Shown here in pieces: positions 1-63,690 of a stretch of 63,690 nucleotides of DNA. The stretch spans positions 496,001-559,690 of the forward strand of contig JBEWZL010000145.1 in assembly GCA_045837725.1 (NCBI GenBank). Direction: 5' to 3'. The notes below the pieces were generated by a model. The model was given only the letters and a program-made list of their open reading frames with translations. It searched no databases and was not told the origin of the DNA. A program made the translations under genes and the position numbers. Numbering within the stretch: the first letter of the stretch is position 1; each line of letters begins with the position of its first letter. This DNA comes from Vermamoeba vermiformis (taxonomy: Eukaryota).

Positions 1-3000
1 AATCGCTTCTTACTTCTTCGCCTTCATGCGACCACCAATACTTGATCGGCTTGCCAATGTCGTTCTTCAACGTGTACGGATTGAACGATTGGCGCTTGCT
101 CTGCACTAACTTGTTCTTCTTGCCTGCGTCAAGTGACTTGTTCAAGAAGTCTTCTTGGACTAACGCGAAAGTTGTGAACAACAAGTCAATGAAGGACTTG
201 GTCAAGTTCATATTCAACATCTCGTCAGATGTGATGTTAATGGAGCTCTGTCCGCGGTAGTTCTCGTATTCTAATTCAATGCTCCAGGGCTCAATGACAG
301 GTTCATAAGCTGACAAGTCATTGTTGTACGCGTCAATGAGCAGCGTGGCAATCTTAGAATAGAACTCCATCTTGCCGATTGTGTAGTTGGTCATAATGCT
401 TTCAAGATCATTCAACTCCATTTTCAACAAAGGTGACGTGAATCCTTCAAACTTGTCGTTCAATAAGCTGAACGAAAAACCACCAATGTTCAACACCATC
501 TGAAGGCGTATTAGTTAGGTATAATTCTATTGATTGAGTCGACGTACCGTCATTGTAACTTTGTTATCGCTGGGCGGAGCAAGGCCTTGTTTGGCCAACT
601 GTTCGCGCTCAGCATCTTCATCGTCTTTCGTCTCAACAGCCAAAATTACGCGTTGTCCCTTCTCAAGTCCACCGGGAGGAATTGGAATTTCAGTGATTTC
701 TTCGACCTTCTTTTCAGCGTTTGCTGCCTCTTCTTTCTTGGCTTGAGCGAGAGCAGCTGTTGCAGGCTCTGTTTTAAAATCATCCAAGAGCGGCTTCCAC
801 GACTCGTAAGCTTGTAAAGCGAACTTAATATCACTGTACGAAATAATGGTGTCGATGGGGCTGATGTTAATCGCGATTCTACGACCGTTCTCAGCGTTGG
901 CTGCCATGTTCAGTGAAATGTTGAAGGGCTGAATGAGCGGCATTTGGTTCGAGATTGTGTGAGACTAAACGAGAGCGGTAAGCACAACATTAGAACGGAA
1001 TAATAGTCACGTACATCTGACTTGAGGCGGCAGAAGTTAGCGTCAAATTGAGTCAGTTGCAAGTCAATCTGTTGCTCGCTACCGCGTGTCACCATGCGCA
1101 CGCGTGAGTCGCCCAAATGAAGCACGAAAGCGCTGCTCTCGGCCATTGTAGGGTTTTCGAGCACGCAAAGTTCGGGTGACTTTAATAGGACAATCAAGTC
1201 CATGACGCTGTTTTGCTGCTGAATTTTCTTGGTCTCTTCAGCCTCGATTTGTTGAATCCTGTCCATCTTTTGTACAGCGGCTATGGAGAGAGTCAGTAAT
1301 CTCCTTATTTAAACTAATATACGTACGATTAGCCTTTTCGGTTGCTTCTTTCCATTTGGCCAAAGACCTGGTCATGTTGTCAAGCCACGGTAACATGTAT
1401 CGCTTGACAGCCAGCAATGAGTCCGGCAACAAGTAGATACGAGGGCGGTACAGCTCTACATTGATGCCCATGCGGTTGTCTTTCGGATTAGACTCGTAGT
1501 GCACCGAGACCTGACTCTGTTCGGCCTCAGTGTTATCGATCGGGACAGGCGTCAGCAAAGTCTTAAAAAAAAGAGTTAGACGAGTACCAATAAGCAAGTG
1601 AGACTTACATTGAACGTCAAAGACGACTCAGCACGTTTGTCGTACAACACGATAGACTGAAGATTCAATTTCAGCTTCATTTGGCCATCGTTGTACATGT
1701 CCAAATCGTTCGTCAAGCCGTTGATCGCGAAGTTAGCAATGGCCGTTGAATTTCCTTGTTCATCAATGCCATCAGCTTTCAACACTGTCAATGAGACCTG
1801 TGCCAAAGACGCGACGACACGGGTATTGACCCAAGCATTCTTTTCTTCAACACCAACAGCCAATTCATTGTTATTGTTCGGTGCTGCGAGCTCTTTGTTA
1901 GCAGTAGGTTGTGCCCCTTGGTCTTGTTGGCTCGTGTCAAGGCCTGATGCCTCGAGCACTGATTGAAGCTCAGCGACATCAGGTGCTGGCAGCTCGCTCA
2001 TGTTGCCAGTTAAGATGCCAAAAATGAGCTCACTTTGGGACTCGCTGAGTAGAAGTTCAATCTCGGTGACTTCAGCCAGTAAATCAATATCGGGCACAAG
2101 ATGTGTCTCGTTGTGAGCAATGGCTCGCTTCAACACAACTTTGATGTTCGTGTCTTTGATGACTTGGGTGGATATTTCTTTTTGCAAGGTGACGGATCCA
2201 AAGTCTATACAGTGTTAGTAGGACAAAAAAAAGAAGGTTGAATATACGTACTTGAAATAGCCTTCAATTGCGAGACCATGACAGAGATTTGGTCGATTTC
2301 AACGTGCTCGTGCATAACGAACTTGTTCGAGAGTGAAATTTTACCCAAATCGAGCAATAAGTGGTCTTTCGATTTGGACGATCTCGGCACCAAGATGAAA
2401 GGATTAGACACGTCAATGTCGAGCTTGATCTTTTGTTGACCAGCTGCTTGAATTCCTGAAGCCACTGCGGCTGCGAGAGCTGCAGTTGCCGCGCTTAGGA
2501 GCTCACGCATCTTGCTAAAACCACTAAAAAGGCGTTAGTAGCCGCGTTGTTGAAGGAATAAAGGGGCGTACCTGAAGAATTCAGCAAGTTCTTTGACGAT
2601 CTTGTTGGTGAAAACGAATCGCAGCGCACCGAGCTCGACCTTCAAAGCAATATCCCAGCCAGGATAAGCAGGTGATTTGTCATTGAACTTCTCAAAAGTG
2701 TAGTGAACAACGCGGTCTTGTTCGATGGATACGATCGTGGTCCACAAACCATCGCCAGATGATGTCACGTTAAGTTTGCCGACGTAACCCTAAGCGCAAA
2801 GTCAACACATGCCATTAAATAATCTAATCGAAAGGCTACTTACGTCAATCTTAATGTCACCGATCTGCTTGACATCAACATCAACACCAGCGTTCTTGAC
2901 TGTTGCCATTAAGAAGAGCGACTTGTCCTTCATTAAGTTCACTTCAGCTGACTTCATCACCACGCGCACTTTGGCCACTGAGTTGTGCACAGCTTCCAAG

Positions 3001-6000
3001 CTTGAGAAATCGATCTTTTCTGGCTGGTCTTCAGGCTCTTCGACGATAGCTTCGAGTGCCTTTTGAGCATTGGGTTGGACAGCAGGTTTGTTTTGTGCAC
3101 TGTTGTCACCCATAGCCGATAATATCTCATTGACAAGGAGAATCGTTTGAGCGACCACTGCTCTGTTGAAATTGATACGCAAGCTGCCCAAGTGAACAGC
3201 AACTTTGTGATCAACACCATTGTAGAGCGGTGAAGGCTTGGGATTTGAATCGAGTCTGACGGACAGTGAGTCTTCCGAGGACTCTGCAAAGAAGTCAATG
3301 ATCGGGCCAGCGGAGCTGTCGAGCAAGAATTGTCGCAGTTGGAGCGCGAGACTCAAGCCAGCTGATGTTTGAATAATGCCAGTGCGAATAGTTCTGAGTG
3401 ACAACTAGAATCGCAACGTTGGTCAATAACGATTGTAATTAAACTCGAACTACGTACCGTAATAAATGGCATTCGTTTCATCTTTTTGGTGAAATCGTTC
3501 ATCTTGAGCTGTTCAATGTTCAACACCGCTTCGTTAATCTCAAAATCGAGTTCCAAATTCTTTTGCACGACAGTGTTTTTAACCTCATTAGTATTGTTCA
3601 AGTTGGGTCTAGAAAAAGATTGGGTTAATCTGCTCAATCTGCTTATAGATCGACGTCTCGAGCCTCGTTGTTGCTTCATTTGGTCCCTTTAAAATAATTG
3701 TCATTACTTTTCTTGGAAAGTTAAGAAACTACTGCTGCTTACATCTTTAGTCTTTCGCTAAGGTTCTTTGGGTAAGTCATTGAACCAACAGGAGTGTAGT
3801 AAGGTGAAGAACTCGTGGAAATATTACTAGCACCACTGAGTTGCTTTTCCAACTCTTCTTTCTTGGGTGCTTCAACTGGCTTGGGTTCAGGCGCACCCAA
3901 ATTTCTCAGCACGGAGAAAAGATCTTGAACTTTGTCTTGCGACACGAATAATTGCAACGAAGGAAGTTTTCCAGAGAACCTACAATCATGTTAATTGTGT
4001 GTTAAGCGGCTTTTGACACATTCGTCACATACTTGACTTTCGGCAATTCAGGAGCAGGCACGTTGCAGACTTTGAGTGTCATATTCACGTCAAACTTGTT
4101 CACTAACTGCATCTTTGCAACCTTCTTGGGTTTCTATTGAATCATTAGAAACACTAAATTACACAACTAATTTACATCCCGCACTTACCAAGACCTTCAA
4201 GTTGGTCCATTGAGTGTCGTCTTCAGCAATCAAAGCATGCAAGCCAGTCAAGTTCAACTTGAATGTATCGTAAAAATACTCTTCTCCGACTGACACGTCC
4301 ATTCCCTCCCTATTCCAATAATGTTAGGCTTCTCCTCGTCTAAATTTCCAATGTAAGTAGCGTACTTGTATTCTACTGCTTTGTCACGGGCGTGAGGATC
4401 AGATGTGATGATCACGCGACCAAAGTCGAGCACGATGGAAGGCTTTTTCTCAGTGAAGCTCTGAGGCACGACGACAGTAGGAGCGAACATGTCCAAGTTG
4501 AGAAGAACAGTTTTCTTTTGCTCTAAGGCGTACTTGAGCTGCGCTTGTGCACGCTTTGTGATGCTGTCGAGTCGATTAGAAGCCGCAACACCAATGTCTT
4601 GGAGCGCGCTTGATTCGGCCTTGTTGGCAAAGAATTCAACTGCAAGAAGTTAGACACAGAAGAACATCGCATTCATCGTTTTGCTTACCAATTTTATCGA
4701 TGAGCGGTCTGCTGAACTTGAGGAGGATTGGCTGAGTCTTCATTTTGACGCGCAAGTCAACGGGTGGATTAGCATCCAACGGCTTGACATCGACATTAAT
4801 CTGCAAGATCTCAGAGCGCTTGTGTTGATCACTAGACTCGATTTCGACTACTTTTTTCTTCTTTTGAGGCGCGTGACCAACAAGTGGTGTCTCGGCAATG
4901 TGCGGTGTTAAGATGTCAAGCTCTGTTCCTTTCAACGTATGGTAATCGCTAATGTGGAACGACTCGATTTTAAGTCCCAACTACAGGCATGTTAATAGTC
5001 GTTCCTAATACGAGTGTAAGGTACGTACCGAGTTCGAGTCTTCACGGAGAGTAAAATCGATGTTGAAACCTTCCATTGCAGCACGAGCGATGACTGGCTG
5101 AGTACCTTTAAACTCACGCAGCTCAAATGAACCCTTTTGCACGAGCACGAAGACTTTAGTTTTCTCGTACTATTATTAACACAAAAAGTTAGCGGGAGTA
5201 CACAGGGGACAGCATTTCAAATTATTTACCTCTTTTGGATAAACTGTCTTAGAGTCTTCTTCCGTCTTTTCCGTGTATCCGACAGCATTATAGACTTCTT
5301 TCCAGACGTCTTCGTCACGGACTTCTTCGACTTCAGTGGTTTGTTGCTTCGATCCGCCTCCGAAAAATCGACCGAAAAATCCTTTGCTTTGCTGGGTCTT
5401 GCTTTCAATCTCTTTTTCTTTCATTGCAATAGTATTTGCGATTTTACGGAAAATCACCAAATTGTCGTAAGAAACCTCGGTCTCTAATCTCTCCAACTCA
5501 GCTTTTTCGTCTTTGGTGAGCTACGAAAAAAAATGTAAGAAATCTCGTGGCTTGAATTAATTGCAATGGCATACCTTCTCTTCGCCGAGCTTCTTTTTCT
5601 TCTTGTACAAGTTGATGTAAGCCTGTCTGTATCGCTTGATCTGCGAGATGTGCTCCCACGACCATGTCTTGCGTTTCTCTTTAATATCATGCAAGACACT
5701 ACTCAACGCGAATCTCCATCGAGTTTTGGCTGTGACTTCTTTTTCTTCGTTTGAGGCTTTGAATTTCAAATACTGAACAGAACGTTAGTTACAATACATT
5801 GAAATAATAATTGCCGTACCTTTACACCCTTGGCATAGTTGTTGAAATAGTCCAAGGTCGAAATAAGTCCTCGGTATTGCTCAGCATTGAGACTGAGCGA
5901 AAGCGAGTTCAAATCAAAGTCCAAAATCATTCGGGGGCGCTCAATATCGAACGTGCCTCTGTCAATCTTTGCCTTTAAGAAACCAGAGATCGGCTCAACG

Positions 6001-7365
6001 ATATAATGATTGTTAGGTGCTGGTTTTGCTTCTTGATAAATAAGCTCGTCCATTTGTTGAACTAGCTGTTCAATGGTATCGTACTTGATAATAGTTGAGG
6101 CATCGGGAAACACGTTCCAATAAATGCCAAAACTCTTCAATGTGACCAACTATAAACAAATAGTCAATTATATGCAATACTATAATATACAGGCTTCGTG
6201 TAGCTATACCTTATGAACGATTTCTTGACCGACATTCAAAAAAGTTGGTCGCCAATCTCCATCTGTAGATTGAGCATGAAGATGTTCAATAGTAATACCA
6301 AATGCGAATGGAACGCTATATGAAGTTTGATCTTCATAACGAATGTGGATCTTATCGATGAAGATCTGTAAGTTGTCAACAACTTTCATTACTAAGCGCG
6401 ACACAAATCCATCATCCTTCTTTTTATCTTTTGAGTTTTCGAGTTCTTTCTTTGACGCCTCGGTATCTAAATTAGAAGAGATTACATACTGCGTAATACA
6501 GAGGTCGTAAAGTTCTCTTGTACCTTGATCCGGTTTGTCATAACCCAATAGCTCTGCTAATTGAAGTCTCTTTTTCTTCGTCGCGAGTGCGCGTTGTTCT
6601 TCGTCGGCTGCGCTCGACTACAAATATATGTATTAGATCGCGATTCAGCTTAAGGCAAAGTTTTTAAATCGATTAATCAACTCAGTTCTGCTTACGCTTG
6701 TCCTTTGCTTTGGACCGACTAATAAAAATATATTTTCTAATTTAACGATGGCTGGCTTGCTTCCCAAGCTTGACCAAGGAATCTGAAGCTGGATCTTGCC
6801 GATCAGACCTACAACAAATTTAACATGAGTATTAAGCGATCAAATTTATAAGTATGCTAATTATTGGATTAAAGATCGTAAGAAAGGATTTAACAAAATT
6901 GATATGTTACAATAATATTTTGACACATCTAGATAATATTAATGTCCAGTAACGAACATCCTTGCCGAGAAAGCATTAAATTTGTTTTTAATTTGCGACA
7001 AAAGGCATAATATTGACATTTTCGAAGGAAAAGTTTATCGCTAAAAAATACGAAGTCGATCTCCATTTACTCAGCAACAAAATATTAGAATAAATTCATA
7101 AGGATTACCTTCATTGACTGTCACTGGCAATTCAATATCTTGTAGTGCGCTTTTCTTAAATCTGAGATTATTTAATACGACATCTCCTTTGCTCACGTTC
7201 AATGAGAGATTTTCAGAATCTAGGCCTATAATAATTAGTTAATATACTGCCCCGTTATTCAAGGTAATATTACGGCGATCTGCTGATCAGATCTCGCTTA
7301 CCTTCAACGTATTCTCCCAAATAATTGGTGAGAATCTTAGAGGCGATCTTTTCTAGAAAAGACAT
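1..7365 (-). CDS. VPS13: VPS13-family bridge-like lipid transfer protein, multi-exon, 3' end runs off the window start
   Basis: Spliced N-terminus MSFLEKIASKILTNYLGEYVE/GLDSENLSLNVSKGDVVLNNLRFKKSAL...LIGKIQLQIPWSSLGSKP, then VVDNLQIFIDKIHIRYED and RWRFAL (Chorein-N). Later APTVVVP..LDFG and NPFILVP..LLDLG repeats. Confidence 0.95.
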
Positions 7366-7585
7366 GCTTGGTGATGTTGTTATAGCGCACGGACAAAAAG
7401 AAACAGTCCTCTTTTAGGCTAAATATAGCGCGACCAAAAAATATGACAGTGCAACGATAGATCGCAAGAGTTTAGGAATTACAACAAGTTTTCAATAATG
7501 AAACGCTAGCTCTATTTATGGCGCAAATTACAAAGGATTTTATTTAAACATGGGCCGTTCTTACACGGTTGGGTTGTAGGCAATA

Positions 7586-9064
7586 TTATTTAACAGGAGA
7601 GAAAGGGTTCTGGGAAGCGTTGGGCATTGTTGGGTTCAATTTGTTATTGGTTTGAGGTGCGGCAGTGGTATTGGACAAGCCAAGGTTATTCATCATGGCA
7701 GTCATTTGGTTGACGGGTTGGGCTTGTTGTTGGCCTTGGAGGGGTTGTTGACCTTGAAGGGGTTGTTGTTGTGGTTGGATTTGTTGAGGCATTTGAGGCT
7801 GGCCCATGTTCGGCATCATGAATTGGTTTTGACCCATGTTGCCGAAGTTGGGGGTGGGCGTCGGTGTCGGTGTCATGTTAGGCATAGGCGTTTGACCCCA
7901 TGCCCATGCCCATGCCCATTTGTCGCTGCATTTGAAGCAATTGGTACATTTGGAACAACTGTTGCAACTGCACGGGGTTAATGCCCAACATTTGGCTGAG
8001 CTGTTGTGGCGTGAACATCTGCAACATCTGTTGCATTGCCATCGGATCCATGTTCATCATGCCCATGGGGTTGGCCATAGGAGCTTGGTTATCGAGCACG
8101 AGAGGCTGTGCTTGGTTGGTGTTGGTCACTGCACCAGCTGTAACTTGGTTGTTCATCGGGGCAGTGGCGACGCTTTGGTGAGCTGAGTAGCCATCAGACT
8201 GACGCAGCAACATGTTGTGCAACATCATCAAGATGGTTTTCTCAGTGTCCGCACGATAAGCCTGTTGCAAGGCTGTGTAGTTCTCTAAGAACCAGATGTT
8301 GTCACTCGGCATCCAGTTGAAGATCGCCTTGGTTTCAGCCTCGCGAATGTTAATATCAGGATGCGCCTTCTTAGTGATAACGATGAATGGTCGAACACCT
8401 ATGCAATAAGCAATTGATTAGACTCAGGAAATGTGAACACGAAAATTGCAAATCCGAAAAGTACCTCGAACCGTCGCCACTTCAGAAAGGCCTTGATAGT
8501 AGTCGTACCAGTTAGGATCTTGTGCAAATCGAAGAGGGTCGACAACTAACCAACAAAAGTCAAGTCGGTTGTTGGCATCTGAGTTGCCCTTGTCACTCAT
8601 CGCGCCAGTAGTCATGGCAGATCGTGACTTCCAACCGGCAATAATTTTTTCTAACCATTCTTTATGCTCTTTACATGAAATAAATATTAGAACAACGTTG
8701 CATTACGATTTTTCGTTTTCGACTTTCGAAAAATTAAATAATTAGATCAAAAACACGTACCTTGCTTAGAATAATTTGCACCAACGGAGTCAAATACTGT
8801 AATATTCGCTGGAAGCTTATGTTCACGATAAAAGTTGGTGGTTTGCTTCATTGAGTTAAAATTTCCTTTTTCTGCTACGAATCCATAGGCGTCCTCTGTC
8901 AATACACGGTAAACGGTATTAATGAGTGAACTTTTGCCGGAGTTTCTTTCTCCAATAATGGCCAATTTCACTTCATTTCTATTTTGTAAAATACGCCGTC
9001 TCAACTCCTTTTCAGCATTCGCTGGATCGCCAGGAACGGCAGCTTGCATCTGTTGATTTCCCAT
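7586..9064 (-). CDS. IFI44-like P-loop GTPase with Q/M/P-rich low-complexity tail; apparent +1 frameshift at 7896-7899
   Basis: MGNQQ start; GERNSGKSSLINTV (G1), FDSVG (G3), NRLDFCWLVVD, PFIVITK, SDNIWFLENY..ILMMLHNML follow the IFI44-family motif order. Confidence 0.7.
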
Positions 9065-9739
9065 TGCTATTACTTTTAATAATACAAAGTGGTTTGTTGC
9101 TCCTCCCTTGTTGAAATAAAAAAATACAAAGTAGTAAAACGGAAAAAACGCAATAAACTCGTTTTGGGCCAAATTCTCTCGCAAAATAACACAACTTCTG
9201 CGTCTTATTTTTTTTCGAAGTTAGCGAGCAGTCAATTTTACTTGCGATTTTTCGGAAACCACAATCAAACTTATCGATACTCTCGGTAAATATCGCTGCA
9301 AGCTCTAGCGAGTTCATTCTCAGCTTTGTAATCATTATTTCAAAATGAATATTCTGGTATCGCTAGGTAAATACAAAATATGGTTATTTACTCGAGAAAA
9401 TATCTAGATATTTATCGCTGAATTTTATAGACCAATGTCGAGCCATTACAGACTGGCTGACGCAGATGGGTGCAGTCAGCTTAGTAATGCCTTTTCAGAA
9501 GCGGTTTTGTCCTATCGCCCTCAATGATAGTAAGTACTTTTTTTGCAAATGAACTTTACGTTTCGCTCGTCAATCATGGTTTGCAGTAAATCTCAACCAA
9601 AAGATCCAACTTTCTTCGATCTTCAATTTTTATTCTGTTAAATTTATCGATAGAATAAAATTAATTATTTGTCATTATATTGCAATATGGCAAACATAGT
9701 TTCGATGCTAAAAGGATTTTCTATTTTTTAGCTTTTCAG

Positions 9740-11238
9740 ATGGACTTTAGACGGTTACAACAACAGCTAAATATGCAACAAATGGATACAAATACAAACC
9801 AAAATACGTCAATGCTTACAGATAGTGCAGAAAACATAACACCACCGCAGACGAATATTTTTGAACATAACGTCTTTTCCCCACAAAGCTCGCCTTCAGC
9901 TCAACACCAACCCGTTTCCATGATGCCCACTGAACATTTAGCTACAGCAGGTAATATTTTGTGCATTCAATTAAATTTTAAGGCGAGTTTTAACGTTGAT
10001 CTCGTCGCCACCGAAAATTTGAAACTCTTTTGCTAATTCTGCTCTGGCTAGATATTGTACAAAGTGTTAATGAAGCACTTCCCGCGACACAAGACCTCGA
10101 AGGCGTGCAAAACAAAGTTGAAATTAAACAGATGAATAATAGATTTTGGGAGCCTATTGAAAACACCTTATCGAAGGGTCAACCCGCCAAGTTGACAGTC
10201 TATGGTATTCCTGCCGTCACTACAGAGAAGGAACTTACCCTTGAAATCTGTCGGTCATCTGAGTTATTCAATCGAGGGCAAAATGCCGTCAAACCGAGCT
10301 TGAACCAAGGTGACAAAGCCACACTAGAATCAAAAAGGTAAGCCTTTAAAGTATATGATACGTTAGCCTCGCGTTCTAACTCGTGCCTTCTCGTAGCTGG
10401 AAATACGAGCGAGAGATTCAAGAGCATCCTTTCAGAATCAACGTCGTGTCAACCGACCCTGATATTTTGGTCAGTCAAGCCCCGCGATATAAGGCCGTCA
10501 AGAGCTACATTACTAAAGACGGTCAAACGATGTTAACCATTGAGTTTGGTGTCAAATTAGAAGGCAATTCAGAACAGAACAGCGATTCACTAGTGGTCTC
10601 TGTGCTGCGGAAGAACGGCATTAAGAGAATTTTCTCAAAGAGTTTCGAGATCGATACTTACAGAAAGTCACAACGACCCGCCAAGAAGGCCAAGCGCGGC
10701 AACGGCTTGCTGAGCTCGAAAGACAGCAATGAGGACCTGGACATTATTCCCTCAAATAATACCAACGTCAACAATGCCTTCGGTGCCACGAGCCCGCGAG
10801 CTCAACACAACATCCCTCATACCCCTGGCCCTTACGCTCAAATGGCCTCACAACACGCGATGTTGTCGCCGCTGAGTCCTCCTCTACTTGAAGTCAAACA
10901 AGAGTTCAGTAAGTAGTGCACACTATCAGTATTTGCCAACGAACTAACAATCTGTGTGCAGCTCAAGATCAGTTCCAATACATCTACGAAGGTCAGGCTG
11001 GCAACACTCCTAACTTGGTGCGTGCCATGTCCACCGATAATGGTGAACTCCAACCGGTTTCTTCACCTTCTGCTTACTTGCTCGATGACAGTGGAGGCGA
11101 TGGAGGTGAACGAGGCAATGTGGTAAGTAAATTACGCGAACAAAAACCCGTACAACAGTTTGCTAACGTCTGACTTGTCAGGGAGGCGACATCGTTGATA
11201 TTTTGTTGGGTGACCCCGGCAACTATTTCGACGAATAA
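9740..11238 (+). CDS. Hypothetical spliced protein with Q-rich N-terminus, beta-rich central domain and NLS-like RPAKKAKR; possible transcription factor
   Basis: ORFs 9680, 10030, 10383 and 10916 are joined by GT-AG introns; acidic C-terminus ending YFDE*. Confidence 0.6.
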
Positions 11239-11591
11239 GCGACGACTGCTACTCTGTATAACACTGCGATAGATTATTAATGTAAATATTACAACGGCAA
11301 GCTACGACTTGGCCCAAACAACCATCACAACCCAAAATTTTGCGCCAACAACTGTACAAAATAACAAAACAGCTATCAAATGTTAAATAGAAAACTGCCA
11401 ACTCAATGCCTTGTTTATATAAGCCATTATTATTATAATAAAGTAAAAGTCAAAAGAAAAAGTCAAACTGGATGTCGCGAGAAAAGTCATTGCTCTTAGC
11501 AATAACTTAGTTAATTTACATTACACCCGTGGGTGCTTATTTTAAAATACAAGTTTGTTTTCGAAAAACGCAAAATTGAAAACAAGATCCA

Positions 11592-12346
11592 TTACAAGCC
11601 GAAAAGATCCCAAAATTGGCTGTCGATGAACCTTGCTTCTAGTTCTTTGATATTTCTGGCCGTGATCGCGCCAAACAGGCCTTTGAATAGAAGATAGAGT
11701 GCTACTCTCCAGTCCAAGGCGTAAGATATGAAACTGCGCCCAAGATCGAGCAAGTTCTGCTTCAGATCGCCTTCCATGAAGAAGGAATAAAAGTCTTGTT
11801 GGAAGACTGATGCTGTAGTCAAGCTTGCTGAGACTAAGCGCGAGGCTTGACCTTCAAGATAGTGGATCCGATCGTTAAATGCTTGCAAGACAGGTTGAGC
11901 TGTCACGAGCTTGCTCTTCCAATCCCGATTGAAGAAAGAGGCCGCATTATTATTCGCAGCAAGGAAGATGATGTGAAGGTTGCCTAAATACGAAAAATTT
12001 TAGTCCTGACCCCGTTTACGCAATTACGAATTTCGAAAATTTGGAGAATCCGTTACTTACTTAATTGACTAGGCTCTTCGATCTCAGGGAAATCGCCATC
12101 GACTCCAAATAATACAGGTGAAATTGAAGGCTGCTTTACGCAAACAAGCCAGCAATTAGCCTCATCTCGGGAAAGGGAGTTGAGCGATTTAATTTCGTCT
12201 TTTGAATAGTGATAATGAACACTAAATTCTTCTGGTTCTCCAATTAATTGGTTGAGTTGTTTAACGCCATTAGCATGGCCAAAAATATGAAGTGGCTTGT
12301 CCGCCACAGATGCGATAGCTAACCGTACTGCTTCTGGGATGCCCAT
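11592..12346 (-). CDS. Hypothetical protein, two exons
   Basis: ORF 12053-12346 and ORF 11592-11906 are separated by a GTAAGT...TAG intron. Confidence 0.6.
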
Positions 12347-12990
12347 TGTTGTTGATTGTTGTAATTTACATTAATGTCTTGTGGTATTGGTTCGGCTAGA
12401 ATCTACTAATAGTAATTTTTTTCGTGTTCTCATATTTAATCTCAATCGACCCACGTGTTCAGTTCAAGCTTTCGGAGCGCAAAAACGAAAATTAGGTACT
12501 TTTAGCGATAGCCGAAAGATAATAATAGAAAACGGAATTCGATCAACGCTCCCGGGGAATTAGTAATTGCGATTGCCAATTTCCCTTTTTATTTTCGAGG
12601 CCTCTTTTTCCCTAATCCGTTGCCATCTACCTCCTTGGATCCCAGTTGCCATTTATTTATGTGCTACCTTGCGGAGAAAGGCTCTACAGATTAAAGAGCG
12701 AGGTACGCGGCAAGTTAATAGATTTTTTATTTATTTCTTTTTGGTTTTGCAGTTTAATCTTCGATTCTTGATACAAGCTCTTTAATTTTTAATTTATATT
12801 TAATTTATATTAAATTTTGGATTGAAGTGTTGGTTCGTTCGGGTCCCGAACACATCCAAAGCACGTGCTGCTGGTGCAAAATCTGTTGTTGTGGTTGCTG
12901 GCTGCAGTTAACCTATTTCAAAATACGTGTGATTAACACATATGAAATAACTGTAGTTCGCTTTCGAAACTGTAAAATAATCGTCGCAAC

Positions 12991-15900
12991 ATGTTGCGGA
13001 TCAATCAGACCCTGGTGCTGTCACCTCTATTATTAATTGTCATACTTTGCTTCACCTCTCCTACCACAGCACTGGAAATATACTATAATTCTGACTGGGT
13101 TTACGTTGGCAACTTTACTGACAATAGCGGGGCCAGCATTGCACACTTCGACATTTACAAACCCTTATGTCCGGGTACGTCAATTATATTGTCGATATGG
13201 AGATGGTAACTGTCTCCTTAGACTAATTATTCTGATTTAATTCAAATAATTTTGTGACAGGTCGTTACAAGCTTGGCGATCTTGTCATTCCAACAAGCCA
13301 AGGTGCTGAGGTTAACATACCATCACTTTATATGTGTGTCGATGGTCCAAGCGACGAAATCGAAGAAGCAGACCAAGGCACATTTGTTTATGCAGACCAA
13401 AACGTTGTGTTCATCCAAGTTTACTCCAGCAGTCTAACGAACGGTAAGTTTGATTTATTACTTTCACGAGGCAAAAATAGTAAATTTTCACTAGCGGAAG
13501 GCACGCCAAGTATTAACGGTCCCTTGGGGCAAGTCGGGATCAATATCGATAACTGGAATTCCAAATTAGGCGACGTATTGCCGGGGTCATATTTTTATTC
13601 AGATGATACGCGAGGTTATGGCGCTTTCTTGCATCCAAACTGTAGTGTCGTGACTGGAGAGGTAAAGTGCAGAAAGATTTGACAATTATGACAGTCGTCG
13701 CTAAAACTCGTTCAGAAATGCACTGGCACGAATACTTGGGCCGGAGACTTGAGCACAGGTCGCAAAGTCGTTTACTGGAATGGTCTTCAGTTGCTTGGTG
13801 CTGACGGAGGCAATTTGTTTAAAGCGGCGGACAGTCTTAAAGTACTTTATTTGGATCCAGTGTGCCTTCCCGAGACATGTTAGTACCACTGCGTAATCTA
13901 TTACCAATATATTAACGGCGCGTAGGTCTTTGCCCTAAGTGCGTGAACGGCAAATGCATATTCCCCACTGGCCAGTGTTCGTGCGACAACCAATGGACCG
14001 GAGAGAACTGCGACCAGGACATTGACGAATGTGATTTAAATATTGACGATTGCGACGCTTTTGCCACCTGCGTTAACGATGTACCGGGCTATCATTGCGG
14101 TAAGTCCAATCACTATCAATCACTGTTACAATGGCACTGAGCTCCTAACAGTATGTTTTCCCGGCTACACAACAAGTGACGGTGGAAGAACGTGTACTGG
14201 TACGTCAATGACTATTAACCTGTTTAAGTCAATCTTAACGCTAACTCTGGGCAGACATTGACGAGTGCAGCATAAAAGAGTACAACGACAATTGCACCGC
14301 ACAAGCACTGAACTGTACCAACACACCAGGCTCATTCGTGTGCACGGACTGCGAGCTTGGGTTCATTCGAAGTGATAACGGGACCTGCGTTGGTACGTAA
14401 TCTCACAGATTCAATTAGAACGTATGACTGAAGGTACCTTCGACGTGTAGATGCGGCTGAATACTTTTTGTGCGGCAACGGCGTTCTGGATGATGGCGAG
14501 CAATGTGACCGTGGTCGTGGGTGCAACAGCCTTTGTCAGTGCTCGCAAGGATTTTCTCCGAGCAAAACAGTTGACTGCATACAATGTAAGCCATTGCCTT
14601 TATGATTAGCTTATTCTAATACGCATTATAGTGTGTGGCAATGGAGTACTCGACTCGATTGAAGAATGTGACAGTGGCACGGGCTGTTTGAATGTCACGT
14701 GTCGCTGCAATGCAAATCTTGGGTATAAGCCTGCCAACACTACCAGCTGTAGTTTAGGTGTGTTATAGACTCACGCACTAGTCCGTATCTCTAACAATCG
14801 TACAGAGGTGTTTGAGGTCGATGCCTGTGCCAGATTCAATGGCAATTGCAGCACGTGTGCGGCCTTCAATTGTTTGTATTGCAATGTCACTGGCACGTGC
14901 TCTACGACTCGTGTTTCCAGCGACTGTTTGTGTAAGTGGCACCGTTGTTTCTCTGACGAAAACTGACCATTGCCAGCTACTTGCGGAAGCGACAGCGCCA
15001 TTGTCTCCCCAGCTCAATCTCCTAATAACCAGCAAGAGGTCACTGGTAACATTGTCGTTCAAGTTGTGCCTGCTGTGGTCGTCGGGAGTGCAGCACTCAT
15101 TGCAAGCGCAGTCTTGTTGGTCGTCCTGTTGAGACGAAAGAGAAAGAGGAAGGCCAGGGATAGCAGCATCAGCCTATCAGTTAAGAGTTCACTGAATACT
15201 TCCAAATATGGTATTGAGCGCAATGCCCTCGGCAAGATCGAGTACAAACCATGGGAGCCTCCCGCTGACTCCGAGTAAGTGAATCAACATGTCGTTAAGT
15301 CAAGGGCTAACAGCGGGTAGATACGTTCTTGCCAACAAACTTCCTTTCGAATTATCGAAACAGATTGATTTTAATGTGGGCAGTAATCAGTTCAAGGTTG
15401 GCCAGAAGTACACTGATGTTATCACGATAACGACGAAAGACAAGGTACGGATCTGCTTTGAAAAAACGAACCGACCCTAACTTTCATCATAGAAAGGAGC
15501 AACTCAAGGCGGAGTGTCATTCGCTTTACATGCACCAACAACATCAAAGGTGAAAATAGAATTCAACCCGGCATCAGGCATTGTAAAGAAAAGCAAGCCC
15601 GTTGAAGTTGAAGTGACGATGACGATGCAAATGACAACGGAGCTCGATGTTGATATTGGGCTCGAGTGTTCCTCTGAGAAGAAGCACTCTTTTGTCACAC
15701 TTCACTTAATGGGAGAACTATCTTCATTCATCGACCTCGAAGAAGTCGTGCTGGAAGGCGGATCTGGAGCCAAACCAATTGGCGACGGTGCTTTTGGAGT
15801 AGTTTACAAAGGAAAAGTAAGTGAGGATATAACGATGTCTATATATCATATTCTAAGCATGGTCTATCGTTCATAGTATCGAGGCCAAGATGTAGCAGTC

Positions 15901-16847
15901 AAGATGCTGAAAGTGCAAGACATGCCGGAAGAGATGTTGGACGAGTTCGATCGAGAAGTAGATCTCATGAACAAGCTCAGACACAAAAATATCGGTAAGG
16001 AGGTCCCTCTTATATTTGAAACCAATTACTTTTGCTGATATTGTTGTTCGTAGTTCAATTCATTGGTGCGTCAAAGGTGGTTGGTCGCTTTGCCCTCGTA
16101 ACTGAGTTCGTTGAAAGAGGAAACGTCGCAAATGTAAGATCGCAAAGCGTGTGATTAATAGACTAGTCTAAATATATATTTTAGATCGTTTTGAAAGCCA
16201 CCAAGTCCATTGACTTTGCTCTCAAAGTACGTTTTGCTCTGGACGCAGCACGAGCCATGTTATTTTTGCACGAGAACAGAGTGCTCCACCGCGACTTGAA
16301 GCTTGACAATCTCTTGGTAAGTTTGCTTTGAGTACTGTTGACGAGCTTCTGACACGCGTTCTATGACAGTGCGTGTCGACCAATCCCGATGATCCCGTTG
16401 TCGTTAAGCTGACTGATTTTGGCACCTCACGAGCTGTTTCCGAGAAGAGTTCGAACCAATACACAGGTACGTTAAAGTTGTGCTTGTTCCTTGTTGTCTT
16501 GCCCTAACTTTTTCCTTGCAGTCGGTGTTGGTACTCCCATGTACATGTCACCAGAAATTCTCTCCAAGAAGGCCTACGACACCAAGTCAGATGTGTTCAG
16601 CTACGGAGTCATGTTGTGGATTCTTTATTGCCAAAAAGAGCCTTATCAAAATATCGAGCATAGTTGGGAAATAGCGCGATTCATCATTGACGGCAATCGG
16701 GAAAAGATTCCCAAGGATTGTCCGGCTGATTACGCTCAGTTAATTGACGCGTGTTGGGCGCAAGATCCGTCTCAGAGACCTGATTTTCAGACGATTGTGG
16801 AACGGTTAGAGACATTGCAAGCGAAAAACAAGAAAAACAGAGAATAA
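12991..16847 (+). CDS. Single-pass receptor kinase (TKL group) with EGF/Ca-EGF and CGNG..D..E.CD cysteine-rich ectodomain repeats
   Basis: Signal peptide; CSCDNQWTGENCDQDIDEC; CGNGVLDDGEQCD; TM helix followed by RRKRKRK; kinase motifs IGDGAFGVVYKG, VAVK, HRDLK, DFG, GTPMYMSPE, SDVFSYG, CW..DP..RP. Confidence 0.93.
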
Positions 16848-17065
16848 GCTGAGGCCTCTAACCTCTTCGTAATAAAATGAAAACAAAGACCTTCCAACAA
16901 CTTAATTCGGCGCTACTTTTTGTAGAATCATTTTGCTTTGGGAACAAAAAATCCGTCTGGTATTTCTTGCGAGTGCGAAAAGTGTGAACACAGTACCCTA
17001 ATATTGGTACAATTTCACGAGATACTTCGATAGGTGACGTGTTTAATTCCTTGAGTTGATTGCAG

Positions 17066-17434
17066 ATGCAAACCCGAGGTAATGAGGAGAACTTTGAAGA
17101 CGAACTAAGCAAGTTCGCCAAAGAAACAGACTTCACTGAATTCGGGTGTCTCATGTCGGAGCTAGAATACATTACTCCTATTTACGAGGACACTGTGCTT
17201 GAATTGTCTCACAAATTGAAGAACAAAGAAGAACTCTCGAAAGAGGATGACAGTGCCCTACGAATAATACGAAGATTAAGAGAAGCAGCATTATGGTCAT
17301 GGAAAGAGTACTTGGAAAAGAAACGCAATAGCGAATTTGTGCCGTCAAAAGTTCCAGTTGAGTTAGAGAGGTTGCGCAAACATGGTTGGGAGACCCAGAA
17401 ACGCTTAGCTTTAATTCCACTGCCAAGCAAATAA
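17066..17434 (+). CDS. Small hypothetical protein
   Basis: About 120-aa helical, charged ORF followed by AATAAA. Confidence 0.4.
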   Translation: MQTRGNEENFEDELSKFAKETDFTEFGCLMSELEYITPIYEDTVLELSHKLKNKEELSKEDDSALRIIRRLREAALWSWKEYLEKKRNSEFVPSKVPVELERLRKHGWETQKRLALIPLPSK

Positions 17435-17580
17435 ATAAAATTGTACAAGGCATTTACAAATATTCGGTGATTTCGCCGTTAATTTGCAGAACATTGCGCC
17501 TCGGCGGGAACCATTCTATTTTTGCAATAAATAAAGCGTAGTATTTACATTACACTATGTTACACTCGTCTTCCTGAAGA

Positions 17581-20552
17581 TCACGTGCCATCAGGTGTGT
17601 TGGGTGCATCATCACTCTGCGGCGTGCCTTCGCCCGTGGAACGACCTCGCGTCAATAAGATTCCGGTCCGCCGCTTGTTCAGGTTAGAATCTGCCTCGCT
17701 ATTGACCCACGACTTGTTCAACTTAGTGTCAGGTGTTGAGCTAGGTGAACTCTCTTCACTTTCGGTCGGTGTCATCAGTGCCATTCGTGCCAAGTTGGAA
17801 CCGAGTGGAATCAGCACGTGACTCGATCTAGCCCTCGCGACACCAAGGCTCTTTCCTAGCTCGGCACTACTGCGGTTACTCGAAGGCTGGCTGGAATTTT
17901 GAGCTGACTCGCTGTTGCTATTCTCGCTCGTGTCCTCTGAATCAGTCGAGGTTGATTTTCTTCCAATTATTATAACTTTTCTTTCTTCCTCGGTGACTGA
18001 TGAACTAGACGCTGAGCTGTCACTCATCACAGTTGAGGTCTTTTGGTTCTGGCTCATGGTCAAGGCCAGTCTTTGAACCATCACTAGCAAGCAGTTAGGA
18101 TTGATTGCTTGACAACCGTGCTTTTTAACTTACCAGCCGCGCTCTTCATTAAATTTTCTCTCAATTCGTCGCTTGACAAATGCAACCTTTCGAAGTCACT
18201 CTCGTCATCGTTGTCCTCGGTATCGTCAGTGTCAAACATAATGGCACCAAGTGCACGGCCAGTAACTTGGCCAGCGGCTGCTAAAGCACCTTCCAAGATA
18301 TCGTAGCAATTGTCACATACACGCGTCGGATTGGTCGGATGAACTGACTTGACAACTGCTTTGTTCGACGAGCACTTGTGACACACGAGGATACCACAGT
18401 TGCGGCAATGATGCTGCGAATGAGTCAGTATTGGTCGATAGATAAATATAATAACATTGACATACTCGTCGAAATATCGCACTGAATTGTTTGTTACAAC
18501 GCAAGCACGAGTTACTGTGATCATCGCCGATCCATATAGGAGCTATAGTTACGTTAGTTAAGTACATCCACCAAGAGACTATAATACGTACCAAATCCGG
18601 TCTGTGCATCCGCGCTTGACAACTGATTGAATGCCTCGATCCACATGTTCTGTTCTTGTTCGGAGGTTGCAATGCAGATAAATGATTTGCCCTTGCCAAG
18701 CAATTTGAACGCAAACTGCACGTCTATAATACTGCTGTAAGTAAAGTACTAGAGCTGGGGTCCTTGTTAGTACCTCGAGTGGGTGGCATTGCTTGAGCAA
18801 AGTACGCGCCAACAGGGAGTCGTCTGACACATGTCAAAGTGAGCTGAGCCGAGGCACGTGTCGGTAAGGATTGCAACGAAGCTCTGGCATAGTAGATTGC
18901 ACCGCCGACTGGGCTCTTTGGTATTTTAATTACGACGAATCGGCGCACTGTCGGACCTCTCCGAGTAACCTTTCCGAGCCATCCTTCAGCGAGCACTTTG
19001 GAGCCCTCGAGGTGCACGTCATCGAGCTAAAAAAGAGTTAATATGGCTCAATCGTATTTGAGATGCCTACCTCTCGAGGATAACCAAACTGCTTCAAGAC
19101 TCGGTCAACATTCTTCAACATTTCATACTCGCGAATGCTCTCGTTGACTTCTATTGCGACACTTTCTACGCCCTTAATTGCCTTCATTAATGGCACTTTG
19201 TCGGGGTGGCCATCAGGAGTTCGTTTAAGAATGTCCTAAATGTTTCTTAGTATTATTTTCATGAGGTACTATGAACTTACATCGAGCAAAAGAATGTAAC
19301 GAGGAACACGTTGCACGGGTTGGATCAGCAAAGACATGAGATCCAAAATGTCCTTCTGGTCACGAATAGACTTGAGTAAGGCCACAACGGGGTCTTTTTT
19401 GTGTTCTAACTCGAGCATCAATGCTATGGCATCTTGGTGCTTGTGAGCATAGGTAGCATAGGTAGTCCAGTTAGGAGCCTGTGAATCATGCGCCTCGTTA
19501 GCAAAGTTCCAGGAAGTCGCATGTGCGTCGCTTACAAAGTCTAAAAATAGCTGACCGATGCATACTGTCTCCGAGTACTCGTCTGGAATGGCCTTATACA
19601 ACTCGCGCAAGAATCCATGGCATGTCATTATAATCTCCTCAATATTAGCAAATATTTGCTTAATCTTCGCTTCTGTTATTATATCATTGCGATTCATCAA
19701 GGTGATCTTGTATTCCTGCAATTGAAATGTTAGAGATCCGTACGTAATGGGCCTGTTTTCTTACTCTGATAGCCACGTCAAGACTTCGCAAATAAGATTT
19801 CTCCGTATCTATTAGCTCTTGTATTTTAAAGCAACGAGCCTTTCCTGTTTCGCTTTTCTTCGCACCAATTCTAACGTTGCTTGGATCTGGACAAAATGGT
19901 CACCCAGGGGACTTCAACATTGGGTCACGTGTATCACAATACTTACCGTATACCGATATTCTTCTTTCGCTTAGAAGCTTTTCCGTATCCTTTTGAAGCA
20001 AGGACAGCAGCTGTCTCGAAAAGTTAGATCGAAAGAATAAGATAGAATGTGTTCTTTTAATTTTTTTAACATAAGCCCACAATAACAATACCTGAAACGC
20101 TGGCATGAATACATAGAATAGATATTCGTCTTTGAAATCGTGTCCTATTAAATAAAATAAAATTAAAAATTGATCGGATCCCATTTTTCCCTAACGCACA
20201 ACACCTACCCTGAGTGCAATGCTTTATTACACCTCGCTCGATAAGCACTTTCCCAAAAGCAACGGCGTCGTCCCGACTGGCAAAGATCTGGTTCGATACA
20301 AACCAGTCTACTAGATCGCGGCCGATAAACGTTTGAGGGTAAATGCGCAAATGATATTTACGGTCCTCAATTGAAACGCCATTTTTTGGGTCTTGTATTC
20401 TCTTTAATAGGTCCTCTAACTAAAATTGAATTGAAGTTAGCCATACAAAATCTCCTTACGAACCAATTATTGTGTTATTGCTTTGAAAATTGAACTAATA
20501 TTATTACCGCATTAATGTGCTTGTTCATAGCACTAATAAGAGACTTCGACAT
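17581..20552 (-). CDS. DEP-RhoGEF(DH)-PH-FYVE protein
   Basis: DEP: YPQTFIGRDLVDWF..AVAFGKVL. DH: IQELIDTEKSY, IFANIEEI, LIQPVQRVPRYILLL. PH: EGWLGK..WIEAF. FYVE: WIGD..CLRC..RHHCRNCG..C..C..RVCDNC. Confidence 0.92.
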
Positions 20553-20879
20553 GCTTCAGATGCTTTCTGACTTTCCAATTTTTTGTTTGCTTTTATGACG
20601 TTAGTGCCGATGCATCGCAACAATAATGACTGCTGGTTGTATCAACAATATTTTAATGCTCAAATTTTGACCTCTTTCTGGGCATGTCTGACAAAACGAC
20701 AGATGTCAAAAAATTCTCTCGCGGTCACCTAACTTTATGAGACCAAGGATCACGTGCCTCATTCCGGTCCCATTATTAAGAGACCTCAATCTACGACGGA
20801 GTTCATTTTGGTGGCACTTGGCTATGATTAATTTACTATGTACAATTTATTTACAATTTTACAGTTTTGTTTCGCAATT

Positions 20880-22831
20880 TTAAGTGAAGAAGGCGCCACT
20901 ATTGTTGTAACTCTCGAAGTCTTCAAAAATGAGGTACGAATTGTTAATAGGTGCCATTTGGGCGTCTTCGCTCGCAGCAGCACAGACTTCTTCATTGAGA
21001 ATGGCTTGCATGCCAGCAGCGGGCTCTTTTACGTTGCAAATCATGGCTTGGACCGAACGGACCAAAGTAACCATAGGAATGCGAGAACGATTGTTCTTAG
21101 CAAGAGCTTCAAAGTTGATCGCGTTCAATTTGGATTCGAGATCGCGGGTGAGCAAGAGCTTCAAGTTCATGTTTTGAATCTGGTTCAAATAAGTCGACAA
21201 CGATTGAGCGTATCGTTGCATATCTTGCTCCAATCCGAGGTGGCTCAACAAAACTGCGCGGAGACCGTAGATCCAGATCTTGTAGCACTTCAACAACTCG
21301 GTGTTCGAAGTCAACACAGCTTGGTTCTTCTCCAAGATGGATTCAGAGTCGTCCAATCGCTGTTTCACCTCACTAAATACGTACGTTAGCATGAACTCAC
21401 GGATAATAGATCGGGTAATAATGCGTACCGTAAAAGAGTGGGACCGAGCTCGCCAGCCATAGCACCAGCAAGAGTAGCAAAGACAAATGCGGTGTTGAAG
21501 AAGAAGATCATCTTATCAGATGGAGCGGGCGACTACAAAAAAATGAAATGTGAGCACGGATCTCGGTTGTCACTCGTACTAACTGAATGCTTACCTTAGT
21601 CATCAAAGCATTAATCTTCTTCAAACAATGTTCCATCTTCAACGGCTCTCCAGGGCTGTTGAGCAGCTCACCAATGTAAGTTCTGAAAATCGAAATACCC
21701 GAATGAGTACCGAACACAGATCGGATATTAAATCATCTGATAGACTTACACAAATGCAGAGTATCTATCGACATAAGATTCCATATTGGATATTATCGTG
21801 CTGGCATCTTGAACCATAAGTTTGTGTGCTTCGTGTCTACCAATTGATTTGTAATAGTAAGAGATGAACAAGAGAGCGTGCGAGAGCTGTTGAGCAAGAT
21901 CCGATCGCTTTTGAGCTTCGCGCTCTAAGAATAAAATGCGGTAGAGATTTTCAGCAGTTGCCAAGAAATGCTCGGCAATATCATTGTAGGACATCCAGCG
22001 CACACCTAATAGAAGTAGAAGGTCAATAGATATTCTTTAGAAGGTACAAAAGAGTGTAACGGTTAGAAGCTTCCGACATCCTTCGAGAAGAATTTCCAAA
22101 AAAGGGAAAAAGAGCCGCCGCCTGAAATTTAATCTTGACTTACCGTGCATGAAGACTACGCAGTGCTCGTACAAGGTGCTCAATTGCTCGAGAGACTCGC
22201 CTTGGAATCGATTGTTGAGTTGTTCGGGTGTAGACTCGAGGAGATAGTTCCACATTTGAAGGGCAAACTCGGTATTTCCGTGAAACTTGTAGTGATCCAT
22301 GAACAAGGCAATCGCGTGTTGGAAATTGGCGATGGCAGCCTTCATTGCATTGACTCGCGATGACAAGAAGATTTCGCTGTCAGCATTGAATCGTGGCTTG
22401 GTAGAAGCGCCGACGGCACGTGCCGAAGGATCGACTGGAATGGAAGTGCCAGTTTGTTGCAATTGCTGTTGCAAATACTCTACTAATCTCTTTTGGACCT
22501 CCAAGTCGATTTTAAGTTGAGAGTTTGAGCTCTTGAGCTCGTTGAGTTCTTGTTCACTAATTTTACTTCTTTTGTGACTGGATTTGGGGCCTCGCTTGGC
22601 GGCACGAGGATGAAATTCGCAATTTATCTTTCTCTTCGTGCATTGGAAGCAAGGAAAAGAGCCATCGCACTTAATTTTTCTCTTTTTGCAAAATTCGCAA
22701 GCATTGGAAACTATTTTCCTTTTACCAGATGCGTGAGCAGAATCACTGCAAGCTCCAGCAGCCTCGTGCATATCGTCGCAATCTTCTTCGTGAGATAGAG
22801 AGTAGGAGTGGTAAGAAGAATCGTCGCTCAT
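20880..22831 (-). CDS. Zn(II)2Cys6 binuclear-cluster transcription factor
   Basis: ACEFCKKRKIKCDGSFPCFQCTKRKINCEF, followed by KRGPK and a coiled coil; spliced helical C-terminal region. Confidence 0.92.
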
Positions 22832-22984
22832 GGTGTGTAGTTGACAAGTAGCCCTTTCTTGCCTCTTGTTGTCGATGCGCAACCAATAACAATGCTTTCG
22901 TGTTCGAGCACACCAAAAACAATTTAAAATGATATTTTGGCACGTGAACGAATGTTCTATCAGGCTTCAGGAAGTTCGTAAAAT

Positions 22985-23830
22985 CGATTTTCCCAGCCCC
23001 GGCCCGCGGACAAACGGGGTTACGCCGTAAAAAATTCGCCTCAGGAGAAGGAATTTTACGCACATTTCGGTTTTTGGGTTTTACCGATAAACTTCTGTGA
23101 CAGAGCTATAGAACTCGCCTGAGCGAGTCCTAATTTATAAGCGCAAACATATTTATATATTATCTTATATAGTATTACTATGTTCCCTGGTTATTCAAGT
23201 AATCGCCAGCGAACTAAGCCAGATCCAGCAGCTTCTTAGTTATGAAAATTTGTCGAACTCAGAAGTGCGGTCGGCGATTGACAACCTATTGGCGGTGCCT
23301 TATCGGCGCTACATAGGTCTAATAATTTTGAGAGGAATTGGCCCGATCGCCGCTCATTTTAAAGAGCAGACTGGCTCAAAAGGCGATCAATTCTGTGACA
23401 CGGTTTTCGTCGCCTGGCTGAAAACTTTGCGCTCTGAAACTGGGCAAAAAGAATACATATATATATGGGCTATTACTATTGTAGTCAGGTTCGGCAATCG
23501 CCGCTCGAGATACGGAGAGCCAGGTATATTTAAAAATATTTCAGAAAAAACGCATCTGCCCTTGAAAACTACAATTGCAAACATAAACGCATTAACTGGG
23601 CGCACCTAGCCCCCTATCTATTATATCTATGCTTTGGTGCGGAATAATCACTGCAATTTTCGTAATCTCACAATGTGCGTAAAATTTCTTCTCAGGAGGT
23701 TGATTTTGCCGAAGTTTCCCTTTTCTCCGTTCCGCCTCCTTAACGTTTCGCCGAGGGAGGAAAATGCAACCCGAGTTGTGCGCCGGGTGGCAGTTAGAAA
23801 AAACTAAAATACGAAAATCATTTACGGATT
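22985..23830. mobile_element. Degenerate inverted-repeat (MITE-like) element in the intergenic region
   Basis: 23039-23066 cctcaggagaaggaattttacgcacatt matches the reverse complement of 23672-23699 (cctcctgagaagaaattttacgcacatt) at 25/28; weaker outer match between about 22998-23023 and 23766-23787. Confidence 0.5.
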
Positions 23831-24257
23831 TACGATTTTTACGATGGTAGGAAGCATAATAATACGTACTAATATATTGTAAATTATAGGCGAGTTGTCA
23901 TTCTTAAAGTAACGACGGCTCGCGACGGATCATGAGTAAACTCACTACCATTTATGGTTTAAGAAATAGTTTCTGTCGCTCAAAAACATTGCATACTCTA
24001 AAATGTAACTTTGGAAAATCTGAAGCACTATTAGCCAACTATTGCGAGTGTACTAAGTCCAGATCCGATTACGTAATCGTTTTCTCAAATCCTCGCGATC
24101 CCATTTCCTTCATCCTGCAAGTTGTCAAATATTAGCATGTAATGACTTGGGCGCGTGTTATTGCAGACTGTTCGGTGATCTGTGTTGTGGTTTACGCGTA
24201 AAATTGTATTTCCTAAACTTCTCATTTCAGCGCTCTATCCTAACGCCGCACCAGAAA

Positions 24258-25572
24258 ATGGGTAGTCTAAGATATTTATTAGCTCTCTTTCTTGTGCTTG
24301 CCTGTGTATTCATTGTTGCTGAAGCTAAATCCGCTCGTTACTATGACATGATCACAGCAATGATTGTAAGGGGCCCCTTCAAGACCAATTAAAATTGCAA
24401 TAATCTTCTATAATATATATGGTTGTTAATAGCTAATTTCTCGCTAGGAAGGAAGAGACTATTATAAAATGTTAGATGTCTCCAGAACCGCTTCTGCTGA
24501 CGAAATTAAGAAAGCCTTTCGCAAGCTCTCATTGCAATAGTACGTATGATTTTTAGAAACTCGTAAATAAATTTTTCAACCGGTTCATGGTCTGATCGTT
24601 CAATTTGGATCCAGCCATCCAGACAAGAATAAATCTCCGGAAGCAACAAAAATATTTATTGAAGTAAGCGATGCCTACGAAATTTTAAGCGACCCAGAGT
24701 CAAGAGCTGACTACGATCAATTGCTAGTAACGGGTAGGTCGTCGTGCGCTATAATGACATCTTGCACGTTCTAATCAAATTGTAAGGTATTCCTTGGCAC
24801 GAGAGATATTATGGTCGACATATGCATCGTTGGGGTGCTCCAGAGCATGACATTCGGTACGTTATTATAATTAAACTTTACGAACCGATAGTAATTGATT
24901 TCTTTTTAGCTACGTCCTTCTCTATCTGTATATATTCATCAATGTAGCTAAATATGCGTACCAATGGTACCGACACCGGACTATCATCCGATTGATTAAG
25001 AATACACCGCAGTACAAAATGAAATTGAACCAATACAGACAGTCCAAAGGCCTCGGTAATACTTACTACGATTTCTAAAAGTACGAATGTATATTAATGC
25101 CTATGATAGATAAGAAGAAAAAGAGTGACGATAATGAAGACGACGGAGAACCTCCAATTTTAGCAGTCGGCGCTGAGCCCCCAGAATGGACTGATATTCT
25201 TACCATTCAGATAATCGTTGGTGTTTATAGCCTTTTTAAGTATATTGGAACTTGGATCTATTGCAAAGTTACTGGTAAAGAGATGGAGACTGTTGACTAC
25301 GATGAACTTCAACGAATAAAATTGAAGATGACGAAAGAAGAATACGAGTTGGAGAAGCGAAAGGCTATTGCCGTAAGTAGAGCAATATTAATCTTATTTA
25401 AGTCTATCAGTATCTGACCGCCGTTGCCAGCAAATGGAAAAATTCAAAAATAGCTCCAAGATGAAACGCTTCAGGTAAGAATCAAATACGTGTCACGTGA
25501 TAGTCGAGGCTAATCGTGATAATTCTTAGACGATTTATGAAGACGCACGAGCCTGTCAATCATTTTGACTGA
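24258..25572 (+). CDS. ER-type DnaJ protein with signal peptide and TM segments (DNAJC25-like)
   Basis: Signal peptide; [41 protein letters not shown]...YD J-domain, with an intron just before HPD. Confidence 0.88.
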
Positions 25573-25642
25573 GAAATAAAACCGAATTTTTTAATTTACG
25601 CGTAAATACTGCAACAGCAGAAGTTAAACAATATTAATAGTA

Positions 25643-26884
25643 ATGCACTGTGAGACTATTAACGTTGTCGATTTATATAACACCTTGTCCGTTATTCCCG
25701 GTGATAAGCATCCAGCCCCTCTTCCGGTATTAATTCAATATTTAATTTAAAATTCAAGCCGATTGTATTTTTAAAATAATTAAACTACGACAAGATTATC
25801 ACGTTAGATTAAATATTTTTATTTGTTCCAGATCGACTTGCGCACCTCAGTGGACTTTGACAAAAGCCACGTCCGCTCAGCAATTAACATTAGAGTTCCT
25901 GAAAATTATAAGGGTAATTAAAATGGAATATAACCAACTCTGACTCAGTGTAGATGTGCTCAAAGCTGCCTCGGACCTCATGAAGTATTGTAACGAAGAG
26001 GGCAAGCCTAAGTACCAGTGGAAATCTATTTTTAACATAATAGTATACGACGAACGAAATCGTAGCGACAGAATAGACTTTGTGGTCAATTTATTGATGA
26101 CTTCTGGAGAGCGCTTTATCTCGATCCGTCAGCTTGATGCATCAGGTATTTATTCCTTAGAGGCCCCTGAATACATGCTTATAGTCATCTTTTAGAAGGA
26201 TTTGATGCTTTCGAAGAGCGATTTCCATTTCGTTGCGAAGGAAGTAGGCTGAAAGCACTGGGTGACAAACACGAACTATACCCCTCGCTCATTTGTTCAG
26301 GACTGTTTCTAGGAAGTTATAGACAAGCTTCGCGGCAACAACAGTTCATAGACCTTAAAATTAGTCACGTGGTGAACTGTGCATTGCACGATTGCAAAAA
26401 CATGTTCGAGCAGAATGGTATTACATATTTAAACTTGATACTTGAGGACGATGAGAATCAGAAACTGGAAGGGCCAGAGCTAAACAAAGCATTAGAGTTC
26501 ATTCGTAAGTTCGTGCTATTAAATCTGTTTTGTGCTAATAATTCTGTAGACCTTTCAATCGGAGGCGGATCAAATGTGCTCGTTCATTGTTTGGTATTGT
26601 TTGCTATTAGACTTACAATGTTAATTAATCTAATGTAAAATAGGCAGGCAAAAGTCGCTCTGCAGCCGTGGTCACCGCGTACCTCATCAAATATCACAAG
26701 ATGACCTTCGCCGACGTACGTTGATTCTTTTCGTCAATTATGTTCGATTAATGGATATAATTAGGCTTTAAATCACGTTAGAAGGTGTAGAGTGAATATT
26801 GATATTAATGGTGGGTTTATACGCCAGCTTAAAGCAATGGCAGACGAGTTTTCTGCGGTAAATTCAGGATCACAAGCAGAGTGA
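25643..26884 (+). CDS. Dual-specificity (MAPK-type) phosphatase with N-terminal rhodanese-like domain
   Basis: IDLRTSVDFDKSHVRSAINI; LFLGS; VLVHCL/AGKSRSAAVVTAYL (CX5R); INGGFIRQL. Confidence 0.9.
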
Positions 26885-26912
26885 CAGTGACGACACTAGC
26901 ACAAGCACAACA

Positions 26913-28026
26913 ATGAACGATTCAATTAGTGGACTTCTTGGAGAGTTTTTCGGCTCGTACCTCCTCACTTTTGTAATTGGAATTAACGCATCTTTCAACG
27001 GCGATCCGGCTATTTCCATTGGCTTTTTCCTCGCGGCGCTTGTATTTTCTGGAGGTAATTATAATCTGAAATAACTTTTTTTGGCGAATTTATAACTGAG
27101 CAGCCAAGATTTTTTTTTTTACCGCTATCAATACAGATCTCGCTGCTTTCGAGACAAAAAAATGCCCTAAATGACTTAAATATATTGTCCTTCGGTTATT
27201 TTGTGCTATTAGAACAAAATATCATCAAGTAAATTCGATCGGTTTGAACTAACGAGTTTACTTTGCTAGGTTACATTTCTGGAGCGCATTTCAACCCAGT
27301 AGTTAGTTTGGCGATGTGGTTAAGAAAGAAAATGAGCTTTCAAAATGTAGTGATGTACACTATTATGCAGATTCTCGGTTGCTTTTGCGCAGCACTCGTA
27401 AGTAGTTCTCATCAGTGAAGCTTGTGCGGCTTATTAATTACACTCAATAGACTGTATATTTTATGTTTGACGTTACTTGGGCATTCCCAGGACCCAAGAC
27501 CCCCGCCTTGTTCACACCCGGGCGAGCTGTGACTTGCGAGATACTGTTCACGTTGGTGCTCGTGCACAGTGCACTCCACACTGGTACTAAGCAAGGTAAT
27601 CATAGAAATAGTGCTGGCAAGGACTTGTCTTCACTCGGTACTAACACCATCTACGCGACCGTACAGACAACAACCAATTTTTCGGTCTGGCTATCGGCTT
27701 TTCTCTTGTAAGCGCTATCTATACCATCGGACCCATCTCAGGTGCTGGACTCAACCCGGCAGTATGCGGCGGTAAGAGAAGGAGATTTTCTTGAAGTGAA
27801 ATTGAATTTTCAAAAATTAATTTTAATTTTCGCAAATTGAATAGGTTTTGCTATTGTGCAAGCATTCTTCGGTGCCACAGGCTCTAATGACCATAACGCC
27901 GGCAATATTTGGATTTACGTACTTGGTCCATACGCTGGCTCGCTACTGGGTGTTGCATTCTATTACCTCCTGCACCGATCTGAGTTCCGCCGAAAAAATT
28001 ACGAGTTGGTGGATACTATTCAGTAA
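26913..28026 (+). CDS. Aquaporin / MIP family channel
   Basis: LLGEFFGSYLL; ISGAHFNPVVSLAMW; CEILFTLVLV; SGAGLNPAV; WIYVLGPYAGS. Confidence 0.92.
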
Positions 28027-28337
28027 AATAAACCATAATAACCCGTGCTGCGCGTTTGGGCCTGATCACGTGCCTGGCTAGGAATAATCACTTAGTTTCA
28101 GATTGGCTCCCAGATCTTTTGGGAGGCGGAGGCTTTTCAGTGAAGGAGCAAACATAAAAAGCTGAAACTTCTCGTTTATTTTTTCATCTTGTTCGTCAGT
28201 AAGAAGCGTCACATCGCTTCATCGTCTATACCCACAACAGCGCATCTGTTTACCCCCCCTAGTTTTTTCTCTCTCTTTGTCAACACGGAAGTCCTTCATT
28301 TCAATTTTAGCTGATCATCTGTTTACAATATTTCAAA

Positions 28338-29201
28338 ATGGAGTACGCTAGTTATTTTCAATACCAAGGTTCAGACAATCCCTTTTCCTTCGAGCGAGCT
28401 GCAGCGGATGCCCGAGCTTCGGAACCGTCTGACTCATCGATGGACTTCGTTTCTGCCTGTAATCCGAGAAAGCGCGATCGAGCCGCATTCGAGTCTGATG
28501 ATAGTGCGCGTGGCCTAGGCTTAACGGACCCGTCCGAGTCTTCAAAAAGGCAACGTTTTGGCAACTACTCAGTCACCGAAGTCGATCAAGTCTTTGAGCG
28601 CGTCATTTTGTGGTTAGCTGCGAATTCCGATCGTCTCCCGAGAACGTTGGTGGAGCTAGAGCAAGCGATCCAGTTCATTAACAGTTTCAAGGCAAGCGTC
28701 GATCCGGAGTGCGTCTTCTATCACTTGGTCCTCAATGACTTTCTGCGAGTAACGGACATTGTCAACAGTCGCGACAGTAGCAGCAGTAACGAATCGTTTT
28801 GTTCAACTATGCAAGTCAACCTCAATCCTTATCCGGCCAACTTCGAGGGCTCGTTCTTGATAGTCTTACCGAACGCTGGTCCGCTCCCAAACTCACTTTC
28901 AGGTAGCTCTAGGGTTTCTCAGGATTTCCTCACCGCCCTCAACAAGGCTGTGAGGTGGCTACGCAGCAGCCTACAGCTTCCCACGACAAAGCAAGGTTTC
29001 ACGACAGCTCTCAGCAAGGTCTGCATTTCCAAGCCTATCCATTGCCCTGCATCACTGATCATCGAACGTCTCATTCAGAGAGATATCGTCCGCGTAAGCT
29101 ACGGCGGCGTACTCGAGTTCAGCACTGCTTCTCGAGCTAATGGCCAGCATGTTCCTGTTCTTCAAGCGCCAACCTTCTACACGGCAGCTCCGGTCTACTA
29201 A
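28338..29201 (+). CDS. Hypothetical single-exon protein with NLS-like motifs and an internally duplicated domain
   Basis: 287-aa ORF with AAAATGG start context; RKRDR and KRQR motifs. Confidence 0.75.
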   Translation: MEYASYFQYQGSDNPFSFERAAADARASEPSDSSMDFVSACNPRKRDRAAFESDDSARGLGLTDPSESSKRQRFGNYSVTEVDQVFERVILWLAANSDRLPRTLVELEQAIQFINSFKASVDPECVFYHLVLNDFLRVTDIVNSRDSSSSNESFCSTMQVNLNPYPANFEGSFLIVLPNAGPLPNSLSGSSRVSQDFLTALNKAVRWLRSSLQLPTTKQGFTTALSKVCISKPIHCPASLIIERLIQRDIVRVSYGGVLEFSTASRANGQHVPVLQAPTFYTAAPVY

Positions 29202-29466
29202 TCATCAACATCACTTCAAGACAACGACAAACAGAAAACAAACAAAGATAGTTCAATTATGCTCCAAGATAAGTACAAGAGTTCCTCGAAGTTCAGCCCC
29301 GTAACAATGTGTCAAGTCAAAAAGTAAGAAGAAAACTCATTACAATCACCAATACTGAACATCGTTCACGACAGATACAACGTAGTTCAATAGCCCGATG
29401 GTTCAACAAAGCAAAGTCACAAGACGATACAACCCGAGACTCAAACCGGATGATTCCCGATTGCTC

Positions 29467-29735
29467 TTTTAGGACTGCGCGTTTGCGTGTCTTACTAAGT
29501 AGCGTAGGGTTCGCCTCACTTGGCTAGTAGCGATTTAGGACTGCGCGTTTTGGGTTTGTTTGTAGCGTTGTGGGACTGCGCGTTGTGGGTTTAGTAGCGA
29601 TTTAGGACTGCGCGTTTTGGGTTTGTTTGTAGCGTTGTGGGACTGCGCGTTGTGGGTTTTGTAGCGATTTAGGACTGCGCGTGTTGGTTAGTAGCGTTGT
29701 GGGACTGCGCGTTTTTTAGGACTGCGCGTTTTTGG
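29467..29735. repeat. Imperfect tandem repeat built on GGACTGCGCG(TT), about 8 copies, with a higher-order unit of about 67 bp
   Basis: Repeating gtagcgatttaggactgcgcgttttgggtttgtttgtagcgttgtgggactgcgcgttgtgggttt. Confidence 0.9.
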
Positions 29736-30218
29736 GCCTTCCTCTTGCCGTTTTGGAACTTTCAATGTCAGTACTTCAACCTCGTTGGACTACACCGCTG
29801 AAGCATCATCTCGACAAGCCGGAGCCAATCGACAGTTCTCATCATCGCCCTTGGTCCCCGTGGTCGGCCGACCACACCATTTTTTTCTTAATGTCACGGC
29901 GTGTTTGATTCAGCAGTGCCACGAGCCGTTGAAACCAAACACGTTGTGCTATTAAGAGATTACGTCGACGGTCAATAAGTATAATTGTATTGGTTTTGAG
30001 GTCAAATAAATTTGTATTTTATGTAAATGGAGTTCGCGCACCATCTTCGCAGTGAAGAATTGTCGTTGTTCTTTGCACTAAATTTGGAAAGAGAACCCAA
30101 AATTTTACCGTTTTTTTCCAAGCTCATTTTAATTTAACTTAGCAATCGCACCAGAAACACAACAAACGCATATATTATTTATAAATGATATATTTCTAGA
30201 CAGTAGAACTCATTAGAA

Positions 30219-33157
30219 ATGGAAATGGAACAAACTTTTTGGTCAAAAGAGGACGATTCAGCACAGATGTTCCACGAGCTGGAGCGCTGGGTAGATGAAG
30301 AAGACTTGTCATCTTCCGCCGAAGCAATTGCCGTATCACCTAAAAACGATATTGACGTGAAAGAGAGCTCTGCGATTGATTCGGATGAGCAAATCGAATC
30401 TTATGTAAATTTACAAGACGTGGATCCCACTGTCCCTTTCTACGAATATACCCACAGTACTCCAGATGCAATTATACTCAATTGTGAAGTGTGCAAGCGA
30501 TTTTGTATTGGTAAGAGAAGGATACTGAATCGAAATTTAATTACTTTTGCAGATTTGATTTTAGTTGATTGAATTAATTCTTGATTGAATGTCTATCGAT
30601 CGCGAAAATAACAAATAACCAATATTATCTCATAGCTCAAGTACACCTACCCGACCTTGCATTGCGTCCAGGCCCAGGAGATAGGAGTTTCACTTTTCGA
30701 TGCGCTAAATGCAACGGAGGAAAACAATCTTTCAAACACAACGAAAAAACATGGTAAGGATAAAAAAATGATCGAGATCGATAGCCTACAAGGCTCGATA
30801 TTTTTAAGTAATTATTTTAAATATTTAAAAAGCGCGCGCAGCGAAAGAATGCAACGGTAACTTGTTGTCTTAGTTTCCCGCGTAAATGGTCATATCGCGG
30901 CTTTTATTTGACAGACTTCCATTTTAGGCTTGACATTGCACTTACGGCTCTATATAATTTGGAAATCAAGCACTCTAGAAGGTTTTTCCACGTAAAGAAA
31001 GAGGTCTGCAAGTTCGTAGATCAACACTGGAACGAGTTATGCCTTGGAAGGACGAGTATGTAAAAACTACGCCCGTCTTCATCACCCTCCCCCCTTCTAC
31101 TACAAAGGTTTTAATTGGTATTTTTTTTATTCAACTAGGAACTGCAACCTGGTGGGCAACTTTGAATGCGCAGATCACCACCCGAACCGATATTTTTGAG
31201 ACCGAGTCTCACGGTTCTGGCAAATGGGCGCTCCGTTACTCTAACCTCACTTGCACCGGCGGCGGCGAAACTAGGACTTCTTCAGTTTTGCTCAAACCCG
31301 AGAAACGCCAAAGATCGAGATCAAAATCCGACCTCGAAGATCGTGTGCAGAACTCCGAAGAGGAGAGCCTGAACGATAGCGAAGAAGACGATATGGTCGA
31401 CGACGAGTTCTCTCGTAAGGAGCGAATCATTGATAAGCGAATGTTCCAAGGCAGGCTTCAGTACTTGCTGCGCACCGAAGATGGCGATGAGATGTGGGAA
31501 GATGCTTCTACAAGCAAGACCGAGCTTATTCGTGAATACGAGGTAAGTCGAAGTTGTGTTTTATTACCAGCTAGTACCTAAAAAGCTCACTCTTGTCATT
31601 TCAGGAAGGGATCAAGCGAGCTGCCCGCAACATTGTGAAGAAAAACAGGCAGCGCCGTCAAAAGTCCTACATGTTCTTGTGGTGCCATCAATGCAAGCAG
31701 AAGCATGACGACGTTGTTTACTGCTCTCGATATTTTAAAGGCAGCTGCAGCAAGAAGTATTGCCTCGGCTGCATCCAGCGACACTACGGTGAAGACATCA
31801 ACGATGACAACAAAGACTCATGGATTTGCCTCTACTGTCGCAATATGTGCAGCTGTGCATTTTGCCGTCGTAGGCGCGGTGACGAGACAGCTCCTACAGA
31901 GTTCGGTGTCAGTGCTGCCCCGCGCAAGTCCCAAAAGCGCAAGCACCACGAAATTGACGAGATAAAGGTAAGAGGGTTTTAAGAATAGATCCTCGAAATA
32001 TCGGTTTCTGACAATTCTAATTTCAGGTAACCGCAAACCAAATCGAAACTATCCTTGCTAGAATTGATCATGGAGACACTGCCGAATATTTGGTGAAGCT
32101 CAAGGATGGCATGGGATCTTGTTGGACAAAAGAGAAAGAGGTGGCCAAAAGTGGTGCCCTACTCGAGCAATTCGATCAAGGATTGAAGATCAGTGTGCCT
32201 GGTTCGGTTATCAACTCTATTCAGTCTACCGGTTCGTCTCCTCAAAAGAGACGTCGCTTGAGCAGTCTCAGGTCCTCCTCTGAAGTTGAACGTCACGACG
32301 TTTCTCTCGAAGAGATAGTCTTACCTCCGAAGGATAAGATCGACATCCCCACGTGGCGTGATGTCTCGGACTACGACGCCTTACTACCAGATCTTGGTTT
32401 GGGTCTCGACGAAGAGAGTGTGGAGGACGATTCTGATGAAGTCTATGCCAACCGCCACGCAAAGTACGAAGAAGAGGAGCAAACGCGATACCGCGAATTC
32501 CTGCGTGCTCAACGGCTAATGAAGGCATCCAGCAAACATCGAAAGCAACACGGTGACACCAAAGTGACATTAAGTGATCTCTTGGCCAGTGGTCTAGTTG
32601 GTGAAGGTGAAGAACTGACATTCCGAGACCAAGTTGATGGCGATACTGCCAAGTTAACAGCGGCTGGCACTATCGAGTGGCGTGGTAGGACCTTCACTAG
32701 CTTGTCGACTTTAGCAAAAACCATGGCCCATGAATGCGGGTACGGCAACTCTGGAACTCTGTTTAACGGTTGGCTGTTCATCTACGCTCGCGGCAAGCCA
32801 ATGGAGCACTATCGTGATCAGTGCCGCAATCAACTGCTTGACGTTACATTTGTGGTAACTGGTGATTTGCCCAACGACGAGCTCGACACGAGCTTGGCTA
32901 GCTTAAAGTCCGAATCGAGTCTACCTCCTGCTGCACTTCAATCAAGCCAAGATATAGAGGATCTCGCTTCACACGACAATGCGGCCTTTTCCGTCACTGC
33001 TACATCGAGTGTTGCCCCTGCTCTTAATGCCTCGTACATCATTCACGATAATAGGTCGATTTTAAGCGACGACTCCTTCTCGAGGCTTGACGCTATAGAT
33101 AACTTCACACTCGAGACTTGGATTGAGGGAATGGACAAGGCTACAACCAACGTCTAA
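30219..33157 (+). CDS. Multidomain chromatin protein: PCL/ASH2L-like PHD-winged helix, chromo-like, zf-4CXXC, PEHE and RAMA domains
   Basis: GDRSFTFRCAKCNGG...TW/LDIALTALYNL..FVDQHWNEL; RIIDKRMFQGRLQYLL..MWE; CHQCKQ..C..KKYCLGC..WICLYCRNMCSCAFCRR; IPTWR..DSDEVYANRHAKYEEEE; TLSDLLASGL..GRTFTSLS..NGW. Confidence 0.8.
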
Positions 33158-33406
33158 CCGCGATCTGAATCCTAATGTACATAGGTTTTTTGTTTATAGA
33201 TATGTAAGATAATGGCGTTTTCCTTGCTTTTGGCTTATCAAAAGTAAGCTTGTACACTATTTTGTTTGATAGGTGATAAATAGACTGATACGAATCATTC
33301 GTCCTAAATTGCGCAAAAAAAATCCCCACAAATTTCACGCCCTACAAAGCCGCCGAGTAACTTAGCATTTATCCGTGCAGTAAAACTAAAGAACATTAAA
33401 GTTGAA

Positions 33407-34516
33407 ATGTCCACTCTCACAGCATCACTGCGCGACTTCGTAACGAAGGATAATTCTTTGGGTTTGTTGAAATGGTAATTAATAATAAGGCTTATAACGT
33501 TCTTTCGTACCTAACTAATTAAGGCCCTTGCTTGCTTTGTCTGGCCTTGGTCTCATTTCTGTCGCATCTGGAATACGGCGCGCATACAATTATTTGAGGG
33601 TGAAGGACTCTGGTCTCGACGCTTATGCTGCACTCAACACAACTCCTGAGCCATTTTATCTGAAGGAACTATTTGACGTGACTTTGGTAATTCAAAAATC
33701 TTAATCTAATTGAAAATTAAATTAATCATGATTATCGATAGAAAAAAACAAGCACACCAATGATGATAACAGGTGTTGTAGAGGGCAGATTTCTCGAATT
33801 TTTGGTCTTTTGGGGAAAGCCTAAAAAGATTCTTGAGATCGGGTGCTTTACAGGTTAGTAGAGCCAACAATTGAAGCTTTAGCAAATTATTCATTATTTT
33901 AAAAACAGGGTATAGCTCATTATGGATGGCGGAACAGCTTCCTGAAGATGGGAAGATAATTACTTTAGATTTGGATCCAAAAGTCACCGCCATCGCAAAA
34001 GAGCATTTCCTGAAGAGCCCCCACGGAGGAAAAATTGAGCACCGCTTAGGCGATGCGCGTCAAGCGTAAGTGATCCTAAACCATACTAAGCACTAATTGT
34101 TATGACAGAGTCACCTCTCTGGACGAGAAATTTGACCTGATCTTTATCGGTACGTAACGTTTCATATCTTTTGAGCTTGTTGCTGACTGGTTTTTCGTTA
34201 AAAGACGCTGATAAGGGAGGCTACGTTCATTACTATCAAATGATTATGTCTCGCGGCTTATTGGCTGAGAACGGCATCATAGTCGTTGATAATACCTTTT
34301 TTATGGGAGGCGCCGCTAATCCTATTCTCAATCGAGTTGGTTCCTTTAAAGAAATTAACGAGTTCAACAAGGTAAGAAAGGCCAGGACTTTATGGCCAAG
34401 GACTTTTGACTAACCTAGCCCATTAGCTTATCCGATCGGATCCTCGAGTTGTTAGTGTTCAATTAAGCATTCGTGATGGAGTGACACTAATTCGACACGC
34501 AAAAAAGACCGAATAA
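33407..34516 (+). CDS. Class I SAM-dependent O-methyltransferase (caffeoyl-CoA OMT / COMTD1-like)
   Basis: PKKILEIGCFT/GYSSLWMA..LPEDGKIITLD; FDLIFI/DADKGGY; IIVVDNT; RDGVTLI. Confidence 0.9.
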
Positions 34517-34769
34517 TTCATTGTTCTTGCTGCATTTCAATAAACAACACGACTCATTGTCATGTAGAGGCACTTTATTGCATTTACTTATTTGGCTTGT
34601 TTGCAAGGTAAATAAATATTCCAAGCCCATCTTAACAACCAGATCTAGTCGGGATTTTTTCGTTAAAATTAATAGAAAAAATATCTGGAATTGATTAATT
34701 GTTTACCCAATCTTTACTTACTATTTCCTCACGTAGACCGAGTTTTAAAAATTGTTTAATGCTGTTTTG

Positions 34770-37022
34770 ATGGATCAGCGTGTCAACAAAAGCCACGTTG
34801 CTGCAACATGTACGCGAAGTGTATCAGTAATAGGAAGCAACAATTGTCCGAAGGCTCTTTTCGACTATTGTCTGCGCGAGGGCAATCTGGCACAAAGCCC
34901 TCCGTTTGTTCCTGCCGACGAGCTTTACCTTGACACTCGAGCAATTCACTATAATCACCACGACGAACACTATTTAATCCACCTGATCAATACACCGGGT
35001 CACCCAGAGTTTATAGGCGAAGTGTCTGCAGCTCTTCGAATTACAGATGGCGCAATTGTTGTGGTTGATTGTACTATTGGAATAGCGCTGCACACGATTA
35101 ATCTAGTACGCCGAGCAGTCGAAGAGCATGTGCGAGTGGTTCTATTGTTCGACAAGGTGGAGTCCTTACTTACCTTGCCACCCGAAGAAGCTGCGTCTGT
35201 GTTGGACTTGTTTTTATGGAAACTCAATTCTAGAGTGCCCTTAGTACACAACGAATTTGGATTGAACAACGACAATGTACTTTTTGGATCATTGGAGCAT
35301 GGTTGGGTGGTATCTCCCGAGCAGTTGTTGCGAGCATTCAGTGCCTCATCCCCAGCACCGAGTAATTCAGCGGAATCGAAGGCACTTTTACGCAGTCTTT
35401 ACGAACTATTTGGACACGCAGGATCGAAAGATTTATCCGTCAATCGACCGTCAAATGTCATCACGGACGGTAATAACGAAGACAATGTTGAACGGTTCCA
35501 TCTTGCACTGCGCAAACTATGCGGTAATGAGGCTTTGTACGAGATGATAGTCAAACGCCTACCGAGTGCTACAGAGGCTCAGAAGTATCGCGCGGCTTAT
35601 TGGTACTCTGGGCATCGCAATGATAAAGTGCTAACAGCAATAACGGAATGCGATTCAAACGGCCCGACTATGATCTATATCAGCAAGATTGTGTGGGGCA
35701 AGATCAACTCATCATCCGAGCTGATTCCACTCGCAGTCGGAAGAATATTCTCCGGCTCAATCCGACCTAATCAGTCTTTGTATAAAATTCGCTCTGGCCA
35801 GATCGACGATCCTTCAGCAATTGTGATAGACAAGCTTTACAAATTTACCGACACAGTTGAAGAACTTGAAGAGTGTTTGAGCGGAAACGTTGTTTTGATT
35901 ACGGGCGTTGCAGAGCTCGTGGACAAAACGGCAACATTTTCTTCACTACCTACAGCAAGCGCATTTAATGCACAACACACCCGATACACAGCGGTTGTCG
36001 AGTACGAAGTGTCCAGCGCGTCACCAACTGACCCTGCAGCAGTGGGACTAAAGTTGCTGGTGAAGTGCGATATTGCAGTGGCAGTTAACTGGCGTGACGG
36101 GTACGGAAGCTGCATTTGTGCTGTTGGCCCGAAGCACGCAGAAGTACTTCTGAAGCGGTACAAAGCATTCGCCAAGGTCGATCCAGTTATAAATGGACCA
36201 TATTACAGATATAGAGAGAGTATAACAGCACCATCGTCAGTTTCGTGTCTGTCAAAGTCACCCAACAAACTTAACCGCGTTTGGGCTCGAGCGCGTCCAA
36301 TGGACTCAACCCTGAAGCAGATACTTTCAAGTCAGAACGTGCCATTCAATGACGCGCAAAAGAATATTGAAGTTTTGAATGACGAGTACTTGTTCATAGA
36401 AGAAAACAACGTGTCAGTGGTCGAGACTAACATGATAGTCATTGACGAGACCCTCATGAAGCGTTTTTCTCATCAAGGCGCTATCGATTGGCTCGACTCG
36501 CTTCGCATTGGTGGTCTGTTCACACTGAAAGGAGGAGTTCTATGCGAAGAACCATTGATTGGCGCTCAGTTCACGCTGGAGGATGCTGTTATAGCCGAAG
36601 ACACCCGAAGAAGGGGAGGCGGCCAGCTAATTCCAATGTTCAGGCGATCATTCCTTGCAGCGCAGCTAACAGCCAAACCAGTGCTGTTAGAGGCCATTCT
36701 CTTGACGGAGATCCACGTGCCTTTTATGAATGTGAATAGCGTATATAATGAGCTTCTGAGGAAAAGAGCTGTGGTCTTAATAGAAAGTGAACACCTCGAG
36801 CATAGCAATATGACTGTAATACGATGCTACGTCCCGGTCGTGGAAAGTCTTGAACTTCACGAGCCAGCAGTTTCAACGAGTTTTTTCAGCCACTGGGAAC
36901 AAGTACCCGGTGATCCGTTGGAAGAAGGAAGCTTCGCTAATTCAGTCACGCGAAGCATTAGAAAAATTAAGGCCTTGCGGGAGTCAATTCCAGAACTTGA
37001 TACTTATCTTGACAAGCTGTAA
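34770..37022 (+). CDS. Divergent intronless elongation factor 2 (eEF2)-like paralog with degenerate G-domain
   Basis: LINTPGHPEFIGEVSAALRITDGAIVVVD; LPSATEAQKYRA; GRIFSG; YRESI..SKSPNKLNR; LCEEP; RGGGQLIP; HWEQVPGDP; ends YLDKL as in eEF2. Confidence 0.9.
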   Translation: MDQRVNKSHVAATCTRSVSVIGSNNCPKALFDYCLREGNLAQSPPFVPADELYLDTRAIHYNHHDEHYLIHLINTPGHPEFIGEVSAALRITDGAIVVVDCTIGIALHTINLVRRAVEEHVRVVLLFDKVESLLTLPPEEAASVLDLFLWKLNSRVPLVHNEFGLNNDNVLFGSLEHGWVVSPEQLLRAFSASSPAPSNSAESKALLRSLYELFGHAGSKDLSVNRPSNVITDGNNEDNVERFHLALRKLCGNEALYEMIVKRLPSATEAQKYRAAYWYSGHRNDKVLTAITECDSNGPTMIYISKIVWGKINSSSELIPLAVGRIFSGSIRPNQSLYKIRSGQIDDPSAIVIDKLYKFTDTVEELEECLSGNVVLITGVAELVDKTATFSSLPTASAFNAQHTRYTAVVEYEVSSASPTDPAAVGLKLLVKCDIAVAVNWRDGYGSCICAVGPKHAEVLLKRYKAFAKVDPVINGPYYRYRESITAPSSVSCLSKSPNKLNRVWARARPMDSTLKQILSSQNVPFNDAQKNIEVLNDEYLFIEENNVSVVETNMIVIDETLMKRFSHQGAIDWLDSLRIGGLFTLKGGVLCEEPLIGAQFTLEDAVIAEDTRRRGGGQLIPMFRRSFLAAQLTAKPVLLEAILLTEIHVPFMNVNSVYNELLRKRAVVLIESEHLEHSNMTVIRCYVPVVESLELHEPAVSTSFFSHWEQVPGDPLEEGSFANSVTRSIRKIKALRESIPELDTYLDKL

Positions 37023-37061
37023 ATTCGGAATAAATTTCTGTTTTTATTGTTGCCGATATTT

Positions 37062-40000
37062 ATGGAAGATAAAGCACCATATTCGTTGCCTCTTCAATAC
37101 CGTATTGCTCTTATCGGGCCAAACGGTAAGCTCGTGATAATCAACCCTATTTGTTAACGCGCTTAGGTGTGGGCAAAAGTAGCATCTGCTCTCAATTCGT
37201 GCACAACACCTTCGATGAAAATTATGAAACTACAGATACGTTAGATGAATACACTATTTGGGTAAATATAACTATTAAAGATTTTTTGGAATTTTGAAAC
37301 GAAATCTGGACGACGGTGGCCACTCTAATTAATTCACCAATTCAAAGGCCAATAAATTGTATAATTATGATCAAATTTCTAACGTTAATTTTTTAGTTCC
37401 GCGTTAAAAATCAGAATTACCTGTTAGGTAAGTCGCGTGTCTGTCAAATAAATAATTATTTACTAATTTATAAATGTAGAGATCGAAGACCTAGCTGGAT
37501 CGAACGAGTTTCGTGTAAGTTCTGTGTTAGGACAACTGTTGAGATTTTTAATTTCAAATAATATCGTTTTAGCATCGCCCGGCTGCCGACGCCTTTATTC
37601 TCGTTTATTCTATCGATAATTCGAACAGTTTTGATATAATCAGAAGACAAACTGCCAAGATAACCAAAGTGGCGAGGAATGCGGTAATCATTATTTTTGT
37701 GACTCGCTTGTCACTTTCCGCTAACGTCGTTTACCTTAGAAATTGGTCATTTTAGTTGGAAATAAGGCTGATACTAATAATAGACAAGTGAAATTTGAAG
37801 TAGCATCACAATTTGCTCGAAATAATGGGCTTTCGTTGATAGAAGTCTCTGCGACTAGTACGTTGTTCGAACGCACCCTTTTCGCAATTATTAACGTAAT
37901 TGTTCTTAGGTCGCGAATCAGTACGCAATCTTTTCGAATTCATTTTGCATAAGCTTCAAAGTAAGAATTTTTTGTCCGCTAGGATTGGGATCTAACCGGG
38001 TATTTAGTGCACCTCATTAAAACGACAATAATTTCCCCTATTCTGGACGGTCAATTGGAAGGCAAGAGCGAAAAGAGCCAATTAATTGCCAAACAATTAA
38101 AGCAAGATCAGTTGCGAAGAGCAATGAGCGATCTGTCGTGGTCTTTGGATCGCTCAGATTTTAGTGACATTGCCTTTATATTCACGAAAGAAAACAAAAA
38201 GTAATTCTTCACACGTAGTAATATCTATTACTGACACTATTGCAGGTTATTCGCCCATCGCTGCATTTTGTATGCACGATCTGACTCGTTCAGAGAACTC
38301 TTAGCAACAGAATGGAGTCAGCCGGAAATAATCATCGACGATGTTAAGTGTGAAATATTCCAAGCCATTATGAAGTTTGTGTACAGGTAAATGTATTTTC
38401 TAATCGAGGTTTACAATTACTGACCAGATCCTGATCTGCAGCGCTCAAGCGGACGCTGGTGATTTCAACGTGTCAGTATCTACGGCAAAAGAGATTATAG
38501 AAGTCGCCGAGAAGTTTAAGATCTACGATTTGAGTCATTTAGCCCGCCGCTATGTCATTACCAAAGCTGCAGTTGAGCGTACGTCGCCGGATCTATTTAA
38601 GTTTTTCCTAACACCAACGTGTTTAATTGTTTATATTAGGCATTACGTCTCTTCTCGAGAAACTATTTGAAGGACTTCGCAAGATTTCAGACTTTTTGGA
38701 TAAGGCCACAAATGACTACGTGTCGGTCTTAGCTTTCCTTCAAGAAAATATTCTGGAGGCACTCGACACGGCAGTTACGATCTGTTTCTCGTTTTTTAAG
38801 CAGTACAAGTTCTTCCCTGCTTTCCTCAAGACGGAGTTACTAGAGCACATATTCCAACATTTCCGAGGCTGGGCCACGTAAGTCTGGAAAGAATATTACA
38901 GCACTCATAGCTAATATCACGGTATTAGCACATTATCATCTGTTTTGACCAAGTTGTGGCCTTATTTTGAGAAGTTAACGAAGCCCGAGAGACTGGAACT
39001 CTGTGATCTCATTCGCGAGAGACTTTTGAAGATAACGCACGCGTTCCCTGATCTGCGCTCAAGGTAAATCCGTTGTTAATGACGCAAGCAAAGCTCACGT
39101 GCTGTGCAGATTGAAGGACAAGATGGAGCAAGTGTTCGAGTCCCGCCGTTTGCCAATGAACAAAAAGATTAAATCAGAACTGACTGAGTTCGTTGAGCTG
39201 TTGGGCGTTGTGCACGGCAAGCTAACAGACTACGACGGGTCACAAATGAAGCACAAAGTCAAGCACTTTTTGCATTCGTGGGACAAGACTGGCCGTAGCA
39301 TCACAAAGCTGCTCAACAAATATGACACAACAGAGCCATCGGAGATCGAGGGCGTGAAGAAGAGAATATTAGAAATGCTAGCACTAATGACGTCGAACGA
39401 AGTTCTCGGAATCGCACGCAACGTTGTGATGGAGTACCACGATGAGATTAAGAACGTTATGGACGTGTTTTTGAAACAAACACAGCTCCGTGCATCCCTG
39501 CAAGAGGTTCTCAATTTCTTCGTTGGAAAGTCTGGTGATGATACCAACGTGGAGAATATTGAAACATTGCTCAACGAGATGACATTTGACAACTTCAAGC
39601 CTCAGCGCATGAACGGTAATTTGATGGACGTGTTCGATCAAGACAAGTTCAGTGACTTGCAACTTCAATGGCAAGAGACCGCGGATGCTCAAATGATCAA
39701 CGCTCACAAAGTAATTCTTTCGAACTTTTCAGCAATCTTCAGAAGGTACGTCGAAAGCAGTTAGCCTACTTTCGAAGCAGAGTTTTAATTTTTTCACGCA
39801 GCATGTTTGTTGGCGGTTTCAAAGAAAGCAAAGAAAAAGTACTGCCAATATCTGACGTAGATTATCTTGCCATGCGTAGTTTAGTGCAATTCCTCTACAA
39901 CGGCGGTGATATCACTCCGCTGTTGTATCAAAAACACAACGCGAATGACACTACAAACCTCATACTTCAAGTGCTCATTGCAGCCAATCAGTATCAAATC

Positions 40001-42145
40001 GAACCGTTGAAAATGCAGTGCGAAGAGTACATCAAGTTGCAACTGTCGAAGATGGAAGTCGACGACATTTTGTCCCTGTATTCGATCGCTGACACGTACC
40101 AAGCCGAGATATTGAAGAAGGCGTGTCTCTCTTACACCGACAGACTTTTGTTCACAACGACGCCCTCGGCAACTTTCTTGAGCTTGCCTGCTGACGTGCA
40201 AAAGGCAGTTCTGGCCAGCAAGGCCCAATTTGAACGCGAGTTAGTGCATGCCAAAGTGTTCGTGGTCGGTGAGCGCGGTGTTGGCAAGACATCACTCATC
40301 AACAATTTCTTGGCCAATTTTCCCGCGGAAGAGTCATCACGTACGTTTGCACCATTATTTGTAACATATTTACTAACGCGCATTGTAGCGCCTAATCGCC
40401 GGTTTGTGGAGGCTCACGAGGGGTCTGCAGCCTACCTCGAAGTAGAGGAGATTTCATGCGAAACAGTTACTTCACAGTGGCTAGAAAACAACGTTTACGA
40501 CGCAAAAGGCGCGGTGGGTTTCCTGTTTGTGTTTGATTTGACCAGCAGAAAGTCATTGAAGAACGTGGTTGAACTCAAAAAGCGCGTGTTTGCACATTAC
40601 GAGCGACATCATATTATCGACACACCTGGTGGCAGTGTCGAAACACACAGTGTGCCGCTGTTTGGAGACGCCATTGGACTGCTCGTCGGCACCAAATGCG
40701 ACGTGGAAGATAAGGACGAGAAGTGGTTCGACTTTTCTCCTCCCTATTCGGATCCGCTTGGTTTAGGACCACCAACAAAGCTTGTTATTGAGCATGATGA
40801 CAATGAGAAGGAGTCAGAGTTGCGTCGATTTGGAATGCCCGAGCTGGTACACATTCAACATCAGTTGGATATTGGCTTCATCGAAGTTTCCACGGTCGTA
40901 GGCACCAATGTTCCATCGTGTTTCAAACGCGTAAGTTACTCGAACAAGTCATATTAAGCGCGCTTAACACTTGCATGTAGATGGCGCTCGCGTTTAAACA
41001 CATGACCAAGTCGTTCAATCCGACGCAAGATACCTTCGACTCGTTCTTGAACACGAAAGACAGTCAGACTATTTTGATATTGGGCAGTGAATCGATAGGC
41101 AAGTCGACTATTATAAAACAAGCGATGGTCGTTGCAGCTGGCAGCAAGAAGCCGAATTACAACAGATTTGAAGTGGTGCAGTCCATGAAGCGACAAGTAT
41201 ACGAGTACATTGAAGAGCTCGTGCACACTATTCGAACGAAGACTGAGTTACCCTCCCCGCCTGTGCACGACGTACGTACTCAATAGTATTCTATTCGAAG
41301 TTAGTCTAACGGTTGCTAGTTAATTGATTCCAACCCGACGTATTGGGGCAATGAAATTGTGGTTCTTTGGAACGACGCAACGGTGCAACACGTGCACGAG
41401 AATAGAAATCTGTATGGCATTTACCACTGCCCCTCAGCGTAAGAACTTCATTCGAAAATAGTCTACAACATTGTATTAACCTGCTTTTCAGTGCCTTGCA
41501 AAAGATCGATTTGATTCACAAATGGGACTATGTACCTACAGTGGACGACTTTATCTCCGCACACGTGTATAATTCTAAGAAGTCGTTTGAATCTCAAGTG
41601 CTCTATTTGAACAAGATATTCCGATTCGTCGATCTTCCTGGAAATTCGCTCGACCCAGTTCTCTTTGGAGACGCACGAAACTACTTCAATCAACTCGGCA
41701 TTGTAGTTTTTATGGTGTCACTTGCAGATTATGTGGAGCGCTGCGATGGTTATCCTTCGAAATTACACCGATCGCTTGCAATGTTAATCGAGCTGGCCAT
41801 GCAGGTACCACAAACAACGAGAAAGCTGTTCATCTATTTCAACAAGGTAGGCTAAAGAGACGATCCTCACATTTTAACATCGATATTTTGAAACAGCGTG
41901 ATGAGTTCGAACGATTGCTGCCAATAGTGAAGTTGAGCACCCTCCCTCAGTTCGATGGAATGGACGAGCGCTCACCTCAGGAACAACTTGAGTTCATTGT
42001 GGACCTCTTTTATACCGCCGCCAAGCAGCACGCAAAGTGTGACGTTTCTTACTTGTACGGATCTCTCCTCAGAACGGTCGATGCCACTCGTCTGTTAATT
42101 ACACTGACAACGTTCTTCGATGAGCCCGAGTCAGGCCATGCTTAG
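37062..42145 (+). CDS. Ras-like - BTB - helical - BTB - Ras-like - Galpha-like fusion protein
   Basis: IALIGPNG/VGKSS, LVGNKAD, EVSA; FSDIAF..AHRCIL; FSDLQL..AHKVIL..FRSMF..GFKES; VVGERGVGKTSL, LVGTKCD, EVST; LILGSESIGKSTIIKQ, YVPTVDD, FMVSLADY, FNKRD. The junctions checked splice in frame. Confidence 0.78.
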
Positions 42146-42173
42146 ATGTAATAAACTGGTCGTCCATTTGTCT

Positions 42174-44715
42174 TTATTCTAAAACTAACAAGATACACGA
42201 AGCAATAGTTATTGCGACAAACCAAAATGCAGCAGGTGAAGCAGTGCTGGTAACAGAGCCAGGGTTTGTAGAGCCAGCGGGTGTTTCAGGATTAGAAATG
42301 GCAAGTTGATTGCCGTCCCAAGTTCCTATTGTTTCGCCGATATTGAACGACCACGTGTTTCCATTGTGATTAAGCTGCGGTTCATTTCCCGTGCAGTCAG
42401 GATCCAACAACACAACAAATGTGACCGAAGTGAGATTCGTGTTGAGTTTGAACTGTCCGTGTGCTTGATTAGGCAAGTTCACTGGAACAGTGAACTGATC
42501 TGTTTGAGTGAAGGTGTAATCCGATGACGTGTACAGCATCTTGATGCACAACGATGCATTGCCGTCACTTGACTTGACAGTCGATGGCGAGACAACAGTG
42601 AAGTTGATGAATGCGTGCAGATTCCATTCGAAGCTTCGAGAAGAGTTGGCGTCGAATTGGTCGAAGATCACAAACTGATTGCTAGCCCGGAAGTAAACAA
42701 TGGAGCGAATGGCGCGTGTTAACTGAAGAGCTGGGTTTGTTACGCCATTGTTGTACGCTACCAAAGCATCTCCGGTGACGAAGTCAAACTCGTTTGAGTG
42801 GCCGAATTGAGTGATGTTGCCTGTTGCCGACAGCTGACCGATCATTTGCCCTACACCTCCGTCCATTGTCACACCACCACTCTTAGCTCGCGTCGTCCTC
42901 GTCCAGCCATTGTGATGTGCAGATCCATAGTAATCGTAGTAGCCACTGCTGATGAGCAACGCTTTGCCTTTGTGTGCAAATGTGAAGCACAACTGATCCG
43001 CATAGTTGTGATTGTATGAGCCGAATCTGCTTGAGCGGAAGAACAGCGACGTGCGTTGATTGTCGGAAAGAGAGCTGTGGAATGACGCCCAGCCAATCGG
43101 TGCCAAGTGAATAGCATTGGGATAGTTGCCTGGCAGCGGTTGAGGCGAGTTGAACTCGCGACTCCAAATAACATCGTTGTAGCGCGAGTCGACAACACCT
43201 TTGTAAGTGAGCGCGTTGCAGTACCAGTTATAAAGATCTTGATATTCCATGGTCGGAGATTCATCAAGAACTGGACTAACAACGTTGAGGCAGACCATAG
43301 GTTGATATGGTCGCATATCTGCCTGCCCACTGTCACCAAAGCCAAGACCGCCTGATGCCGCGCCTGGCGGTGAGAAGTAGATGAATTGCAAGGGCCACTC
43401 GCGCACCCACTGCTTCTGATACAGACTCACGCCTGTACTCCACTTCAAGAAGTTGAAGCGAGACGGTTCACTTGTAACGTCAAAGTAGTTGTAGCCCATG
43501 CCATTGCCGAAGCCTCCTTCGTGCTCACCCCAGGTGCTGTACATGTTTAAGAACATAGGAATGCTTGCTGCCCATGCGTCCGCTTCAGGAATCAGTCCAA
43601 GCACTGCCGCACTAGCACTGGCAATGAAGCCAAGAGTGTTGGCACCATGAGAGTCGTACGGTGCCGTCATTAATTGAGTGAGGAAACCTCCGTTCTGGTA
43701 CATTTGTTCGGTTCTGTTCTGGATGTTTGCCAAGATTCTATTGCGATCGGTTACGTTGAATTCGTTGTAGATCAAATCAAGGACTTGAGCCAGCGACAAT
43801 AAGATGGCTCTGTTTGCTTGATCTTGTGAGGCATAGCTTGTTGCTCCTGCTGGGTCCGCGTCCAAAAGTGCATATGTTCTTCGCTTGAGCTCATTGACGT
43901 AGATTGTGTTTGAAGAGTTGTACCAAAGAGCGTAGATGCAGTTCGAGATGTAAAGGACTTGCGGGCTCGTGAAGTCATTCATAACGCTCGATAGGTATGC
44001 GGCCCATTCAGGAGAGCCAAAAGGAAAGTCACTGGCAGTCTTGTTCGGTGCAACAGGAAGTGTAGCTCCGAGCTTTCTGTCCAGGTACGGAATTACCTGG
44101 GTGTTCACTACCTTGACGAATGATTGACCAGAGGATGAAGCCAAGAAAGCTGTCTTCGCATCACCCTTCATCAACAATCGTGGACGAGCAGAGTTCTTCG
44201 TCGTCGTGATAACGTCAGTTGGCACGACAAATGTTGTGGCATCAGATGTGACGAAGAACGAGCGCAGATCACTGTCAGTCGACGTGCCCTTGACAGAGTC
44301 CACCAAAGTCACTCTCCAAAAGTAGTGCGTGTCCACGGGTAAGGCAAGCGGCACGTTGTAAAAGCAGTTCGTTGTGGTGAAACTCCAGTCAGGTTGACGA
44401 TCGGCTGCTGAGTTGGCCCAGATCGACAATTTGAACGATTTGCCACTGCCAAGGAATCCTTGAGCGGTCCACCAAAATGAGGGCGGATTAGATTTAACGA
44501 TGGCACCATCTGGCGGAACGATCCGAACGTAAACCAAGTCATGATTCGTTAACAAATCTAACAATTGACATTAGCCCGGGTAAATAATTATCAATGAATA
44601 GAGGTGCAATCTTTTGAAAAGATTCGTTAATTATTTGTATAAATTAAATACCTCCGTGAACATAATTCGATGCGATGGCCAGAATAATCGCAATAAAACA
44701 CAACGGCAGTCTCAT
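42174..44715 (-). CDS. Secreted, GPI-type DUF4962 + heparinase II/III-like polysaccharide lyase (PL15 oligo-alginate lyase-like)
   Basis: Signal exon MRLPLCFIAIILAIASNYVHG, one intron, then NPPSFWW, PRLL, PYDSHG, FGDS, IGWASFHS, FRSSRFGSYNHNYADQ..F, SGYYDYYGSAHH..W, EWNLHA; S/T linker and hydrophobic C-terminal tail. Confidence 0.85.
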
Positions 44716-46308
44716 TGCGTACAGTTGTCAGCTTCTCCTCTCTATATCCGAGAAAAATTAGTCAAAATTACCCGGTTTATACTCTAGTAAAGGTATAACT
44801 TACGGTTTATTGTTAAGGTGGCAGTTTGAGTGATTCTTCACCTGTTGTATCACCTTAAAAAAGTACTTTGGACTGCACATTCGTCTCATTCGAGATTTTA
44901 TAGTATGACGCGAAATTTCTCTAGCTGTAACTTCGAAGGTAATCCTGATTTGACGCTGTGTGAATAAGTTTCTGGATTTGAATCACTTCATAACCCTTGT
45001 AAGTCGTTGCGGTTTACTGTTAGGATTCCGTTTATCTATAATTACAAGAGCGCAAGTTAAAAGGATCACTAAGAATTATTTTATTCCTAAGATCACAATC
45101 CGAATCTACTCTGGCGTCGGTTTTTTTTAAACCAAATCCGGTAAAAATGATTATATTATAATTATATACCACTGGAAAGACCGAATACAATTTAGTAAAA
45201 TTATTTTTACGCTACAGAGAATTTTAACTTACTATTGCTAGAGAAATCCTGCGCGCTCAAATAGTATCGTTCTCGTCAACCATTTCGAATACATATCTAC
45301 CATAAAGACACTTGCGGCCACTTGCGGCCACTTGTTAAATATTTCGAAAGAAATAATAATCTTTTTGATCAACCGATCGTCACGAACACCACAACCACAA
45401 ACGCATGCCGTGCGCCTATTTAATTTCGTTAAAATAATAACACGCAAATACTGTAGTTCTATGCTATGCGACGGTTGGAAATTACGCGCCGAAACGCATT
45501 CCAGATGCATTAAATCATAGTACGTCGAACCAATGCGCTTAAGTATGTACGTAATATTGACAAAATATGTACATACTTTTATAATAGTTATTGATGAACA
45601 AACGTGCTAACCAAGTACTAAATAGGGCACGCCCAACATAACACGTACCCAATTATTGTAGGATACGTATCGTTAACGCTGAAATGGTGAAGGACCGACG
45701 TGGCCACTAATTGCAGGTAATCCTCTGCCAAAGTTATTTATTCAGCGGCTGAATCTATTTTAAAGAATACTAAAGCCGGTTTTTTTTTCAAACAGCACGC
45801 GTGCCGTCATTAATAGTTGACGAAATGATGACACACCCTTCGGCTCCGTGCTGTCCCGGGACTCCAAATGCGGAATTTATTGGAGATATTCTGTCGCGTG
45901 ACTGAGAATGCTTGCTTTTTTGACTCGTAAGCTAGCAAATACCTCAGTATTCGAGTAAGTACCTTATTATGGACCTTTGCATGTAATGACTGTATTATTT
46001 GCGTAAAGCAGCGTAAACTTGTTGAATGGGCACTCTCTGTCGCGACCGGTCAACGAGAAATTTCACAAAAGCATGCCATTGTTGGACGTCGCGTGCTATT
46101 CTTTAACTAATAAGGTTAATTCACACGTGTTTAACCTTATTCACACGTGTTTTCAATTCCTAATGTGACAATACTCGCACGAGTCCTTGCAAAAGTCAAT
46201 TCCAATTATGGACCCGGCTCGGACATAAAAAGTAAGAAAGCCTCCGTCATTAGTATCTTTCTCTTCCATATTCAACGCAACAAGTCAACTCGATCTGCCA
46301 TTGCGTAC

Positions 46309-48411
46309 ATGATGAATCGAAGATTTTTCGTTGCTTTCTTACTTGCCATTATTGCCGCATCTGCTATCGCCAGAGATATCGGTCGTGTGAAAGTCATTCA
46401 CGCTTACCCTGCAGGACAAGTTACGGTCGATATCTACATTCTTCAGAACGGTTTTGTCGCCAAGTCATTAATGAGCGTGCCTTACAAGGTAAGTAAATTT
46501 GTCCGATCTGATCTTCAAAAAGGAGCATTTTCTAATATTTTCTAGGCTGCCAGCGATTGGTTCTACTTACCTTACGGAGACTACACTGTGGAAATTAGAG
46601 CTGCTGGCCAGACTGACGCAATCTTAACCACCCCCGTTACAGTGGAGAGTTATTCTACTGTTATTTTCGCTCAGGACAACAATGGCAATGGCCAATTGAC
46701 TCTTTCGGCCTTTAGCGACAACATTGACTCCATTGCCGATGGAAAATCTCACGTCACCATTGCTCATCGCGCCGTTGATGTTTCTAACGTCGACGTTGGT
46801 GCTGGTGACTCGACGAACAACCTTGCTGTAGACTTGGCTTATGGCAGTCAAGCTGGCCCTGTTGAAGTCGATGCTGGTACCGTCAGTGCTGGCGTTCGAT
46901 TAACTGGTGATACTGGTGCCCCCGTTATCACTCTGTCTGCTACTTTGGAAGCTCGCAAACACTATCTCGTCGTTGCCGTTGGTGATTCTAGTGGTAATCC
47001 CGCACTGACTCTTCTCGCCTTCGAATTGGCCGACTACTCCATTAGCGCTCGTTTAGCTTTTGTTCACGGTGTTCCTGCAGCGGATCTCCCCGTCAGTGTT
47101 AACGCTAATGATCAACTTGCTCTCTTCCGAAACGTCAAGTAAGTAATCGATTATTTCCGAGCAATATTGTGTCAATACTTATAATTAAATTGCAGCTACA
47201 AGAACATCACCGACTACAAGAACATTCCCGTCGGTACCCACACCATCAACGTCGTGGCTGGAGGCAATGTTGCTCTCTCCGTTACTGCTTTCTTCAATGG
47301 ATTTACTGAATCGACGTTGTACGCTACATTTAATGGTGAAGGCCCAGCTGGCATTCTCCTTCTTGACAACAATGAAGCTCCTGCTAGCGGCAAAACTCAC
47401 TTGAGAGTCTTGCACGGTGCTGGCGCTGCCCCCTCAGTGGACGTTCTCTCTGGCACCACTGCCGTCATTTCCAACATCACCTACGGCTTCGCTTCTGCAT
47501 ATTTGGCTCTTGATGCTGGTTCTTATTCACTTTCCGTTAATGCTGCCGGCTCGTCCACATCCGTATTCCAAGTAAGCTTGACCCTCGCTGCCGGACCCAT
47601 CATCACCGTTCTCGCGACCGGAGATCCCGCTGCAAGTGGTGCCACAGCCTTCACTCTTGTTGTCGTCACCGATGCTACCTATGGCTCTGGCGGCAACTTG
47701 CGTGCTGTCCATGCTGTCGCTGGTGGTCCTAACGTCAACATCAAGGCCAACGGCAATCAAATCTTGTCCAACGTACCTTATCAGGCCGTATCAGGCTATT
47801 TGCCTATTGATGCTGGCTTGTACGCAGTTAGCGTTCACGCTGCTTCGGATGATGCCGAAATTTTCCGCAACCCTATCCGAGTTGATGCTGCTGGATATTT
47901 TACTGCTATCGCTGGTGGCGTGCAGGATCTTGCTCTCTTCCAATTACGAGACGACAACACTCGCCCCGCTGCTACCACGGCTCATCTCCGCGTTGTACAC
48001 GCCTCTGCTGGTTCGCCTGAAGTCAACATCGAATTCGGTGGAAGTATTGTTGGTTCTCTCGTCTACACTGAAGCCTTTGGTTACGTTCCTGTTCCCGCTG
48101 GTTCTTACGTCGCTCGCGTTCTCGCCAAGTCTAACAACGCTCAAGTTTTCAATGGTTCGTTGTCCTTGGAAGCCGACACCGTTGTCTCCGTGTTTGCCGT
48201 TGGTATTGTTGGTGACAGCACTAATGGCTTCACTGTTGTTCCTGCCATCGACTTCGATTACCGAACTCCTGCTGCCGAGCCGACAGCTGCTGCTCCTTCG
48301 TCGACCCCTACCGGAACTCCTACCAGAACTCCCACTCCCACTCGCACTTCGTCAGCAAGTTACGTTGGTGTCTCTAGTATTGCCATGTTGGCCTTGGCTG
48401 CTTTGTTTTAA
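46309..48411 (+). CDS. Secreted, GPI-type surface protein made of tandem DUF4397 (AlgF-like) repeats
   Basis: Signal peptide; repeats VKVIHAYPAGQVTVDI, LRVLHGAGAAPSVDV, LRAVHAVAGGPNVNI, LRVVHASAGSPEVNI, each followed by Y...S.Y..(L/V).AG.Y; PT-rich linker and hydrophobic tail; two introns. Confidence 0.85.
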
Positions 48412-48785
48412 ACGAAAATAAACATTAGTTTCGGTTAGCCTTTGACAACACGAGTCCTGCACTCCGAAATTAGCAATAACGCACTGTTAAAGAGAAAAAT
48501 TCGATTAAATGCGCTCTGGTAGCGCAGGATTGAATATTGATCGGACAACAGGACCACAACAATATTTAAATCGAATGCTAACATTGATCAAATTCAACGC
48601 AAATACTCTCAAGTAATTAATCAATACACCGTCATTTTGGTTTTACCATTAATGAAAAAATTGAATTAAATTTTTGAATCAGATCGAGCGTTTTAAAAAA
48701 AATCGGCCGAATTAGGATTTATATTATAACAATAATCCTTCTAGGTAATTTGACTATTGGATAATACGCTGCACGAGTCAAAGCG

Positions 48786-49910
48786 ATGTCCTTCGCGAAA
48801 AAATATCTGGAATATTGCCAAGCGACACAACGACGCTGGATGCTTTACGGTATGGAATTTAACAATTCAATATTCAACATTAATACTGTAATCCATTTAT
48901 TATTAAATTGTGACTGAATATTTCGGCTAGATTACATCACGTTGCCCTTGCTCGAGGACGTCACAACGCTAATTGCCCAAAGCTCGGTCGTCAACGATAT
49001 TCTCTTTTGTCAGCGTAAGTCAGACAAATCCGCTTAACCTGTTTTGACTAACTCAATTTGTGGACAGCTTCGCCAATGCCGACTGTACACAGCAATTCTT
49101 TAGCCGTTGCTTTGGCGACGAACAGTTCTCTCACCGCGCTTGAAATCCGAGGTAATTACGCGCTATCCGTTTGCAAACAATAACTGTCATTTAGATGTCC
49201 TACATAATGTTGATTGCAATATGCAGCCGGTATTTGACGTGTTGGCAACGAAAAGTCAACTCCGTGCCTTACATCGTAAGTTAATATACATTTAAATCCT
49301 TGTTCATCATTTCTTTTATTAGTTTCGAGCATCGATAACTCGCTCACGGGAGAATTATTTCCGTTGGTAGTGCGAATATGTCGCAATTGTAGCACGCTAA
49401 CCGAATTAACATTGGAAGATAACTTCACCGAGCATCAGTATCTTCAGTTATTTGAGGCTTTGAATGGACAGGATAGACTCACAAGATTGAGAATCGGTAT
49501 GCTCACATTTTCGGCCCTATTAAACACAGCGACTAACGGCAGTTAAGGCGATATTGATTCGTGGTCGCAAAACACTCTTTCAGTCTTTGCGCGGTTTCTC
49601 AACGAGAATAAGAACATCACAAGCTACCATGCACACGTTGGTAAGCATATTATATATTAACAAAAAAATTCCTGTATTTCGCTTGCTGGCCACTGTCGTG
49701 CAACATACTGTGGTGTTCGTGAAGCGAGTTGTTGCTCGTCTTGGCTGGTTTGCTCAGAGGTTCATCGCTGGATGTACTAAATAATATCTTTCATCACTAA
49801 TAAATATGTTGTAGCACGTGACACCGTTGAATTCCTTGCAACACTGACAGATGTGAGCGTTATCGGTATGTTCGAGTTTCGTTAAAAGTAAATTTTAACG
49901 TTTGATGTAG
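48786..49910 (+). CDS. RI-like leucine-rich-repeat exons that splice in frame into the downstream F-box ORF
   Basis: LAVALATNSSLTALEI, LATKSQLRALHL, CRNCSTLTELTL, LNGQDRLTRLRI, FLNENKNITS; all introns are phase 1. Confidence 0.7.
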
Positions 49911-49996
49911 GATATACCTCCAATCAGAATGTTGACAGTAGCATTGTTGCTGTAGCTCATTTTGATAGCCGTACACCATACACCCATGAGCCAAAC

Positions 49997-51439
49997 ATGA
50001 CAGAGCTATTTTTGGACATACTACCGCTAGAGATAAGCAAAAAGATTCTCTATTCGCTCAATATTGGACCTTTGATGTCACTATTCCGAACAAGCAAAAG
50101 GTCTTTAGAGTTCAGTCAATCCTATGACTTTTGGCACACCTATTACTTAAGTCACTTTGATTGTATTCCTGAAGATCTTCTGGAGTTCATTTGCATCAAG
50201 CATGGAGATTTGCTGCTTAACAAGAATTCCATTAATGAGTTATTCCCAACAAATATCTGGCTATTAACATTGCAAGCAATGACAGTAGTGTATCAAGTTA
50301 AACCTGCAGATTTACCACAAGACAGAAACCCACTCATTCAGCTTGTCTCCAAGTCATTTCCACAGCTCAAGAGTCAAACCAGTTCTTATGGATCCAGCTT
50401 TGATGGCTTTACATGGCTTACCTCTGTGTGTGGTGCATATGAAATCTACTGGACAGTGCACAAGCTTGGACTACAATATCAACCTGAATTTAATCAGTAC
50501 AGTGCTATTTTGCTTCGAAAGCACGAGTATGTGGATGGCTTCCCTCACCGTGTTGAGCAGTTTGAGCGCTTAGAATATATCTTAGACTGGACTGTAGCAA
50601 ATGACCCCAAGCAATTTGTCAATCAAGTCAAACATCTTATTGAAATGTTTCTATTACTTCGTTACAACTCTGAATTTGAAATCTGTAGAGAAATTATTCC
50701 CAAGTCAAAACTCAAGGAACATTTCATTACAATAGATGAAGCTACTCGTAATATCAATGTAAAGATTGAAGAATATGCAGCTATGGTGGAAACCAATCAA
50801 TTTGATTTGCAGCTCATAGAAAGAAGTATTATTAGATTGAAACAATTGCCCATTCATCAATTGGATTATGCAATGTGTAAACAAATACTGCCCAAAAGAA
50901 CAGAAGTTGATGCATTCAAAAATTACATGCAGCATCATAGGGATTGGGAATTCTACAGAAAGGATTGGAAAGATTTTGTCCATGTTCAACTTTTCTCTGG
51001 CAAAACAAAACACAGGCAAAGCAAGAATATAGCCAAGGTTTTGGTTTTGAGGTGGATACGAGTCATGCTCAACTACTTGATGTTACCCTTGCTTCAACTC
51101 TTTTGGCCTCGTGATATGACAGATCCTGACTTCAATGCCTACAGCTACACTCTGAATTATAATTTCACTCAAGATTATCAACAATTCTATTCATCTCATG
51201 TTTTGGCCAACAAAGTCACTATTTACCATAGTTTCCCTTGGTATTGGCCAGTGCTTGTAACAGGAATGAGTAGGCTAATTCTAGGCCATGTTCTGGAGAT
51301 AATCACTGCTACCTTGAATAACAAACCTCTAGGACCAAGCATTGAGCAATTAATGAAAGCTTTGCAGACTACTGGTTTCTATCCAAAGAGTGCATTAACC
51401 ATGATCCAAGCTTTTTTCAAAAATGAATTTCCTAGCTAG
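49997..51439 (+). CDS. F-box protein (long uninterrupted ORF, CpG-poor)
   Basis: LDILPLEISKKILYSL..LMSLFRTSK...FW F-box consensus at the start of the ORF. Confidence 0.7.
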   Translation: MTELFLDILPLEISKKILYSLNIGPLMSLFRTSKRSLEFSQSYDFWHTYYLSHFDCIPEDLLEFICIKHGDLLLNKNSINELFPTNIWLLTLQAMTVVYQVKPADLPQDRNPLIQLVSKSFPQLKSQTSSYGSSFDGFTWLTSVCGAYEIYWTVHKLGLQYQPEFNQYSAILLRKHEYVDGFPHRVEQFERLEYILDWTVANDPKQFVNQVKHLIEMFLLLRYNSEFEICREIIPKSKLKEHFITIDEATRNINVKIEEYAAMVETNQFDLQLIERSIIRLKQLPIHQLDYAMCKQILPKRTEVDAFKNYMQHHRDWEFYRKDWKDFVHVQLFSGKTKHRQSKNIAKVLVLRWIRVMLNYLMLPLLQLFWPRDMTDPDFNAYSYTLNYNFTQDYQQFYSSHVLANKVTIYHSFPWYWPVLVTGMSRLILGHVLEIITATLNNKPLGPSIEQLMKALQTTGFYPKSALTMIQAFFKNEFPS

Positions 51440-51699
51440 TAATAAATGCATTTTTCTTGTAAGAAGTGCGAAGTCTGATCAAGCACTTGGTTAGCAAATG
51501 TGTTGGCACTGGTCTTGTGTAAAAGAGCCAAAAATTTGTCAGTCAAAATTTTGGCCAAGTTTTGGAAAATAAATTTTGTCAAAACCATTTGGTTTGTGTC
51601 TGAATCCTGACTGCTTTCAGCTTTGTCTATCCAACATGAATACCTCATTTGCAAATGAGGTAAGAGCAGTTCTTGTTCACCATGGTTTACTGAGTGCAA

Positions 51700-52680
51700 A
51701 TATCAGTGGATCAGCAAAGCAGGGGTAAATTTATACCAACATCCTAGTTCTTTGTGCAAAGGAATGACAGCAGCTGTATTTAGTTGCTCTTAGGAGTTGG
51801 GTTGAATTTATTTGCAGCTTTGGGGGTTGCCATGGGAACATTCTTGAATTAACACAAGTAAATCCCATCAAAATTATTTGAATAACCCCAGCTAATATTA
51901 GGGAGTTATGTGAAGGGTGTTGCAACAAAATTTGAGATGTTTGCATCCTGGCCCAGTTCTAGTACTTCAAAGGGTCAAGTACGTGAAGAACAACAATGTT
52001 ATTATTAGTTGTATGCCTGAGCAAAGTTCTTGTAGTGGCATTATCGATCCGCAAGTGTCAAGTGTCAACTTAACACATGTCATCAGTGGAACATCTACTT
52101 CACAAAGCTCCTGCAATGCCTGTGGCAATTGCTCATCTTCCAAAGTTGTTGGTACTGCACACACTATTAATAGTAGTAGCATTGTTCAAGCCCAGACATC
52201 AAATGTCAACATGTCAAGTGTCAAACACCAACATTACTTCTCAGCCTCTCCCTACTCCAGTTCATCCAGTTCAACCAGTAGCTCCAATTCAACCAATTGC
52301 TCAACAAATGGTGGTTAATCAGGCCCCTCAAGTCAATCAGGCTCAGCCACGAGCAGATCCAGTCCAACCTATTCAAGAACAAGGTCCAAGGTGAGCAACT
52401 ATACAGTGTATAGAATCAACATTGATTGACCCTATTAACAGAAATCAAGCCAGTTGTGATCGAGCTCCCTGTGGCTCAGTACACTGTTCCAAAAACAGAA
52501 TCAGTAAGTACATGATGTGGCTGCAGGTTGGATTTTGGAAATTGAAAGTGTGCAACTTTGCACACCTTAAAAGTGTCAAAGACATGAGTGACATAAAGAA
52601 AAAAATAGAAAATGTCATTGTTGATGTAGCTCCACCGGTGCTTGACAGCACTGAAACCCTAAGTGTTCAAACTTGAGGTG
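51700..52680 (+). pseudogene. Decayed Cys-rich, Pro/Gln-rich coding remnant
   Basis: Protein-like frame interrupted by TGA/TAG stops (II*IT, KI*DV) inside the CpG-depleted island. Confidence 0.4.
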
Positions 52681-53091
52681 CACTATATACCTTATAGGAG
52701 TAGGGGTGGGTAGGTGGGGGGTTGCGTATTCAATTTTCATTCACATCAGCATCAAACAGGATGCATGATTAAATATGATGATATTAGCGGTGTTAGCCCC
52801 CGCATAGAAAGGAAGATGAAAGTGATGTTGATTAAATTAAGTGATGTTTGTTTAGTGAGATTTCATTCTGTATTCTCATGAAGAATGATGATTGGGGTGC
52901 GTAGAATAGAGTGATATTGATCTGAATAGAGGGTGTATTCATATATGTAAAAGGGCCTGGCCAGGTAGGAGAAAGTTGACCAGCTAAAATGGTCGTTTAT
53001 TGACATATGCTATCAGTAGCATATGCTGTTATGTTTCTTTGCACTATAACATAAGCTTGTATCCAATGGCATATGTTATAAAATGCATATG

Positions 53092-53890
53092 TTATCGCGA
53101 ATTGGCGTTGAATTGGCGTAAGACTGTGTAAATCAGCTGCTTGATGTACTTCTTGCTGAACAGGTCATTAAAATAGTGGTGCTGTATCCAATAAAGTAAA
53201 CTACGCTGAACAATGCTTCCTTTTTGATTGGCCACCTCCAACAGGGCCACCTTGCACCTCTCTACATGCTCCTCTTTTACAGCTGTAGGTTTCAGCTTTT
53301 TGTGAGTGTACCCATCCTCTGTAAGCTCTTCATACGTGGCAGGTTTCAATTTTTCAACAAATCTTGTTATAAACTTTGCATTTGGAAGATTGAGCATTGC
53401 TGCAACTGACTGTGATAGCTGCTGTTTGTACCGCAAGTGAGCAATATCCTTGCTGCAAACGGTCAGTAAACAACATATGTGTTATTTTACAAGCATATGC
53501 TTACTTTCGATTATAGAGAAATGCCATATGCTGCAAAAAGATTGAAAGCAATTCCATGGAAACAGAGTTGCTCAACTGTGAAAATTTCTTTCCAATGTTC
53601 TTGTGCCAAATTTCATTTTGCGAAGTCCCTTGCTTAGCAGTAGTGTGCTTAGAAATGTTGAAAAGACCAGACAATACCGGTTCTTCAATTAAGTTTTCAA
53701 TAGCAGCCTCAACCTTGCTTGTAACAAGTGCATCATATGCTTTTCCATCAGGTGACAACGACAGCTTTCTGCATATGATATTATTAGCATAGGCAATTAA
53801 AAGCATATGCTGGTACTTACGTGGACTTCTGGATTATATATAGCCTTAGGAGTAGGCTGGTTTAGGTTTATAGGCTTTTGGCATTAAATG
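53092..53890 (-). pseudogene. Spliced hypothetical gene, possibly a pseudogene
   Basis: ORFs 53501-53806 and 53092-53436 are linked by a GTAAG...CAG intron; the putative first exon has an in-frame TAA. Confidence 0.45.
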
Positions 53891-54948
53891 ATACATTTGC
53901 CGTGGAAAGTGTATACAAAATAAATAAGTATATACAAAATTTAAACTTTTATTGCTAATGGTTCCATATCTGCTTTTTGGAAAGCATTAGAAGGAAATAC
54001 CTACTAATATACTTGTATTGTGTTGTGCTTCAGCCTACAAGTTGTTGGCAGGTCTTGGTAAGGATCACAGGAATGTGTATACATAAACCATAATGTGTAT
54101 ATAAAAGGGCATCTGGGTCATTAGGACTTGGGAAGGATATTTGCTTCAATTTTTAAGCATATATTAGTCCAACATTATCAATGAAACACTGAGGAGAGTT
54201 TACAGTACAACAGGGACGTTTATTTTTCCTAATATGTCGTTTATGTAAATTGTGTATACAAAATGTTTTTGTGTATACATTACACTGATTGTGTATACAA
54301 CGATGTATCGTACATCTGTGCTGGCCCTTGGCAGGAATAACTGATGAATGCATTAATTCCGCGCACTGCTAACACTGTTAGTCATACGCATTACAATCCA
54401 GACCCTTTTACTTACCTTGTTGTAACAGAGGGTTTGCTCATCACCCTCTAGCAAACCCACGACGCACACTGCTTTCAAACCCTCGCAAACCTCGTAGCTC
54501 GCGTGTTACGACCTAAACTAACCCTTCAGAGGTTTGGAAAAGGTAAGTTCTTACGTACCGAAAAATTCATCGCAGGACTTTCGGGAGTGACGCAACAGCT
54601 GAGCGTCAACAGGCAAGGTTTGATTTTGAAACATGCTACACTTGAAATAACGCTGCGTAGTGCGTCACTTGAGTGCTATAAATACCTGGATCCAAAATAT
54701 TACAGAAAATTATTCGTAGACGTTGTTACGTGTTAAAAGTGCAACATATTAAAAATGCAAAACAAATTGCACTTTTAATACCCCGTGCGAACAACAGTTA
54801 TTCAGCAAGATTATGCAGGCAATAGAGTGTTTTATGAGCAAAACTAACGTAGATTTAACATTAAGTAATCCTGGTCACGTGACAAGTCCAAAAAAGGCAT
54901 GGTGAAAAATTAGGTTTTGTAGTTTTATTTCATTCGTAAATCAAGCAA

Positions 54949-55396
54949 ATGGTGAAAACAAAGGGCAGCAAGGGAGGGAAGCAAGTTGTGCTTACCCAAG
55001 AGCAATATGATGATATTTTTCGGTATCTACGAGACAAAAGCCAGTTGCCAAAGGATTTTGATAGCTGGGCTCCATACAAAAGAACTCGCTGGCACCAAAC
55101 TGTGGCCAAGTTCTCGTTAGTTGGGCAAGGAGACCAGCCATGGCCGAATGGTCAAATATTACAACTGCAAACCTCCAAAGGGCCAAAGATTTACGTGCCA
55201 CCATCTGAAGTGCAAACAGTACTGAACAGATTTCATCCTTTGACGGCACCCAAGGATATTGTTGGCGATCACAAAGGAGTCAACCGGACCTATAAGACAG
55301 TAAGATTAGATTTATGCATAATTATATCAACAGTGCTATTCGTAGATTGCTTGTGGCCACGCTGGTATAAAGATGGAAGATGTAAAGAATCATTAA
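54949..55396 (+). mobile_element. Truncated N-terminus of a retroviral-type integrase (H2C2 Zn-binding region), Ginger/TDD-like DNA transposase with an intron
   Basis: YDDIFRYL...KIYVPPSEVQTVLNRFH......GDHKGVNRTYKT/IACGHAGIKMEDVKNH*; stops before the expected CxxC and DDE core. Confidence 0.65.
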
Positions 55397-55530
55397 TACA
55401 GATGAGTAGGGTTTGGCCATTTAAGGGTTTGAGCGTTTCAGCATGCAAAAATAGCATGCAAAATCCCATGCAAATTACGATACAAATTTTCCATATTAAA
55501 ACCGAAATCAGACTTGGCAATGTTGTACCA

Positions 55531-55750
55531 AAGATTACGCTCTTGATTTTGGAGCGTAGTCCTGAAGACTACGCTCTGTGCCCGTAGTTTCAAGGACTAC
55601 GCTCGATACCATCACAAAACCGCGAACCCAAATCACACGATGACGGCAAGCTAATTTTGAGCGTAGTCCTGAAGATTACGCTCTCAACACTTGAGCGTAG
55701 TCCTGGAGATTACACTATCAACTCTGGAGCGTCGCGCTGAAGACTACGCT
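55531..55750. repeat. Array of short palindromes GAGCGTAGT-cctgaag-ACTACGCTC, about 5 imperfect copies
   Basis: Perfect 9-bp stem at 55552-55576; variants at about 55583, 55659, 55693 and 55727. Confidence 0.88.
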
Positions 55751-56002
55751 TGTGACGGGTAAGGTTTCTCACCTTTGGGTCTTTTGAGCTTGCTTTGGAA
55801 AGTAGTGATTTTATTTATGTTTATGATAATTAAGTTAAAATAATAAGAAACGATTATTATTCTGCGTCGACACAGATGCGGATGTAGATGTACGCGTTCA
55901 CCAGTAAATAAAGAAATTTAGCATCTTACCTGGCTCGTATCTATTAAGTGTCATAATTATCATACTATTAAATTGTAAATTGAATCGTACGCGTTTGAGA
56001 AA

Positions 56003-56059
56003 GAGATCGGGAAAGATCACAAGATCCGGAAAGATCGGACAAGATCGGACAAGATCGGG
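56003..56059. repeat. Short AAGATC(GG) repeat cluster, about 6 copies, about 10-bp period
   Basis: gagatcgggaaagatcacaagatccggaaagatcggacaagatcggacaagatcggg. Confidence 0.75.
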
Positions 56060-56492
56060 TTAAAACTAAAAATTCGAAGAACAACTCGTGCGTATTCACT
56101 CCTGTTGGTCAACTCTGACTGGATTCATTTTTACGCGCAATAATAGATCACGCTCCATTTTTGGTTGAAGCACGTGGTTGTCACGTGCTCAAATTCCGAA
56201 TCTACGCTTCAATCACTTTCCCAATTATTTTCAAAAGAAACACAAAAGCTCTTTGCAATACACTGAGCTGTTAAGTACGCAGTCCGGCAATACCTCACTG
56301 CGTAATCATCGAGCATCAAAGCAGATTCGCTCGGAATTGAGGGCTTTCCTAAAAGCTAGTCCTCTGTATTAAATTAATATAACAATATATTAATTACGTA
56401 GTCTGTAATATCGTCGCACGGTTCCCAATAGGCTCCGTCTCGATTTTATTTAAAATTAATTAAATTCAATCTGGCTCGATCAAAGGTTTCAA

Positions 56493-58948
56493 ATGGTAAA
56501 AAATTACAGAAATAATTATTTAATGACGATTTATTAATAGCATTTCATTTTAGAACCCGAAAATTACGGATCTTCCTCTACCGATCAAGATTCGGAACTA
56601 TTTTCAGTTCTTAAGCTTGGCCAGAAACCGACTACAAGTGGGCGGCATCGAAGCTGCTATACAAAATGCAGAGCGCAAAATATCCGCTTACTCGACATTC
56701 ACTAAGCGCGAGGATTTTGTCCTTCTGTTCTGCATCTTCGACTTCCACCAGATGCTGCAGGACCCTGCAGAGGGAACCCGTTATTACCCGCAGTGGTATA
56801 AAACATACCGCGACTTAATCTCAGACGCACTGGGCGTACCGATTGGAGACTCACTTGAGTGGAGAGATGTTGGTACCTTTTTGAAAGGCTTCTACGCACG
56901 GTTCGAAGCAGCTAAGCGCATCTGCGAGGAAGCCGTACAGGCGAAGTTTTTGGCCAACCCGAACGAGGAATACACCCAACTTATTCACATAGAGTATCAC
57001 AAGCTGTGGGTAGCGCTTCGATACCACTACTCATATTGGAAAACTGACGATAGTCTTCGCGCGCTATTCACCTCTAAAGATTTAAAGTACCCGTGCGACT
57101 GTGACTACAACCGACCACTATTCACAAAGTTCGCGTCATTTGTTAGCGATACCTTTAAGCCGCAACAGCAAGGTAGGTGCACGCATTAATATTTATTTGT
57201 CTCTAATTATTACTAGGTCGGGCAGCTCGAAACCCAACCACGTCAAACTCCGATGTCCCGACCTAAGGACAGCCCGTTAGACTTCATTGAGGGATGCCGC
57301 GGCTTAGGTCATCATTGGTTTCACCTGCCAACTTTCGCTGCTGAGGACCGGCCTCTTTTCTCAAATCAAGCAAAACGAAAGGCCCCTGCCCCAAATGAAA
57401 ATGCTCCTTCGCCGAAAAAAGCGAAACCCTCCATTGAGGCCGTTGTGCAAGAACCAGTCCTTCACGAAGAGCCACAACCCGTGCTAGTTAGCAGTGAAGA
57501 CGAAGACGAAGATCTACTGCCCGCTTCCCCAAAACCTCAGACGCCGCCAATAGTAGTAAGTCTTAAATATCTCCGTTTATATTCTCTAACACAAGCAATA
57601 GGATTCTCCAGTTGCTCGGTCTCCTTCTGAAAGCTCGGATTCCGGCTCCAATCGCGAAGAAACCGTTCCCCCGTTACGAGTCAGCTTTGAAGTGTGGCAA
57701 AACGACTTGAATGCCATCAAGCGCAAAGAAATGTCGTTTGATTACGACGAAGTTACCCTGTGCAATTTTCGCTTTGAGGTTGAAGATCTTGCCCATTTAT
57801 CCGCGAAATGTTGGTGGCTTGGCTTTTCCAGCATGAACCTACTAGGTGAGCGACCCTCTCTCTCAAAAGAAGCCAAAAGCAAGTACGTAGCGATTATTAC
57901 TCGCGTTACAATTTTTTTCTGATTTTTTTAGGCTAGATCAGATTCGTGTTTTGGTTGCGGACTCAACCCCGCCCTCTGTGGTCAACTTTGTATGGCGAAA
58001 TTGCCCAAATATTGGCTCTATCACATATATCAGTAGCAATTGCTCGACGGCGTTGTTGCTAGAGAAGCAAAAGTTGACAAATCTCAGATTCGTACATCTG
58101 GGTTCGAAAACTTTCAACAGCCGGCTACTTGACGCATTTGGCTCAACAAACCTCCTTACCGTTGTTCGTACCATTGCAAAAGAGGCAAGACAGCTTGTTG
58201 GCTTGCGTTTACCGCTGCCAACCCAGTCGGATTTCACTTTGGATGTCGGTTTCCTGGCCAAATGCCAACTTCCATCCACACTGCGTTTGCTAGAGTTAGT
58301 GTGTCTCAAGGGCAATGTGCGGGTTGACCTGCGTGCATTGGGCTTGTTATCTTTTGTGAATCTTTCGCTGATCAACTTTTTCGTTGCGCCAATCCCGGAG
58401 AGTGATGACTCTTTCGACGAAGATTTTGAAGAAGATTATATGCCTAAAGGACCAACTTTACACTTGGGTGGAACTGACCTCGATATCACAACAAAAATTT
58501 TCGAGGATGTAGTTCAGAAACGACCGTAAGTCCTCACAATTACACAATTATGTTTTCTAATTCTTGTAAATTAGGTTTGCTTTTGACAACGAATCACTTG
58601 TACCGCGGCTTATATATTCGCCGAGGTACTTTTCCGAGCTTTGGGACAGATTCGTGCACCTGACACTGCAGCCAGGCTCCAAACCGCAAACAGAGAGTGA
58701 GATAAAGAATGGCATACCTGGAAGACGAATCAGCTTTTACCCTGCCATACCTCCTCCCCCGCAGCATAGGTCAACAGAGGTCGAGTATTGGGTGAAAATC
58801 CTGCTCGATCCAGATGGATCCAACCAAGAAACATTCCAAGTGTTACCACCGAAGACTTCCACTCATAAGTTCTCCCACTTTGTAGCCAACATTTGATGCG
58901 GAGCTGCCACGTCGGCGTCACGTGCTTGTATCGCTTTCCGACCAATAA
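56493..58948 (+). CDS. Orphan multi-exon protein with basic/acidic linker and an LRR-like leucine-rich C-terminal half
   Basis: ATG micro-exon, intron 56496-56553 in frame with ORF 56617; further ORFs 57253, 57692, 57951 and 58654 are joined by GT-AG introns. Confidence 0.6.
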
Positions 58949-59052
58949 ACGCGTGTCGACTTGATATTTAACGCTCCGGTGGTTCATTTGGTGCACGCTA
59001 TTCGAGCACACGCACAGTTTACAACCAATATCTACTACTCACTACTACTCCA

Positions 59053-61149
59053 ATGGTAAGTAGTACTTTTGTAGCAAGCTTTATATTGACATTGCACGTG
59101 TCATACATTTTCTAGTCACATCCCGAGACTTGCCTGGCCAAGGTTCAACGCCTCGTTTCAACTCAAAAGGCAAGGTTATCCGCAGCTGCAGAAGGTCCCA
59201 ACAATAGCAACAACAGCCCCCAAACAGAGGTCTGTTTAAAAATTTGAAAAATGGCGCCATCTCCTGACTTTTGGCCAGATTACCGCCGACGAACCTCAAA
59301 CTTGTCGTCCAGCACGCACCAAGAAGAACGTGTCATACTATGGTAAGTTAGCATGCAAATTTTTTTTGTTAAATTAGGATGCGGATGTGAACTCACCAGT
59401 CTCGTCAGAATCTAGTGAGGATGAAGAGTCACCGCCTATTAGCCCGTGTGCCGAGCCGAAGAGTGACGAAGAGAGTAATCTTAATAGTGCACAACTTGCG
59501 GCTCTAGATCGCAGAGATCTGCACATCCAAGACCAGCCAAATTCTGACGATGAAGACTTCATTGCCGCCGGTGGTGAGATTCCTAATGACGAGGAATACG
59601 AAAAGGAAGAAAGTGAAGAGAGCGAAGAAAGTGAAGAGAGCGAAGAAAGTGAAGAGAGCGAAGAAAGTGAAGAGAGCGACGAGAGTAAGAGCGGTGACAA
59701 AGAGCCTGGCGCGAGTAAGAATGAAGAAGACGCAGGCACCATCAACCCACCTGACAATCCTAGTGCACTCACTTTAAAGGACCTCAGTCTTAATGAGGGG
59801 TCCAGCATTGAAAGTCGCCGGATCGTTCGTGCTCGTAAAGCTTCGCCCACACCTACAGCCGTCCAACAAGCGCCATCACCACCAAGAGCTGAGCAACCAC
59901 AAGCCGTTCAAACACCTCCCCAATCCGAGTCTGTCGTACAGCCTCAAAGCCCACCATTGAGTCCTACAAAGAAGCGCAATCAATCTAGTTCAAGCGCAAA
60001 TAACACTAACTCGCGCAAACTACGATTTAAACGACGCACAATTAAAGCCGTAAAGATTGCGACCAAACAAGGTAACCAATGACTAATTCTTATGACGCGA
60101 ATGAATCTAACCTGCCGATCAGGACCTCAAAACGAATTGAAGAATCTTCAACGCCGAATAATGGAAGAGAAATCACGAGAGGCTCGTCAATATCTTACGT
60201 GCAAGTACATTAAAGCAGTACGGCACCACGTGCAGCTATTGCAAACACTGGGAGTTGGCTACATTGTAAAAGTGTCAAAAGGAAAGGGTCAATTCCTTGG
60301 GTTTGAATTTAACAACAAAAAATTCAAACTTAAGCAGCGGAAGGGCACGCGGACACTTCAAGAGGCCGCAAGTCCAAAGAAAGTCAAGCTCGTTAGCCCT
60401 GAGGAGGAAGATCGCAATGAAGTCTGTAAGTAAGAAATAATTAGTTCTCAGCTCATTCTAACGTATATCTAGTTGAAGGAGTACCGCCAAATCTACTGCG
60501 GATGCTTAAGTGCTGTCACTTCTTGGAGAAGTCATACGAGCGAATCTCTGCGTCTATGCAAATCGAGTTACCGCATGTCTCAACGCACGTACCATCCCCT
60601 ATACTTGGCTATTTTGCTTCAGGGGTTATTGACATCGATTTTGACGATAACTCGGATATCGTGAAATCGATGGATAGTGTTCTGACGAGCGTTTCCCAAC
60701 TTCAAACACGCGTGATTGACTTGACAGTGCTGGTCAAGCTGAAAATGTTCTACTTGGGTGCGGTGGTCGACAAGCTATGCGACAAGCTAAAGCGGCAGGC
60801 TAAGCAGACAAGCGAGCAAGCTATCAACATCGAGGTGAACGACAAGCTGTTCAACATTCTCAATCAATGCGATGCAAAAAGTTTTGTTGCTGCTGCGGAT
60901 GATCTTGACCTGAAGGCGTTCAATCAATCTGGCCAGGCGGATCAGAAGCGAACTTTCTTTCGTCAGTGGAAGTTCCGCTTGATGCGCTTTTTCAATATTT
61001 GCTCAATCGAGCGCAAATTGTTATTCACGGATTTGTCGATGACAAAAATTGTCAAGACTTTTCCGGACGTATCAAAAACGCAAATATTTTTTGATTACGT
61101 CCGCACTCACCCGGAAGAGTTTCCGAAATGGCTAACTGATTCAATGTAG
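59053..61149 (+). CDS. Orphan multi-exon protein with (EES)n acidic tract and helical C-terminal domain
   Basis: ATG micro-exon; spliced RTKKNVSYY/ESSEDEE; 18-bp tandem repeat encoding EES at about 59606-59680; ORFs 60092 and 60502. Confidence 0.6.
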
Positions 61150-61318
61150 TTTGGTTACGACATTACGAACACTTACATGAACGAGCCACAAGTTTGTATG
61201 TAATACACTTTATTGCTCACAATATAAATCTAATTCACGTACTACAGCAACCATTTCACCGTTCAAGGCTCACTTTGACCGAGAGTTCAATCTATTTGAT
61301 TTTGACAAGGAGAACGGA

Positions 61319-63075
61319 ATGCTAATCGATAGCAACCCAGGTAGGCAATCAATTTGTCGTTGGCATTGCTAATTTGTTGTCCAAGTGTACGAGAGTCCTT
61401 TAGTTGACGACCCTGATCTTGCATTGTTGGCTGCCGATGAAACATTCGTGGGTGAGTAACTATAAAAGAGTTGTAATGTAATTAACTTCAATATTATTAC
61501 CTAGATCGCTGGATAGCTTCGCCGAATCCCGAAAGTAAGTAATAGCTAAACAACGGCTGGTATTAATGTTCGTTAGATCAACCTGTAAGCGTCACCGTCG
61601 AGAAGGAAGATCAAGCTACGGAGAAAACTGCTACGAGAAACCGACGAGACAAACGCTTGCGAAAAACATCGACTAGGCGCGTCATATTGCGATCCGACAC
61701 CCGCGACAAAACAAAACGGTCAACTCAGTCTTCGAAGGCGAAAGTGAAGGCGAAAAGCACTTCAGACCAGGATGACTCGTCCCTCTCTTTGCATAAGGCC
61801 TCTTCTGAGACGTACGGTAGTGAGCAGCAATGTTCAAGCCCAGCAACAAGTCCCCGTCCATCATCATTACTCGAATCTGACCCACGTGCATCTGATGCTC
61901 CTAGTGAAGCTCCTGTTATTAGCCCTTCTAGCGCCAGCATACGGAGCTTGCTTGCAGCGAGTAGAAGATCCAGCCCATCCATGTCTGAAGCAGCTGATCA
62001 TGCGAGTAATCGACAATCAACTCCGTCATCACCAACTTTGCGAAGCATTACCAACCGGAGTAATTCCAGTCCCGTGCAACTAGCTGCCCGCACTACGCGA
62101 GAATCACCCACTTCGTCGGCTTTTAGAGAAGAAGCTCCACGTGCTTATAGTGGTGATCAACGATTAATTCCGTCGTCCGCAATACCGCGAAGCAACACAA
62201 ACTATCGCAATCAGGACGGCGCTGCTTCTAGTCCAGTGCAAATGGAGGTTGAGCCTCCAAACTCGCCAGTGGCAAATCATCGGCCTCAAGGAAGAGTTAT
62301 TTCGGTATACGACGACATCGAAGAGCGATCGGCTGAATTTTATGCCTTGGTTGATGAATGGCAAGCGAATGGTCTTCATACAGACTTACCCGACTTCATG
62401 GCATATTCCAAGCTGTCAGACGAGGAAAAGTTCGCATTCTTTAATCATGCAGAACGGTACGAACGATGAAATGTTTGTAAGCTGTTCTAAGTTAACGTTT
62501 TCCACAGAGAGCATCTCGAAGCTGAAGATGAAGTGCCACAGTACAAAGAGAGGTTTTTACGGTCAATTCAACAAAGTTTACAATCTGGAAGCACGAAGTT
62601 GACACTATTTACGCAACATTTGCTGCCAAACGTGCGATTGGTCAAGTCAGAGTCCGACTTTCCTGCCGACTTTGAAAACAGTTTGGATTGGATGCGAAGT
62701 AATGAATATATTGGCCCAAATTACTACTTGACCAAGAATGACGATATGGCTGTTAGTACTGCGTTAGATAACGACTTTATTGGATTTGTTTTTGAAGCTA
62801 TCGACTTCATCAAGATTGCTTTTAAACTGGTTTACTGCCCGAACTTCGCGCCAGACTCGCGGCTTGGTGATTGCAAAATGTCGTATGCGGGCGTGTCGTT
62901 GCACAATGTGCCAAATATTGCGCTTGGGTAAGCGAAAGCTCAATCATTGACTGTATTTACTGACTTAAACATAGTGCAATTGAGAAGAAAATGTCCTTGT
63001 TCGTTGCGTTTCCGTTTTTTAAAGGCGATTGGGCGGTGGCAATACACAATTTTTTTAGCAAGGCTATTTACAAAG
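61319..63075 (+). CDS. Orphan multi-exon protein, Ser-rich N-terminus, apparently truncated at the 3' end
   Basis: ORFs 61657 and 62533 plus exon AIEKKMSLFVAFPFFKGDW..; the donor near 63076 has no evident continuing exon before the repeat block. Confidence 0.55.
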
Positions 63076-63261
63076 GTAAGAGTCAAATTTCGATTAGACT
63101 CAGCTAATAATTCATATATGTAAGTGGGCTTGCCCATATAGGGCTAGCCCTGTCACCCCCCTCAAAAAAATAAAGAATATTCTACCCCGATCATTTTTTA
63201 CTTAAGCAAAATTTTACTTTGGAAAATTATCCACAGGAAAAAAGAAGTCTCACCCTGAGTG

Positions 63262-63592
63262 ACTCTCAAAAAAACAAAGTCCTGCAGGTCGTCTCCACGC
63301 GGAGACGATCTCATAAAAAAACAAAGTCCTAGTAGGTCGTCTCCACGTGGAGACGATCCAAGAAAAAAACAAAGTCCTGCAGGTCGTCTCCACGCGGAGA
63401 CGATCTCATAAGAAACAAACTCCTGCAGGTCGTCTCCACGCGGAGACGATCTCATAAAAAAACAAAGTCCTAGTAGGTCGTCTCCACGCGGAGACGATCC
63501 AAGAAAAAAACAAAGTCCTGTAGGTCGTCTCCACGCGGAGACGATCTCAAAATAATACAATGTCTCGCATCTCGTCTCCGCGCAAAGACGAT
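63262..63592. repeat. Tandem array of 46-48-bp units, each with the palindrome TCGTCTCC-acgc-GGAGACGA
   Basis: Palindrome starts at 63289, 63337, 63384, 63430, 63478 and 63525, with a degenerate copy at 63572; A-tract linkers; 141-bp higher-order period. Confidence 0.95.
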
Positions 63593-63690
63593 TGAAAGCA
63601 GAAATCGTTGGGTTCTTCTGCACGCGAGAAAACACTCTGTTAAATTATTGAAAAAGCTTAATTGCAATTAAAAAACCTACTGAGACGGCA

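Follow-up and report, generated by a model that had tools for sequence, protein, structure and literature searches.

The 811-amino-acid protein encoded at 30219..33157 of the window (the whole 63,690-nt stretch of Vermamoeba vermiformis DNA analysed here) quite plausibly functions as a nuclear chromatin scaffold that is anchored on DNA or nucleosomes and serves a MOF-type MYST acetyltransferase. The winged helix, the zf-4CXXC_R1 zinc finger and the RAMA domain would hold the protein multivalently on DNA or nucleosomes, and the PEHE segment, which in MSL1 and KANSL1 is the part that docks onto the histone acetyltransferase (HAT) MOF, would serve to recruit a MYST acetyltransferase of the MOF type and might stimulate it as well. 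In function such a protein would be analogous to MSL1/KANSL1, specific to its lineage and equipped with DNA-binding modules of its own. We infer DNA binding because solved relatives of the winged helix, zf-4CXXC_R1 and RAMA bind double-stranded DNA; the matched structures of PHF1, MTF2, MPND, CcrM and CDCA7 include DNA complexes, as judged from their entry titles. Coupling to H4 acetylation may reasonably be supposed. Since this conserved and expressed protein has RAMA, a zinc finger of the CDCA7 type and a winged helix of the Polycomb-like type beside a putative MOF-docking segment, it is a candidate for showing by what means eukaryotes other than animals tether an acetyltransferase to DNA, and also for determining which modified DNA, if any, is preferred by RAMA or by divergent zf-4CXXC_R1 domains. 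The literature found under "PEHE domain" concerned animals throughout, as judged from the titles and abstract openings of the matches listed.

The locus is one real, expressed gene of six exons, and its features are as follows:

30219..33157, + strand: coding region of 6 exons, CDS of 2436 nt, 811 aa, single terminal stop
30219-30510, 30636-30753, 30928-31055, 31139-31542, 31605-31967 and 32027-33157, + strand: the exons, set by splice sites and frame
30219..30470, + strand: acidic N-terminus (about aa 1-84) with predicted disorder (pLDDT 31-44 over residues 1-89 of the orthologue model)
30471..31245, + strand: Polycomb-like/ASH2L-type module of a PHD-like C4 zinc knuckle and a winged helix, about aa 85-216, in exons 1-4
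31408..31655, + strand: chromo-fold domain 1, about aa 270-331, with three strands in exon 4 and a C-terminal helix running into exon 5
31680..31901, + strand: zf-4CXXC_R1 zinc finger, about aa 340-413, in exon 5, placed by Pfam and the CDCA7 alignment
32027..32206, + strand: chromo-fold domain 2 (about aa 436-495), with a conserved FDxGLKISVP linker after it
32339..32557, + strand: first half only of a PEHE domain, about aa 540-612, reading IPTWRD ... DDSDEVYANRHAKYEEEE and continuing into a long helix
32522..32833, + strand: RAMA domain, which Pfam places at about aa 601-704 and the fold at 613-705
32861..33154, + strand: C-terminal tail, about aa 714-811, predicted to be disordered (pLDDT 35-47 in blocks 281-360 of exon 6)

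The five introns (125, 174, 83, 62 and 59 nt) all run from GT to AG, an in-frame stop lies 12 nt 5' of the ATG, and the stop codon TAA occupies 33155-33157; start and stop are identical to those given in a preliminary description made from the sequence. A 2478-nt contig from public run X1 aligned at 30295-33275, and thus from within exon 1, with 22 differing letters and with exactly the five predicted introns absent. The locus is therefore read as one transcript, since a single spliced contig covers 30295-33275 with all five introns removed. The downstream gene was found on a contig of its own (depth 38.7 vs 10.2).

The order of the modules is an acidic disordered N-terminus, a PHD-like C4 knuckle with a winged helix, chromo-fold domain 1, zf-4CXXC_R1, chromo-fold domain 2, the first half of PEHE, RAMA and a disordered tail, at the end of which a short helix is predicted at low confidence (350-370 of exon 6, pLDDT 47-51). 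Full-length identity is 90.4% to P0001, a database protein of 807 aa whose junctions are identical, and a relative (P0002/P0003) that is 40-47% identical retains the order PHD-WH, chromo, zinc finger, chromo, PEHE, RAMA. Pfam was run exon by exon and on P0001, where RAMA, zf-4CXXC_R1, PEHE and ASH2L-like_WH, and nothing else, were found at E<=5. The collected relatives comprised 152 proteins (150 of the 814 search matches were listed), and 35 proteins were covered by a Pfam scan. Within the 152, the N-terminal segment matched P0001 alone, and the C-terminal tail matched only P0001 and a fragment, P0004. In environmental eukaryote data, the combinations PHD-WH + chromo + zf-4CXXC + PEHE and zf-4CXXC + RAMA were both common. 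The pairing of PEHE with RAMA was confined, among the matches listed, to this protein, P0001, P0002/P0003 and fragment P0004; none of the 35 scanned relatives had the two together in the Pfam scan, and only one of them (P0054) passed the PEHE cut-off. In the literature searched, PEHE was not found alongside CDCA7 in any paper, nor alongside "RAMA domain" among the matches listed, and no description of this protein was found. The unusual combination of domains proposed in the preliminary description is thus present with all five domain types, and its calls of PHD-WH, zf-4CXXC_R1, PEHE and RAMA held in profile and fold searches, but the "multi-reader" reading attached to them is only partly supported. 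A search of the ESM Atlas with P0001 gave no usable match. A metagenome scan returned four short loci (1.05-1.35 kb), all four with zf-4CXXC_R1 and one with a weak RAMA match in another frame; these do not bear on the complete architecture.

The proposed link to an acetyltransferase depends on the PEHE segment. The Pfam profile (PF15275) scored 40.9 bits on exon 6 against a cut-off of 34, over profile positions 1-70 of 127, and 34.5 bits on P0001, which is barely above the cut-off. The PEHE domain suggested earlier is accordingly present above cut-off on both, but only as its first half. phmmer searches of the PDB yielded two MSL1 fragments, 2y0m_B (E 0.18) and 4dnc_D (E 1.1), which are weak matches on their own; both alignments span the IPxWR and DExYxxRHxxxE landmarks. 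The two entries are MOF-MSL1 complexes, and the half of PEHE present here is the part co-crystallised with MOF. The core motif EDxSDExYxxRH was found in 10 of the 152 collected proteins and is conserved among relatives with an overall identity of about 30%. The region was modelled largely as one long helix (136-170 of exon 6, pLDDT 80-94), with parts of it at pLDDT <60. The PEHE of KANSL1 and MSL1 is described as binding the HAT domain of MOF (PMC4018492, PMC6607013), and MSL3 binding is mapped to the second half of PEHE (PMC2893135).

In comparison with MSL1 and KANSL1 (NSL1), the N-terminal PEHE half with PxWR and DExYxxRHxxxE is found on both sides, and both are largely disordered outside their domains. 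The role of a HAT-docking scaffold is common to both as well, but for this protein it is a proposal. No other region of MSL1 or KANSL1 was matched in this protein, which for its part possesses a PHD-WH, zf-4CXXC_R1, RAMA and a pair of chromo folds. It was rejected as an orthologue of MSL1/KANSL1, as its PEHE is incomplete (1-70 of 127), the MSL3-binding second half is absent and RAMA follows directly.

The same segment could instead be no more than a PEHE-like acidic linker with a helix in a general DNA-binding or architectural chromatin protein that has no link to an acetyltransferase. The partial profile match and the score of P0001, the single helix as which most of the stretch was modelled, and the many relatives that carry zf-4CXXC and RAMA and no PEHE motif are all in keeping with this. 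However, exon 6 exceeds the cut-off (40.9 vs 34), the two MSL1 matches align over both landmarks, and the core motif has been kept at about 30% identity, so that we regard an architectural protein of this kind as unlikely and prefer the acetyltransferase scaffold.

In the multi-reader reading, the modules form a set of readers, namely of hemimethylated 5mC by zf-4CXXC, of 6mA by RAMA, of unmethylated CpG by PHD-WH and of methylated histone by chromo, coupled to H4 acetylation through PEHE. For the first of these modules in the chain, ASH2L-like_WH (PF21198) reached 26.7 bits on P0001 against a cut-off of 25, on which the Pfam assignment rests, and 20.6 bits on exon 3 alone, which is below the cut-off because an intron splits the winged-helix domain. 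The spliced segment GDRSFTFRCAKC..W/LDIALTALYNL matched MTF2 (E 2.2e-9), PHF1 (5e-9), Pcl (4.5e-5) and ASH2L (6e-3) in the PDB, and in fold comparisons Z ranged from 10.4 to 13.4, with MTF2 at 13.4 (120 residues, rmsd 2.6), PHF1 at 12.4 and ASH2L at 11.4. The region was modelled at pLDDT 76-97 in the orthologue, and the suggested Polycomb-like (PCL)/ASH2L-type PHD-WH is thereby corroborated by profile, sequence and fold. Only four Cys positions of the PHD-like knuckle are common to the relatives in the alignment. The knuckle of ASH2L is of the single-zinc type, and four conserved Cys positions resemble that type. The sequence alignment to MTF2/PHF1 ends at residue 178-179; since the similarity stops before the recognition helix and wing, the CpG specificity of PCL proteins is not transferable to this protein.

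The zinc finger is assigned by zf-4CXXC_R1 (PF10497) at 51.9 bits on exon 5 (cut-off 22.7) and 44.9 bits on P0001. It aligned to CDCA7 (8tle_A) at E 5.5e-11 and matched it in fold (Z 7.2, rmsd 2.7, 69 residues, 35% identity); its pLDDT was 95-97 in the orthologue model, and all 11 signature cysteines are present and aligned to the CDCA7 cysteines. The CDCA7-type finger therefore stands as a domain, but the residues for hemimethylated CpG do not: CDCA7 R274/Q275/G294/R304/S330 correspond to K/Q/K/H/A here, so that R274, G294, R304 and S330 are replaced and only Q275 is kept. CDCA7 numbering was obtained by counting along the aligned chain and agrees with the published positions of S330 and C339. 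The CDCA7 zinc finger is a sensor of hemimethylated CpG in which R274 makes the 5mC contact, and R304H in itself is predicted to disrupt DNA binding (PMC11343034). As the finger is without the CDCA7 residues that recognise hemimethylated CpG, 5mC sensing by it is, judging from these substitutions, unlikely. The CpG observed/expected ratio of the window was 1.07, with no sign of CpG depletion, which is a weak indicator.

Two chromo-fold domains were found, one on each side of the zinc finger. The Pfam Chromo profile (PF00385) gave no match at E<=1 on the exons of the window, nor at E<=5 on P0001; it did so at E<=0.01 in 7 of the 35 scanned relatives, 6 of them above the cut-off, and these matches fall at the aligned position of domain 1. 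All ten PDB matches of domain 1 at E<=10 were chromodomains (E 0.056-1.1, the best being CBX5 at E 0.056), and Foldseek returned HP1/CBX matches with a probability of 0.97-0.99 (E 0.08-0.4). Its model has strands at 276-301 and a helix at 307-331 (pLDDT 68-87). Domain 2 matched chromodomain 2 of cpSRP43 (5e4w_C, E 5.8e-4) by phmmer. It was of low confidence in a first AF2 model (807 aa, mixed alignment) and resolved only in a second model, that of exon 6, as three strands and a helix at pLDDT 90-95; chromo or chromoshadow folds made up 47 of the 50 fold matches listed (exon 6 residues 1-56, Z 7.1-8.3, rmsd mostly 1.5-3.1).

The three-strand-plus-helix chromo fold is thus common to these domains, the HP1/CBX chromodomains and cpSRP43 chromodomain 2. 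The methyl-lysine cage consists, in CBX1 numbering, of Y21, W42 and F45. In the alignment of domain 1 to CBX1 the three are replaced by S, T and a gap, and in domain 2 Leu takes the place of the Trp, whereas canonical relatives retain KW.G[YF]. A methyl-lysine-reading chromodomain of the HP1/CBX type was rejected on these residues, the aromatic cage being absent from both domains. It is more probable that both chromo-fold domains serve in structure or in protein-protein contacts than that they read methyl-lysine. The chromo call made earlier is upheld by the PDB, Foldseek and fold matches, although there are two domains instead of one, the Pfam Chromo profile is not reached and the cage is missing.

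RAMA (PF18755) scored 48.1 bits on exon 6 against a cut-off of 35.2 and was modelled at pLDDT 89-97. The exon 6 fold matched MPND 7ydw_A (Z 12.3, rmsd 2.1, 88/92 residues) and CcrM 6pbd_A (Z 12.0); the fold comparison made besides exon 6 gave Z 12.6 for MPND and 12.2 for CcrM. A phmmer search of the PDB with exon 6 failed to find MPND at E<=10; the RAMA call is carried by profile (Pfam) and fold. RAMA was predicted by Iyer et al. to be an m6A discriminator, and its fusions to PHD and Chromo were noted (PMC4738411). MPND RAMA selectively bound 6mA DNA in pull-downs (PMC6591016), but in EMSA and MST 6mA made no difference to MPND, whose RAMA touches the DNA backbone only (PMC9963953). The domain itself is supported by Pfam and fold, and its reading of 6mA is disputed, as the literature is in conflict even for MPND. 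RAMA is what this protein has in common with MPND/MYSM1-like proteins and bacterial CcrM; membership of the MPND/MYSM1 family was rejected, since no MPN/JAB match was found by Pfam at E<=5 on P0001. It is distinguished from MPND/MYSM1-like proteins by the lack of an MPN/JAB deubiquitinase domain and by a RAMA that comes after the PEHE segment.

A protein reading all four marks and coupling them to H4 acetylation would fit the presence of five out of five domain types, the retention of Q275 in a finger whose CDCA7 counterpart senses hemimethylated CpG, the 6mA selectivity of MPND in pull-downs and the predicted role of RAMA. It is difficult to reconcile with the four substitutions in the finger, R274 among them being the 5mC contact, with two chromo domains devoid of cage residues and with MPND binding that 6mA leaves unchanged; the CpG ratio of the window speaks in the same direction, though weakly. 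We consider this reading improbable. The domain names suggest four "readers", which calls for caution, as the reading residues are missing in three of the modules.

One may go beyond the scaffold proposed here and suppose that it represents a family of microbial eukaryotes not described so far, made up of PEHE scaffolds that are functional counterparts of MSL1/KANSL1 with DNA-binding modules of their own, and that RAMA in the members bearing it recognises adenine methylation in the DNA of active genes and draws a MOF-type acetyltransferase there; we put this forward as speculation to which little credence should be given. If it were true, RAMA-bearing PEHE scaffolds would connect 6mA directly with H4K16 acetylation, at a time when a reader of DNA 6mA in eukaryotes is still disputed (PMC9963953, PMC6591016).

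The eleven cysteines and an identity of 34-35% to CDCA7 (rmsd 1.9-2.7, Q275 kept) also raise the question whether the protein acts like CDCA7 as an adaptor, bringing in a HELLS/DDM1-type remodeller to maintain DNA methylation, and Acanthamoeba and Taphrina are on record as having proteins that combine zf-4CXXC_R1 with chromo (PMC10538959). Class I zf-4CXXC_R1 proteins, which are taken as CDCA7 orthologues, are defined by conservation of the ICF residues R274, G294 and R304 (PMC10538959). None of the three is kept here (K, K, H), and a class I CDCA7 orthologue was rejected despite the eleven cysteines. The similarity to CDCA7 is confined to the zinc finger with its preceding helix, the additional domains are foreign to CDCA7 and the architecture differs, with no evidence of a HELLS link for this protein. 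Such an adaptor is very unlikely.

We give hardly more weight than that, and if anything a little less, to an accessory subunit of PRC2 (Polycomb-like) or COMPASS (ASH2L-like) that is targeted through the PHD-WH. MTF2, PHF1, Pcl and ASH2L are the nearest relatives of residues 85-216, with likeness in sequence (E 2e-9 to 6e-3) and fold over knuckle and winged helix. PCL proteins have a Tudor domain and two PHD fingers before the winged helix, and ASH2L has a SPRY domain after its PHD-WH. In the Pfam search of P0001 at E<=5, neither Tudor nor PHD was found, on which grounds a Polycomb-like orthologue (PHF1/MTF2/Pcl) was rejected, and no SPRY, on which grounds an ASH2L orthologue was rejected. 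This protein is thus without Tudor, PHD1 or SPRY, and the remaining architecture is unrelated.

That the model is an artefact, fusing neighbouring genes or joining exons wrongly, has a negligible probability, and nothing was found in favour of it; it was rejected, since one spliced contig spans all six exons with the introns removed and the module order is the same in orthologues at 90% and about 40-47% identity. The single polypeptide assumed from the start is in this way borne out by its transcript, and two separate genes were not seen. In the three raw oligo-dT RNA-seq runs X22-X24, 0 reads were placed, which is no test. An EF-2-like ORF neighbours the gene.

The gene at 30219-33157 on the forward strand, derived from stop-to-stop ORFs and sequence reading over 29500-34000, comprises six exons:

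30219-30510, +, exon 1
30636-30753, +, exon 2
30928-31055, +, exon 3
31139-31542, +, exon 4
31605-31967, +, exon 5
32027-33157, +, exon 6

The introns (125, 174, 83, 62 and 59 nt) are all of the GT..AG type, and the spliced coding sequence of 2436 nt encodes 811 aa with its sole stop at the end; an in-frame stop lies 12 nt upstream of the ATG at 30219. With a G+C content of ~43% and short spliceosomal introns, the window is eukaryotic. In the public sequencing run X1, a single 2478-nt contig covers 30295-33275 with 22 differing letters and with exactly the five predicted introns missing, so that it must stem from spliced RNA, which places all six exons, and every domain, on one transcript. That the locus might hold two separate genes was checked and rejected: this one contig carries all exons, while the downstream gene, starting at ~33381 and containing its own 49-nt intron, is on a separate contig (depth 38.7 vs. 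10.2). The database orthologue P0001 (807 aa) is 90.4% identical across its full length with matching exon junctions. Its longest contig has 2725 nt compared with the 2939-nt genomic span of the window gene, which, provided that the relative's introns are similar, fits a contig derived from cDNA. The relatives P0002 and P0003, two incomplete models of one locus, show ~40-47% identity and an unchanged module order. A 67-bp tandem repeat (29525-29713; 2.9 copies, 93% matches; alternatively 5.8 copies of a 35-bp unit) lies ~500 bp upstream of the ATG.

Three domains named in the preliminary description score above their Pfam cut-offs on the window exons: zf-4CXXC_R1 on exon 5 (51.9 bits vs. 22.7), RAMA on exon 6 (48.1 vs. 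35.2) and PEHE, likewise on exon 6 (40.9 vs. 34, profile positions 1-70 of 127). ASH2L-like_WH reached only 20.6 on exon 3 alone because an intron splits the domain, and 26.7 vs. 25 on P0001. The motif from which a PCL/ASH2L-type PHD-WH had been proposed aligns directly to MTF2 (E 2.2e-9), PHF1 (5e-9), Pcl (4.5e-5) and ASH2L (6e-3). An AlphaFold2 model of P0001 (149 aligned sequences, mean pLDDT 63) was confident at residues 100-215, 275-330, 340-410, part of 571-605, and 615-710, and was searched with Foldseek and VIA-align. Its PHD-WH matches MTF2 (Z 13.4), PHF1 (Z 12.4), ASH2L (Z 11.4) and Pcl (Z 10.4), in agreement with the proposed type. The zinc finger matches CDCA7 (Z 7.2, 35% identity) and RAMA matches MPND (Z 12.6) and CcrM (Z 12.2), the latter two again at Z 12.3 and 12.0 in a second model, built for exon 6 of the window from 27 aligned sequences (376 aa, mean pLDDT 68.7).

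These modules had been interpreted as possibly coupling 5mC/6mA and histone-methyl reading to H4 acetylation. The zinc finger shares with CDCA7 the fold, all 11 cysteines and Q275, but is unlike it at other key positions: K replaces R274 and G294, H replaces R304 and A replaces S330. According to the excerpt of PMC11343034, R274 touches the 5mC methyl group and the neighbouring guanine, Q275 tells hemi- from fully methylated CpG, R304 and S330 contact the DNA backbone; the paper also predicts that the R304H change disrupts DNA binding. Class I zf-4CXXC_R1 fingers, taken as CDCA7 orthologues, are defined in the available part of PMC10538959 by conserved R274, G294 and R304, and the window finger falls outside this class. 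In the family alignment, the G294 position is never G and the R304 position never R, while that of R274 is R, K, N or L. The same part of PMC10538959 notes zf-4CXXC_R1 + CHROMO proteins in Acanthamoeba and Taphrina, a precedent for that pairing, and does not mention PEHE.

Two chromo folds are present rather than the one proposed, but both are degenerate, and Pfam Chromo was found neither on the window exons (E<=1) nor on P0001 (E<=5). For domain 1, at the end of exon 4, a PDB search at E<=10 gave 10 matches (E 0.056-1.1), each of them to a chromodomain. Pfam Chromo was detected at E<=0.01 in 7 of 35 relatives scanned, above cut-off in 6 of these, and falls at the domain 1 position of the family alignment; the family profile matches CBX5 at E 6e-17, a score that stems from the canonical relatives. 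Domain 2, at the start of exon 6, matches cpSRP43 chromodomain 2 (E 5.8e-4) and was modelled at pLDDT 90-95; among the 50 VIA matches listed for it, 47 are to chromo or chromoshadow domains (Z 7.1-8.3), covering nearly the whole target domain. The cage was compared at what we take to be the three HP1/CBX positions. Domain 1 has S, T and a 3-residue gap there (CBX1 alignment) and domain 2 has L at the cage Trp, while KW.G[YF] is kept in relatives with a detectable Chromo domain. With the cage residues missing from both domains, methyl-lysine reading by this protein is unlikely.

P0077 (463 aa), a relative through RAMA alone, carries two RAMA stretches and, after them, an Mrr-type restriction endonuclease domain; it was from prokaryotic contexts such as this combination that RAMA was named. 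Iyer et al. (PMC4738411), who named the domain and predicted m6A discrimination, describe it in stramenopiles, chlorophytes, rhodophytes and animals, with PHD, Chromo and further chromatin domains among its fusion partners; neither PEHE nor CXXC occurs in the main text. Published experiments on 6mA preference conflict: the RAMA of MPND, but not of MYSM1, was selective for 6mA DNA in pull-downs (PMC6591016), whereas MPND binding was unaffected by 6mA in EMSA or MST, and RAMA touches only the DNA backbone, likewise in CcrM (PMC9963953). The domain itself is present and its proposed role as a 6mA reader is contested; the safe prediction is that it binds double-stranded DNA.

For PEHE, only the opening half of the profile is matched, and the stretch aligns with MSL1 fragments in 2y0m_B (E 0.18) and 4dnc_D (E 1.1), entries that we take to be MOF-MSL1 complexes, with IPTWRD opposite VPSWRD and DDSDEVYANRHAKYEEEE opposite LDDSVFSKRHAKLELDE. 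In KANSL1 and MSL1, PEHE binds the HAT domain of MOF, according to extracts of PMC4018492 and PMC6607013.

Taken together, the absence of key reader residues weakens the multi-reader model, which may still hold for its RAMA part. The evidence best supports a scaffold that would be anchored on DNA or nucleosomes by up to three modules of DNA-binding type and would hold a MOF-type MYST acetyltransferase through the half-PEHE, making it a functional analogue of MSL1/KANSL1; the chances of this reading are about even. The gene, its transcript, the homologies, the folds and the residue substitutions rest on direct evidence, and all the binding events are inferred. The protein is a well-supported, testable candidate, although its most exciting proposed functions lack key-residue backing.

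A HMMER search against 1.84 billion representatives gave 814 matches at E<=1e-3, and relatives were taken from the best 150. Domain-wise phmmer of P0001 against 152 collected proteins, many of them fragments, so that counts are lower bounds, detected PHD-WH in at least 92, zf-4CXXC in at least 76, RAMA in at least 18 and PEHE in at least 7; the PEHE core motif is present in 10 of the 152. PHD-WH accompanies zf-4CXXC in at least 21, and zf-4CXXC + RAMA without PHD-WH occurs in at least 6. Among these proteins from the best 150 of 814 matches, PEHE + RAMA was seen only in P0001, P0002, P0003 and the fragment P0004, and the Pfam scan found both in none of 35 relatives. Two architectures are therefore recurrent, a backbone of PHD-WH, chromo, zf-4CXXC, (chromo) and PEHE, and separately zf-4CXXC + RAMA; the window protein is their union, a new architecture assembled from known modules. 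In the literature searched, no paper combined PEHE with CDCA7, none of those listed combined "RAMA domain" with PEHE, and the "PEHE domain" papers listed (21 of 22), going by titles and abstract openings, apparently all concern animals. The relatives P0011 and P0014 have an additional N-terminal segment preceding PHD-WH, with a weak PTM/DIR17-like Tudor match in P0011 (E 0.0013, below cut-off); some family members may retain a dedicated histone-reader module.

Other genes and ORFs in the window are:

1576-2214, -, VPS13 middle region fragment
22037-22966, -, Zn(2)-Cys(6) binuclear cluster ORF (E 1.6e-8)
33381-34413, +, O-methyltransferase, the downstream neighbour (Pfam Methyltransf_3, E 2.2e-14 and 1.6e-5, two exon pieces)
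34749-37022, +, EF-2/EFL1-like translational GTPase ORF, 757 aa
39036-40957, +, BTB/POZ and Ras/Roc GTPase matches in adjacent overlapping ORFs
42174-44570, -, uninterrupted 798-aa ORF, DUF4962 and heparinase II/III C-terminal domain
47185-48411, +, 408-aa ORF, four DUF4397 repeats (E 5.4e-55)

The first intron of the O-methyltransferase gene (33474-33522) was confirmed by a separate spliced contig. The Zn(2)-Cys(6) ORF is among the few clues to the organism's lineage. The 798-aa ORF may have been acquired horizontally, because its architecture is that of a bacterial-type polysaccharide lyase in a eukaryotic window, and the matches at 39036-40957 suggest a RhoBTB-like gene interrupted by an intron or a change of frame.

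Follow-up and report, generated by a model that had tools for sequence, protein, structure and literature searches.

Elongation factor 2 (eEF2) is among the most conserved eukaryotic proteins, and to our knowledge its accepted offshoots are only Snu114 and EFL1, both of which are still GTPases. These two carry working GTP-binding motifs and are distinguished by an acidic N-terminal domain in Snu114 and by a long insertion in EFL1 (Ria1), a protein of about 1100 amino acids. In eEF2 itself, switch I holds the region targeted by eEF2 kinase, G3 supplies an Asp as magnesium ligand and G4 an Asn and an Asp that read the guanine, while the ribosome is contacted through the five-domain body, the PGH of switch II, the C-terminal helix and both loops at the domain IV tip. 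Loss of catalysis is known from Ski7, a translational GTPase paralogue that serves as an adaptor or binder. A further paralogue without GTP hydrolysis, the adaptor or binder aSelBL, is described in the available text of Narrowe et al. (2018, PMC6143161), where aEF-2p, a second archaeal EF-2 copy lacking the diphthamide His, is judged not to be a translocase. In Naegleria, several highly divergent eEF2 versions are mentioned, as a remark only, in the accessible part of Atkinson (2015, PMC4342817). A described dead-GTPase paralogue of eEF2 was not found in the open-access literature that we searched.

In the window, that is, the whole stretch of 63,690 nucleotides of Vermamoeba vermiformis DNA analysed here, Pfam and PDB sequence searches identified an eEF2-derived paralogue (P0001), an intronless ORF of 750 codons plus TAA at positions 34770..37022 of the + strand. 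Our favoured reading, to which we give about an even chance of being right, is that P0001 is a functional, selectively maintained eEF2 paralogue that is neither a GTPase switch nor a translocase, and for which we propose nucleotide-independent docking on the ribosome. It resembles Snu114 and EFL1/Ria1 as a derivative of an eEF2 duplication with a presumed non-translocase role, and Ski7 and aSelBL as a translational GTPase paralogue, but the latter two fall on the EF1/SelB side of the superfamily and differ in their domain composition. Like aEF-2p, it is a second EF-2 copy without the diphthamide His; in other respects the two are mirror images, aEF-2p keeping G1-G5 and having lost the domain IV loop motifs, as far as the available text of the archaeal study goes (PMC6143161), whereas P0001 shows the reverse. 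With the motif pattern opposite and the context of P0001 eukaryotic rather than archaeal, an aEF-2p identity was rejected.

Gene layout, motifs and fold

The reading frame of P0001 extends from the ATG at 34770 to the TAA at 37020-37022 with no internal stop, and an open frame of 750 codons would arise by chance with p ~4e-20 at the base composition of the window. The single uninterrupted ORF of roughly 750 codons that the initial annotation had reported is thus confirmed. The protein is colinear with eEF2 across residues 62-750 in the PDB sequence alignment, its N-terminus MDQRVNKS is the counterpart of the MERVNKS start in orthologues of 52% identity, and its GC content by codon position resembles that of host coding DNA. 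Neighbouring genes contain short GT..AG introns, a eukaryotic context. By reading of the sequence and by the spliced contigs of the upstream gene, a spacer of ~250 nt (34517..34769) lies between the ATG of P0001 and the spliced gene that precedes it. On the 3' side, 39 nt (37023..37061) with an AATAAA at 37029-37034 and without a poly(A) tract lead to the next ATG at 37062, a candidate gene start read from the sequence. The window, in which no tRNAs and no Rfam matches were found, also contains a BTB-Ras ORF and a VPS13 exon, and more intronless ORFs with bacterial-type domains lie near P0001. A search with the BTB-Ras ORF found no match; one with the VPS13 exon found seven, of which the two with names, from a fern and a mollusc, were uninformative about the host's affinities.

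Alignment to canonical eEF2 bore out the degeneration of G1, G3 and G4 claimed initially and revealed further losses that had been overlooked (all features that follow are on the + strand). The P-loop (G1; residues 22-29, 34833..34856) reads GSNNCPKA in place of AHVDHGKST, its Lys being retained while the second Gly is changed to Pro and the Ser/Thr to Ala; the sister lineages have GSHDCSKT and GEHNCSKT. Switch I, the effector loop (..DEQERGITIKST..; RGITIK), is wholly deleted, an overlooked loss whose site is marked by FVPADELYLDTRAIH (residues 46-60, 34905..34949), and FVPAD is invariant within the P0001 family. G3, at the start of switch II, is NTPGH instead of DSPGH (residues 74-78, 34989..35003), with Asn for Asp and the His retained, and is identical in all three lineages; the G4 remnant is DKVE instead of NKMD (NKxD; residues 128-131, 35151..35162), with DKIE and DNVE in the other lineages. 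Also overlooked were the absence of 41 of the 127 positions of the G' insert, about a third, and the fact that the Pfam domain GTP_EFTU matches P0001 solely from profile position 65 onward (positions 65-180).

In domain IV, the alignment places the tip loop SKSPNKLNR at residues 495-503 (36252..36278), with Leu for the His of canonical SKSPNKHNR, and the diphthamide loop DTRRRGGGQLIP (canonical DAIHRGGGQIIP) at residues 611-622 (36600..36635). The latter loop (DTRRRGGGQ) retains RGGGQ and has Arg614, encoded by AGA at 36609-36611, at the diphthamide position, so the reported absence of this His is correct. Of the toxin insensitivity that had been suggested along with it, the loss of the target His stands and absolute insensitivity does not, since human eEF2 H715R is still ADP-ribosylated in vitro by an excess of a cholix toxin fragment, albeit much more slowly, according to the available text of that study (PMC4265445). 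The C-terminus of P0001, ...IPELDTYLDKL, is of the eEF2 type, with YLDKL aligned at 37005..37019. Absent are the hallmarks of a translocase: an intact G1 GxxxxGK[ST], the G2 Thr of RGITIK, the G3 DxxG, the G4 NKxD and the diphthamide His. From these motifs we infer a lack of nucleotide binding by P0001, as well as its ribosomal role; some nucleotide binding by the family may remain, since the P-loop retains its Lys and switch II its His, and two of the three lineages have GxxxxSKT. Overall, P0001 shares with canonical eEF2 the five-domain architecture, part of the G'' insert, the switch II PGH, SPNKxNR, D..xRGxGQ and YLDKL, whereas it is 28-33% identical, about 90-100 residues shorter, degenerate in G1, the G3 Asp and G4, deleted for switch I and altered to Arg at the diphthamide His.

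The PDB sequence scores of P0001 were 278 bits with eEF2 (E 1e-81), 184 with Snu114, 180 with archaeal EF2 and 114 with EFL1, and Pfam detected GTP_EFTU, EFG_C and, weakly, EFG_IV and D2. An AF2 model (pLDDT 81, pTM 0.80) retained the five-domain fold; its best Foldseek matches were eEF2 chains (E 9e-59), and the PDB titles among the matches included eEF2 on 80S ribosomes that are SERBP1-bound or 'hibernating', which sets a precedent for eEF2 being parked. By whole-model superposition (Foldseek), Snu114 and GMPPCP-aEF2 gave TM scores of 0.72-0.83 versus 0.48-0.59 for ribosome-bound eEF2, a difference to be read with the domain arrangement of an AF2 model being no evidence of conformational state. 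A protein atlas returned eEF2, Ria1, EFL1 and Snu114 clusters at an equal 0.94-0.95. We rejected a Snu114 identity: P0001 has no N-terminal extension, its ORF starting 14 residues before strand 1 of the model, and no EFTUD2 Pfam match. The Snu114-like proteins P0240 (1316 bits to hSnu114) and P0244 form a separate clade with 100% support, have the loops altered to AETPNKRNK and APEPLHRGGGQ and lack YLDKL; the Snu114 type of G1, GHxHHGKT, was read from P0240. An EFL1/Ria1 identity was likewise rejected, P0001 having 750 amino acids and scoring 114 bits to 5anb_K, with the best stretch covering merely residues 58-154.

Orthologous lineages, selection and transcripts

P0002 is 97-98% identical to P0001. 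The P0003 group comprises 10 members of 750-760 amino acids, except for the 537-amino-acid fragment P0126, and matches P0001 over 100% of its length at 51-53% identity (about 52%), with the same changes in G1, G3, G4 and to Arg. The intronless state is common to this lineage, in which the 750-amino-acid product lies within a contig of 2428 nt. A third lineage (P0131, P0132) carries the changes too, with NTPGH, DNVE and ..LRRGAGQ; its gene is split into two ORFs, each of which reports a longest contig of 7585 nt, so that the two probably lie on one contig, and the copy there could be decaying. A metagenome scan with the family alignment as query yielded eight loci that were rejected as ordinary GTPases, since their matches extended at most over query residues 70-372, at only 25-39% identity.

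When the two full-length lineages are compared, identity amounts to 68% in the C-terminal segment, 62% in the G core, 58% in domain IV and 34% in G', and 20 positions of the G core are common to both lineages yet unlike the 80% canonical consensus. This domain-patterned conservation, together with the 20 shared positions, points to new constraint and not to decay. Among the 10 differences listed between P0001 and a close strain, in a table of which 28 further rows for the whole 10 kb lie outside this count, 6 are synonymous, at a synonymous-site fraction of 0.235 (binomial p 0.015). As judged from these comparisons, P0001 is under selection, as had been suggested from the intact frame, because the frame of the 52% lineage is likewise intact, equally long and altered in the same way, and because synonymous differences are in excess.

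The X8 contigs of the close strain lack the GT..AG introns present in neighbouring genes and are therefore cDNA-like. They cover positions 35586-35885, 36324-36592 and further parts of P0001 at a depth of 1-5, where X8 being RNA is a guess and an intronless gene is indistinguishable from traces of genomic DNA; coverage is patchy, with none across the first ~570 nt of P0001, and elsewhere depth is 1-4.5 on the downstream spliced genes and 17-28 on the upstream gene. The coverage suggests low-level transcription of P0001 in the close strain. The RNA-seq runs X21-X23, which carry the label of the same species, gave no reads on P0001 and 5-23 reads on the whole 10 kb, and with so few reads they are uninformative on expression; 46 of the 50 reads are 95-99% alike, and their source is probably another strain.

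Placement, origin and degenerate copies elsewhere

We built a FastTree of 72 rows and two mixture-model quick trees, one of 33 rows and one of 26, EFL1 being absent from the rows. In all three trees the P0001 family lies inside the eukaryotic eEF2 group, away from Snu114, on a stem branch of 1.8-2.7 substitutions per site (33- and 26-row trees). Together with the scores of 278 versus 184 versus 114 bits, this supports the original assignment of P0001 to the eEF2 subfamily rather than to Snu114 or EFL1. The position of the family within the eEF2 group shifts with taxon sampling (support 81-95), and its sister group is unstable. In AU tests under LG+G4 with fast constrained searches, joining it with N-terminally extended eEF2-like rows was not rejected (p 0.33), and joining it with Snu114-like rows was borderline (p 0.050).

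As to origin and not function, P0001 might descend from an endogenised giant-virus eEF2, a source that we hold to be very improbable. The lack of introns would follow from it, the best word-search matches outside the family are Fadolivirus eEF2 (32%) and intein-bearing eEF2s, and intronless ORFs with bacterial-type domains lie nearby. When degenerate eEF2 paralogues were omitted, the family fell into a weak group (SH-aLRT 82) with the Fadolivirus-like clade (26-row tree), but with these paralogues included it lay in the cellular eEF2 clade (72- and 33-row trees), and a forced join with five Fadolivirus-like rows cost 52 lnL units (AU p 0.029; LG+G4, fast searches). Moreover, a viral-contig scan with P0003 as query returned eight pattern matches and no relatives, and the composition of P0001 is that of host coding DNA. 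Of the possible retrocopy of the initial annotation, the lack of introns is confirmed; by eye, no poly(A) tract and no target-site duplication or other flanking direct repeat were seen at the ends of P0001. Since the intronless state is already common to the 52% lineage, retroposition, if any, would be ancient and traceless.

Degenerate eEF2 paralogues, which like P0001 combine eEF2-like bodies with damaged G motifs, occur in Dictyostelium discoideum (KAM9958618), D. purpureum (XP_003291740), Tieghemostelium (KYR02430), Naegleria gruberi (XP_002679015), Pelomyxa (KAH3744087), Cunninghamella (CAO3634839), Cladochytrium (KAI8807393), Dactylellina (EPS35566) and Lecanicillium (KAJ3499833), under the database names 'hypothetical protein', 'unnamed protein product', 'predicted protein' or 'elongation factor 2'. 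Arg occupies the diphthamide site in five copies, those of D. discoideum, Tieghemostelium, Naegleria, Cunninghamella and Bolivina. In one tree (33 rows) the degenerate paralogues group with the P0001 family (SH-aLRT 95); however, unlike P0001, most of them retain NKxD, and they lack the family's deletions in switch I, the G' segment, the KIWxFGP loop and the domain V loop. The grouping may reflect long-branch attraction, and with the family indels unshared we did not accept a shared origin. The two ascomycete copies branch with ascomycete eEF2 and hence arose independently.

Proposed ribosome docking and competing functions

To judge from the motifs kept and lost, P0001 probably docks on the ribosome without translocation. 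It would enter the ribosomal factor site and the A site as a nucleotide-independent mimic of eEF2, with Arg614 replacing the positive charge of diphthamide, and would occupy or gate idle, stored or faulty ribosomes without driving translocation. The GTP-independent ribosome binder suggested initially, whether for hibernation or for quality control, would fit both what the protein has retained and what it has discarded.

The strongly conserved G core would be just as compatible with a new partner outside the ribosome. P0001 might have been neofunctionalised in a Snu114-like manner, its EF2 body serving as a rigid scaffold or pseudo-GTPase for such a partner and its domain IV loops being structural inheritance, which we consider possible but doubtful. 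What is left of the G core ranks among the most conserved parts (62%), with 20 fixed residues specific to the family, the very long stem branch (1.8-2.7 substitutions per site) is typical for a change of function, and the model superposes better on Snu114 and GMPPCP-aEF2 (TM 0.72-0.83) than on ribosome-bound eEF2 (0.48-0.59), but the AF2 domain arrangement behind these values is no evidence of state. Moreover, the loops SPNKxNR and D..RRG.GQLIP and the terminal YLDKL are near letter-perfect in P0001, whereas they are altered in the Snu114-like P0240 and P0244, which speaks against this alternative.

By its sequence, P0001 could also be a decoy or sink that binds molecules acting on eEF2, such as eEF2 kinase, chaperones specific to eEF2 or ADP-ribosylating toxins made by prey bacteria, without being inactivated. 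P0001 lacks both the target His and the phospho-site region of switch I while retaining the toxin-facing loop around the former, and Arg recurs in five further degenerate eEF2 paralogues, which come from bacterivorous protists and fungi; the low transcript depth, however, is ill-suited to a stoichiometric decoy, and H715R eEF2 is still a weak substrate of excess cholix toxin fragment in the accessible text of that report (PMC4265445), so that we rate this role as quite unlikely. We strongly disfavour, as hardly tenable, a decaying pseudogene or young retrocopy whose frame is open by chance. Its catalytic motifs are gone, transcript depth is low and the third-lineage copy is split, but the chance of the open 750-codon frame (~4e-20), the same length and motifs in orthologues at 52% identity, the synonymous excess among the listed differences and the domain-patterned conservation all stand against decay.

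In the P0001 family the nucleotide switch has gone entirely, as has the diphthamide site, whereas the tip that faces the ribosome remains, together with a G-core surface that is newly fixed. If ribosome docking, our preferred reading, is true, P0001 would be a natural, encoded eEF2 free of GTP and diphthamide, a probe of the domain IV tip and of the diphthamide charge apart from catalysis, and a candidate ribosome-storage factor in dormant protist stages. On a broader conjecture, which we regard as unlikely, the Arg-bearing degenerate copies of the P0001 host, Naegleria, dictyostelids, Cunninghamella and others would represent one ancient, patchily kept, GTP-independent 'parking' eEF2 that, with Arg as an encoded stand-in for diphthamide, sits in the A site and GTPase centre of ribosomes that are stored or suspect, such as those of cysts and spores. 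It would then be a factor dedicated to hibernation or surveillance and would add a fourth branch to the eEF2 family beside eEF2, Snu114 and EFL1. Similar degenerate eEF2 copies, several of them with the His-to-Arg change, have gone unnoticed in the model organisms Dictyostelium and Naegleria, where they are genetically tractable.

The open frame and its altered motifs

The intronless ORF at window positions 34770-37022 (+), encoding P0001, consists of 750 codons in one open frame closed by TAA and is second in length among the stop-free frames of the window. The intact frame of roughly 750 codons that the initial annotation had reported is confirmed; a frame of this size has a chance probability of about 4e-20 of staying open at the window's base composition. 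Pfam matched GTP_EFTU (E 9e-15) to residues 64-188, and since this match spans only positions 65-180 of the 188-position profile, the G1/G2 part is left unmatched; EFG_C was also found, and EFG_IV and domain 2 weakly. Against all PDB sequences P0001 scored best with eEF2 chains (278 bits, E 1e-81), followed by Snu114 (184 bits), archaeal EF2 (180) and EFL1 (114), in line with the initial claim that its C-terminus resembles eEF2 more than EFL1 or Snu114.

In the alignments, G1 reads GSNNCPKA versus canonical AHVDHGKST, G3 NTPGH versus DSPGH, G4 DKVE versus NKMD, and the diphthamide loop DTRRRGGGQLIP versus DAIHRGGGQIIP, all four just as first read; the diphthamide His is indeed gone, with Arg614 (codon AGA, 36609-36611, +) in its place. 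Unremarked in the initial annotation, the switch I/effector loop (canonical ..DEQERGITIKST..) is wholly deleted, the protein reading FVPADELYLDTR at this site with the next strand immediately after. Relative to a canonical fungal eEF2 (P0028), P0001 lacks 42 of the 220 positions of the G core and 41 of the 127 in the G' insert but no more than 1-8 in each of domains II to V, with domain limits taken as those of the yeast eEF2 crystal structure moved by two residues. It retains the Lys of the P-loop, the His of switch II (PGH), SKSPNKLNR (SKSPNKHNR in canonical eEF2), the RGGGQLIP loop and the C-terminal helix, and its C-terminus closes with an eEF2-type YLDKL.

An AlphaFold2 model built from a 64-row alignment had a mean pLDDT of 81 and a pTM of 0.80, low confidence being limited to residues 1-8, 194-200 and 221-235, and a Foldseek search of the PDB with this model returned eEF2 chains on top (E 9e-59). 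Whole-chain TM was 0.72-0.83 with compact Snu114 and GMPPCP-aEF2 conformations and 0.48-0.59 with ribosome-bound eEF2; the domain arrangement in the model is given no weight as evidence.

Relatives, conservation and phylogenetic placement

Among 5.8 billion proteins, a word-indexed search picked out a near-identical relative, P0002 (97% identity, 749 aa, on a 3419-nt contig), and a cluster of ten proteins (P0003, P0122-P0130) 51-53% identical to P0001 over 100% of the query, nine of them 750-760 aa long and the tenth, P0126, a 537-aa fragment; one member lies on a 2428-nt contig, leaving no room for introns there. When 1.84 billion representatives were searched with a profile, only three came from the family, P0002 (1368 bits), P0131 (475; a C-terminal half) and P0132 (349; an N-terminal part), beyond which came ordinary eEF2s at 320 bits and lower. 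The longest contig reported for both P0131 and P0132 is 7585 nt, so the two probably share a contig and the gene of this third lineage is split; a frameshift, an intron or an assembly error would be the cause. The frame of P0132 is lost after about residue 258, and P0131 begins at profile position 384.

Every lineage has switch I deleted and Arg in place of the His, and reads GxxxC[PS]K[AT], NTPGH and D[KN][VI]E. The two full-length lineages agree best in the C-terminal segment (68% identity), next in the G core (62%) and domain IV (58%), less in domains II, III and V (45-49%) and least in G' (34%). Twenty G-core positions are common to both and unlike the 80% canonical consensus, which indicates fresh constraint on the 'dead' G domain rather than drift. 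Among the in-gene differences listed between the window and close-strain contigs, 6 of 10 are synonymous (binomial p 0.015 at a synonymous-site fraction of 0.235), a small sample from a gene with at least 10 differences, since a further 28 entries for the whole 10 kb (31000-41000) lie outside the listing. The selection suggested initially is thus supported by the shared motifs, the domain-patterned conservation and the synonymous differences.

An alignment of 190 eEF2-like proteins from the word-indexed and profile searches revealed damaged G motifs in many of them. Degenerate paralogues (P0047, P0145, P0217, P0216, P0169, P0180, P0165, P0146, P0276 and P0255) come from the protists Dictyostelium discoideum, D. 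purpureum, Tieghemostelium, Pelomyxa schiedti, Naegleria gruberi and Bolivina and from Cunninghamella, Cladochytrium, Dactylellina and Lecanicillium, and carry no annotation beyond 'hypothetical protein', 'unnamed protein product', 'predicted protein' or 'elongation factor 2'. Five, from D. discoideum, Tieghemostelium, Naegleria, Cunninghamella and Bolivina, carry Arg at the diphthamide position, and two further unnamed eEF2-like proteins carry Lys; this recurrent change of His to a long basic residue would fit a domain IV tip that still works against nucleic acid. The deletions of the P0001 family are absent from the other degenerate copies in the alignment, and two ascomycete copies branch with ascomycete eEF2, so at least some arose independently. 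In several eEF2 homologues (P0010, P0011, P0016, P0021, P0134 and P0139) the P-loop is interrupted between ..DHG and ..HNST by an intein-like insertion that carries Hint and homing-endonuclease Pfam domains.

Tree rows were hand-picked from 278 proteins. In a 72-row FastTree the family was monophyletic with 100% support, had a long stem and lay inside eukaryotic eEF2, grouped with other degenerate eEF2-like proteins. IQ-TREE (LG+C20+F+G4, quick search, 33 rows) placed it with cellular eEF2s in a seven-row group (SH-aLRT 95) together with degenerate paralogues of Naegleria, Cunninghamella and three dictyostelids, separate from a Fadolivirus-like clade, a Snu114-like pair (100) and N-terminally extended eEF2-like rows. 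When the run was repeated on 26 rows without the other degenerate paralogues, the family stem lengthened from 1.81 to 2.71 substitutions per site and the family shifted to a weak group (82) with two unnamed protist-like rows and the Fadolivirus-containing clade. AU tests (LG+G4, fast constrained searches) were borderline for joining the family with Snu114-like rows (delta lnL 44, p 0.050) and did not reject a union with the extended rows P0136 and P0219 (delta lnL 13.6, p 0.33), which are eEF2-like and not EFL1; P0240 is Snu114. Thus, the trees support the part of the earlier placement that puts the family in the eEF2 subfamily and apart from Snu114; its sister group within the subfamily shifts with the rows, among which EFL1 was not included.

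A putative nucleotide-independent role

To bind nucleotide and couple this to conformational change, translational GTPases need the Gly and Ser/Thr of Walker A, the Thr of switch I, the Asp of G3 and the Asn and Asp of G4. Snu114 and EFL1 are still GTPases, with added regions. In P0001 all these elements are changed or deleted, so it is very unlikely to cycle on GTP and, in consequence, to catalyse translocation. Its Arg cannot be converted to diphthamide; for human eEF2 H715R, slow ADP-ribosylation by excess cholix toxin fragment is described (PMC4265445). Since the conserved parts of P0001 are those with which eEF2 meets the ribosome, we favour, at about even chances, a nucleotide-independent eEF2 mimic, which would occupy the ribosomal factor site and A site without nucleotide and thereby park, protect or gate ribosomes. 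In PDB entries retrieved by Foldseek, ordinary eEF2 itself sits on 80S ribosomes that are hibernating or bound by SERBP1; a parked state therefore exists.

That P0001 is instead a non-ribosomal scaffold seems rather unlikely, and a decoy for toxins, a kinase or chaperones improbable. A viral origin, which would concern history and not function, is more improbable still: the 26-row grouping with the Fadolivirus-containing clade speaks for it, but the AU test rejected joining the family with five Fadolivirus-like rows (delta lnL 52, p 0.029). Hardly credible is a pseudogene, to which the split gene of the third lineage might point; we rejected it on the improbability of the open frame, the lineages with the same motifs, the constraint seen at the 20 non-canonical G-core positions and the synonymous excess.

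For the proposed eEF2 mimic, counterparts in tractable model protists make the hypothesis testable. The archaeal aEF-2p, as described in PMC6143161, is its mirror image, keeping the G motifs but without the domain IV loops. The passages of Atkinson 2015 (PMC4342817) on the EF2 family name only eEF2, Ria1 and Snu114 as cytoplasmic eukaryotic members and remark that Naegleria has several eEF2 versions of high divergence. In the open-access full text searched, no eEF2 paralogue with a dead GTPase and Arg at the diphthamide site was described; the supplementary per-genome trGTPase tables of Atkinson 2015 may include some of the proteins treated here. The initial observation is confirmed and extended, with membership of the eEF2 lineage supported, and P0001 belongs by its sequence among eEF2-family paralogues and trGTPase-derived pseudo-GTPases, with a putative function.

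Transcription and genomic setting

The close-strain contigs aligned to the 10 kb carry another organism label, differ from the window by a few bases per hundred, and their RNA nature is a guess. They lack the 43-83 nt GT..AG introns of neighbouring genes (at least 15 joints, none inside the P0001 ORF) and, with these introns spliced out, behave as cDNA. Where they align to the gene (35586-35885, 36324-36592 and other stretches) their depth is 1-5, compared with 1-4.5 over the downstream spliced genes and 17-28 over the upstream gene; the flanking spacer and the ORF's first ~570 nt have depth 0. This patchy coverage points to low-level transcription, which is unproven because an intronless gene is indistinguishable from traces of DNA. 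Three RNA-seq runs under the window's species label gave 0 reads on P0001 and were uninformative, with 5-23 reads on the whole 10 kb. Of 50 reads, 46 were 95-99% alike to the window and most ran off into unlike sequence; the strain or species behind the label is probably not that of the assembly.

The window is eukaryotic nuclear DNA, with multi-exon genes for VPS13, a TKL-type kinase, a FYVE/RhoGEF/DEP protein, a Zn2Cys6 protein, G-alpha and BTB-Ras, whose introns are dense and short; the P0001 ORF has none, and its GC by codon position is like that of other coding DNA of the window. Upstream lies a spacer of ~250 nt, and the 39 nt between its stop and the next ATG contain AATAAA but lack a poly(A) tract. 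The ORF may have originated as a retrocopy, which would have left no trace, and the intronless state is older than the split from the 52% identical lineage.

From 37062 (+), 39 nt past the P0001 stop and thus in very tight gene spacing, runs a small-GTPase-like first exon (..IALIGPNG, a short intron, then a GKS-type P-loop); further downstream the close-strain contigs have spliced joints. Two other long intronless ORFs, at 42177-44570 (-; 798-codon open frame, DUF4962 and a heparinase II/III C-terminal domain) and 46546-48408 (+; repeated DUF4397), have bacteria-typical domains amid dense introns and are possible horizontal acquisitions. A 515-codon open frame at 49892-51436 (+) has no Pfam match and a low GC of 0.376, and an ORF at 32021-33154 (+) with PEHE and RAMA (restriction-enzyme adenine-methylase-associated) domains is covered to its full extent by a close-strain contig.

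Follow-up and report, generated by a model that had tools for sequence, protein, structure and literature searches.

Gene A, one of two divergent genes in a 63,690-nucleotide stretch of amoeba DNA (the window), is in our view best explained as a lyase, gained by horizontal transfer and anchored at the surface, that cuts a bacterial uronate exopolysaccharide (EPS) other than alginate and acts independently of its neighbour, gene B; we lean towards this explanation as a whole, though not heavily. Its direct part consists of the gene models, the fold, the residues, the phylogeny, the neighbourhoods in bacteria and the copy pattern; from these we infer activity, substrate, anchoring, a role in grazing and the role of B. 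The starting point was an original prediction of two head-to-head surface-type genes about 1.6 kb apart, and on this the gene models and domain matches agree: A and B (Table 1) are intron-bearing genes of a Vermamoeba-like amoeba with a distance of 1,593 bp between their ATGs. It is plausible that this gap is the longest intergenic one in the host part of the window; by eye, short-exon genes occupy the other three stretches that are long and poor in ORFs (26.6-28.3, 33.2-34.7 and 37.0-38.4 kb). A Markov coding model of the window was dropped as too insensitive (only ~20% was called coding), and the whole window has no Rfam or tRNA match. The surface anatomy that had been proposed for both proteins is supported by hydropathy and composition: a GPI-like pattern, made up of a signal peptide, a putative omega site of small residues, a spacer and a hydrophobic stretch at the end, is recognized by hydropathy and eye in each, and the stalk is 57% S/T/P over 23 aa in A and 61% over 36 aa in B. 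The signal peptide call in A depends on its predicted intron.

Table 1. Features of the A/B locus (positions in the window)
Feature	Position	Strand	Basis or remark
G-alpha-like neighbour, 3' coding end, tail-to-tail with A	41990..42145	+	decayed remnants flank the C124 lyase copies
Duplicated unit: A with ~370 bp upstream, without B	42140..45086		copy comparison; copies on contigs C239, C124 (twice), C116 and C247
Gene A	ATG 44715, stop 42174	-	815 aa; one predicted intron
Gene A exon 2: N-terminal beta domain, DUF4962 helical toroid, Hepar_II_III_C beta domain, S/T/P stalk, hydrophobic GPI-like tail	42174..44557	-	domain and structure matches
His538 of A (Atu3025 His531 / BIexoHep His555)	43008..43010	-	alignment
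Tyr377 of A (Atu3025 Tyr365, catalytic acid)	43491..43493	-	alignment
His325 of A (Atu3025 His311, catalytic base)	43647..43649	-	alignment
Gene A intron, 94 nt, GT..AG	44558..44651	-	predicted only; no read confirmation
Gene A exon 1, signal peptide residues 1-21	44652..44715	-	ATG context kept in all six recent copies
Upstream block, present also in the five recent lyase copies and probably a promoter element serving A alone	44977..45086		copy comparison
Unique rest of gap, proximal promoter of B; two ATTCACACGTGTTT at 46119 and 46139	45087..46308		copy comparison, motif search
Gene B	ATG 46309, stop 48411	+	662 aa; two 57-nt introns
Gene B exon 1: signal peptide, start of DUF4397 repeat 1	46309..46488	+	gene model, domain match, reads
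Gene B intron 1, 57 nt	46489..46545	+	spliced in contig of run X4
Gene B exon 2: DUF4397 repeats 1-3	46546..47138	+	gene model, domain matches
Gene B intron 2, 57 nt	47139..47195	+	8+8 reads of X21/X23, loose ends at 47196
Gene B exon 3: DUF4397 repeats 3-6, S/T/P stalk, hydrophobic GPI-like tail	47196..48411	+	domain and structure matches

That the combination of DUF4962 and Hepar_II_III in A denotes a PL15-type lyase, as had been predicted, is supported by the fold match and by an intact His/Tyr/His set, the roles of which are described for PL15 enzymes (PMC11921355, PMC7904915). Both Pfam matches lie above the cut-off (DUF4962, E 8e-20; Hepar_II_III_C, E 1.2e-14). The nearest solved structure, Atu3025, is matched over its full length (E 4.5e-33; Foldseek TM 0.77), the best structural-family matches are PL15 structures (E 3e-113, versus 2e-16 for PL39), and the three parts of the PL15 fold, an N-terminal beta domain, a helical toroid and an antiparallel beta-sheet domain, are all present. 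NCBIfam has no model matching A, B or P0013, and the Atlas gives only the Pfam families again. As judged from sequence, these results support A as a predicted polysaccharide lyase of PL15 type, from a clade yet to be characterised, with its catalytic residues intact.

Alginate as the substrate of A fares less well. Atu3025 (PDB 3A0O/3AFL; PL15_1) and VBAly15A (PL15_3) have the same three-domain fold and Pfam architecture, and A has equivalents of their His311, Tyr365, His531 and Tyr555 (the last, VBAly15A Tyr470, being Y562 in A), but it is only ~21-25% identical to them, stands in a separate clade and has replaced three charged residues, Arg199, Glu254 and Arg314 (Atu3025 numbering), by S211, Q268 and N328. 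All three are present in the three PL15_1/3-type references. The first is the substrate-binding Arg (VBAly15A Arg114/Arg110, transferred to Atu3025 numbering by an inferred offset of 85), reported to be fully conserved in PL15_1/PL15_3, and no Arg occurs in residues 190-235 of A; the Glu254/Arg314 pair neutralises the +1 carboxylate in these subfamilies. Their Trp467 region falls in an alignment gap in A. Moreover, A has a signal peptide and a GPI-like tail, whereas PL15_1 and PL15_3 are leaderless enzymes of catabolic operons, and the PL15_1 homologues (24-26% identical) are located in operons of the ABC+SDR type.

Phylogenetic analysis (FastTree with 63 rows, IQ-TREE with 31 of those rows) bore out bacterial ancestry and not placement in an alginate-lyase subfamily. 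The amoeba A proteins and chytrid fungal proteins form one clade (100/100 in IQ-TREE), nested in a bacterial group (100/99) of secreted, mostly proteobacterial proteins that does not include PL15_1/3. A grouping of A with PL15_1/3 was rejected (AU p = 0.005), the references being three plasmid homologues rather than the characterised enzymes themselves; two PL15_2-like references, assigned by similarity, are split from A by 100/100 branches. The missing Arg and Glu residues, a tree that excludes PL15_1/3 and kin that lie in Wzy-type EPS loci, outside alginate catabolic operons, thus leave the alginate reading unsupported. The bacterial-type character that had been ascribed to both genes is supported as bacterial ancestry. 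Both domains are mainly bacterial.

The sister proteins of A belong to the Chytriomycetaceae (Rhizoclosmatium globosum ORY39730.1, Obelidium, Siphonaria; 39-45% identity), are annotated only as hypothetical and lack the GPI-like tail in the four that were checked. The closest bacterial kin (28-36% identity) are secreted, uncharacterised DUF4962 proteins from Betaproteobacteria (Nitrosospira, Thiobacillus, Dechloromonas, Janthinobacterium, Deefgea, Chitinivorax) with the same catalytic residues and, in 80 of 146, the same Gln at the Glu254 position; they have no C-terminal anchor and often lie within EPS biosynthesis clusters, and a literature search found no activity data for them. Among full-length bacterial-type relatives, 52 of 72 have a hydrophobic N-terminus and none of the 72 a hydrophobic C-terminus. 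In the best 80 bacterial loci of A relatives, at least one recurrent EPS-biosynthesis family was present in 46 and at least two in 38, with a labelled EPS family absent in 34; these counts are without background control, and the GT2, GT4 and GalE labels are generic. Their 817 ORFs contain no match to the DUF4397 profile. In the literature, with most subscription papers outside the search, we found nothing on the amoeba/chytrid lyase clade or on DUF4397 function in protists, nor any mention in the main text and two supplements of PMC11291939.

According to the reading that we prefer, an ancestor would have taken A from bacteria, where the secreted enzyme is often found in Wzy-dependent, exosortase-linked EPS biosynthesis loci, and in the amoeba the gene would then have gained an intron and a GPI-type tail and been multiplied. 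Displayed on the cell surface or the phagosome membrane, A would cut uronate-containing bacterial EPS, most likely a non-alginate heteropolymer of floc or capsule type, via His/Tyr beta-elimination, which could loosen prey for engulfment; B would not be needed. A role of A against bacterial uronate EPS is plausible, and the amoeba lyase family may help graze on bacterial flocs. The predicted alginate lyase of Acanthamoeba castellanii, which presumably belongs to another lyase family than A, embodies the same idea of an amoebal lyase against bacterial biofilm. That enzyme is described as uncharacterised, and an attack on bacterial biofilm was proposed for it (PMC7641382). Flocs are believed to shield bacteria against predatory protozoa, and they depend on EPS clusters with PEP-CTERM proteins (PMC9850573). 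We count against a grazing role that V. vermiformis lowered M. bovis biofilm only modestly, by 24.9% (PMC7641382), and, with no match to the KDPG aldolase family in the amoeba genome, use of the product as food is no more than possible. A bolder version would have the amoeba capture the EPS producers' own lyase, anchor it at its surface and break the anti-predator flocs of Betaproteobacteria with it, the enzyme defining a new PL15 subfamily that is not specific for alginate and that also moved between chytrid fungi and amoebae; we regard this as possible but on balance doubtful, and as quite improbable once B is added as a co-regulated scaffold docking such enzymes at the feeding surface. What A offers is a specific, expressible candidate, with a substrate class, for amoebal attack on biofilm; through it a large PL15-related clade, so far uncharacterised, would gain its first assigned activity. 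A also puts on record a bacterial gene common to an amoebozoan and chytrid fungi.

One alternative is that A is an active lyase for something other than prey EPS, such as the sheaths of algae or cyanobacteria, detritus of glycosaminoglycan type, or the glycocalyx or cyst wall of the amoeba itself, its adjacency to B being incidental. Other substrates are possible since chytrid saprotrophs keep the tail-less enzyme yet, to our knowledge, do not engulf bacteria. Further secreted lyase-like genes in the genome point the same way, as does the amide three residues past the catalytic His, which A has in common with the heparinase subfamily (Gln340 in BIexoHep; PDB 6LJA, PL15_2), the fold (TM 0.74) and equivalents of His337, Tyr390 and His555 being likewise present. 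But the PL15_2 exo-heparinases, which lie in Bacteroidetes utilisation loci, are 19% identical to A and more distant in sequence and tree, and the closest bacterial kin are tied to EPS biosynthesis loci, so that we consider this explanation unlikely, if worth keeping in mind. Searches of the amoeba's own genome for PL7 (PF08787) and PL14 (PF21294) gave no matches, but the controls were equally silent, so these searches carry no information.

As to B, it matches DUF4397 (PF14344) six times in total (71 and 185.5 bits, above cut-off) and is 34% identical to four-repeat bacterial DUF4397 proteins. Its sequence has no real match in the PDB. AlgF, which acts with AlgI, AlgJ and AlgX in alginate acetylation, the PepT1/PepT2 ectodomain and the HGSNAT luminal domain have tandem transthyretin-like beta-sandwiches as in B (Z values in this group, 17.5, 12.4 and 10.1): repeats 5-6 align with the PepT2 ectodomain (Z 17.5, rmsd 2.7, 173 aligned) and one repeat with the AlgF C-terminal domain (6D10; Z 10.1, rmsd 2.6, 85 aligned), whereas B carries six repeats on a GPI-like stalk and is 11-13% identical to AlgF and PepT2. 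The proposed kinship of DUF4397 with AlgF holds in B for the shared fold but not at the level of sequence family: DUF4397 is the sole Pfam match in the B exons, which lack the AlgF family PF11182 carried by two bacterial relatives. The analogy from which B was taken for an alginate binder is unsupported, because AlgF itself is reported not to bind mannuronate oligomers and to act as a mediator between proteins (PMC10641220). B is most likely a separately acquired six-domain beta-sandwich surface protein, an adhesin or a protein-docking rod, and there is little sign of it as a partner of A or as an alginate binder.

Could the two genes nevertheless form an old linked pair, in which B serves as a surface scaffold where A or another hydrolase docks, in the way that partner proteins dock on AlgF and the PepT ectodomain, the two genes being co-regulated against non-alginate EPS? 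Besides the protein-binding role described for both fold matches, the decayed remnants of the G-alpha-like neighbour at the C124 copies would fit this. They mark the window locus, which is old, as the parent of those copies, and a recent arrival of A next to B was rejected on that ground. An older pair of A and B paralogues on C232, divergent and 45 kb apart (chance 3-8%), is a weak hint of old linkage. Against this, none of the remaining window genes is represented by a paralogue in the 66 kb examined on C232, eight of the nine lyase loci have no DUF4397 gene next to them, the C77 paralogue has an aquaporin-like neighbour in common with the window but no DUF4397 gene, and A, having its own anchor, needs no tether. 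We therefore hold an old linked pair to be improbable. On C162, a B paralogue seemed to stand head-to-head with a CBM6 gene, but this arrangement was dismissed, as the two are separated by a small co-directional gene. To look for conserved synteny, metagenomes were scanned twice for orthologues of B; of 293 and 227 pattern matches, none was confirmed.

Very unlikely is the module of the original prediction, with B binding and A cutting alginate under one bidirectional promoter, and the two-gene module is the weakest part of that proposal. In its favour are the head-to-head layout and common surface anatomy, Atu3025 as closest solved structure, the AlgF-like repeat and the rarity of exact adjacency of the two families (~0.1% by uniform placement, for a pair picked after the fact). 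Besides the residues of A, its tree and the binding data for AlgF, the copy pattern speaks against it: the genome has nine lyase and six DUF4397 loci, the window pair being the only adjacent one, and the five recent lyase copies carried the promoter block of A and nothing from 45,070-48,500, thus leaving B behind. Copies have stayed open under purifying selection without B (dN/dS of A versus three open copies, 0.17-0.22), the next gene being ~530 bp upstream in one. With 33 CACGTG sites across the window, the two that lie upstream of B have no diagnostic value.

Bacterial contamination or an assembly artefact, suggested only by the mainly bacterial domains, is refuted by spliceosomal introns and by paralogues on many contigs, and has next to no chance in view also of spliced contigs, eukaryotic neighbours, GC3 values (0.54 and 0.46 for the pair, 0.46-0.51 in neighbours) and a B orthologue in V. 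vermiformis.

Contig coverage from run X4 is absent across the gap, from 44,415 to 46,018. The X21 and X23 reads number 68 and 86, almost all less than 95% alike, and were set aside as a measure of expression. The X4 pieces displayed on A, which may stem from copies other than that in the window, are 6-8% divergent, and 11 of the 15 listed variants are those of the C239 copy.

Both genes of the divergent pair lie where the original prediction had placed them, with 1,593 bp between their ATG codons: gene A, which codes for a PL15-like lyase with DUF4962 and Hepar_II_III_C domains, each above its cut-off, and gene B, with its six DUF4397 repeats. The predicted surface-protein anatomy is also present, each product having a hydrophobic stretch at both termini and an S/T/P-rich stalk. 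Contigs of sequence run X4 cover both coding regions, with gene B intron 1 spliced out; none covers 44,415-46,018, between the genes. Among the 16 of 60 X4 pieces inspected, those on gene A are 6-8% divergent from the window copy, with 11 of 15 variants matching the copy on contig C239, and the gene B piece is identical to the window. From a partial check, it is plausible that the spacer is, as had been claimed, the longest gap in the host part. Neighbouring genes are of eukaryotic type (BTB-Ras, G-alpha-like, RhoGEF, VPS13). The closest named relative of gene B is a Vermamoeba vermiformis protein (72% identity over exon 3), which points to a Vermamoeba-like tubulinean amoeba as the host. The frames that end 28 bp from the gene A stop codon apparently form one or two unusual fusion genes.

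Location of the two genes and of other features (window positions unless a contig or locus is named)
Feature	Location	Strand	Content
Gene A	ATG 44715 to stop 42174	minus	one predicted 94-nt intron; 815 aa
Gene B	ATG 46309 to stop 48411	plus	two 57-nt introns; 662 aa; six DUF4397 matches
Ras-like/BTB/BTB/Ras + G-alpha-like frames	37060-42145		multi-exon
Aquaporin-like gene, gene A side	26860-28020
Aquaporin-like gene, C77 paralogue	L060:1200-2157
ORFs	49800-63690		no Pfam or PHROG match except one sub-threshold match
Two lyase copies	C124, 136.6-150.2 kb		head-to-head, ~9 kb apart
Segment between A and B paralogues	G000 C232, 383-393 kb (L045)		nucleotide-sugar transporter, kinase-like gene, nucleotidyltransferase
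Gene B paralogue	C162, L049:4052-9906		span of the three-gene secreted cluster holding it
Distant DUF4397 surface genes (three)	L153, L154, L155
Second lyase candidate	L156:3226-4957		secreted; F5/8 type C domain, weak Alginate_lyase (PF05426) match
Unrelated Hepar_II_III_C gene	C193, L157:2951-5605		GPI-like tail

Residues 14-649 of gene A exon 2 align with the PL15_1 oligo-alginate lyase Atu3025 (E 4.5e-33); the match to the PL15_2 exo-heparinase BIexoHep is weaker (E 4.6e-16). The predicted model (pLDDT 85) reaches TM 0.77 to Atu3025 and 0.74 to BIexoHep, ahead of other lyase families (0.59 or less). His325, Tyr377 and His538 are equivalents of residues called catalytic in PMC11921355 and PMC7904915, and Tyr555 of Atu3025 is retained as Tyr562. 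The former source ties alginate binding to the equivalents of Atu3025 Arg199, Glu254 and Arg314, all present in three of three PL15_1/3-type references; in gene A they are Ser211 (within an Arg-free stretch), Gln268 and Asn328. With catalytic residues kept and alginate-binding residues changed, gene A should, judging from its sequence, work like a PL15 lyase, yet it falls outside the alginate subfamilies PL15_1 and PL15_3.

A first protein search with gene A gave 11 matches: one is distant, six belong to fungi of the Chytriomycetaceae (39-45% identity), and the remaining four, at 49-91%, either have the anchored form too or group with the copies from the amoeba. A search of representative sequences yielded 1,068 relatives; those next in similarity have 28-36% identity. 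In an IQ-TREE phylogeny of 31 of the 63 rows of a larger alignment, amoeba and chytrid proteins form one clade (100/100), nested in a bacterial group (100/99) with the PL15_1/3 and PL15_2 references outside, and constraining the eukaryotes with PL15_1/3 was rejected (AU p 0.005). Of the predicted PL15-like lyase, the fold and catalytic residues stand, but alginate as its substrate is not supported. The simplest reading of the tree is one acquisition, then transfer between amoebae and chytrids. PL15 in eukaryotes is not in itself novel, since PMC3652786 reports PL15 calls for 15 basidiomycetes (and zero chytrids). The putative C-terminal anchor, absent from 72 bacterial-type relatives and the four chytrid proteins checked, is by this comparison an amoebal addition.

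Bacterial relatives were analysed in the best 80 of 482 genome loci, mostly from Betaproteobacteria, whose 817 ORFs were clustered and 44 of the 45 commonest clusters annotated. EPS-biosynthesis families (GT4, WecB, WecG, UDP-sugar dehydrogenase, Wzx, Wzy, acetyltransferase, exosortase B, EpsI, EpsD/F/G) occur within 8 kb of the lyase, at least one in 46 loci and at least two in 38, counts that have no background rate for comparison. In the other 34, no alginate catabolic family was found among the 96 of 139 unlabelled lyase-proximal ORFs scanned. By contrast, two PL15_1 homologues examined are located in ABC-transporter and SDR operons. WecB and UDP-sugar dehydrogenase suggest, from known pathways, amino-uronate sugars. 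PMC9850573 connects clusters of this type with the formation of flocs, which it describes as believed to withstand protozoan predation. On balance, we lean towards a reading in which the gene A protein, anchored at the cell surface or phagosome, would cleave a non-alginate bacterial exopolysaccharide, His325 or Tyr377 abstracting the C5 proton of a uronate; flocs or capsules of the prey would be loosened, permitting engulfment, and gene B would be an independent adhesin or docking rod. The chemistry is expected from family membership, whereas substrate, location and role are what we infer. Action on another substrate, set beside the EPS-linked loci, seems rather unlikely.

Nine lyase loci are present in the genome; besides gene A itself, five have 84-92% identity to it and three have 45-54%. 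There are six DUF4397 loci, and genes A and B are the sole adjacent pair. What the five recent copies have in common with the window is 42,140-45,086, within which a block 260-370 bp upstream of gene A is conserved; they contain nothing of 45,070-48,500. Purifying selection acts on three of them, whose frames are open (dN/dS 0.17-0.22). Interruptions in the assembly affect two recent copies and two older ones. As recent copies carry the upstream block without gene B, and three are maintained, gene A presumably functions with its own short promoter. Of the proposed co-regulated module, the adjacency holds, but it concerns one of nine lyase and one of six DUF4397 loci. Nor was the pair inherited as a bacterial operon, since the 80 lyase loci contain no DUF4397-profile match. 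The window locus is old, judging by decayed remnants of the coding end of the neighbour in both C124 lyase copies and by the aquaporin-like genes (recognized by eye, NPA motifs) that lie downstream of gene A and also of its C77 paralogue, a hint of an old segmental duplication. On C232, an A and a B paralogue are divergent, 45 kb apart, with no further shared genes (coincidence 3-8%). We count this pair and the age of the locus against pure-chance adjacency; they would suit an old scaffold-enzyme pair, which, with eight of nine lyase loci lacking a DUF4397 gene alongside, is nevertheless improbable. Both C124 copies and the C247 copy (3.9-6.5 kb) also carry sequence from window positions 41,432-41,503 at a displaced site, which suggests duplication with local rearrangement.

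Gene B repeats 5-6 are predicted to form tandem beta-sandwiches (pLDDT 92), nearest in structure to the PepT2 ectodomain (Z 17.5). A match at Z 12.4, its entry titled only 'membrane proteins', we take to be the HGSNAT luminal domain, whose named entry scores 10.7; the C-terminal domain of AlgF, the alginate O-acetylation accessory protein, scores 10.1, and carbohydrate-binding modules 7.9 or less only. The nearest bacterial kin are four-repeat proteins (~34% identity), joined to gene B by long branches. The predicted relationship to AlgF is thus real at the level of the modelled fold, but the binding deduced from it is not borne out, AlgF itself not binding mannuronate 4- to 12-mers according to PMC10641220, which describes AlgF as a protein-protein mediator and reports trypsin bound by the PepT ectodomain. 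Fold likeness and adjacency notwithstanding, this and the replaced residues of gene A leave the original alginate module very unlikely.

An amoeba with a biofilm-directed lyase is already in print as a proposal for Acanthamoeba (PMC7641382); what we found no description of in the literature searched is the anchored, expanded eukaryotic branch of an EPS-locus-tied, PL15-related clade that chytrids also carry. Elsewhere in the genome are a second, candidate lyase gene, which encodes an F5/8 type C domain, and an unrelated Hepar_II_III_C gene. The C162 paralogue of gene B is accompanied by a Cys-rich mucin-like gene and the CBM6 protein P0258 (catalytic family not assigned), and the distant DUF4397 genes on C260 and C284 are near-identical, neighbours included.
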